Part shown: piece after piece, positions 1-64,000 of the stretch | How the letters are laid out: the number at the start of each line of letters is the position of its first letter | Position numbering within the stretch: the stretch's first letter is position 1 | From: Sphyrna mokarran | Taxonomy: Eukaryota | Assembly: GCA_024679065.1 (NCBI GenBank) | Contig: JAGIQG010000017.1 | Span: 23,870,001 to 23,934,000 of the forward strand | Length of the DNA stretch: 64,000 bases | Direction: 5' to 3' | Position numbers and translations under genes: made by a program | Notes under the pieces: model-generated | The model's database searches: none | Seen by the model: the letters and a program-made list of their open reading frames with translations, nothing else | What the model was told of the DNA's origin: nothing

Positions 1-11959: not shown

Positions 11960-12200
11960 ATCTATGCTAATTTAATTAACAGCTATCATCAAAATGCATT
12001 AGCTGTTTCAGCCCATCAGTAAAGTCTAACCCTCCACCAATTAAATTAGCTGAACTCTAAATCAGATGAACAGAAAATAAACCCATCATTAGGAGCAATT
12101 AGTGATTGCTTAAATACAGTGCTATGGAGTAGTTTGTAAATATACTTGTAGCCACTGGGAAATTAGCTAGTACTGGATTAATTGGGGCTGTGACGAACAG
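11960..12200. promoter_or_regulatory. Candidate intronic enhancer (homeodomain TAAT/ATTA cluster)
   Basis: Dense CTAATT/TAATTA/AATTAG motifs in non-repetitive intron 8 sequence; conservation not testable here. Confidence 0.35.
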
Positions 12201-12842
12201 TCAGAGCCCCGATCAAAACAGTAGCTTTTCAAGTTCTGAACATCAGCTTCCAAGAGCTTTGATGTATCATCAATTACCAGTCTCTCTTATTGGTTTTGTA
12301 TGTTTGCATTTGTTGTGTATGCATATGGACATTAACATTGTACACAGGACTGGAATCCGGTGTGGTAATGCTGATGCATTGTAAACTTTAATACATGCAT
12401 ATTTTATCCTGCATGGCAGCTACCTCGGCTAGTTAAAATTAGTTACAGATTTACAATACCTCATTACTTTATTTTATTTTACCTCCAGTATTACTAAATA
12501 CCCATTTAAATTTTACATGGCTGGCACAATTAAATCTTGTGAAAATTATTGCATTTTCCATTAAGAGGGTCTCATTACTGCTACAATACAGTTTACCAAT
12601 ACCACAATTATACAATTATACTGAAGCCCACAGGCATAATTTGGTGTCAGCATTTGGGCTCCACACTGCAGGACTAAGTGAGACTACCAAATAGGACTAG
12701 ATGATTCAGTTACACTGTACAACAACGTAAACTTTGGATTTTATTTTGTTTCTTTTTTAATATTTATAGAGCAGATAAAATAACCGATGGGCAAAATGGG
12801 CCAAATGGAATGATTCCAGTGTCAGTCCAAATGTAGGTTACA

Positions 12843-13130
12843 GGATGGCACAAGGCGCTTTGGTTAGCACTGCTCTCTCATAGTGCCAGGAACCCAGGGT
12901 TCATCTGGAGTAACTGTGTGAAATTTGCATGCTCTCCCTGTGTCTGCGTGGGTTTCCTCCCATAGTCCAAAGATGTGCAGGTTAGGTGGACTGGTCATGC
13001 TAAATTGTCCCTTAGTGTCAGAGAGTCTAGCAAGGTGAGTATGTGGAGGTATGGGTTAGAGTCTTGGATAGAATTGTTGTTGGTGCAGCTTGATGGCCAG
13101 CTGCTGCACCATAACGATTCTTTGATTCTA
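12843..13130 (+). mobile_element. HE1/V-SINE-type tRNA-derived SINE
   Basis: A-box-like tggttagcactgc, V-domain tgcatgctctccctgtgtctgcgtgggtttcctcc...gtccaaagatgtgcaggttagg, gattct tail; paralogous to 24438-24733. Confidence 0.85.
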
Positions 13131-15789
13131 TAAAGAGGCCAAAGACTTAATTTCTGGAGAGAACCTATGTAGGTAGTCAATAATTTGAAGGAGAGAACAT
13201 ATCCTGAATTCACTATCTTTTTGCAAATCACAATCAACACATTTGTGTTTGATAGTGGGGGAAGCCAACAAGTGGATGCTTAGCTCATCTGGATAAAATC
13301 CAAATAAGGACACACCCACTGAACTGAGAATGATGCTTTGGACATTTTCTCTAGTGGCTTTCTCCATTAAACACGTAATTTCCTAACATATGGAACCTCT
13401 AATTTGTGAAAGGAATGGGGAAAAAAACATATATATTATGCATATAATATATAGCATATATACAATTTAGTCTTTGCCCCAAAATAAACTTAAGCACGAG
13501 TACTTGTCAGTGAGCTAGCATTCTGTACACATTTTACAGAAGACTGCTGGCTTTATTATTACAAAAATACTGATGTGTGCTTGACTTTTACTTGATGAGT
13601 TGGCCAATTAACACAAAGATTGGATGAACAATGTGATTGGAATAAGCTGATGTTTGTGTATGACGGTGGCAGTGCACATTTAGGAATGTGCTATTTATTT
13701 AATTCAGTTTGGGTTCTTTTTGCCATCTTTTCAGATTACTCTGGACATATGGGAACATGTTGCATTGGGTCAGAACTGGAAAGCCACCAATCTGTGGCAA
13801 AGCATGCAATAAAATACACAATCTCAGGAAAGACGGCCAAATGGACATCTCATTTCTATCCTTACGCTACAATACAAGCTAACTAAGAATTCAACTAATG
13901 TGTTGGACTATGCTTAACCAAGGCCAAGAATTACTTTTTCCAATTGTCCATTTATATTAATGGACCTAATGGAAGGGATTACATACTGTACTTAGGTTAC
14001 CAACAGCTCTGAATTCATGTGACAGCTTAAATTAAAAGCAATGCCAAAACAACTGCACGCATTCAAAACTGCATTCATGCAGCTCAAAAGTTGCAATTGC
14101 AGGATCATACTTTTGACTGCACAGCCTCCGTAACATGAAAGGATGGTTGAACAGGCCAATGTGAAATCCACATTATCTCAGGATCATTATCCCCATCTTT
14201 AAAGCGGAGTTCTATTTCACGAGGTGCACATGCGCTCTCTCGTTTATACTTTTTAAGTGTCTGTGACTGAATGCTTACTGTGTCGAAGGTGCTTCTACAG
14301 CATTAAAAGGATATTCATTAGTTACACTGAGCAAGCATCCCAAGTGTTGGTTAAGATATTAAAAAACAAATTCACACCAGTATGACAATGTGGTCGGGTC
14401 ATTGTGAGAATTGGCACTCTGTAGATAAAGATTTAAATGTATAGCTACTGTACACTAAATTCACCAACTCTAGGGATAAAACAAGGGTGTCCCTTACCAG
14501 GAACAGAAGCATTCACCTTTTGTGTCCTAAAACTGTGTCACCACAAAATAGAAGTAAGGAAATGAACAGGAGGTCAATCATCATCTGAACTAGACACTCC
14601 TATATGTAGCACTCTCCATTTTTATTTTAACATTTGTTTGCAACTTTCTTTTTACTGCCACTGCATATAATCTGATTTGACCGAGCGCAAAGTGTGAACT
14701 TCTGTACAATTCAAAACATTTTAGTCAGCAAAGAATTCCAATTTCCCTTTTGGTTCATTTCCTATCCCTTGCATCGTATCACACTCAAAATCTAAATGTT
14801 CTAGAAGCTATAGTAACAGAAAAGTGCATAGCAATTTAGTTCTCCTAAATTAAGGGATATTTTAAACCTGTAAATTTAATACAATAATTTTGTTTTTGAC
14901 AATGATTTAAAACACTCAAGAATGTTACACACTCATTAAGTATTTGGAAAATTCTACGTTTAGCAATGTGATAAGCACAATGTATAGAACATTGCTCATC
15001 CTTTCAAACACCCCATTTTTAAGATTTGCGGGTTTGCCAATACAACTGTTGAACTTTTCCACATTGTATGATTGGATGTGGAACATCTAAATATTCTGTG
15101 ATACCTGACCACAATGTAATGTGATCAACTGGTAGGGTAGGGGTTTAGAGAGAATCAGCTCCAGTTTTTAAATTAATGGACAACACTGAACACATCAAGT
15201 TAATAAAACCAATCATTTTCATCAGTCATCAGCTGGCTTTCAAAGAGAGAGCTTCCACAAAAAATAATAAAAACTGATACTCTCACGGAAGTGGATGTCA
15301 GTACAGAAAGCTGTGGAATAATTTGGAATCGTCTTCTCCACCCACACTGCTACACGACAATTGTTGGAAGGCCAAAAAAACTCCATATTTCAAGAACTGT
15401 TTTAATTCTTACAGTATTTATTTTCTTTTACTGTGTTAGAGAATCAATAATTTATCCTTCCTAGAGTCAATGCCTCAAGTGTAAAAACTGAAAATATATA
15501 TGGGCAAAACGCAGTCAGTGGGGCTCCTGCTGATCAAAAGAGAAGACAGATTTAATAATTTCAGCAGGAATAAACTCTCAAGCTACAGGACTCAAAATTT
15601 AAAACCCTGTCCACGGTCGATTTTCAAACTCCTGCATCCCCTAAAGGCCAACTTTTTGTTACAAGCCCAGATTGTGTGCGAGGGAAGGCAGAAACCAAAG
15701 GTTATCGGGTGCAAGGGAGAACAAGCTCCTGCGGCCGTTAAATTTAATTTTGAAATTAGTCAACAAAGGAATGATCTGGATGCAAATTA

Positions 15790-15910
15790 AGGAAGCTGGA
15801 AGGTTATAAGACCAAGGACAGGCAAAAGGGATTAGTTTAATTTGATGCCACGTTCAGCATGTCGTTGGGCTGAAGGGTCTGTTCCTGTGCTGTATTGTTC
15901 TGTGTTCTAC
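15790..15910 (+). mobile_element. CR1-type LINE 3' end fragment
   Basis: gggctgaagggtctgttcctgtgctgtattgttctgtgttcta: typical CR1/HER1-like 3' tail with short tandem repeat. Confidence 0.65.
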
Positions 15911-16819
15911 GTACCAGGAGGTTCAAGTGTCCAGTACGTAAAAATAATCACAATGAATATTAGTTTCTCTTTAGCAGTCCAAAAGCTCCTTGTAGGCACT
16001 TTTGTGGCCATAGCCCCACTGATGTATTAGTTGATGGCAGTCCAATAACTGATGTAACCTTCCATTACCACTGGAATGCTTCCTACTTTTGACAAGGGGA
16101 GTCTATTACATGGATGAAAATGTTAGATGCTTTGTGTGTAACTACCTCAATAGAAAGGACTGCAAGCCTTTTAAGTGGAAGAACAGCCAACCTATTACTA
16201 CTTTGAGTAATTCCATGTTAAAGTGGCCTTTAACCTGTGATGTAACAACGAAGATTATTACTCTCTGATCTGACTTAGTATGGCTCAAGTAGTGATAAGT
16301 GACTCTAGCCATAGGGTATAATAAATATTAACTGCACTTTTCTGTCTGCAAGTGCTAAAATATTGTCCCTCGGGCTCCAACACTGATATAAAGTGTGCAA
16401 TAATTGCAGCATGCTCTTGACACTTAGATATTCCCTTGAGGGCAATATTTTAACCACTACAACCTTGAAAAGCAGTCAATATTTGTGGACAATATAAATG
16501 ATCTCCTTTCACAATAGTGCTGCAGTAAAAACTGCATTTCAAAATTGTGATGCACTATTTGCCAATTCATTCATAAAGTGCAACACTTAGTTCTGAAATG
16601 ACATTTAGTTTATTTGCCCGTTTATTCCAAAGACAATGCAAATCGCACATGTCAATCCTTCCATTGCGATTAAAGGGAGTATTAGGAAATGACAATGTGT
16701 CCTCATTGAGTGAAGACAAAGGCAGGATGATTAAAACAAAAGAACTGTTGAGAAAATGCTTGGAGATCATCATCTGCTTAAAACAAAAAGTTGATTGCCA
16801 CCAAGGCAATTGTACCCAC

Positions 16820-16906
16820 CTTGACATGGAAGCATTGACGGTGAGTGCAGTGGGGTAGGGATGCCGAAATCCCCCTGTTGTGATTGGGTAAACAGGTTGA
16901 CCTTGC
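16820..16906 (-). CDS. TCF7L2: TCF7L2 exon 8: QGQPVYPITTGGFRHPYPTALTVNASMS
   Basis: 87 nt, tttcag|GCAAGG...TCAAG|gtgggt; phase 2 to phase 2. Confidence 0.96.
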
Positions 16907-17255
16907 CTGAAAAGAAGAAAGGAAGGGAAAAAAAATAACTGGAAACTTCTGCTGATGTAAGCTCACTCTCATTTGACCAGAACAAAAAGTCTTGTTGATT
17001 TCACAGCCAGGATCAAAGGATGTAAATAAAGAACAATTTTAATGTGCTAAATCTGATAGAACCAGCTAATTAAATTTTATAACCTCTGCTAATGTCAACA
17101 GAGACCTTCTCCCCAAGCTAAAACTAGGTGTTTTGTTGTGATAATTAAAGGAGAAGCGGCGTTTGCTTTAATGGAGCCATCACAATAATTGAGGGCTACA
17201 GATCCAAAAGAAAACAATAATGAATGTAAATTTATACCAAAATAAAATACATCAA

Positions 17256-17270
17256 ATCAAAGAGCCGCCG
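17256..17270. promoter_or_regulatory. Candidate bipartite TCF site: HMG site ATCAAAG plus Helper GCCGCCG
   Basis: ATCAAAG (17256-17262), 1-nt spacer, GCCGCCG (17264-17270). Confidence 0.45.
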
Positions 17271-17515
17271 TTCTGCTTCGGGCCTCTTTTGGTATTTAGA
17301 ACTCAGTAGGAAAACATTAAATTAACAGTCCTTAATTTGTAGCCTTTTGTCATAGTAACCAGTGTTGACAGGTGTTGCCAAGGGAGAAGCCCCATATGAA
17401 TATGTGGGTACCCAGTAGCCAATCACAGCTCATTACAATAATTGCACAATACAGTAACATGCAAAATTCTACAAGAATTAAAAGAATAAAAAGAAAAAGA
17501 ACTGGAACTGCTTAC

Positions 17516-17618
17516 TGTGGTACTAACCATCCTAGTGGATGGGGGATTTGGCCAACGGTACCTGGCGAGAGTGGATAATAGGGCGAAATATCTGAAGGAT
17601 GCGGAGGCCTAGGAATTC
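17516..17618 (-). CDS. TCF7L2: TCF7L2 exon 7 with two donors (17516 includes LVPQ; 17528 excludes it): [31 protein letters not shown](LVPQ)
   Basis: cccaag|GAATT...GATG|GTTAGTACCACA|gtaagc; 103 or 91 nt. Confidence 0.96.
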
Positions 17619-19964
17619 CTTGGGAAGGATTAAAAAAAAACAAAAATTAACTTTCAAAAGCACAAGTGATGGAACTAAGTTCAGAATTTCAAATGTGCAA
17701 CTGATCCAGTTAGCCTTCCTGTTTCCAATTCCAGCAACACTTGGATGGAGACTGTATGGCAAGCCTTCAGTGGCTCATTTGGTATGCAATCTCGATTTCT
17801 TTCTGCTGGAAGCTCACAACTCAACCTAATTGCTGCAACTGTTACTTGTAAAGTTCCCTTCCATTCAAGAATCCCAAAACTTCCATAGTGTGACTTGAAC
17901 ATTCAGTAATGTCATTCTCAAGTGCAACTCTTTGAAACACCATTTTAAGAATGAGTGAATTTGATATTTATGTTTAATTTTAGAGGATCAGTGAACTTCT
18001 GAGCTTTATGAGAGCATTTTCGCACCAGCGAAATCCAATGATTTTTGGGAACACAATGCTGTGATTTGATTTGATCTGTTCCATAACATTCATCCTTTGA
18101 AAACGATTACACGGGAATTATTATATTTCTTAAGTGAAACATTTTTACATCTTTAATATATTACACATCTTCGTACATTTTTTTCATAGATATCTCAATT
18201 ATGCTTATAGTCCAATTTATTATAACCGAATGAGATTCATTTAACACTTGATCCAGTTGGTTCTTCCAAACTCAACTTTTGATTAATTCCAGCAAGCCAT
18301 GCAGAAATATCTGGTAAGCTCAAAAGAATCTGTCAAACTTAATTTATACATAACACATCTCATTTTCAAAACAGTGTCCATGGCCATTTTCAAATCGCAA
18401 GGTCTGGCCTACACCTGCTTTTTCACTCTGCAAGTGAAAATCTTTTCCTTTACACCTACTCAGCCCTCACTAATCCCACACTGCCCCCTTCACTCATTCA
18501 ACAAACTACACCTCCTCACGAAAACTGACATGCCACACTCACTGTCCCAAGCCATCCTGGGCCCTTGCTGCAAAGGAGTATTTACGTTGGACCATGCAAC
18601 CCCCTCAAATTAAAAACAATATGTTTTCTGGCTATTATAAGCACCGTCTATCATAATCAATGCTGGGGTTGATTCATGTGTGAAAACAGTAGAAATATTC
18701 CACTACATATCAGTCACACACTGATAGGTGCAAAACAATCCAATAACTGTTGGCGACATCTGGCCTGGGGCCACATATTCACAAGCAATTACCATTGTCT
18801 GCTGAAAACACAACTTTACAAGCATCTACAATTTGCCTTGATTTGTCTTTTAGATAGTTTCTCCAAGGAAATTATCTGGGAAATTGCAAAGAGTTGCCAT
18901 ATTAAACACAGTTCCACCGCAGCAGCCAGATGTCACTATCAAGTCTCTTTCCTATCCAAAATAATACCCTGGGAGATCTGCTAATATCTTAATCTTGCCT
19001 TATTTCTAACATTTGACGTGCATCATTGAGAATTATTCCACACAGTTCACTCTGAAAGGCAGAAAGAGAGTCAAAGAATTTGTTATCCAGAAGTTCAGGT
19101 AAGAAGATTACAACCACACATTCACTGACCCAAATTGTGACGTAATGTTATGTTGTAAAATGTATTCTGGACCAAATCCTTACAGTGAGTCATTTTAATC
19201 AAGTTTCCAAATATTTCTTCCAAAGCCCTCGAATCTCATTACATTTCCAACAGTCTCAAATGTTTCCCTGCAGTTTTACTCCAGGCATGCTATGTGTCTC
19301 ACTTATGGTGCATTGTGCACTACGAAGCTATTTGTTTCACTTACTGTGCATTTTGCACAATGAAGCTATTTATGCCCCCAACTAATCCCACTGCGTAAAG
19401 AAGGGTCAACATGTGACATTAATCACATTTTTCCACAAACATTTCAACATCTCTCTCTTGTATGGCATTATCTAACTGCACAATTTGTAGGACAGTAATG
19501 TTTACCTGGGTGCAGCCAGGGCAGTCAAGGCCACATGAAGCCAGCATAAATGTTCGGAATTCAATTTGCACAGCCCCTGTGCAGTGTTAATTATTGATAT
19601 GAAAACAGCTAGGGCACTTATTTATCATACAGACAGAAAATGACTTAATTAACTGCGACCAACAAATGAGGCTTTTTCCCTCCACAGTTTTCATTTGAAG
19701 CTACAATATATATTTTATAATTCATCTACAGTAGCTCTTTTTTGTGACATTAAATACAAGATTATCATTTCTCTTTAAGGTACCAGACAGGAATTGATTA
19801 TTTAAAAAATATAGAAAGCAAAAAGCATATGCGTGGGGTAAGAGTATGTGTAAATATGTGTGGGTGAGGTCAAGATAAAAGAGCCTGCATGCAAGAGAAA
19901 AACATACAAGTAAATTGTATCAGAAACTCAAATAGGAAGGTTCTAACTAGATTAAAGCAGTTTC

Positions 19965-20260
19965 CTTAAAGGTCCGGGATGCAACTCACTGAATGCTGCA
20001 GTGCTGAGCCAGGGGCTATGAGATTACAATTCACAAGCTGTACTTTGCCAGGGCAGTGATGGAGGAACTCCAAATTGGAATTTCTTTCCCAAGGTATGAG
20101 GTAGAGCCAGTTTTGTTGCACCTGATCACCATCCCGCTATTCCCCACTGGATGATGGACAAGGGCAGAATCAGTCTCAGCTAATGTTAACCCCTACCCCA
20201 GCAAAGAAACTGTTGCCCAAGCTCATGTATAAGAATGGTCACTTCTGACACTGGTTGAGC
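19965..20260 (+). mobile_element. Old SINE-like remnant related to 4330-4700
   Basis: Shared motifs (ggtcc...; cctgatcac; caagctcatgtataagaatggtcactt); heavily diverged. Confidence 0.35.
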
Positions 20261-23200
20261 TTAAAAGGAAAGGGGATGGGAGAGAAAAATAGGCTTCAAT
20301 GAACCAAAACTAACTTTCAATGTGAGTATAGAAAACTGCACAGCAATGTATGGTCAAGAGCAACTTCACAAGTGAAACCAACAATTCAATTATGCCAAGT
20401 CTTGCCATTACATTACAACCATGACCATGGTACAAAAAGTACTTTGCTGGCTGGAAGATATTTTGAGATCGTGAAAGGCCTGATATAAACTCAAGTTCCT
20501 TCTTTCATAAACATTTCAATCTTGTTTTGCCATTCAGCATCAGATGAAGATTCGTCTATTTACTTTCTAATTTGATTGCAACCATATCTCTGAAATGGTT
20601 TACCACAATTGGCATGGAAACTGTCCTTTGACCTCACTACCAACAGAGGTATATTGTCTTAGCTGTCACAATCTATAGGAATTGCACAATTTAAAAATAA
20701 TGGTGGCATTGCAATCAATGTGCCCAGCACCTAGCAGAACTGAGTGTTCATATCTACAATAACTCCCCTTCCTTGACTACCATCAACAACTGCCAGTGGT
20801 AGTTTTCATTGTATCTTTGCGATAGGGTTGAGTGTAAAAGTTACAGAATTTTGCCAGTCAACAGGTCAGTAATTGGCATCGACCTATGATAACTGCCGAC
20901 AGTAGTAAACACAGCAGTGGAATATACAGCTCACCGGCTGAATTGGAGATTGACAATAATAGTTTCATGAGTATTATATACTAGATAAAATCTACATCAA
21001 AAGGTATGTATTGGGTATGACATTGACCAAGACTAACACATGTTCAGTTGCAAGCAGCCAGGTCATGACAAGAGGTCAATATAACACAACGCTCAAAACT
21101 TCTAATAAAGTACACTCCCTCCTCATCTGAAAAACTTAAAACATTATAATTTAAATGATAATGTACATAATTTTCCTGAATACAATATGACTAAACTAAA
21201 ATCAACAACACCTGAAATTTAACAAGTTGGATTCCAGATTGGTTTTACTAGAATCAGAACCAAAACCTATATATGGCCAATACACGTGCAAAAATTGTTC
21301 TCCCTTAACACCAGCTATGCATTTAACAAAAATATAATTTGATAAAAAAAAGAATCAAAATAACTTAGTTATTTCCTTGCCACATGCTTTCAAACAACTT
21401 ACCTAAAGTTTCTTTCTCTTTATGCCTGGGTATCTCCTTCCATTTCCATGATGCTACTCTCTCAACATCTCTGACTTTATCAACGCTGAACTTTGGCTAC
21501 TGACTCAATTTAATATTTGGGGCCATGGCATTAATTGCTTCCTTTTCTTCAAAAACCCTGACTCACTTTGCTCTGCTGGTGAGATTCTGGAACACAGCCA
21601 ACTTTTTCTTTTTGACTTCCACTTTGGACTCTAGGAAAATTTGAATTAAAGGAGAATTATCATGATCACCTTTGGCCACATTTCCTCTTTCAATCAAACA
21701 ACATACATAATGGGGTCTTCCCCAGTCTTCACTAGATTTGTGAATGCACTTAAATATCTTTACAACAACTCCAGTCACAAATATATCCTTTACACTTTGA
21801 CCAGCACTTTGTAAAACATTTTCTCTTCAGTTTCATGACTTCTTTAATTTGTGTTGCTTTTCTCTTAATTTGCTTAAGCCTGACATGAGTTGCAAAGTAA
21901 TTCTAGCCCTGGGAGTGCGTTTAAACGTTAACTCAATAGCTGAGCAACTTGTTATAGAATTTGGAGTTATTCTGTAAGGAACCAGAAAATTGGCCAATCC
22001 ATGTCGAAGAAGAGCATGGCCCTACATTTTCTGGATAGTGGGGTCTCCCTTCCTGCCATCCCTACCGACTCACAATTCCCACAGCCATTTCATTCTCAAA
22101 TGAACGTCAATTGCCCCTCCCTTGCGAAGAATTCCCAACCAGGAAGGCTGTTGGTCTATCTGAATGGCTGGCAGCTCTCCACTCCTGGCAGCGGACTGAA
22201 GAAGGACTTCAGGAAGATGCCTGAGCCTAAGACCTTGGGCTGGAGGGCAAGGCAAGTTTAAGAAGTCAACTAGGGTGTCGGGGAGAGGGAGATCCAAAGA
22301 TCACAGGCCCTCAACTGGTGGGGACACCTGAAGTCAGAAGAGTGTTTTATGGAGCCTGCCCTCTTTTCCCACCAAAAGTCTAACTCTGTTCATTTTTGGA
22401 CATCCCCCAAATCTGGTAAATGCTCCTACCAAACTACAAATTGAGGCTGGATGGTAAATGACCTTAAGTAATCAATAATGGCTAAATAATCCATCAGTTT
22501 AACAGCAGTTGTGTCAAGGAAAAATGACAGAAAAATTTATTTTACTCTCCTTCCAAGACAGTAGACACTACTACCCTGAATCAATAGAAGTCGTCATGAA
22601 TTCCCGATTTTAATTTTTACCATGGGTACTGGAATTATATCTGTACCCACATTACTCTCATCCTCCATGTGCTGTTTTTCTTGCTCTCTGATGAATCTTT
22701 CAATACAATATCATCTCCTGAGTTCTAAAATGGCTTTGGACCTACCAGAACCTCACCTTAGTGCAAGACTGCATTCTGGCAGTTTACCACAACCCATTGC
22801 TCTACCCCTCTACCCCTGCATGTTGCCTTGTACTTGACCAACTGTCCCTCAGGTATTTAAATGATTGATGGCAAACTTGGCAAGATAGTAATTAAATCAC
22901 TGATTCAGTCTGCAATTTTGGCTTCCGTGGCATTCATCTTGCTGAAATCAAGTGAAATTTCCTGGCAGTACAGGGAAATAATTCCCTTACAATAATCTTT
23001 TTTCTGCCATTTCCATTGCTGTGGCCTCAATGTAGGTCTCTTTCTATAACACCTCATTGCTTTTGGTCAAAAGTTATGACCTGGATTTTATTGTTCAAAT
23101 CTTACTTATAGCTTCCCCCAACAGAGAAGGCATTAGAAAGAGCACAATAAACATGTACTCAGATAATGCAATCTACTACAGTATGAATTTCTAAACCGTC

Positions 23201-23319
23201 CAAAGAGTAGAGCAAAACAGTGGAATGTTCTGCTAGTTTTAGGACATCCAATAGCATTGTGCATTCTACAGAGCATCGCGGTTATGAATGAGATCTACAT
23301 GTTTTTCCTTTAATTCGTT

Positions 23320-23575
23320 CATAGAGTGTTAGATTCACAGGCTAGGCCAGCCTTCATTGCCCATTGCTCTTTGCTCTTGGGAAGATGGTGGAAATTCGTG
23401 TTGTTGAACCGCTGCAATCCATCAGGTGTAGATACATCCATGGTGCATTTCGGGAGCAAGTTCCAGGATTTTGATACGACAGCAAAGGAAAAACAATATA
23501 GTTCCAATTCAGCATAGTGTGTGCTTACAGGAAAGTTCACAGGTGATGGCGTTCTCATGCATCTGTTGACCCATC
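23320..23575 (-). mobile_element. LINE 3' fragment, same family as 30860-31360
   Basis: Reverse complement matches 31100-31350 (tcaaaatcctggaact..., caccatcttcccaag..., gctggcct). Confidence 0.7.
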
Positions 23576-23589
23576 TGTTTTACAAACAG

Positions 23590-24000
23590 GCTTATGAATT
23601 AAAAGCAGGAATAGATCATTTAATATTATGGCCGATCTGATTGTGACCTCCACTCCACATTTCATCTACAACTGTAGCAAAAAAATCCCTATTTATACAT
23701 ACCATTCGCCTTACCATAAATGACAGCATTCCATTAGTCTTTCAAATCACTTGGTATACCTGCATACTAACTTTTCTCAATTCACGCACCACAATACCCA
23801 GATCCCTCTGCACCACCAAGTTCTGCAATCTCATTCCATTTAGATAACATGCTTTTTTTTTTCCATTCTTCCTGGCCAATGTGGACAAGTTCACCTTTTC
23901 CCATAAATATATTCCATCTGCCAAATTTTTGCCCACTCACTTAAGCAATATCTCTTTGCAGACCCCTATTATCCTTTTCACAATTTATTTTCCTGCCTAG
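23590..24000 (-). mobile_element. CR1-type LINE fragment (RT C-terminal region plus 3' end, internally deleted)
   Basis: ORF 23742-23936 contains YLNGMRLQNLVVQRDLGIVV...KVSMQVYQVI, typical of CR1 ORF2; homologous to 26750-27010 in the opposite orientation. Confidence 0.8.
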
Positions 24001-24437
24001 GTACAGTAAAGGTAAAGTCAACATAGCCCCAGATGACTATAGGCTGCTCTCTCCTTTGAGAGAGAAGAGCTGACTGGCGGTGATTTAACCTGAATATAGT
24101 AGGATTGTTTATGCAAAAGGTCAGACAAAAGTGAACTGAAGATGTCAGTATCACTTCTATAAACTGGATGTTAACCTTCCCCCATTGTATTTAAAAGCAG
24201 CAAATTCTTTCCAGTTTCTGATTTTGAGTTTGTTCTATGTAATTCCATACTCATTACCAGCTGCCCAATGAGGATTCATGTGCAGTAATGCCCAAGTGGC
24301 TTATAAACATCTAAACTAGTAAAACACCAATCAGCTCTCTCAGAGTTCAAAACTACACAATAAGCAAAGCAACTAATCTGTACACCCAACTTAAATGACA
24401 TGGTTATCTCCAGTCTTTGAAAGTTTTTGAAAATGAG

Positions 24438-24733
24438 CAGCATGATGGCACAGTGGTTAGCACTGCTGCCCCACAGTGCCAGGAACCCAGGCTTGATTCC
24501 ACCCTCAGGTAACTATGTGGAGTTTGCATGCTCTCCCCGTGTCTGCGTAGGTTTCCTCCCACAGTCTAAAGATGTGCGGGTAAGGTTGAGTGGTCATGCT
24601 AAATTGTCCCGAATTTCAGGGGAATTAGCAGGGTAAATATTTGGCATTACAGGAATAAGGGCTGGATGGGTTGTGGCTGATGCAGGCTTGATGGGCCAAT
24701 TGGCCTCTTTCTGCACTGTATGGACTCTATGAT
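24438..24733 (+). mobile_element. HE1/V-SINE-type tRNA-derived SINE
   Basis: A box tggcacagtggttagc, B-box-like ggcttgattcc, V-domain, LINE-derived tail gatgggccaattggcctctttctgcactgta...ctatgatt. Confidence 0.88.
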
Positions 24734-25453
24734 TAAAATTTGATTTGAAAACTTGGGACATCAGACTTTCACTACTGCATTTATGTCATCAACACAGCAT
24801 TTTAAATCAGAAAGGCCCAGATTTTGTAGTGGTAATGATGATTAAACCGTCATTGGTGATTTGAATCTTAATGTCAATCGGACAAATCAATTTTCAAAGA
24901 CAAACTATAGGGCTGAGTCCACAGAGTGTATTCAGGACGGTTCCTTAGAACAATTATAGGATCTAACAGGGAACAGGCTGTTTTAGGCCCGGTAACAAGA
25001 CAGCATTAATCCAAGACCTCATTATAAAGGATCTTCACAGCAAGAGTGATCATAACATCATGAATATCCAATTCAGTTTGAGAAATAGAACTGTGGGGTC
25101 ATGATGTGTCTTAAAGAATTACAAGCACATGAAGACAGAGATGGCTAAAGTTCACTGGGTAAATAAGTTAAGAGAAAAGATGATAAGAGAAGCAGTGACA
25201 GACATTTCAGGTTATATTTCATAACTCTCAACAAGGATACGTTCCACTGAAGAAGAATGACTCGACCAGAAAGAAATACCATCCATGGCTAATTAAAAAA
25301 GATGACTGAAAGAAAACGCTTACAATGCTCTGAAGATTAGTGACTGATTGGCAAAGTTTTAGAAACCAGCAAAGGGTTAATAAGAACAAAAAGGGAAAAA
25401 TTGGACTATGAGAAAAAAACTAAAAATATGAAAATTAAACAGCAAAAGTTCCT

Positions 25454-25455
<2 letters not shown>

Positions 25456-25497
<42 letters not shown>
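25456..25497. repeat. (GT)21 microsatellite
   Basis: Perfect dinucleotide run inside the CR1 element. Confidence 0.97.
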
Positions 25498-25499
<2 letters not shown>

Positions 25500-26414
25500 A
25501 CATTAAATATACAGAAAAAAAGAGAAGCTTCAGTAACCATTGAACCCTTAGAGGATGAGACTGGGGAATTAATCATGGCAAACAAGGAAACAGCAGAAAT
25601 TTGCACAATTATTTTAATCTGTCTTCACTGTGGAAGACACAAAAAAAGCATCTCAAGATAATAGTGAATCAGTGGCAAAAGGAAGGGAGGAATTTAAAAC
25701 CATCACTAGAGAAAAATATAATGGGAATACTAATGGAATTGGCCTGGCTGAAAAGTTCCCTGGAGGTGATGGTCTACTACCTCAGATCTCTAAAAGAAGT
25801 GGTTCTGGAGATAATGGATCAGTTGATTGCAATCTTTCAAAATTCCTTATATTCTGGAAAGGAGCCTTCAGATTGGAAAACGCAAATGCAACTTCTGTTC
25901 AAGAAGGGAGGGAAATAGAAAACAGTAAAATATAAACCAGTTAGCCTAATGTCCGTTGGGACCACGTGAGAAAATATTATTTAAGTAGTACCAGTGCATT
26001 TAGAAAATCATAACACCAGCAGACAGAGTCAACATGGTTTTATAAAGGGAAATAATGCTCAACAATTTTATTAGAATTCTTTAAGGAAGTAACAAAACAG
26101 AATTAAAGGTGAAGTGTATTTGTATTGCCAGGTGGCATTCAATGATATTCCATGTAAAATATACATGAAAACTCATGGCATTTGGGGGCAGGGTGGGGGA
26201 ATATTATTAGCATGGATAGAAGATTGGCTAACTAATAGGAAATGGCGAGTCAGGATCAGTGGCTCATTTTCAGGCTGGCAACCGTGACTAGTAGAAATGT
26301 CACAGGGAACAGTGCTAAGGCCTCAACTAGTTACCATCTAAACAAATGATTTTGATGAAGGGACAACTATATTGTCACCAATTTTGTTGATATGAAATAC
26401 TTTTCCTTACATTT

Positions 26415-26726
26415 TCAACCACCAAAACCGCAGTGGTTTCGTCCTTGATATTTCAGGGCGTACACAACATTCATGGCAGTAACAGTCTTGCGTTTGGCAT
26501 GCTTGGTGTAGGTGACCGAGTCCCGAATGATATTCTCCAAGAAAACCTTCAGGACTCCACAGATTCCTTCGTAGATGAGGCCTGAAATGAGCTTAATGCC
26601 CCCATGCCAAGCCAGTTGACGGATAGCAGGTGTAGTTATTCCCTGGATATTATCGCAGAAAATTTTCCTGTACTGGTTAGCACCACCCTTCCCAAGACCT
26701 TTCCCACCTTTAGCTCCATCAGACAT
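26415..26726 (-). pseudogene. H4: Histone H4 pseudogene (full-length open frame, heavily substituted)
   Basis: 103 codons colinear with canonical H4; I count 26 substitutions, many R to Q/W/H/C, V to I, D to N, E to K; no 3' stem-loop or promoter; embedded in a LINE. Confidence 0.9.
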
Positions 26727-27149
26727 CCCACTCTGACAGCAAGTTCAGTAGTAGATAGGTAGGAAGTTAAGTTATGAGGAGGATACAACCAGTCTGCAAA
26801 GGAATATAGGTAGGTGAAGTGAGTCGACAAAAATTTAGCAGAAGGTTTATAATATCAAAAGATGTGAGGTTGTTTTATAAGGAGAAACAGAAATGCAAAA
26901 TACTGCTTAAACATAAAAAAGCAGAATGCTGCAATTCTACAACGATCTGGACGTGCTTGTATATGAAACACAAAAAGTCAGCATGCAGGGACAGTTAAGT
27001 GATCAAAAAGGCAATGGAATGTTAGATTTGTATTACTTGGGGGATGGAGTATGGAAGTGGCAAGGTGTTGCTGCAATCTACAGGCAATTTTGAGACCAAA
27101 TGTTAAACACTGTGTGTAGTTTTAGTGGATTCAAGGAGGGAAGAAAAGA

Positions 27150-27292
27150 CGCAAGAACAGAACTAGGCCATTTGACCTCTCAACTCAGCTCCACCATTCA
27201 ATGAGATCATGACTGATCTAATGTCATCATCCTCAACTCCACTTTCCACCTTATCCCGTAGCCCTCGACTCCCTTACTGATTGAAAATCTGC
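27150..27292 (-). mobile_element. CR1 3' end fragment nested antisense in the larger CR1
   Basis: aggccatttgacctc...gctccaccattcaatgagatcatgactgatct is the approximate reverse complement of 27712-27770. Confidence 0.75.
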
Positions 27293-27377
27293 TTGGATAC
27301 TTGCTTTGAAGCAGCTGAAAGATGATTTGCTAGGTTGATTCCTAGCAAGTGGGAAGGCTGAGCAAGCTGAGCCTAAT

Positions 27378-27461
27378 ACAAAGTCTCACAACAGCAGGTT
27401 GAAGTTCAACAGGGTTATTTGAAATCATGAGCTTTCAGAGCGCTGTTCCTTGCTTAGGTGA
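27378..27461 (-). mobile_element. Short Penelope-like-element-derived insert with decayed hammerhead ribozyme motif
   Basis: Minus strand: tcacCTAAGCAaggaacagcgctctGAAAgctcatgatttcaaataaccctgttg; tgagccta is repeated at 27368-27375 and 27459-27466. Family assignment from recalled consensus. Confidence 0.55.
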
Positions 27462-28499
27462 GCCTACGCTCATTGGAATTTGAAGGATTTCCCTTCGTGA
27501 GAAAAATATAGAACTGGGGACACAGTTTGAAAATAAGGTGAGGATTCTTTTTCTCTCAGAGGATTTTTAGTGTTTTGAATACTCTTCTCCAGTAAATGGT
27601 GGAGGTTGGCTCATTAATATATTCCAATTCGACGTCAAACAGATACTTAATTGCCAAGGGAGTCAAAGGTTATGGCAGAGGCAAGGCAATAACGTGGAGT
27701 TCAGGCCACAATCAGATCAGCTATGATGTTACTGAATGGCGGAGCAAGCTCATGGAGGCCAAATGGCCTGTTCTTACTTACATTCATTATTCTTCTAAAA
27801 CTAACAGCAACATCTGGAGTCTGCATGTAGGCAGTTAAATGCTGAAATCATAAGTTGCTGTCAGCGATCCTAAGTCTCCCCATAGGATACGTCAGGAAAA
27901 CCACTTGACTGCAAACAAGCAGAAATCACCGAACTGGTAAGAACATGCCCCTTACTCTTCTAGTCTTGAAAAGTTACTCCTTGTTGAATGAGACACAACT
28001 AGATTTTGTACGAAGTTCATAATTAATGCTGAATTGCCTTGCCTGGAACTTCTTTAGGAAAGTAGTCTTTACCGCGGTGTGTTTATTTATTACATGCATG
28101 CAGTGTTGCCACTGGTGGGAAAAATTTGCCAAGAGGACAATATACACCCAAGATATATTTGAGGAATATCAAACTTCATTTAAAAAATAAATTTTACAAT
28201 ACGTCCCTATCACTTACTTCATGTTCGTAAATTTTACCAAGAATGAAAATTCAATGCATTTTACTTCCAGTTTTCTATCTGGTAGAATATTATAACCTGG
28301 TTTCCCCCTAATGAAATATCCATGCCTGAATATATTTTCTACCACTCTCCATCATGGGCATCATATAGCATGAGGGTCCTGTGGTACTTACCATGGCCTG
28401 ACCTACTATCCTCTGGTATTTTGTCCTTCTTTCAGTATCTCATCTCATTCCACCCCCTCAATCAAAAAATGTTCTCTATTGCTCGTCCAAGTACGATAA

Positions 28500-30790
28500 A
28501 AAATAAACCCTCTCACCATGAGATCTTTACTGCTCTTCTCTCTCAGGCTGCAACAAACAATTTCTCCTCCTCAACGATTTCAATCTCCCCCTCAACCTAT
28601 CATGTGCTCTTTCCTCTGAGTTCACTGCCCTCCTCTCCTCCCTAAATCTCTTCCTTCAGGTAAATACCCCAACTCTTATTCAGGGTCACTCCAGTGAATT
28701 TGCCATCTTGTGTAATCTTGCTAAGCCCATTCTATCAATTGCAGATAGAACCACCTTTGATTGCTTCCCCGTATTACTCATCACGCACATCTCCCTTTCA
28801 CATCCCAACACTTTTGTCTTATGTACTCATGCCTGAAAATAATATCCCCAATTCAATTACAAACACCCAACTATCTGGCCTTTGGCCCTCTATTTACCAC
28901 AACTTTTCTGCAATTCTGAATTTTTTCAACCACATCCTTATTCCCTCCTTTGAAAGTCCTGAACTTCATTAAAAAAAATCCTCTCAGTTGTTTGCCTTGG
29001 CATGGCACTCATCTCTATTCCCTCAGGTTCAAGGGACACAGGTTTAAAAGGATTTGGCAGACAACTGCTTTAGTCATTCACTGCCAGATCTGGTTGGACC
29101 ACATAAGCATTATTGGGTTCTGCTCTAGTCTGCTAAAGCTGTTCACTATTCCATGATCATCCACGGATACCAAGAAAACCACCAGTATCTTTTCTCTACT
29201 GCAATCCATCTTCTTAAATCCCTCTCTTTTACTCTCACTTCCAACAAAATGTGCAATGCGTTCTCGGATTTCTTCCCACCCGCAAAGATTGAAATGATTC
29301 AATCAGGTGCTCTGCCAGGTCCATTCCATCCACTATCTCACTGGACCATCCATTCCGTCCATGATCTCGTTGGGTCATATTCCTCTGAACCTCTAGGCTG
29401 TCCTGGCTCTGAACTTGAATCTTTTTCTAGTTTCTCTCCCATCTCCCCTCATTCCTTCTTGGACTTTGTCTCGTTTCCTCAATCCTCTTCTCATTAAACT
29501 GCCGACAACCAATTTTCCCTTTTAGTTCCCATGTCAATAGTTCTGTTTTTAGGTGTTGGCCTTCTCTCTTTTAAATCTGCTGTCATCATCACTTGGTTTG
29601 TCAAAAACTAGTCCTTCACCCCACTATCCTTGCAAACCACTGGCCAATCTCCAACCACCCCTTCCTCCCCAAAGTTGCTGAATTTTATGTTGTTAGTTAT
29701 TCGTAAAAATCAGGAACCAATCGTGCAAACATACATCAGAAGTGCCATGTTTTACCACTGCACTGCAGTCGGGTACCAAGCAACAATGTATCAGTCCACC
29801 TGACTGTAAAAGTACATTCAATGAAGCACAAAAGCATGATTATTTTGAATATCTGGGAACAAAAGAATATTTAATATGTTGTACCTCCCAAATTCACCCC
29901 ACTCTTTCCTGGAACTCCATGTTTGAATAACCCCACCACCAAGCAACAGTCTGGTAATGCTCCTGATCATAATTATAAATGGCATCCTATATAACTATTT
30001 CAATAATAAATTATCCCTCCTGGCCCTTCTCAGTCTGTCTGCAGCCTTTGACGTTGTTAACCACACCATTTTCCTCCAACATCTCTCCACTGCCATCCAA
30101 TTGATAGGATTGCTCCCACATTGTTCCATTCTAAGTTAATTATTCATAATCGCAGCATCATATATTGTGGCATCTCTTCCTACTTTTACACCACTGCCTC
30201 TAATGTTTCCTAAGGATCTAGCCTAAGTCCAATCCTACATCTTACCCTTGGTGACAATCCAGAAGTCATGTCAGTTTACACATTCACGCTGATGACAACA
30301 CCCAGCTCTACTCATCACCAACTCTCTCAACGCATCCTGAATTATCAGACTGCTTAGCCGACATCCAAAAATGGAAAAGCAGAAATTTTCTCTGATTAAA
30401 TATTGGGAAGACTGAAACCATCATTTTCTGTCCCCTCTCCAAACTCCGCACTCCTAACTACGGACTCCATACCATTCCATCCTGTGGAGAGCAGTCCAAG
30501 ATTAAATCAGTTTGCAAACTTGATGCTGGTTCTGCCTTCATATTCACACTAAAACAACCTAATCCCACCAGTGTGACATCATCGACCTGCACCCTGTCTC
30601 ATCTCATTTGCTGTAAAATCCTTATTCATACTCTTGTTATCTGTAAACTGGATCATTCCAATATACATCTGGCTGCTCTCCCGCATTCTACTCCATAGAG
30701 GTCATCCAAAATTTTGCTGCCCATGATTTTTTAACTCTTGCCAAATCCATTTTCCCATCAACCTTGTGCTCACCAACTTATATTAAGTTT
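28500..30790 (+). mobile_element. Decayed L2-clade LINE ORF2
   Basis: Remnants LFSTAIHLLK (about 29190), ANHWPISNHPFLPKV (about 29632), LLALLSLSAAFDVVNHTIFLQHL (about 30016), HIHADD.TQLY (about 30279), LNIGKTE (about 30396); interrupted at about 29690-29890; 5' boundary uncertain. Confidence 0.85.
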
Positions 30791-30859
30791 TTTTTGTTAC
30801 TTAAGTTGCTATTTATTTAAACTTTATTGTTGTTCCATGAAGGACCTACATTTTGGATT

Positions 30860-31360
30860 TGCCTCCGGTATGAATGGATGTGTTACATCTTTACACCTCG
30901 CTCGCCTGCATAAGCGAGGCTTTGACAATACTCAAGAAGCTCGAACTAACCCAGGACAAAGCAGCCCACATGATGGATGTACCTTAAACATCCACCACGT
31001 CCACCCCACCCATTCACAATGGCAGCAAGCTGTGCCGTAAACAAGATGCACTGCAGCAACACTGAGCTTCCTTCAACAGGAGCTTCTAAAGCACATCGGC
31101 CACTTAGACAAGGGTCGCAGACCCAGGGGAACACCACCACGATCAACTTCTCCTCCAAGCTACACCACAATGACTTGGAATTGCCATTTCTTTATTGTAG
31201 CTGTATCAAAATCTTATAATCCCATTCCTAACAGTGAATGTGTCTACATTAGAATTACAGTGGCTCAACAAGACGGCTCACCACCACCTTCAAAGACAAT
31301 TGGGGGAAGGGCAACAAACACTGGCCTTGTCAGTGCCACCCACAGCCCATAAAATAATAC
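30860..31360 (+). mobile_element. LINE 3' fragment (ORF2 end plus 3' UTR)
   Basis: actcaagaagctcga...ccaggacaaagcagcc...caagatgcactgcagcaac...gggaacaccaccac; second, inverted copy at 23320-23575. Confidence 0.7.
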
Positions 31361-32939
31361 AACTTTTTAAAACTCACATTCCTTCTTGAAGTCACTCCTT
31401 AAACCCACTCGAAATGACAAATAAGTTAAATGTTTCCACCACATTCAATGCAGTAAACAATGAGCACAATTTGTCAACCTTGTGGTTCTAATTTAACTGA
31501 TAGCCCAGCTCTCTACATTTTGTGTCAAATGCTGTTTTAGAATGTTGCTGTGAGGCACCTTGTGATGATGCAGTGCCTTAACGACACTCTGCAAATTGTT
31601 GTTGTTGATTGGCTGCCTAATTTGCCAGATGGTATCACTATTTCTGGATGTCCAGAGATCCCCTTCAACTCGGCGCCACTAAATTCAGACAAACGTTCAG
31701 AAAGTGGAAACCCGCACCAAAGGAATCGCTGGATCCTTGTGGCTTGCCTACTCTGAGATCAGCAGCAAATGGTGCCATTTTCCAAGGGACCCTGGGCTAC
31801 CTTTTAAGTTAGAACTCACGGTTGACAAATTGTCTACTGCTCTGGTTGCACCGGAAATATTTAAATACATTCATTTGTTGTTTCTAACATTCTATGCACT
31901 TGCAAGGAACAGATTTTAAACATCCCAACCTTGAAATTTTCAATTCCCCACAGGAATCAACCTCCAGCTAAAGAATGTAAATGCGTGAACTAATGAATCA
32001 ACGTTGTATATATGAGCTTTTCAACTTTCCTGCTGATCTACTTACAATACTGAGCCCAGTCCAGTTCAGCAGCATTGCAGTTCAAAAGCTGAATTGTAGC
32101 GTTGGAGTCAATGCTTATAAGGCCAGTTTGAATTCCTTGTAGCCATCGCTTACCAATGGCAACACGTAACACAATAAAATATAGGTGGCAGAGATTTGCT
32201 GCTTCATCATTGTATTAGCTTCAGGTGATCAAATGAATTAATTTCTAGTTGGTTGTTTTAATTTGCCCAGCAAAAAACTGCCACATCTTTCTCTGAAAGC
32301 TCTCAATATGCAAATAAACCAAATTTACTCTCTTTTTGGGAGGTGCAAAATATAAATGCATATAAACTATCTGAAATATTACTAACTTAACACTATGGTT
32401 ACTAGCTATATATGTGCTGAATCCAGATTTAATTCTGCTTTCAAGCCTATCTCTCCCCAACCCCCCACCAACAACTCGGCGCGTTCCTTCATTTTGAAGA
32501 CTCACTTTCTATGGCACACAGGTTAGTTTTTAATTGTAATTAACTCAAGTTTGTTTGATTTCCATTTGCTTCAGGGTTGTTCCACAAGTACTCAATCAGA
32601 TTTCCCATTTATTTTACATTTAACACTTTAATCTCCACTTAACAACACTTTAATCTTGTATTCCTATAACTAAACGTTGTGCCTATAATGAACTATGGCA
32701 GGGCTCCCCATATGAGTTTCTGCGGAACCCCGCGGTTTCACAGGAGACATCCTGGATTCCACGACAGGTCAGACCAGGTTAATTTCAACAGAAGGTATCA
32801 TTCCAACTTGTCCAGAGCTGGAGACTACTGAGAGGCATGACACAATCAATGCACTGAGAAACCAGCATTTGATTGGACAATCTGGAAATTGCGACAAAAT
32901 GGGCAAAGTCCCAGGCAACGTGGAGAGCAAAAAAATGTG

Positions 32940-35900
32940 TACGTGCGAAGGAACCAGGGAGCAAAAGTGTGTGCAAGTGAGGGTGCCAGAGAGCGCAAGC
33001 AAGGAGCCAGAGAGTGCGAGCACAAGAACACAACCGCAAGAGACAATGAGTGCATGTCGGAGTGTGTGTGTGAGTGAGTGAGAAAGAGCACGCACATGTA
33101 TGTGAACCAGAGATCTGTGTGAAGGACAGTGTGCATGCACTCAGGAGCTAGAGAGAGCGAGAAAGCATGCACGCACATACATGTGTGCAAGGGAGCGAAA
33201 GGGTACGCACGTGAGCACACCAAAGAGAGTGCATACACACGCACAAGAGCCAGAGAGAGACTGAGAGATCGACTGAGCAGGTGCATGTGCGCACAAGCCA
33301 GAGAGATCAAATGAGCAGGCGCATGCACAAACCAGAAAGAGTGACACAGCAGGCACACACGCGAGCCAGACAGCAGCCATAGCTGCATGTACGATCCAAA
33401 CAGCAAGCATGTGCACACGCCAAGTGCAGGCACGCATGAGGTTGCCACTGACAAGAGCACACATGAGCCTGCCCACGAGGTATCACAGACGACAGCGAAA
33501 GAGCGTGCATGAGGGTGCCACAGAGTGAGAGCGAGTACACACAAAGGCGTCACAGACCGAGAGCGTGTGCACAAGGATGCCAAAAAGCGGGGCGGTATCC
33601 CAGCAAGAGAGCAGGAGTTCAAGGATACCAGAGAGCGCCCGCATCTAATCAAGGTTCCAGAAAGTGTGAGTGTGCCAAGGAGCAGGAGCTTATGGAACAG
33701 TGAGCAAGAATACAAGCACCAGAGACAGCAAGTGCAAGACAGAGAGTGAACGCGTGTGTGTGTGTGAGAGAGATAGAGAGCACATATGCATGCACATGTC
33801 CAAGAAAGCAGGCGTGCAAGCGAGACAGTTTGCACGTGGGCGAGCCAAAAAGCAGGTGTTGCTGCGCATGTGAGCCAGACAGCAGGCACTCACGCACTGA
33901 GGGCGCAACAGATGAGAGTAATCCTGCACGATGCCATAGGCGAGTGTGCGCGTGCACGCATAGCCACAGACAAGAGCATGTGCAAACTGCCACAGACAAG
34001 AGCGTGCACACACAAGGTGTGCAGAGACGAGAGGGTGCATGCGAGGTACCACAGATAAGGGCACGTGCATGAGCTGCCATAGATGAGCGTACACATATGC
34101 AGTGCCAGAGATGAAAGCATGCGCACTAGGGTGCCACAGAGCGAGGAAGCTACACAAGATAGAGCATGTGCGAGAGTGCCACAGAGCTAGGGAGCAGTCG
34201 CATGCCACCAAGCAAGGGAGCACACATGTGAGAATGCCACAGAGTGAGCGAGAGTATCACGGAGTGAGCGAGAGAGCACGCTCTCGCACACAAGAGTGCC
34301 ACAGAATGAGCGAGTGAGACAGAGAACGCTGATGTGCGAGGGTGCCACAAATCGAGAGAGAGAGAGAAAAGGTGCAAAGGTGACAGGCACAGAGACAGAG
34401 AGAGAGAGCGAGGATACAACACAATGCGAGAGAGTGCCACAGAGCGACAGTAAGAAAAAGATAGCACCTTTGTGCATGAGGGTGCCACAGAGCGAGCAAG
34501 AAAAGATGCATGTAGGGCCACAGAGTGAACGGGAGAGCACACACTCATGCACGAGGATGCCACAGTACAGTTGGAAGAGCGTGCGAGGGTACCACAGAAC
34601 AAGCAGGAGGGCACGCTCGCATGCGAGGGTGTCATAGAATGAGCGAGAGTTCATGTGCGAGTATGCCACAGAACGAGAGAGAGAGCACTCGCACGCAAGG
34701 GTGGCACTGAATGAGTGATAGCACACACGAATATGCCACAGAACAAGCGAAAGTACACTCGCGTGCAAGTCTGCCACAGAACAAGAGGGAGAGAGAGTTC
34801 ACTCGCGCACAAGGGTGCCACAGAACCAGAAAGTGGACATGGGTGCCATAGAACAAACGAGAGAGAGCACACACTCACACGCGAGGTGCCACAGAATGAG
34901 AGAGCACGCTCTCGCACCACAGAACAAGCAAGAGAGCGCTCACATGCAACAGTGTCACAGAACAAGCGGGAGAGTGCGCTCATGCACAAAGGTGCCACAA
35001 AACAAGAGACAGACGAGAGAGAGGGAGAGGGGGAAGAAAAAGAGAGCGCTCGCATACAAGGATGCCAGAACGGGCAAGAGAGAGCATACTCGCGTGCAAG
35101 AGTGCCAGAGAATCAGCAAGAGACTGCACTCACGTACAAGTGTACCAAGGAACGAGTGACAGACTGCGCGAGATAGAGCAGGCAAAGATGCCACAGGCTG
35201 AAAGATCACGCGCTCGCGTGTGAGGATGCCACAGAATGAGAAATCACGGCTTGCATGCGAGGGTGCCAGAAAAAGAGAACGCATGTGCTTGGATGACACA
35301 GAACAAGCAAAGACCACATGAGGGTGCCACAGAACAAACGAGTGCGCGCTGATGTGCCAGGATGCCACAGAACAAACAAGAGAGAGTGCTCCTACGTGAG
35401 GGGGCCATAAAATGAGCATTTGCGCGCAAAGGTGCTACAGAACAGGCTTGAGTGCGTGCGACGGTGCCACAAAATCAGCGGGAGCGTGCACTTATGCGCG
35501 AAGGTATCACAGAACGAGTGGGAGGGCATGCTTGCTACAGAACGAGCAGGAAAATGCACTCATGCGTGAGGGTGCTACAGAACAAAGGAGAGCACTGGCA
35601 CGCGAGGGTGCCACAAAATGAGACAAAGCACGCGCACCACAGATGGAGCCAGAGCACATGTGGGTGTCACTGAACCAGCAGGAGTGGAGCGCGAGCACGC
35701 ACGCCAGGGGAGCGGGGTGGAAGCGCGCACAATATAGTACCAATGGGGAGTGGGGACGAGCATACGCGCCGGGGGAGGGGGAAGTGCGCGCACCAGAGCG
35801 CCGAGCAATGGGGCAGGTGCATGCGCACCAGGCGCCACCACACCAGGGGGAACAGGCTGCGAGTGCGCATGCACCAGGGGGAACGGGGCGCAACATGGGG

Positions 35901-36225
35901 AAGCACCACTGAACCAATGGAAGCAGGGTGCAAGGCGCGCGCATGCCAGACAGAGAAAAGACGCGCGTGAGCCAGTGGGAGAATGTGCATACGAACAAAA
36001 GCAAAAGCGCATGCGCAAGATAGGGAGAGAAAGCACGCACCAAAGAGAATGTTCACGCGAGAATGTATGGACATGCAAAAGTGAGAAAGACAGACAGCAT
36101 GTATGTGAATGTATGTAAGCAGTGTGAGAGGGAGTATGAGAGACTAAAAGTGTGCGAATGAGATTGTGCAAGCACATGTGAGAGTGGGAAAGAGAATGAG
36201 AAAGAGTAAGAGTGTGTCTGAGCAC
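32940..36225. repeat. Degenerate tandem repeat / low-complexity array, core GAGGGTGCCACAGAACGAG, period roughly 35-45 nt
   Basis: Dozens of TGCCACAGA-like cores separated by (GA)n/(CA)n/(CG)n-like linkers; T-poor plus strand; sub-repeat changes to GCGCACCAG...GGGG at about 35640-35950. Confidence 0.85.
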
Positions 36226-36857
36226 GTTAAGTTAACAAGCATGTGGATGTTAGATATGAGAATTCAGCTTTCCCAAAATTTGACAGTGGAAGAGACAGCA
36301 TCACATCTCCCATTAAAACAAAAATCACAAAAATTTCAGACTTAAATACTTGGTTGTATTTAATTCTAATATGATATCGGAAACAGAAAATAATTCTAAA
36401 AATTTATTCTTATATGTTTGCATCTATTGCACAAAAACAATTTTTTTGTGGTTTAAATCATCTGCAGTTTCTCTCAGCGTTCCTTCAGTATTCTTGAAAG
36501 GGGAAAAGTAATGGAAACAGGTTGAACTAAGCAATCAGATATTCAGAACAATATGCTTCAACAACTTTTACTCTAATTTTAAAATCCCAAAAACAAATAT
36601 AAAATGCAAAGCACACAAGTTCCATGCAATCCATAGTGAAAATGATACTAACCAATGATACCAAGTGCACCAACTCAAAACAAACTTCTGAACTAAACCA
36701 TTTAATTAGCTTTCAAAATTTTGTCTCGGGGACTTGGGACTGGTAGGAGGAGCTTACAGAAGGCAAGGGACAAATTTGAAGATGGGAATTCGTTAAAGGT
36801 GGAGATTGAACAGAAACATAAGTGACATGATCGTAGCGACCAAACTTTGGATTTAGA

Positions 36858-37040
36858 CCATAAGACATAAAGCAGAATTAGATCACTTGGTCCATCGAGT
36901 CTACTCTGTCATTCAATCATAGCTGATATTTTTCTCATCTGCAGTCTTCTGCCTTTTCCCCATAACGCCTGATCCCCTTATTCATCTAGAACCTATCTAT
37001 CTCTGTCTTAAAGAGACTCAACGACCTGGCCACCACAGAT
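36858..37040 (-). mobile_element. CR1 3' end fragment
   Basis: cataagacataaagcagaattag...cattcaatcatagctgat...ctatctatctctgtcttaaa is a reverse-complement CR1 tail. Confidence 0.75.
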
Positions 37041-38274
37041 TTGAGGATTCTACTTCCTGCACTCTTATCACTATCTACATTTCTGACACGTGCACAGAAA
37101 AGACACTTTGTTCTAGAAAATCAAATACTATGAAGCCTATAATTTGTATCTTCTTAGTTTATGTATTATTATATAGTGGATCAATTGAGTAGATTGTCTG
37201 TTGAGCTTTTATATAAATTCATTCAGATTCACCATGCATTGTGAGCACTAAAATTATTTATTCAATGTTAGAAAATGTTATAGATAATTAAGTTCACAAG
37301 TATAATTCCACCTTTATTACTTCATGTTATTTTAATCCAACATTTTCCCGTCTCTTCCTCTTCCCCATTCCAGACTCTGGTAGTTTACTTGCTCTACATC
37401 CCCTGATGACAGACTACGGTCAGCAAAAAGGGGTAGTCCTCAGGTTTCAAATCACAGTGCCAAGTGGTTTGCATCAATTTGTCCCTCCCTCGACTGGGTA
37501 GAGCGAGGGATCACAAGAAATAATTCACAAGCCAACAGCCCATCAGTGTTTTAAAAAAAACCATCTAGGATGAATGCTATGAAAAAGAGTTATAAAGGCA
37601 CAATACATTAATTTGGCCATAACTGGTGCAATGGTCAAGGCCCACAGGAAAAGCTATGCAATTTGAATGGTTATTTCTGGAAAACATTTCTGTGGGAAAG
37701 CTTTACTTGTTTTTATTTGGAGCTGAGTAAGCAGTTCAGACTCTCAAAGCATGGCATTGATTTTATTTCTTAAACATTTCTTGCCAGGATTCTAAGCATT
37801 TCATTTTTCACAAGTAATTCCGTGCATACCTTATGCATAATTTAAGAAGAATAGGTGCAAGTACCATCAGCTAGTATCCAAATGAAAACTGTGCACGTGT
37901 GAAGCCTGGCCAATAGCACTCTCCCATTTATAAATCACCTATGGAGGCAGCAGGAACAATACCTGGCTTGAATTGATGTTTGAAAAAGTTCACCTTTCCA
38001 TCAGAAAGTCATTCATTGCTGGCAACATGACACATGGAACATTCTGGCATGGAATGTACAACATTTAAATTCAATTACATTGTTGATGTGGATTACTGCA
38101 AATACATAGAAGACAAATAACAATCAATGTCATTTTTTTTCGTGTGCAGACATGGATCTCCCCTAATGCCTTCTGAGTAAAGGAAAATTCAGAACATTTG
38201 CATCTGAATTGTACTCTGATCTCAGAAGTGTGCAGCATTATCAGTGAAGTGTTTCTTGTTCCCCCTTTACCTAC

Positions 38275-38407
38275 CTGTTTTGGGGTCCACATCTGCTGGT
38301 AAGTGTGGTGGAGGGTTACCTGGTGTGAAGTGTTCATTGCTGTATGTTATCAGTGGCGTTAACGGGTGGACGTGATGGGGATGTTGCACAACGGGTACTT
38401 TGTTAGA
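38275..38407 (-). CDS. TCF7L2: TCF7L2 exon 6: [45 protein letters not shown]
   Basis: 133 nt, ttggcag|TCTAAC...ACAG|gtaggt; phase 0 to phase 1. Exons 1-5 were not found and presumably lie beyond the window end. Confidence 0.97.
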
Positions 38408-41400
38408 CTGCCAAAAGAAAGACAGGAAAGGAGTGAGTTAGACAACAGCAACCAATCGATGAACCATAACTTAAGACTAATGGCATTGAGTTGAAGGGAG
38501 CCTCCAACAAGGGACACTTGAACATATTAAGTGTTGTCAAAAATCAGAGGTGTGCATTAGATGATGAATGGTTCCCAGTCAGATTTTATTTTGATATATG
38601 TCATCTCTCTTCTGCTATCAATTTAAAAGAATTGTAACAAAGGAGAGTGATTTGAATCACTCTGCACTAAAGCAACCATATCTGTTACAATTTATCAATC
38701 AGGTTTTTGTTACTTCGCAAACATCCACATTTCATCAAGTCAACACACAAAAGAAAACTCCATTAGAAATGAACCATTTCACACAGTTGTCCAGAAAAAC
38801 TCAATCAAGAGAAATTGTGAAAAATACAATTTTTCTTTGGGTTGTAACAAAAAACAGCTGTCATCACCTTAGAGGCTTTGCTTTTATCTGGTATATTTAG
38901 CGCAGTTTATGAATTTTCAGGAACAGAAATATTATTTAATCCTTTTGTCTATTTTATTGACTCCAACTGAACTTGTCCATGAAACTCCGTAACCATTACA
39001 GCCCAAAAGACCAATCACAAGGGCAAGGAACAATTTTTATAAAAGCCTATTTTGATTAACATCAACATTAAAATAACCACAATAACCAAAGAGTCATTGT
39101 GCAACAATAAGCCTTTACAATAAATGAGATCCAACACACTATTTGCTTATGGGGATGTGGGTTGACAAAGCCAGCATTCAGTTCCTATCCCCAAGTTATC
39201 GTACTGTGAATTTAAATATAGATACAAAAATGGGCCTTTAACCTCAAGTTTGAGGAAATATTTTCACGTGTCTTGTCGATACTTTAAAAAAGACAATTAT
39301 TTATGTCATCTGCTTTATTCAATTGCTATCATATACGTGCACAAAGGAAAGTGAGTACATGATTTAAATTCAATCTTTGTTAAAAGGTAAAAGAAACCAA
39401 CAGTAAACTAGATGGAAGATTCATACTAAAATAAAAACCTGAAAACATCCAATCTCAACTCATTCTGATTTTTTTGTGCCCTATCACCCATTTCTATGTG
39501 GACCCACCAGTGACATCTAGCAATAGTAGATCAGTACTGCATTTTTCTTTAAAAGATTAAAAAAAGTTTATTCAAAAAAGTAACTAAGAGAATGTTTTTG
39601 AACTTACAAAACCATAATGGTATTAAGCCTTTTCTGGTTCAATTTTAGCTATCCTCAATGCAAAATGCGCAGAAGCGACTTTTTGAGGTTACGCGCAGGA
39701 ATGTGCATTTTTGAAAAATCACAATTGATGTGCAGAGTTCACAGGGTTAATACCGTTACTACTTAGACTTTTGGTATCACTGTAAACCAAAAAGCAGTCA
39801 TAAACAACCAGGAGAACCTTTAAAAAAAACAGATCTGCTTCTCATCGAAGCAAATGAGAAGTAAAACCTTGAACTTTAGCACAAAGATTTCATCATGATG
39901 CTACAGGGCATTTTCAGCTGTGGAGTCTGCAGCTGCTTGCACTTTGCGTGAAGGCTCTGTCTACTGGCATCATAAGTCTCCTGCAAGTTTATGCTTCATA
40001 AAGAATTTGCTGTAGAATCCTGAGAGCAAACAGCAGGAGGCTACAGCTAGTTATTTACTGTCTACAGTCTCTCCTGTTTCTAATTGGCGCCTGCTACTGT
40101 TGTAATGAGTTTATATGAGGCATGGACAATATAGAATAGATCATGATTCAGTTTATTCCCCTTCATAAATCATTTGAACGTCCCATCCCATCATCAACAA
40201 CAAACTAATTTCAATTGTAATGAAACATTTATTAACAAAAAAAACAATTAGGGCCCAATACAATCTGACTTCCATCTGTCTTATTTTAAAGATTTCTTTG
40301 ATCCTGCACTGCATTCCCTTCAAAATCTATTTATTTGGTTAATATTTCAACCAGGTTAGTGAAGAAGAGCATTAATTTAACATGCATTAACACACAGGAA
40401 CACAGTAGTTAGAATATTACCTTCTTTGCAAAGAACACAGATCTGACACAACCGCAAGAACATTTCCAAAGAAATATGCACAGAGTCGTTCACTCTCTCA
40501 GCTGTATCTGGACTTGACCTGCTGCAACCTTTGAACTACCCCTTTGCTGATTAACCAGGAACTGATCCAACCCTCTGTTTAATACCTTGCCAAGGTTTAA
40601 GATTAACTTCAACTCTTGCCCCATTTTGAGCATGTAAATAACAAGCCTAGTTACACGTTTGGCGTAAAATAGTTCTCCACATCCTTCTCAATCACTCACA
40701 CTATTCTAAGTGTTTGGATGTTATTTTGCTCCAGCCTTCTATTCTGATAGATTTTAAGCTTTAACTGCCATTCACGGCAATGTGGATTTAAAAATGAAAT
40801 CATACATATTTTCCACCACACCCTTTTTTTGTTAAGCCACAGTGCTCGGATCTGTACACAACAGCAGTTACTCTTTCTCTTTTGGCTGCAAGGGGCTCAG
40901 ATGAGTTGTGCAAGTCTCAATCCAATTTCGTTAGGCACAATTCTAAGGCATCAAACTACCCAAATGTTACACTAAATAATCAGTTTTATTCAGAAAAGCC
41001 CGAAGAATATTTTTAAGTGAGAAGTCATAGCTATTTGCAAGTGGGTAATTTTGCTAATGTTGGATTTTTGAGGCTTTCCAAGAAATGGTCAGTGCTTTGT
41101 CTGGACTGAGATCATTTGATACAAAGGGCTCAAATATCATCCGAAAGAGGAACACAAAATTCACCAAAAATATAAACTAATTACTTTCTGGATGAATAAT
41201 TGAAAACTAACATAATAAAATAGTAAAATCAGCATTTTACCCATGTTCAGATGATTAGTAGAAAGCAAAGAAAAAACTGAGAAACACAGGGTGGGGGGGT
41301 GGTGGAAGTGGGAGAAAGGGAGTAGAAAATAACAATAAAAAGGAACACTTCTCACTCCAGAAAAAAAGTATTTGCTAGGATTCACAAAGATTTAAAAACA

Positions 41401-44400
41401 AACTAAATCAATATTGTTTACTGAGGGACAGCTTAACGCATGAAACATAGCGAACCAGCAATTTACATTTCATCCAAATTTATTTTGGATCACGCGATAC
41501 TGCAGTCCAGTTATCCAGTGTTGCCAAATTGATTGAATTCAGATACCCTATAAAACTCATTAGCAAATCAGGTGCTACAAAAAAATCTGTAGAGCATACC
41601 AAATATCATAATACAAAAGGTAGTAATCATCCATAAGACAATGCAACTCTTCAGATTACACCAGTCATAGAGTTAAGTATGAAAGATAGTGGTAAAAAGG
41701 ACAGAAAAAAATAAAAGTTGCTTGATCATAAATACTACAAAATGGGGGAATAAATTAGACCTAGCCCAAGTTCTATATATTCATTTTAAAAATCACATGT
41801 CAGTGTTAGTGTATTTCAAGGAAGTACAGTTATCAGATAAGTATCATCTATTAAGACAAGACAGTAATGGAGGAAGACTTTATTCAGTAACTTCTCATTT
41901 GCCAATCTGGCGGCTGTTCATTTTGTTTTAATGTACTTTATGGATTTAATTCATAAAAATGTAAGAAGAATTTCCAAGTAGTAGATCGGATTTCCTTTTT
42001 TTAAAGAAAAACTTTCACACCTGATTTTCAAGCCAAGTGAAAATGTTGAAGAATAAGTCAATGGGGCATCTCTTCAATGTCAATGATTAGCATGGATTTT
42101 AAACCAAATCTGACTTCCAATAACATGCAAAGGAGAAAAATACTCTTTAGGCAAAGCCTAAAATATGCACAGTCCAAATGATCAAGATTCAGCAATTAGT
42201 AACTGCAGCGATGTTTATTCAGTTCTCAGGCACAGATTTCTAACCTGATGATCGGTATCTACATTTAAGTACTAGTGAGCATGGAACGCTCACACCCTAA
42301 ATCACACATCAGCAACTGAATTCAGTTAAAAACTACTCAGACCACTTTTGTTTTGAACTAAAAGCAACTAGTGTAAATAGGTAATTGAGGGGAGCGGGGG
42401 ACAAAAAGTGTAATTATCGTGTACAAATACAAGTTGTTCTTGTGAGAATACTCTCCAATTCCTAAAGTTTTCCATTGTTCTTTGAGAGACACCACCCAAG
42501 AAAATGATGAATGCATTTGATTGTAACATACGCACTTAAGATTTCTAAAAAAAAATCAAAATACATCAGCTTCGTACATAGCTCATTTGTTCATCATCGT
42601 TATGGAGTTCTTCCTAATATGACATACTTGTAAACTGGAGAACAGAGAGAAATAATCATATTCTAGTTTATTTCATTAAGGATGAGTAATTATTTCCGGA
42701 ATAGGTGAGAGAGTGGGGGGTGGGTATTATTTTAAAACAAAATGCCCCTTAGAACATATTTAGCAGTTTTTAACTTATGTGATTAAGTGATTTTTCATTA
42801 ACTTCACCTGTTAAAAATATACATTGCAAAAGAGATGTATGATAAAAGCTGGAGATATAAAACTACAATCACTTATAGACAGAACCATACTGCTGCGTTA
42901 TCAATAAACATGACTTCTACTACAGATTAGGGATCACCTTCTGTGACGCTGTCCGTTCTTCCTGTGAAAACCACAAACCTGTGGCCTTGTATGCATGACA
43001 CACCTGCATGGTGGAAGTATAAAATGCATGGCTTTGTACCAGATTTTATAGCCTTGTTTTCCAATAACCACTCTCCCCCCCCCCCCAAAAAAAACACCTT
43101 CCCAATTGGCGAACTTAAGCATTTTTATCCCTCTGGTAGAATTTCCATCCTTAATTATAGTAGCCATCAGTGGAAAACTGTATCAAATAATCTTGTCACT
43201 TTGCTCTTTTTAAAAATGTGTTATTTGGGATTACATGAAGGAAAGAGGATGTTAGAATATGAAGCTGCTGCCAAGGGAGGAAATGAAGGAAATGCCTGTA
43301 GGAAGTGGGACTGTCCATCAAACAGTGGCAGTGGGCAGGCTGTGAAGGGAAACCCCTCCTCTTGGATCATTGCACAACACTTTACTCAGGAAACTCTAGA
43401 ATCAACCTCTGACCTTTCAAGTGTACTTAAGCATCACATTCCAAATAAGCTGCAGTGGGAGATATTTCACTAGGGTGGACCCTACACAGTATTCACAATC
43501 AGGAATGTGGCAGTCAAAGATTGATTGAACACTCATACTCCCTCCCCGCATTTTTTTTAAAATGGTAACCCGAGAGAAATGAAAGCTTGCCGTTCACCTC
43601 TGATGTCATTAATCAAGAGGCAGGCAAAACAAACTGGAACGGCTGTGACCGTCTTTCTAGCCAGTCCCTTCTACTGAATGCACCCCTATTGCGTTCATTG
43701 CAGTTCTGTGCAGCTGAAGAAAGATTGGGTCTGAAAAGTGCATTTGTGCTCAAAGTACAATAAAACAAAAGCAGCTACACAAGGGGGCTTGTCAGGCTGC
43801 CTTCCCGAGGCTAATTCTGGCAAGTCCAATGCTTTGCTTAAATTACTAGCCCTGAGCTTGGCTGTACCCAGACATGGCTTACTGTTCCAAAGTTACTAAT
43901 CTTAATGGTCTGCAACACTACATTCTCTCATTCTGAAAGTCTGCTCTCTATTAACTCCCTAATTGCTGGTCAATTATGCCCAACTGCATTTTTTCTTAAA
44001 AAAAAGTTTTTTTAAAAAATAAAAGAGCTATTGACAGTTAAATTTTGCACAATGATAACTTTCCATTAACAGAAGTTGATGGATTTCCTAAAGGACAAAA
44101 TTTAAATACATACTTTCATTCAACTTTTCCTTCACATTCTCACCCACCGAAAAGAAACCCTTCACACCTGAGTAAGCATTTTCTTTCAAATCTACTTTTC
44201 CTATTCTTATTTATACAGTGGTCTGCGCCCTTTTCACAGTATTATACAGCTCATTTTTGGCCAAGGTCTTGCCCTTTTGTTAACTGGCCATTGTTCCCAG
44301 GGACAAGGCCTTCATTGACTAGTAAAACTCTCCTGTTCAGAAAGAGGCTCCTCTTCTCCTCCAACAAACGATGACAGGACCACTGACACGACAGCATACA

Positions 44401-47400
44401 AGACAAAACTGCATGACCAGGCAGTACAAAACCTCTTCAGAATGCTCTCACATATTTCCACGCTGTTCCAGCTGTCAAGAAAGAAAGACCACTTTCTGGC
44501 CACCCAATTGTTAAAATTGTATGAAGCAAACTAAACTAAAATCCAGCTTTGGGGCCTACTATCCTCTTAAATCATTTGCCAGAGGACTACTGTTATTAAA
44601 TACATTTCTTATGTTAAACTATTAAGTACTCAGCTATATTAGTCCTGAGCACATTTTGGGGAGGAGAAAGATTTTAATGCATTTCAGTGAAACAGTCACC
44701 TCTCTGTTAGGGCAGCATTCTCAAGAACTTTCCTCCTAATGACTACCTTAGTGGCGCTCGGATTTCAAAAGACAAATTCACAAGTATGTCAGACTATGTA
44801 TTCAAGAGCAAACCAAACTCACCTCTTCAACATACTACTTTCCCTATATGTAAATAACTGAAAGTAGGCACTTGTAAAAATTTCCGCAATGAAAAAACAT
44901 TGAAACTTCAATTTGGAAGATTTTCTCAATCGCCATTTTCTGAACCTCATAGCAAAACTAACGTGGAGCAGAAAAAACAAACTGGTATCTTTTAGAAGGG
45001 GGAGGTGGTAGTGTGTACAGGGGCTTGATGAGCCCACACTGAAATGTGTAGCCAGGGCTCACATGTCTTCTAAAGGGGTAATTAAAGCTGCAAGATAAAC
45101 ATTAAGAACAGGAGACCACAAATGAAGAAGCAGAAAAGGTGGATTAACATGATATCACTGCATGTTATAGTACATTAACTACCGCTCAAGAATATTCGAG
45201 TTAACTCAAATGGAGGGTGCATTCCATTGCAACTGCAGTGGCTTACTGAAAGGAGCCCTTTATTCCAACCGCTTTAGTAATTCCACCCGCTTTAGACATA
45301 CACTGGCCATCTATAAGTCTTGATGTCATAGGAAAAAAAAGCATTTGAGATTGACATTTGGGAGGTTCTCGACAGTAACCCATAAGTGTAACTTATATAA
45401 TATCAGAAGTTTCGGCAATTACAGCATGTTAAAATGAATAGTTAATCCATATGATTCTTTTTCAGAACATACTTGATATCTGCCCTTACTAACCTAATAA
45501 ATATTTGTCAGTGACAAAACTTTTGTAGTTATCGGCCCAAGTTAGCTATTGAATAATCCAATCTTTTGAGTTTAATATTAATTTTTTTTAGTCAGCTTTA
45601 GATAAATCTTATGGTTCAGTTCATACATTTTGAGTGAATATGGATACTGATCTCAATACTCATGTAATTTTATCAATTGTGCATTCATTTAAATGATTGT
45701 TTCTTATTTCTGATAAGATTGAGCCTGAAGGCAGAAAGGTTGAGCATTACAAAGCAGTTACCCTTTCTTACAATGCATGTATGCTTATTGAGAGGAACCT
45801 TGAGCATCACTCCTTTCAGTGAAAAAAAATCAATTTGCACTTACAGCAGTTCAGTCTAACGTATAAAAGAGTTTCACAGAGTCCACAGTACAATGACTGA
45901 ACTCTGTGTAGGATATGTGTGCCAGACTGGACAAGTAGTACAAGGAAAGTTAACTGACAGGCAATGATCGATTGGTGTTTCAGGTTGACAAATTCCAGCA
46001 GTACAAGACATCTGCCAAGCATGTGACCTGATAAATAGCAGCACTAAGGCTCAAATCCAAGTATTCATTTCAGTATAAAACAGAAGTCACTCGTGTGCGA
46101 GCAAGAAAAACTGAGGGGGAAAAAAAAGACAATGGGACAATTTTATAAATCTACACTAAAGGTTTACCTTTTTTTGTAATGATTATATTCACATGGCCTT
46201 CAAAACATATGAAAAATGACGAGAGTACCTTTGTGGCTATCATTCTGCCTAGAGCTCCTCTCAGTAACATTAATGTAGTTTCAATCAGTGAAATTACCAT
46301 ATTAAGTGATTAAGCAACAAAATATAGTTGAGGCCTCTTAATGGGAACACCCACATGGAGAGCAAAATATTTCCTTTATCCAATTACTACTAAACAAATA
46401 TAAAAATCTTGAGTGGCAATCAAGTGCATATTGGAGCTGTCAAAAACTGAAGTCATTAATTGATCTTTAACAGCAGGTTTGCAATACAGGGAAGAGGACA
46501 CGGAACTATTTCAGTGTTTGTTAAAATTGCATTCATCCGACACAATTAAAAAGCAGCCTGATCAATTTCCATCGCAAATGGTCCTAAGCACTTCCTTAAA
46601 CAAATTTATCTACTACTTCTGTTTATCTCTCTTGATTCAATCATGTTGCAGCTTTCCAACATCAGACCAAAATGTTCACCACAAACCATCAGTTTTGTCA
46701 TTAGAGTACATTAAGGTTTAAAATCAGTCATCAAGTGAATGCACCCTCTCAATTAATAAATAATTTCACTGTATCAGGTGTAGTCTACCAGGCTTAAAAA
46801 AAACAAAAATAAAACCCAAACAACATGTGGGTATTTTGAAATGCAAGGGCAAGGGGGGGTGGGAGGAGTAGGGGGGCACGGGTGGGACAAATCAAAATAT
46901 AGCAAGAGAGAGACCAACAAAAGGTAGATTCAATTTTGTAAATGATAGGTACTATACTTACATGTGTTTAAAAAATTTAACTCATGTCCACAATGACGCA
47001 ATTTCATATCACTTCAAATAATTGTGCTTTTTTATATACTGCTAAAATATAATATGCAACTTGAAACTTCTGGACATTATTACTTCAACATCAACAAGTT
47101 CTATAAAGAGTTATTGCACATCATGCTTAATGCTTTAAGCAATTCACACAGGAATGCTAACGGTTTGCTGTTAAAAAAAATGTCCCGCAGGACACTCGAC
47201 ACGTTTGCGTATTTGTTATTCAAATACCAGCAAATACCAAGTATGAAATGACAGTGAAGTACAACAGTGATATAAAAATGTTTAGTTGCTTAATTATAAT
47301 GGAGGAGGGGAAATCACAGGGAATGGTTATCAATAAAATAATAAAATATCAGCTTTAAAATGCTCGTTTTATTTGTTCTGGTGGTATGTTCAGAACATCT

Positions 47401-48663
47401 GGCACTAATTTTGTTCATAGCAGGGAAAAGACAGCCCCACAGCAGTGGAATACATATACAAATGAAAACCTCAACCTATATACATATTTAAGAAAAACAT
47501 CAGGATTTGTTTTTAAATCCAATCAGAATGCATAATATTAGACCAAATCATCATTTGGGTACATTCTAAAATATCATTGAATGGAAGGCTTTTGTTACAT
47601 CACCCCACAGTGTACAAAAACATGCCAAAACCTCAAAAATGAGGTTTTCCTGCAAACTCAAAAAGACTGTTCAGAAATGCTCCACATTTTCCTTTTTAAA
47701 CATTTAAGAAAATCTTTCGCTCCCTTGCAAAAATCTAAATGAAAATGAGCACATTCGAGAACACCAACTTGCTGTCTACAAGATTCTACAATTACCTGTT
47801 ATATCTGAAGTGTGCCACGCTTCTAATAATTTATTTAAGCCTTTTTTTTTCAAAACAGCAGTTCAGTCTAACCTTCAATATAGCAAATCATTGTGTGCAA
47901 TCTGGTCAGCAATAACGGATAATGTATTTAAGGTTTTAAAGAGAAAGAATATAGGGTAGGGAATAAATTACTCTATAGTGTTAGCAATACTTCTTTTGAA
48001 TACGTAAAGCATTTTGGTTGAAGATGATAAATTAAAACACTTCGCTTTTTAGGATTCAACGGAAGATAATGTAACAGTTAAGAAAAAAATACAACCTTTT
48101 CCCTACCTACCCCCTTGAAAATGGCATGCATAGATTTTTATTTTAAAAGTCTCTGTTATATATTTAGTTTTGTACATCATCTGCACACTGTTGCTTTCAA
48201 AATAGCTTCAACAATTGAGCCACGGAAGCAACTCTACCTCCAGACATTTGAGTATATTTCACTTAAATTTTGAAAGTTAAATTTAACTAAATGAAAGCAT
48301 GACAGCGTAATGTCAGAATTAATCAGGTACAATGCTCAAATGTAAATTCTGCACTGAAATCTGAGTGCAGAATATCCCATAGTAAGCAGCTATCGAGAAA
48401 AATAAATCAGTATTGAGCTGGTTAAATCAACTTTTTTTGAAGAAATCCCAATGTCATGCTGCCTGCAATTGGATTTTCCTTTTTTGTTTCTTCTTCATAG
48501 ACAGATTCTTCTGAAAGCGGCAACACAAAGGTCACAGTTTCAAGTATTGGATAGAAGGTCGCTTGCCTTTACTGACCACCTCTTAACCACAGTAACTGGC
48601 CTTATCTGAAGCCCATCGAGTGAAATAAAACACAAACGTGCACTGTAGCATATGGTAACTTAC

Positions 48664-48786
48664 CCAGCTGTTTAGATTGAGATGCCAGCAACCAAACTGA
48701 TGGAGAAAGGAGAACCCAGAGGCTAGCGTTCCTCCTTTATTGTTCCCTTCTTCCATTCCCAGCAAAATCGCATCCCTCGGGTACAT
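48664..48786 (-). CDS. Candidate alternative first coding exon (41 codons, MYPRDAILLG...NLNSW) in phase with exon 6
   Basis: ATG at 48786, 123 nt open, ends TGG|gtaagt in phase 0. Confidence 0.5.
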
Positions 48787-50844
48787 GCTGCTTTATCTTC
48801 TGTTGTCTCTTAACCTCTACAACTTTTCCCCCCTTTCTTTCTTGCCTTGGTGCCGACTGCGCTTTGTGTCTTCGTGGTTTTCCTAGCGTCTTTTTTTCCT
48901 CTTAAAAAAGTACTAAAAAAAATGTCTCAAAAGATCAAAAGCTTTCCATTTCTGTGGCCTGGTGTTTTTAGAACCAACATTCTCATTCAAGTTTGCCGTT
49001 AGTAACATCTTAGTCCTGGTGTAGTCCTCTGTCTGCCGTGTAGCAGGTACCAAAATTTAGGACACACTCAAACGATAACATAGATCACTGCACCAAAACG
49101 CTCACTTAGAAATGAGTAAGCCCGCACACAGGGGTATAACCCCATGCGTACTATTTATTTTCTTTTCAAAGCCCACAACTCTCCTAGGATTACCAAAATG
49201 ACAATGCTGCAACTCTATATGGAAAGGTATCAATAAGTGCAGCAGTGAGGAGACAAGCATTGGTTAAGGGAGCATGATCAACAAACTGTAGCATGCAGTC
49301 ACATCTGTGGGAATGTCAAACCCCTCACGCTGAACTTCTGGGGGTAGAGTTGCAAGAATGCTCTATTTTCTTTGACACAGTGACACTATAATATATATCT
49401 CACGCACACAGATTCATATACATACAAATATACAAAAATATATGTTTAAAAAAAAGACACCTGTGAGGTCTTGCCATCAGTCCCAGCAGGTTTTTTTTAA
49501 TTACAACAGTAAACAGGGTGGAGAAAAGGCAAAGCACTAGACCTCACTGCAGCTTCTACTGGCTGACCTCAGCTACACACAATATACAAGAGCAGCTTTT
49601 GTATTACAAGGATTCTCTTTCCGAGTTGCTCTTTGCATACTGCTTCCCGTCGCTAATTGCATCCCCAAACAAAACCCTCTCCATCTCCAAATTGGGGGCA
49701 GCTCATATGTTCCAGAAAATGCTTTTCACAATGGAAGCAAAAAGTAATGAAATGTTCCCATTAACCACGCTCACCCCCCCCCCCACCCCCACACCCCCTC
49801 CTACCCCTCCACCATGAATATAGGTGGCATAGAGCCCATGATACCCTCCCACCAACCAAAAAAAAACACAACTTTTTAAAAACAAACTTTACAGGCATTC
49901 AGTTTTCTTAAAAATAAAAAACTCATTCCGTAGGCTCTGCAGAAGATGCCACACACTTTTCCTTCCCGTCTATCTGCCTGATTAGAAAAGTGACAAGACA
50001 CGAGAACAGGGGAAACAAAACACCGTGCGGTTTTTTCCCTCTTTATTTCGTGCTCTGCACTAATCTGGCCTTCGCGTGCAAAGTGTCGGCCAGAAATCTT
50101 TAAGGCCTTAATACCAAAACAAAACCTTTGAATTCCCTTTATATGGTGCAATACAGGCGCTAACAAAGGCAATGAGGCTACAGTTTGACATATAAAAAGC
50201 CCAACAACGAGGCAGCTAATTACATTCCCTCCCTCTATTCATGGTGGCCACCACACTCCAGCAGCTTCTTTTGTCACACGTGCAATTTCTTAAGTAAACT
50301 GGGAGTTTGGTTGCTGATGATGGACAGTTACTAATCATTTAGCACAATGAACGCTAAGTGCGACAGAAAGGATGGGCAACTTCAACACAGATTTCTTTGG
50401 GATTGGAGGATGTGAGAAGAAAAAAAAAGGAGCGGGGTGGGGGCGGTGGAAGCTCGCCACACAGACGACGAAAGGTGAACACTTAAAATACCAGATCCTT
50501 TCAGTTCACATATTTACCTTGCATCTACTGGGGGAGGGGGAAGGAGGCCGGGGGGAGTTGGTGGAGGGAAAGGCAAAAACATGCTGTGGGAAAGAGAGAC
50601 TGCAAATTAAACTTGCCAACTCCGATTAACTTCAGACATTACATCAAGAACAGAATTCTAAATACTTCCATTACCCAATAGTTTTTTCGTTTCACCCCCC
50701 CAACCCACCAGAAAAGTTTTCCATGAAATCTCAATTTAAAACAAAACATGCACCAAAGCACAATTAACCTCGATGTCATATTAGTCAAATCGGAAAATAA
50801 TGCTTTCGAGCGTTCAGTCCTTCTTAAAAATTTTGCTAACTTAC

Positions 50845-50847
50845 CAT
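50845..50847 (-). other. ATG immediately followed by consensus donor (candidate 3' end of an internal first exon)
   Basis: ggtgtaaATG|gtaagtt. Confidence 0.5.
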
Positions 50848-51713
50848 TTACACCTGCTCAAATTACGATGCTTCACACTGCCTGAATTCAAACATGCTGC
50901 CGTTCCTGTGCTACAGCATAAAATCAGCCGGCTCTTTGCGATGTGGGCAGATCCACTGGGGGGCAGCACCCTACCTGAGCCACTTACAGCCGAGATGCTG
51001 CTGAGATAGGGACGCGAAGCGATTACATCCAACTCCAGCTCTCCAGGAAAAGATGCTCAAGTTCAGGTCTATTCAGTGAATTACCTTGCTTCATGGGAAA
51101 GAGATAATGAGATGGCAGCACTCATTTGATCAGAACCAGCCCCAAAAATCACACCAACAGTTTTCAGAGAGGAACAAAAGAACAACAGTTGCTTGCTTTC
51201 TTGGCGACATTAAAACCAGTTGCAGCCTCCCATAATGTTAAATTGGCTGGTATTTTTGAAGCCAGACCAGAGAGAGAGAGAGAGAGACACATAAAAAAAG
51301 TATTTCTTCCCCCCCACCACTGCACCCCCCCCCCTACCCCCAAGGTATATAAAGGCTAAACCTACCGTTTATTTTGCCCACATAGCCAGCTCAGTTTAAA
51401 CATGACCTCCGGGAAATGCTGAACTATGAAATGATTTTGATATATCAATTCAAAGTTTCTTTTTTAAACAAAAAAAAAGGCAACTTAGCAAGTTGTGTAT
51501 CTGAGCTCTAATATTTGCCGCAGCCAAGTGTGGCAAGCGGTTCCATAAAGCTTCCCTGCCCACTTTTGAAGCCTGCGTTACTAACACACGCAGAATGACA
51601 CCACTGAGCGCCTTTAAAGGATACTAGGGAAAAAAAATGACTATTGATCTTCAAATGGTGATAATTGAAAAGATCAAAAGATTAAACAAAATCAAAAAAA
51701 TGCGCTGACTTAC

Positions 51714-51716
51714 CAT
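51714..51716 (-). other. ATG immediately followed by consensus donor (candidate 3' end of an internal first exon)
   Basis: gcataacATG|gtaagtc; A at -3. Confidence 0.55.
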
Positions 51717-54700
51717 GTTATGCTTTTTTTTGTTACAACTTGGTTGAAATTTCAGTCAAACAAGCTTCATCGGAGATGTCAAATTTTTGGCGGACTGTGA
51801 TCGTATTACTTCCGCAGCCTTGCCTCACAATACTTCAGAACTTTTTACCTAGCTTTGGTTTACTTTGAAAGCTGCAGCTCAGCAAACCAGCACAAATTAT
51901 CTTGCCACCTTCTACAGCTCTGATGCTTTGGCCGCTAACTTTGGAAGGCCCTTTACTACTGCATCAAAATTAGCATTGTCAAAGCGGTTAATGAATATTA
52001 ATACTGTATTTGTCATTGGAGCTGGCCTGATGCTGAACTCCGAGCCATCCATCAGGGACAAGATTAAGAACACAATTATTTCTGACTGACAGGGTCCAAA
52101 TCTGCTAGATTTTTTTTGCAAATCTAAAAAAAAATAAGAGACAAAAAAAAACATCTTATGGGTTCCCCCTGGGGACGAACAGTCAGATTAATACACTTTT
52201 AATGAAGTGAAGGCTATTAAGTATGAAGAAAAAGCAAACAAGATGTACAAGTCGAACTTACAAATGCGGCACGGTGGCTGATAAAAATTAAAAGAATGGC
52301 ATATCTTTTTCGACAGCTGTCTGAAATTTTTCTTCAGAGCTTTCTGGAATGAAGAAAGAATCTTTCTTCCCAATTCTGCATCATTTGAATAAGGAATGCA
52401 CTGTTATAACCCACATGGGATAATTGTGTCTATCTTGTGTCTTAACAACATCAACTCAAAGACAGGATCCTAAATAATTCCTACACAAATATTATAATCA
52501 ACACTTCCTTAAAAGCAATTGACAATCATGATTATTCTCTCAATTGCATCTGCATGCTGCTAAAAATACTCTTAAAAAATGTATGCCAAATATACTTTGT
52601 GCAGACCTTACGATACCATAATATATGTTGCAAAAAATTATCCCGCTGTTATAAAAGACCAAACTTAAAACACATTTAGAAACAGCGTCCTAACCTTTTA
52701 ATGCTGACAGTTTCTGTGGGAATTTAAGGAGAGTCATGAACGTCGGCAGCAAAAGGCAACTTAGTTCAACCATGTTTCTATAGTTGCCTTCGCAGCTAAA
52801 TATCACTAAAATTCCCTGCGTGTAAAGTCACGCTACATGTCTTGATCTCACATAAAGAACTATAAACCCCCAGCAAACATCCTTTGCTGCTACTCATATT
52901 TACTTTCTCCCCGCCTCTCTCAAGCTTTTGTTCCCTAGATTTTCATTAAATTTGCACAAGATCTATTTTATATTAGTTGCAGACACCCGCCATGGTGCTC
53001 ATAGTGGATTCATAACGGGAGACGGTGGAAAGGTTCAGATGCAGATTTAAAGAAAGACGACTATTTGGGCTAAAGTCATTTGAAAGGCAAACCCAAAAAA
53101 AAGTGTTTTGAATTTCCTCGGCCACCCCTACAAAGTATAACCCCAATGCACCAGAAACGGGAAGTGTAGCATTGGTCCTTTCCTTGCTCACAGGACTCGG
53201 TTTTCTTACTCTTCGCTTTTAAAACCTATTAAAGCTATTTTATTTAAACGGCGATTTGGGAAGGAAGGAGGAAGAGGTGGAAGATAAGGAAAAAAAGAGA
53301 AAACTGACAGATGCGACAGTTAATGCCATCTGACCAGTGAAATGAGGGGGTCTGGGTCAAGCGACTATGGCTGCCAAGCTAATCTACTGCTCTCACTGAC
53401 CACCCCACTGGCTGCTCCTAATACCATTAGCAATCCTTAGATGAACATTCTAAATTGGAGTTTTGTCCTCTGATGAGCCAATCTGACCCCGCTGAAACAA
53501 CCCTGGAGCTCCATGTGCAGATGGCAAATCTCCTGAAAACATTTCTTTCAGCTTTAAGATTTTTTTTTCCCTTGCCCGCTTTCTTTTGTCTTGCTCAATC
53601 CTTTTCGCCCCTCTCCAATTTGAGACAAAACATTGCAAAAGCACAAAAATATGCCTGTTTATCTAACCCGGTTACTGGTGCCATTTCATTTTAGAAGTGC
53701 ACCCTGAAACATTTTCGAAGAATCCATTGTTGATGCGTTTTCATTTAGCTTCGTCTTTGTGCAAATTACTTTTACTTGCTCCTGAAAAAGAAGAGGGGAG
53801 CGAGGAAAAGAGAAATTGGAGGGTGTTTATGAAAACTGTCAGGTTTGAAGCTTTCTAACCAAGTGAAGTTAGAGGCTGCTGACTCTGAAGCGGTGGGTGC
53901 AGAAAGCATTTGCCTGACAGAACATTTACCGCAGACAGCTCCCGCTACCTCTACTTACACAGCACGATCACATCAGCCCGAGTATCAAATTAACTCACTG
54001 ACTTTGAAAGTTATTGATCTGCTATTAAGACACTAGTGAACTTGATGAAATCAGTGCTGTAGGTGCAGTGAAGACTTCAAAGTCTCGCACAGACACATAA
54101 AACAAGTTTCTTTGATCCTTTTTACGATCCGCAGAGGGTTTAAAGCCCAATTCTCGATGTGCTGCTCTTCACACTCGTCAGGTCTGATTTTTTTTACCAA
54201 TAGACAGCTTGATAATGTTAATAGTGCATATTTTAGCAAACAACTAATTCTAAACCAATATCTTAATCTGTTCAGACTAACAGCATAATTTATTAAAACA
54301 TGTCAAACAAAAACCAATTTTACCTTTATTGCTGTCTGCACTGCAGGAGTCAGGAATTTTCAATGCGCAAGTATATACGGGTTTTCGCCGTATCTACACC
54401 AGTATTTTATCATTAAGGAGATGATTAATTGGCACAGACTTACGAAATCCTTATTTGAAGTAATTTAATATTTACAACAAAATGAAACAAAAGTCACAAT
54501 TAAGTTAAATTCGTAACTTATTTTGTGGATTTTTTTAGATAGACAACCACAGGATCTATAGCCATTATTCAGTTACTTTTTTTTCATAAAAAAAACACTG
54601 TAGCTGTTATAGAAACAGCCACACAAAACACTAACATAACTAGCAGTGTTGTATTGGAAAAGCAAAGACATTAAGAAGTTCAAGTAGAGAGTAAAAACGG

Positions 54701-57700
54701 ATTCAAGTAGGAAACTGCTTCATTAGATTCGGAAATGATTTTACAACAACAAAAAAAATTGAAATACAAACCTTAGTATGATAAAATGGCCCACAGATTA
54801 GAGCTCAGATCACTCACTGGGAACTACAGTTATTTCTTCTACACCAAACACACATGCCAACTTGAAAAATTAACCTTATTGGTCAGAAAGATACTTAAAT
54901 TGCTATTCAAAATTTTTGCACACATTTGTAAAAGACAAATAAATCAATTACTTTTTTCATACAAAAATCTGCTACGCTAATTTTGTTCTTAATTTTAACT
55001 ATTAAGAGAATACTAGCTGTGGATGCTAATATTTGAGTTTAGAAGGATTGCATTTATTGTAAAATGTATTCAGTCAAAGTGACAATTTATGTCAACAATA
55101 AAATCCATTCTGTTAATTATGAGAAATAAAAAGTACTGTAAACAAAATTTTAAAAAAAATCAACTGCAAGAGCCTTCACCATGATTTTACATTAAAATTG
55201 TGAAAAGGTTCATGCAAATTTGTTACAAAAAAGATTCTCTCATGTAGACAGTTCTCACCAAAACACTGTTCGCTAATGAAATCATCTACAATACAATTCA
55301 GGAACAAATTAAGTTTTTGTACTAGCTACTGGGGTCCCACTTACAATTCTAATGAAGTCAACACTCCAATAAGATGTGTTCAGAAAGTTTCCTGGGCCAC
55401 CAGCACAGAGATCCTTTTCACCAATTAGTGCAAAGAAAAAGAAGGGGAGAGAAAAAAAAAACCAGAGTGCCCGTACTCAAAGAGCTAGGCCTTACGGCAA
55501 ATCTGTCATGTCGACTGAATTGATCAACGGGACTGGTATTTCTAATGGCATCTTGTCAGGAAAAGTCAGCCATAGGGAGCCACCTGTGTTACTCTTTGCA
55601 GACAGCTAAAGAGCTAGATACCGATCTCAGGCAGCATCTTTTACTAACAATTTGGGAGAGCAGTCTGATTTCCATTGCCGTACAACTTGTCATTCTGCAA
55701 TCATCAGAAATGGTTATATGCTGAACACAGCCATTCTGTAGGCAGCCAATTTACTAGAAACTCAACGCTACAAAGCAATGAGAATGATCAATTTCTAATT
55801 TAAAAAAACAATTAATTGTGCATATCATTACGCTCATGGATTCCCTTCTCTAGTAGCAAGCATGACCTAGACTTTGCAATATAACAAGAGTGCAGATGAC
55901 GTGGAGTCCTGTTTGGCCAAGGAACGCTTTTCCAGGTTCAGCAATACAGCCTTTAAAGTCTCAGAAACCAGTTCTTAAGACAATAAGATGTTCATGAACC
56001 ATTTTGAATGCGCTGCCATAAACATTAGAGAATACGGGCAGCCAGATTTACACCAAATACATTATTAAGTTCCACAAAATGAATCACAAAAATGAGGAAC
56101 TTGCATACAAACGTCAGAAGGCGAGCACAATTTTTTTGGGGTGCCTAGTTTGTCAAGCGAGCCAAAAACACTTGGGTTGCAAATCACGTATCGCAATCTT
56201 TCTTGCTCGCATCAGTCAATGAAATTCTCAGGTTCTTTCTCTTTGCAGCCTGCGGCGGTGGCTTTGCCCAGGGACATATACCAATAGAAAAATTTTCATC
56301 GTGTTAGCATTTCAAATGGCAGAAAGTGAAAGGAAGCCCTAACTGATCATAGCCTGCGGAATTAATTGGCTATTCTCTGAATAATGTCGCTCACCGCATA
56401 TCCTTGGGAGACCAGCACTAGCCGAGGCCACGTTTTTGTGCAACGGCTTCAAAAAAAAGCGCTTAGGGGGTATTGGGGGGGGGGGTCTTAAAGCTTTAGC
56501 GCATTTCCCCAAAGACCAAGCAAATAGAACCAGCAAGCTTGCCCAACTAATCCATTTGGTAATTAAATGCACAATTCCATTAAACATTCTTCCATCGTTT
56601 CAAAATTACACGAACAATAGATTCCGATTGCTCTGAATCTATATGCTGGATACTCGATATCAATGCAATGAACGCGGCTGGAAGACCTCTATCTTAAGTG
56701 AGGAAAATTTAAAATATTCTCGGCTTTTTGCCAGTTTTAAAACAAAGAACTCAAGTAGACGCCATGTTGCTACTTGTTTCATTCTGTGGGATTAAAGTTT
56801 GGGCCTTTTTTTCATTCATCAAAGGATATGCAATGACCCTGCTTGATATGAGTATACCACTCTTTAAGACACATCTTAATCTAACCTTTTTAGGACTCTT
56901 GGCTTTCAAACTCAAAACAGCATTAAAAATAGGCATTGTTGGTCAGCCCTGGGAGACTGAGCTTCTGGCTTTCGCTGGCCAGGGCAGTAGCCCTCTGGAT
57001 ACACAGCTGCTTACGCGGCCAAGTAAGCTCTGCACAGCAAAAGGAAAGCAAAGGGGGAGAAAGTGAAAAGACGAGATTAAAAAAAAATCTTCGCAAATGT
57101 TCCATCTTTCGTTATCGACTGCAGCCTAGCGTGAGGTGCCAATTTTCAGCTCTAAAGAGAGGACACAAATTCGCAGCGGTCCCATTATGCGGTCTCTTCG
57201 CTCATTGTATATTCCGTCAACGAAGTCAATCTTATTAACTTCCGCTCTGGTTCACACATGACATTTTCTTCAATTTTCTTGCCAACATCAAAAACATCAA
57301 TTAGCAGCTAGAAAATAGGAAGGAACAAATGACAGAGCCCGATAACGTCAACTATTTGAAACAGAGGGTAAATCTATTCCGCAATACTGAATGCATTCAT
57401 TACCAATTCATTTTCAAAGGAGGCTTCCAAATAGCAAGGAAAATTAAATTTATCATCTAGAAATGTCCAGAAATTGTTTGTTTCTTAATCCTATATCTAC
57501 AATGCCTCTTCCAAATGCAAGATGAAGAAATGTTATCTAGTTTTAGGTTTGTACAGTGCAACTTGGAAAGAAATCGATGGGTTCAGCACCATCACAGGAC
57601 ACACTGAATCTCACACAAACTGGAAATAAATATAACCGTACTAACTTACTTCCAATATTTCTACATATTTCGCCCCTACTTTCCTAAATTTAAATACAAG

Positions 57701-60700
57701 AAAGATTCCTTCTTCCATCAAAATGAGACACAAATTACCAACTTATTTGCTTTTGCAGCTGACTTTGTTTCACTGGATAACTGACATGTAGCTTAAAGTG
57801 TATCGTGGCAAACGCTGTTTTACAATACTTAAGTAAAAGCTATTTCTGCTGATGTGCCTGCTTTATGAGAAGGCTTTCATGCTTGTATTACATCTCCTAG
57901 GGAGTGAATAAAAGCAAATTTAGTGACTGCTGAAGACGACTGCTCGGAATTAATGTGAACAGAAAAGAGCAGCTACACCAAATAAACAGATCACTTTCCT
58001 CTGACCATTGATTTCTTGATCTTTTGACATTATTTACGAGCTTCCTATTCTCTTTCCTGTCTTTTTTCCAATGTCACAAAGGAAAAATGTCTAAACAGCT
58101 GATGGCAGGATTATCAATTAGCTGTCAAGATTCTGCTTTCCAGCACTGAACAATACCTGCCATAACACTGAAGATCGGTAATACAGCGAGACACATACAA
58201 TACTGTGCTCTCTGCATACAGACTTGGGTAACACAGTGGCAAGTCTTGAATGAAACTTATGTCCGATCATTTCTACAATTATATTGATTTATCCAGTTGT
58301 AACTGAATACATATTGTAAATTATAATTAAGAATTTATATTTAATATCAGATAACATTGACTTGCAACTGCGCATTTTTCTTCTCAAAAGGTGGGGTGGC
58401 AGTTAGGGTGCTCGATTCCTGCCGCATAAGCTGCTGCGAACACATTCCACTGATATTGCAATCAGTTCTTTTGGTGCAGCTAGGACCTAACCTTGATGCT
58501 TCTATTTATTCTGTTTGTACAGCAGAGGTAAGGCATGGGGGGGGGGGGGGGGGGAAGAGAGATGGAAAGACATTTCTTCATTCAGTGATTAAGCTGGCAA
58601 TAACCAGACTGTAATGAGAATGGACACATTTGCTCCAGCAATCATGATCAATGCTTGCACAAAAATATAGTCCCATTTTTAAGAACTTTTGCAAGCTGCA
58701 GAATTAAGAGTTGTAAGTACAATTTATTCAGCGTGTCACTAGACACTGTAATCCATGCTGTACAATTAAAGTTCTTTTAAAAATAAATCACTCCATAAAC
58801 AAAACTAGCACATGATAATAGTCCTATAATCTGTGTTAACAGGTCTTGCAATGTTAGCTATCCGTTGGAGATAAAATTTCAGTTGTCAATGTATCTAAAA
58901 TTACAAGGCAAGAATAGAGATGATACATAAAATCTTCAGACAAGTTAGGGTTCACAAAAAAAAAATGTTAATAACATAAATTACCTACATCTTCTTTAAA
59001 TGATATGCTTAAGTAAAATAAAACACAACTAAATTCATTTCAGTTTATTTAACAACTGTGTGTCTCTTTCAGTTTGTGTGAGAATCTGTATCAGAATTCC
59101 CAATCCTTGCAGCTTTTTTTTTGAAAAAGGAGCAGAACATAGGTCTGGATAATGGCTTGGTAGTGTTTGGAAGTTCCGCACATTTAAAACCAACAACATT
59201 GCTGTGTGGTTTAGTCAATGTTTTATAAATATCTTAAATATTTTGTGGCACCTAAAAAAAATGGCATGTTCCGGAAATAGCAGTTAAAGTAATTTAAGCA
59301 TTTCCTTAGAACATCCTGGACAACAATCAGTCAGAATATATTTGGGGACAGGTGGCAGCGTTAGAGAAAGAATCTTCAAAGATTTTCCAGTACTTTAATA
59401 TCTGGCTACATTTGCTAGAAAATTCCCTATCTGCAGTATCTTGCAGCTCACCCACGACCACATAGAATTCTAAAATCTTACTAATGATGAGAGCCAAGCT
59501 ATGTGATGCTAAACTCTAAAACTCGTGTTTTAATTTTGACATGCTTTTTTGTCAAGTGTCACATTTAATTTTTTTAAAAAACTATTCTGGATTTAATTTT
59601 GGCACCACAAAAGTCCAAAACCCAACATTCCACGAAGGGTTATTGCTATTTTTCCTCCAACAATTTATATCCTTATTTGGAATAATAGGCCCAAATATTT
59701 TTTACTGTTGTGTAAATAGCAAAATGTTCATTGACCCAAAGCTGCAAACAGCAACCACAAGCTGCTGATTACCGGCATTTGCGGTTGTGGTTCTGCACCA
59801 TGCTCTGTCCTTGAAACTGATGCCGCACACGAATCCATTAGGCGAGAGAGTTGGTGCTCTTGATCTATTATTTACAAAGAAAACCCTCCCCTTGCTTAAG
59901 TGGCCCCTATACTTCAGCCTTCATTACAAGATCATTTTTATTCTGGTAAAAAAAACCTCATACTCAGTTTAATCAGGCTGACACCTATACTCTGTCCGAT
60001 CTTGCTCCTTGGAACTTAAAAAAAAAAGCACTCCTATTGCGACACTGTCATTTGGAGCACTGTTATATTTTAAACATCCAAAATTAAGTATAATTGATTA
60101 GCCGAGATCCCACGCCAATTGGCCTTTTTGATTCAAAATTTAACAGTTTGCTGCCTACTATACATTATCCTAGATTTTTCCTTTGGTATTGCAATTTATA
60201 TAGCTGCCTCTTAGATAATGCAACCATTCTATTTACAGTTATCACTTGTGCACTGAGAGTTTTTTTTAAAAAAGGAAACTGAAGGGATCTAATTAATGTT
60301 TCATCAATTTTGGACACCACTTACAAGAACCATTTAGTGGAATTGTTTTTTTATACTGCTGTAGAACTTATTTCTGCAATATTCTATGCTTCATTAAGTA
60401 TTTATATATCAAACTTGCAGGACAATTTAAATTAACAACTACCAGTTGTTCTTAATCATATTTGTTTCTCACTAAATCACAAGTTATTGTACATTACATA
60501 AATTTTAAGATCTGGCAAGCTATAAAACATAGATTAAACTCTCCTCCACTAATCTCCCCTCTACCCTTCCAACCAGTTTTTAAAATACAATGGTGATGGA
60601 ATTTTTATTATGCTTTATAAAGTGGTGCTATCGTATTTGTTATGCTGGGGAAAAACAGCAAGACAAAAAAAATTGTTTGTTGCCTGATTTATTTATATCA

Positions 60701-61519
60701 CAATAATGCTATCGGTTACAAACTTCCAAAAGCACTGTATTACACTTGAGGAATTCAGACTACTTGCCTTAATCATTTTGACATTTAACTAGCAATTATT
60801 AATTCAATTTGTCTTTATTACAGCCACCAGAGACTGATGGATAACCATCACTAGATGTGGTACAGCACTGCATGACAGAAAATTACAGAACAATGCAATA
60901 TTATAGATAGAGCTGTTAAGCAGCTGCTAATATTGTACAGCTGAGACTCCCTTTCAGGTGCACACCATTACCCTGGCCACGGTTGATCTAAGCACTAGCA
61001 AGAAAAAACTACAACGCTAAACTATTCAGGTCAATATATGTATTAGAATACAAAAAAAAGATTTACATGCTAGATGAAACATACTTAAGAGTCACTAGCC
61101 ACCCCTTAAAATAAACTATTCGATTTTCACAAGAACTTCTGATGCAAGTGCAAAGAAAGCCAACTTTGCTATTAGCCAAAGGACATTGAATTGGGTAGCC
61201 CACTAAAAATATTGCCGACCCAAATCTATTATTAATATGCATGAATAGTGCACACATTCTCCTCTTTAAATCTTTTTTGATAGGCAGCCACAATTCCATG
61301 TGATTTGTTTAAATGGATACTGTTAAGGCATCTGTCATTCTGACTATGTGGAGGAACACTCACTGTCACAAACAGAATTGACACAAAGAAAAAAGTTGAA
61401 AGCAGCCAGGCTTCCGAAACTTGTAACAGTGCAGCATTACTCATATTTTGATAGCCTGGAACCTCTATGAATTTCTGTCTCCATTAATACATTCATAAAG
61501 TACCACATAACTTGAGAGC

Positions 61520-61900
61520 ATTACAACATAAGGTGTTATTTTTCCCATCATGGCTGCACCCTCAAATCATTCACCTTTTTCCACCAAATATCTATCTAAT
61601 TCTTTTTCAAAGGTTTTTACGGATTCTACTTCCATCATTACTGGCAGGCAGTTCCATAACTTCATAGCCAACTGCAATTTTTTAAAAAATCTTTCAAATT
61701 ATCTTGCTCTTTTTCATGACATTAGATGCTTCTGGTTAGAATTTAACAACATGTGGATTTAGTTTTCCCATATTATCAAACATCACATGATTTTAAATAT
61801 CTCAGATCTCTTAATTTGCTCTATTCTTAGGTGAAAGAGCTCCAATTTTTCTAATTTCCTTATAACTAAAGCTTTTCACTCCAATTTTACCTTCTGTGCT
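61520..61900 (-). mobile_element. Old CR1-type LINE 3' remnant
   Basis: tatctatctaattc...ggcaggcagttcca...catgattttaaatatctc...: diverged antisense CR1 3' region. Confidence 0.5.
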
Positions 61901-62877
61901 TCTGCAACCTGTAAACATATGATTTTGAGGCAGGAATAGTCTACTTGGCCCCTCAAGCCATAACTGACATTCTTCCCATTGCATACACAAAATTGGAGTG
62001 GAATACACTTGCTTTCCATTTTAGGCACCTACTATTGAGGTAAAGCACTCAGATACAAGTGTCCTATTCTACTTCCATCCCTCACCACCCTATCAACTGT
62101 ATTTAGAAGAAGGAACCAAAACAATACTAACAATCTGACGACCATAAATCCAGGCATCACAGCATTCCAGTACTGTGCTGCACTGGCCATTCTTTATGTG
62201 TGAGCCAAGGCTGTGAAGACTGGAAAGTAATCTGACCATCCGGCACATTATAATAAGCCCAGCCCTGCCCTGCCCTGACCAGACATTCTTTAACACATGC
62301 TTCGCATATCAGCTACTCTATGTCAATTAGAAGGAGAATGTGGATGAATTTTGTCCTTCATATTCTAGTAGTGCTGAAATCATTTACAGAACTATTGCGT
62401 CTAACTTAGCATAACCAAAAATTACACACAGAAGCTTCCAATTCAATACTGTTTACTCAGTGAAATGATGCAATTATGCACTGACCTATTCAGTAGCACC
62501 TAGACTGTACTGTTATGGTTAATGATGGAATTTTTAAAATTGTTTTACCAAATTTTACTGAAGCTATTGTTCAGTACAGAGGAAATATAAAGTTTTAACA
62601 TAAATATAAAAATAATATTTAGTGCAGCATGATAAAAAATGCAGCTCATTTTTTCTCAGCGTTAACAAGCCCCATATGGTTCCTTGTAACATGGTTTTTA
62701 GATAAGGAGATCGAGTGTGATGGATTAAAACCTTATCTTAGTGACCAAAGTAATGAAGAAATGTCATCTTCACAGGACTTTTTTTAAAAAAAGTCAATCA
62801 TACTTTATTTGACATCGGAGATACTTCTAACTAAATATGCTCATCCCCAAATAAAGAAATAAATATATTTTTAATTG

Positions 62878-63005
62878 AGCTTTGACTAAGGGTCACCTGA
62901 ACTTGAAAAGTCAGCTTTTTTCTCTCCTTATAGATGCTGCCACACCTGCTGAGATTCTCAAGCATTTTCTCTTTTGGTTTCAGATTCCAGCAGTAATTTG
63001 CTTTT
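62878..63005 (+). mobile_element. Penelope-like-element-derived short repeat
   Basis: ttgactaagggtc...ttgaaaagtc...ctctccttatagatgctgccacacctgctgagatt...gcattttctc...cagattccagca; weaker copy near 63530-63600. Family from recalled consensus. Confidence 0.55.
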
Positions 63006-64000
63006 AATGTATTCTTAGTACCTGCTAGACGCCAAACTTACCAGCTTACATAATACACTGTAAACAGTAAGATAGCACAGTACAATGATCATGGAGAAAT
63101 GCAAAACTAGAATTTAGGCTAATGTTCCTTTTTTTTAAAAAAAAAGTCAGTCTAAGTCAGTCTATTTGAAAAGAGAGAAACTTTGGCCGGAATTTTACCA
63201 CAAGCCCCCCTCCCCCTCCCCCACCCCCCGCCAATTCCAGGACGTGCAAAATGCAAATCTTCGCTGGCTTTGGGCAGGATCTTACAAACTCGTCCAAACG
63301 AGGTTGTAAAATCCCGCCCAACAAATCACAGGATTAAATCAACGTATGTAGAAATAATAGTGGTAAGAAAATTATCTAGAAAAAAATGCTTCAATTTAAG
63401 TAACAGAGATCAAAGATTTAACACTAATCCTGAAACCATTAATATAAAAAGGGAGAGACAACACTGAATATGCAACAGCTCATTCAACAGTTGAAAGTAA
63501 AAGCTGAGTTAATATTGCGAATAAAAGATTGAAACCAAAACATGAAGCTATCCTTCTCTTTCAGATGCTGATTGACCTACTGTGCAATTTTTAGTCTCTC
63601 TTTATTAGCTGGAAAGATAACCAGTGAGTGCATGGTAACAAACAAGATAATTAAAGATAGGGCTCTCTGAAGTGTGTTTTTACCCCAGTTTGAAAGAAAA
63701 AATGTTTAGTTATTAGAAATATTTCTTTCCCCTCTTTCAAAAAGTCTTGATTCATGGTTTTAAACTGAAGATTTAGTTCTCTACCAAATGGTATTTATAC
63801 CTTACCTGCACAGTTCCCCTTGCCTTGCATAACGAAAATGTTTATGATTTACGAAGAGTAAAAGTGTTTAAATCCAGGAAACGATCAGCTCAGAAAAAAA
63901 ACCCCCATAAAACCTTCACACTTTCTAAGTCTTTTACCATTTGCTGCTTAATGCAATCATAGCAGACACATTGTCGCGATCACTATCCACTCGGAGTTAA

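Follow-up and report, generated by a model that had tools for sequence, protein, structure and literature searches.

Vacik et al. reportedly described, in 2011, internal promoters in intron 5 of mouse Tcf7l2 associated with the products dnTCF7L2 and S-TCF7L2. The brain promoters Ex1b-e have been placed in the same intron (PMC6147171, PMC3468386, PMC3429047), and mouse nanopore reads revealed at least 10 alternative first exons that account for about half of the brain transcripts; eight of the mouse alternative first exons lie within ~6 kb, and a 6-kb deletion abolishes the short protein (Qi et al., 2023, PMC10208975). The short form makes up ~70% of the embryonic thalamic mRNA (PMC3825142), truncated TCF7L2 is also made in Xenopus (PMC4963812), and the β-catenin binding site has been assigned to the first ~41 residues (PMC3429047). 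According to a 2025 mouse preprint, the short and long TCF7L2 proteins are redundant in the embryonic thalamus, with no antagonism between them (bioRxiv 10.64898/2025.12.27.696670). A 2022 study described at least two ΔN isoforms of TCF7L2 that arise from novel exons of this same intron, placed the gain of ΔN in the gnathostome TCF7L2 subfamily, and listed four cartilaginous fish among its species (PMC9303524). The available text of that study gives no shark-specific first-exon coordinates, and the readable text of three of its text supplements contained no match to the short-isoform starts. The accessible parts of PMC6908431, PMC8651982, PMC6772062, and PMC11589584 held nothing on fish first exons. 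TCF7 and LEF1 resemble TCF7L2 in that their ΔN forms lose the β-catenin-binding domain through an internal promoter; however, these forms start at exon III methionines and not at novel exons upstream of exon 6 (PMC9303524).

The DNA analyzed here, referred to as the window, is a stretch of 64,000 nt from Sphyrna mokarran whose minus strand carries the 3' part of TCF7L2. Over the last exon of the gene, 141 of 154 residues were shared with a catshark protein and 88 of 144 with a chicken protein, which places the host among the cartilaginous fish, in agreement with the initial annotation. Exon 6, preceded by CAG and opening with the codons for SNKVPVV, begins in phase 0, as the initial annotation had proposed, and the TCF7L2 exons past exon 6 lie at about 17.6, 16.9, 9.8, 9.3, 8.5, 7.2, and 1.9 kb. 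Exons 1-3 and 5 are located outside the window, exon 1 being ~122 kb upstream of site 1. When the window was combined with the neighboring genome, intron 5 was found to measure 67,818 nt, with the end of exon 5 lying 42 kb beyond the window. A second C-clamp-like exon and a further matching segment (6913-6842 and 6215-6093, minus strand) follow the CRARF exon and fit the alternative 3' exons already described for TCF7L2.

Within intron 5, ATGGTAAGT was found on the minus strand at two positions spaced 869 nt, named site 1 and site 2 in Table 1, where the initial annotation had read two ATG/GTAAGT donors about 870 nt apart (the slash marks the predicted end of the exon). At site 1, the last exon base is 51714, the ATG has an A at -3, and an upstream ORF of four codons opens at 51770. 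At site 2, the last exon base is 50845, the ATG has a T at -3 and a TAA immediately 5' of it, and two more in-frame ATGs lie upstream, at 50919 and 50895, with reading frames that end at that TAA. Because of the preceding stop codon, the T at -3, and the upstream ATGs, site 2 is a weaker candidate than site 1; we rate site 1 as highly probable and site 2 as moderately likely. A third candidate donor is that of an exon of 41 open codons located 2.2 kb downstream of site 2, which the initial annotation had not noticed. Upstream of exon 6, site 1 lies at a distance of 13.3 kb, site 2 at 12.4 kb, and the 41-codon exon at 10.3 kb. All three donors, like the exon 6 acceptor, are in phase 0, so that their starts are in frame with exon 6. 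The stretch 50400-51800 was single-copy in the genome in a search that skipped common words, and 51690-50850 contained no TATA-like match. By eye, more donor-like words are present on the minus strand of 50520-51910, for example near 51083, 50987, and 50518; these may represent extra first-exon ends, considering that the mouse has at least 10.

Table 1. Coordinates of the candidate first exons, the conserved DNA around them, and the shared downstream exons of TCF7L2 (window numbering).
Feature	Position	Strand	Description
Conserved element	51909..52052	minus	candidate regulatory element (promoter or enhancer), ~200 nt 5' of site 1
Site 1, ATG/GTAAGT	51708..51716	minus	candidate Met-only first-exon end; donor use inferred from sequence
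Site 2, ATG/GTAAGT	50839..50847	minus	candidate Met-only first-exon end; donor use inferred from sequence
Highly conserved block	50038..50492	.	between site 2 and the 41-codon exon
41-codon first exon	48664..48786	minus	41 open codons, ATG to phase-0 G/GTAAGT donor
Exon 6	38407-38275	minus	133 nt, phase 0 to phase 1; shared acceptor exon
HMG-box exons	8442..9391	minus	kept in any short isoform

A protein search with exon 6 gave 3,826 matches, and among the best 120 of these, several proteins opened with a 41-residue segment that is not found in full-length TCF7L2. Using the N-termini of annotated TCF7L2 isoforms as queries in tblastn, the segment was mapped to the 41-codon exon, whose start ATG has an A at -3. 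The same exon is present in the skate models XP_055502842.1 (Leucoraja erinacea) and XP_078269608.1 (Rhinoraja longicauda), in chicken XP_015144042.1, and in marmot XP_048663303.1. Both skate sequences, which come from computational models (predicted RefSeq), are of equal length to the shark exon, end at a phase-0 donor, and are identical to it at 37 of the 41 residues; reptiles and birds shared 29-31 residues with the shark exon, mammals 25-28, and carp 24 (59-90% overall). Across 21 distinct 41-residue sequences, the length is fixed and 13 positions are invariant, with the intact frame being partly built in because the compared sequences are annotated proteins. In six comparisons, which are not independent, the substitutions were milder than those expected from random nucleotide change (P 0.016-0.14), and simulated random change introduced a stop into the exon in 42-64% of cases. 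This substitution pattern lends modest support to coding constraint on the 41-codon exon. The segment was joined directly to exon 6 in 24 of the 424 proteins retrieved, including the two skate models. No Pfam family was detected in the 41 residues, and no second or paralogous copy of the exon was found in the shark genome. When metagenomes were scanned with the 41-residue alignment, one of 214 candidate stretches passed; it belonged to a contig of 62% GC that did not match the window at the DNA level, and it was rejected as a chance hit. In the open literature, a search not aimed at the peptide found no studies on the 41-residue start or on shark first exons.

The 9-mer ATGGTAAGT occurs four times in the window, always on the gene strand, against 0.67 copies expected, and none of 100 shuffles reached four; the looser word ATGGTRAG was not enriched (6 against 4.27 expected in the window, 23 of 100 shuffles). 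The three copies listed in the initial annotation were all present, and a fourth, at 8047, had been overlooked. Neither of the copies outside intron 5 was retained as a first exon. The one at 8047 is the donor of a real coding exon in phase 1, and its ATG is not a Met codon. The other, which had been described as lacking context near 28386, was located at 28394. It lies within intron 6, its frame would not fit that of exon 7 (phase 1), and it stands at one end of a stretch (~28390-28650) that has 16 other genomic matches of 67-95% and is a decayed repeat. Intron 5 as a whole contains the 9-mer twice in sense orientation, at sites 1 and 2, and never in antisense, the Markov expectation being 0.27-0.41; since the probability of two or more copies at an expectation of 0.35 is 0.049, the count alone is marginal. 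The position of the two sites beside an independently found first exon is a stronger signal than their number. Both are located no more than 3,051 nt upstream of the donor of the 41-codon exon, for which the chance probability is ~0.008 with a width chosen afterwards. Three of the four G/GTAAGT words in intron 5 fall within this 3.05-kb cluster (P = 0.023), the 41-codon exon being the only one of the three donors tied to annotated models. The fourth word, at 63042 on the minus strand, has no ATG and is distant from the cluster.

Sites 1 and 2 are flanked by conserved DNA. The conserved element upstream of site 1 is read as protein in three bird gene models, which matched it at 87.5%. A coding role in the bird frame was rejected, as the only models were unnamed-isoform bird models and the shark genome has a stop; because this stop interrupts the bird reading frame, the element is likely to be non-coding. 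Six TAAT/ATTA homeodomain cores were counted in 52085-51955, an interval picked after inspection, compared to a mean of 1.79, and 2.1% of 192 intron windows reached six. At the mouse Tcf7l2 internal promoter, Vacik (2011) is said to have described a conserved element bound by a homeodomain protein (Vax2). In the highly conserved block at 50038-50492, contigs from other organisms differed by 9 letters plus 16 gap letters in 439, by 3 in 143, and by 1 in 83, most of the other listed intronic contig pieces differing by ~6-11%. No Rfam match at gathering score was obtained over 47500-51800. The CpG observed/expected ratio within the cluster (0.2-0.62) is mildly raised over the intron median of 0.26 and is not diagnostic, because higher bins occur at 54-57 kb; the highest values in intron 5 (0.64-0.78) were observed at 53900-57400, just upstream of the cluster, possibly marking additional regulatory elements.

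Annotated proteins from other vertebrates include both kinds of short start. A Met placed directly on exon 6 was observed in 7 of the 424 proteins retrieved, namely from chicken, quail, marmot, degu, mouse, spiny mouse, and song sparrow. The Met-only proteins of chicken, quail, and mouse are represented by two or more RefSeq accessions apiece, which fits, without proving, the presence of more than one Met-only first exon. Among the 185 cartilaginous-fish proteins retrieved, a sample biased to long forms, two opened with the 41-residue segment, and the Met-only start was not seen; the sample consisted of hand-sorted identifiers with at most 15 members per cluster, and the ranking favored long forms. 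In the short models, PF08347 was matched only from position 138 or 148 of 222, meaning that positions 1-137 or more are lost, and the HMG box (PF00505) was whole in P0100 and P0139, two of the short models. The initial annotation is supported as to the gene, the intron, the phase, and the predicted product. Four contig sets from other organisms, guessed to derive from RNA and with no tissue recorded, were aligned on 37800-51840. Exon 6 was joined to exon 5 sequence in two of the four runs (X1 and X2), and none of the joints listed for the four sets started from 51714, 50845, or 48664, a result that is neutral either way. As rare forms are dropped, tissue is unrecorded, and low-depth pieces occur throughout the intron, the contig sets are uninformative on the use of the three first exons.

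From the sequence, we consider that sites 1 and 2 are probably the 3' ends of alternative first exons belonging to an internal-promoter cluster in TCF7L2 intron 5. This explanation is supported because the 41-codon exon was found independently of the ATG motif, yet both sites adjoin it. Transcription would begin upstream of each donor from internal promoters that are probably controlled by the flanking conserved elements and active in neural tissue. Each of the three first exons would then be spliced in frame to exon 6, giving a short TCF7L2 that starts with a single Met in the case of sites 1 and 2 and with 41 residues in the case of the 41-codon exon, and that is predicted to lack the β-catenin-binding N-terminus. 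Such proteins would occupy TCF sites via their HMG box but would not recruit β-catenin. They would repress Wnt targets where β-catenin is active and elsewhere contribute to the total TCF7L2 dose, in line with reports on the mouse.

Conserved poison exons are common in regulators, and sites 1 and 2 could instead be the donors of internal cassette exons to which exon 5 is spliced; the stops in these exons would lead to nonsense-mediated decay, and the ATG would be incidental. Near 52124, on the upstream side of site 1, a pyrimidine run ends in AG, and both ATGs are preceded by in-frame stops, which would agree with such exons. However, the ATG would have to form the last three bases of both exons by coincidence, amniote models exist in which Met stands directly on exon 6, and mouse long reads yield first exons without exons 1-5 (PMC10208975), so that we regard cassette exons as very improbable. 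It is less far-fetched, although still unlikely, that the cluster is real but that cartilaginous fish use only the 41-codon exon, perhaps together with site 1. One or both of the ATG/GTAAGT words, most likely site 2, would then be chance matches in conserved regulatory DNA. The weak start context of site 2 and the unsupported copy of the 9-mer at 28394 are compatible with chance matches, as is the finding of the 41-residue start, and not the Met-only start, among the cartilaginous-fish proteins. Against this, both intron 5 copies adjoin the independently found exon, Met-only models exist in birds and rodents, and the retrieval was biased to long proteins.

A further possibility concerns function and is compatible with the anatomy of the first-exon cluster: the exons would be real, but their products would not be dominant-negative in vivo, the promoters serving mainly to raise the β-catenin-independent TCF7L2 dose in neurons. 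We give this possibility slightly less than an even chance. In isoform-specific mouse knockouts, 297 genes changed upon total loss compared to 79 upon long-only and 37 upon short-only loss, and the changes were all in the same direction (bioRxiv 10.64898/2025.12.27.696670). The short form nevertheless repressed a TOPFlash reporter (PMC10208975), and, according to reviews, it blocked β-catenin-TCF transcription in mouse and Xenopus (PMC4963812). The effect of the short form is likely to be context-dependent. The initial annotation had called the product a dominant-negative TCF7L2, a label that was overstated in view of the redundancy seen in the thalamus (bioRxiv 10.64898/2025.12.27.696670).

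Returning to the first-exon cluster, its comparison with described systems suggests that an internal first-exon system is likely present in cartilaginous fish, the best support being the 41-codon exon joined to exon 6 in the skate models. The mouse Ex1b-e and exon 5' series comprises at least 10 first exons, compared to three candidate donors in the shark, where they are known from sequence. The earlier claim of such a system in cartilaginous fish agrees with the skate models, but its novelty was overstated, given that gnathostome-wide short isoforms from this intron had been proposed (PMC9303524). The shark cluster likely extends a system known from mouse and frog and does not constitute a new one. 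Because the general claim is already in print, the gain consists of the coordinates and the neglected 41-residue N-terminus. A more speculative reading, which we put forward tentatively, is that the cluster acts as a two-way switch that sharks and mammals both retain from their last common ancestor, with the 41-codon exon defining a third functional class of TCF7L2 instead of one more dominant-negative form. The Met-only exons would then give a bare short TCF7L2, and the 41-residue end, in place of the β-catenin-binding end, might be a conserved module for partner binding, stability, or localization, a suggestion that we hold to be equally doubtful. The fixed length, the 13 invariant residues, the lack of a Pfam match, and the mild substitutions of the exon are the observations behind this reading. 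TCF7L2 is tied to diabetes risk and to neurodevelopmental disorder, and the exact coordinates offer primer and guide targets for asking whether the short form antagonizes Wnt or backs up the long form. If the junctions are confirmed, brain-specific promoters for short isoforms and their exon layout would already have existed in early jawed vertebrates.

Two compositional features were observed elsewhere in the window. A 3-kb stretch of intron 6 (33000-36000) has a GC content of 54-58% and a strong AT skew of about 0.49 and is likely a simple or tandem repeat, and at 28000-32000 the GC skew is strongly negative.
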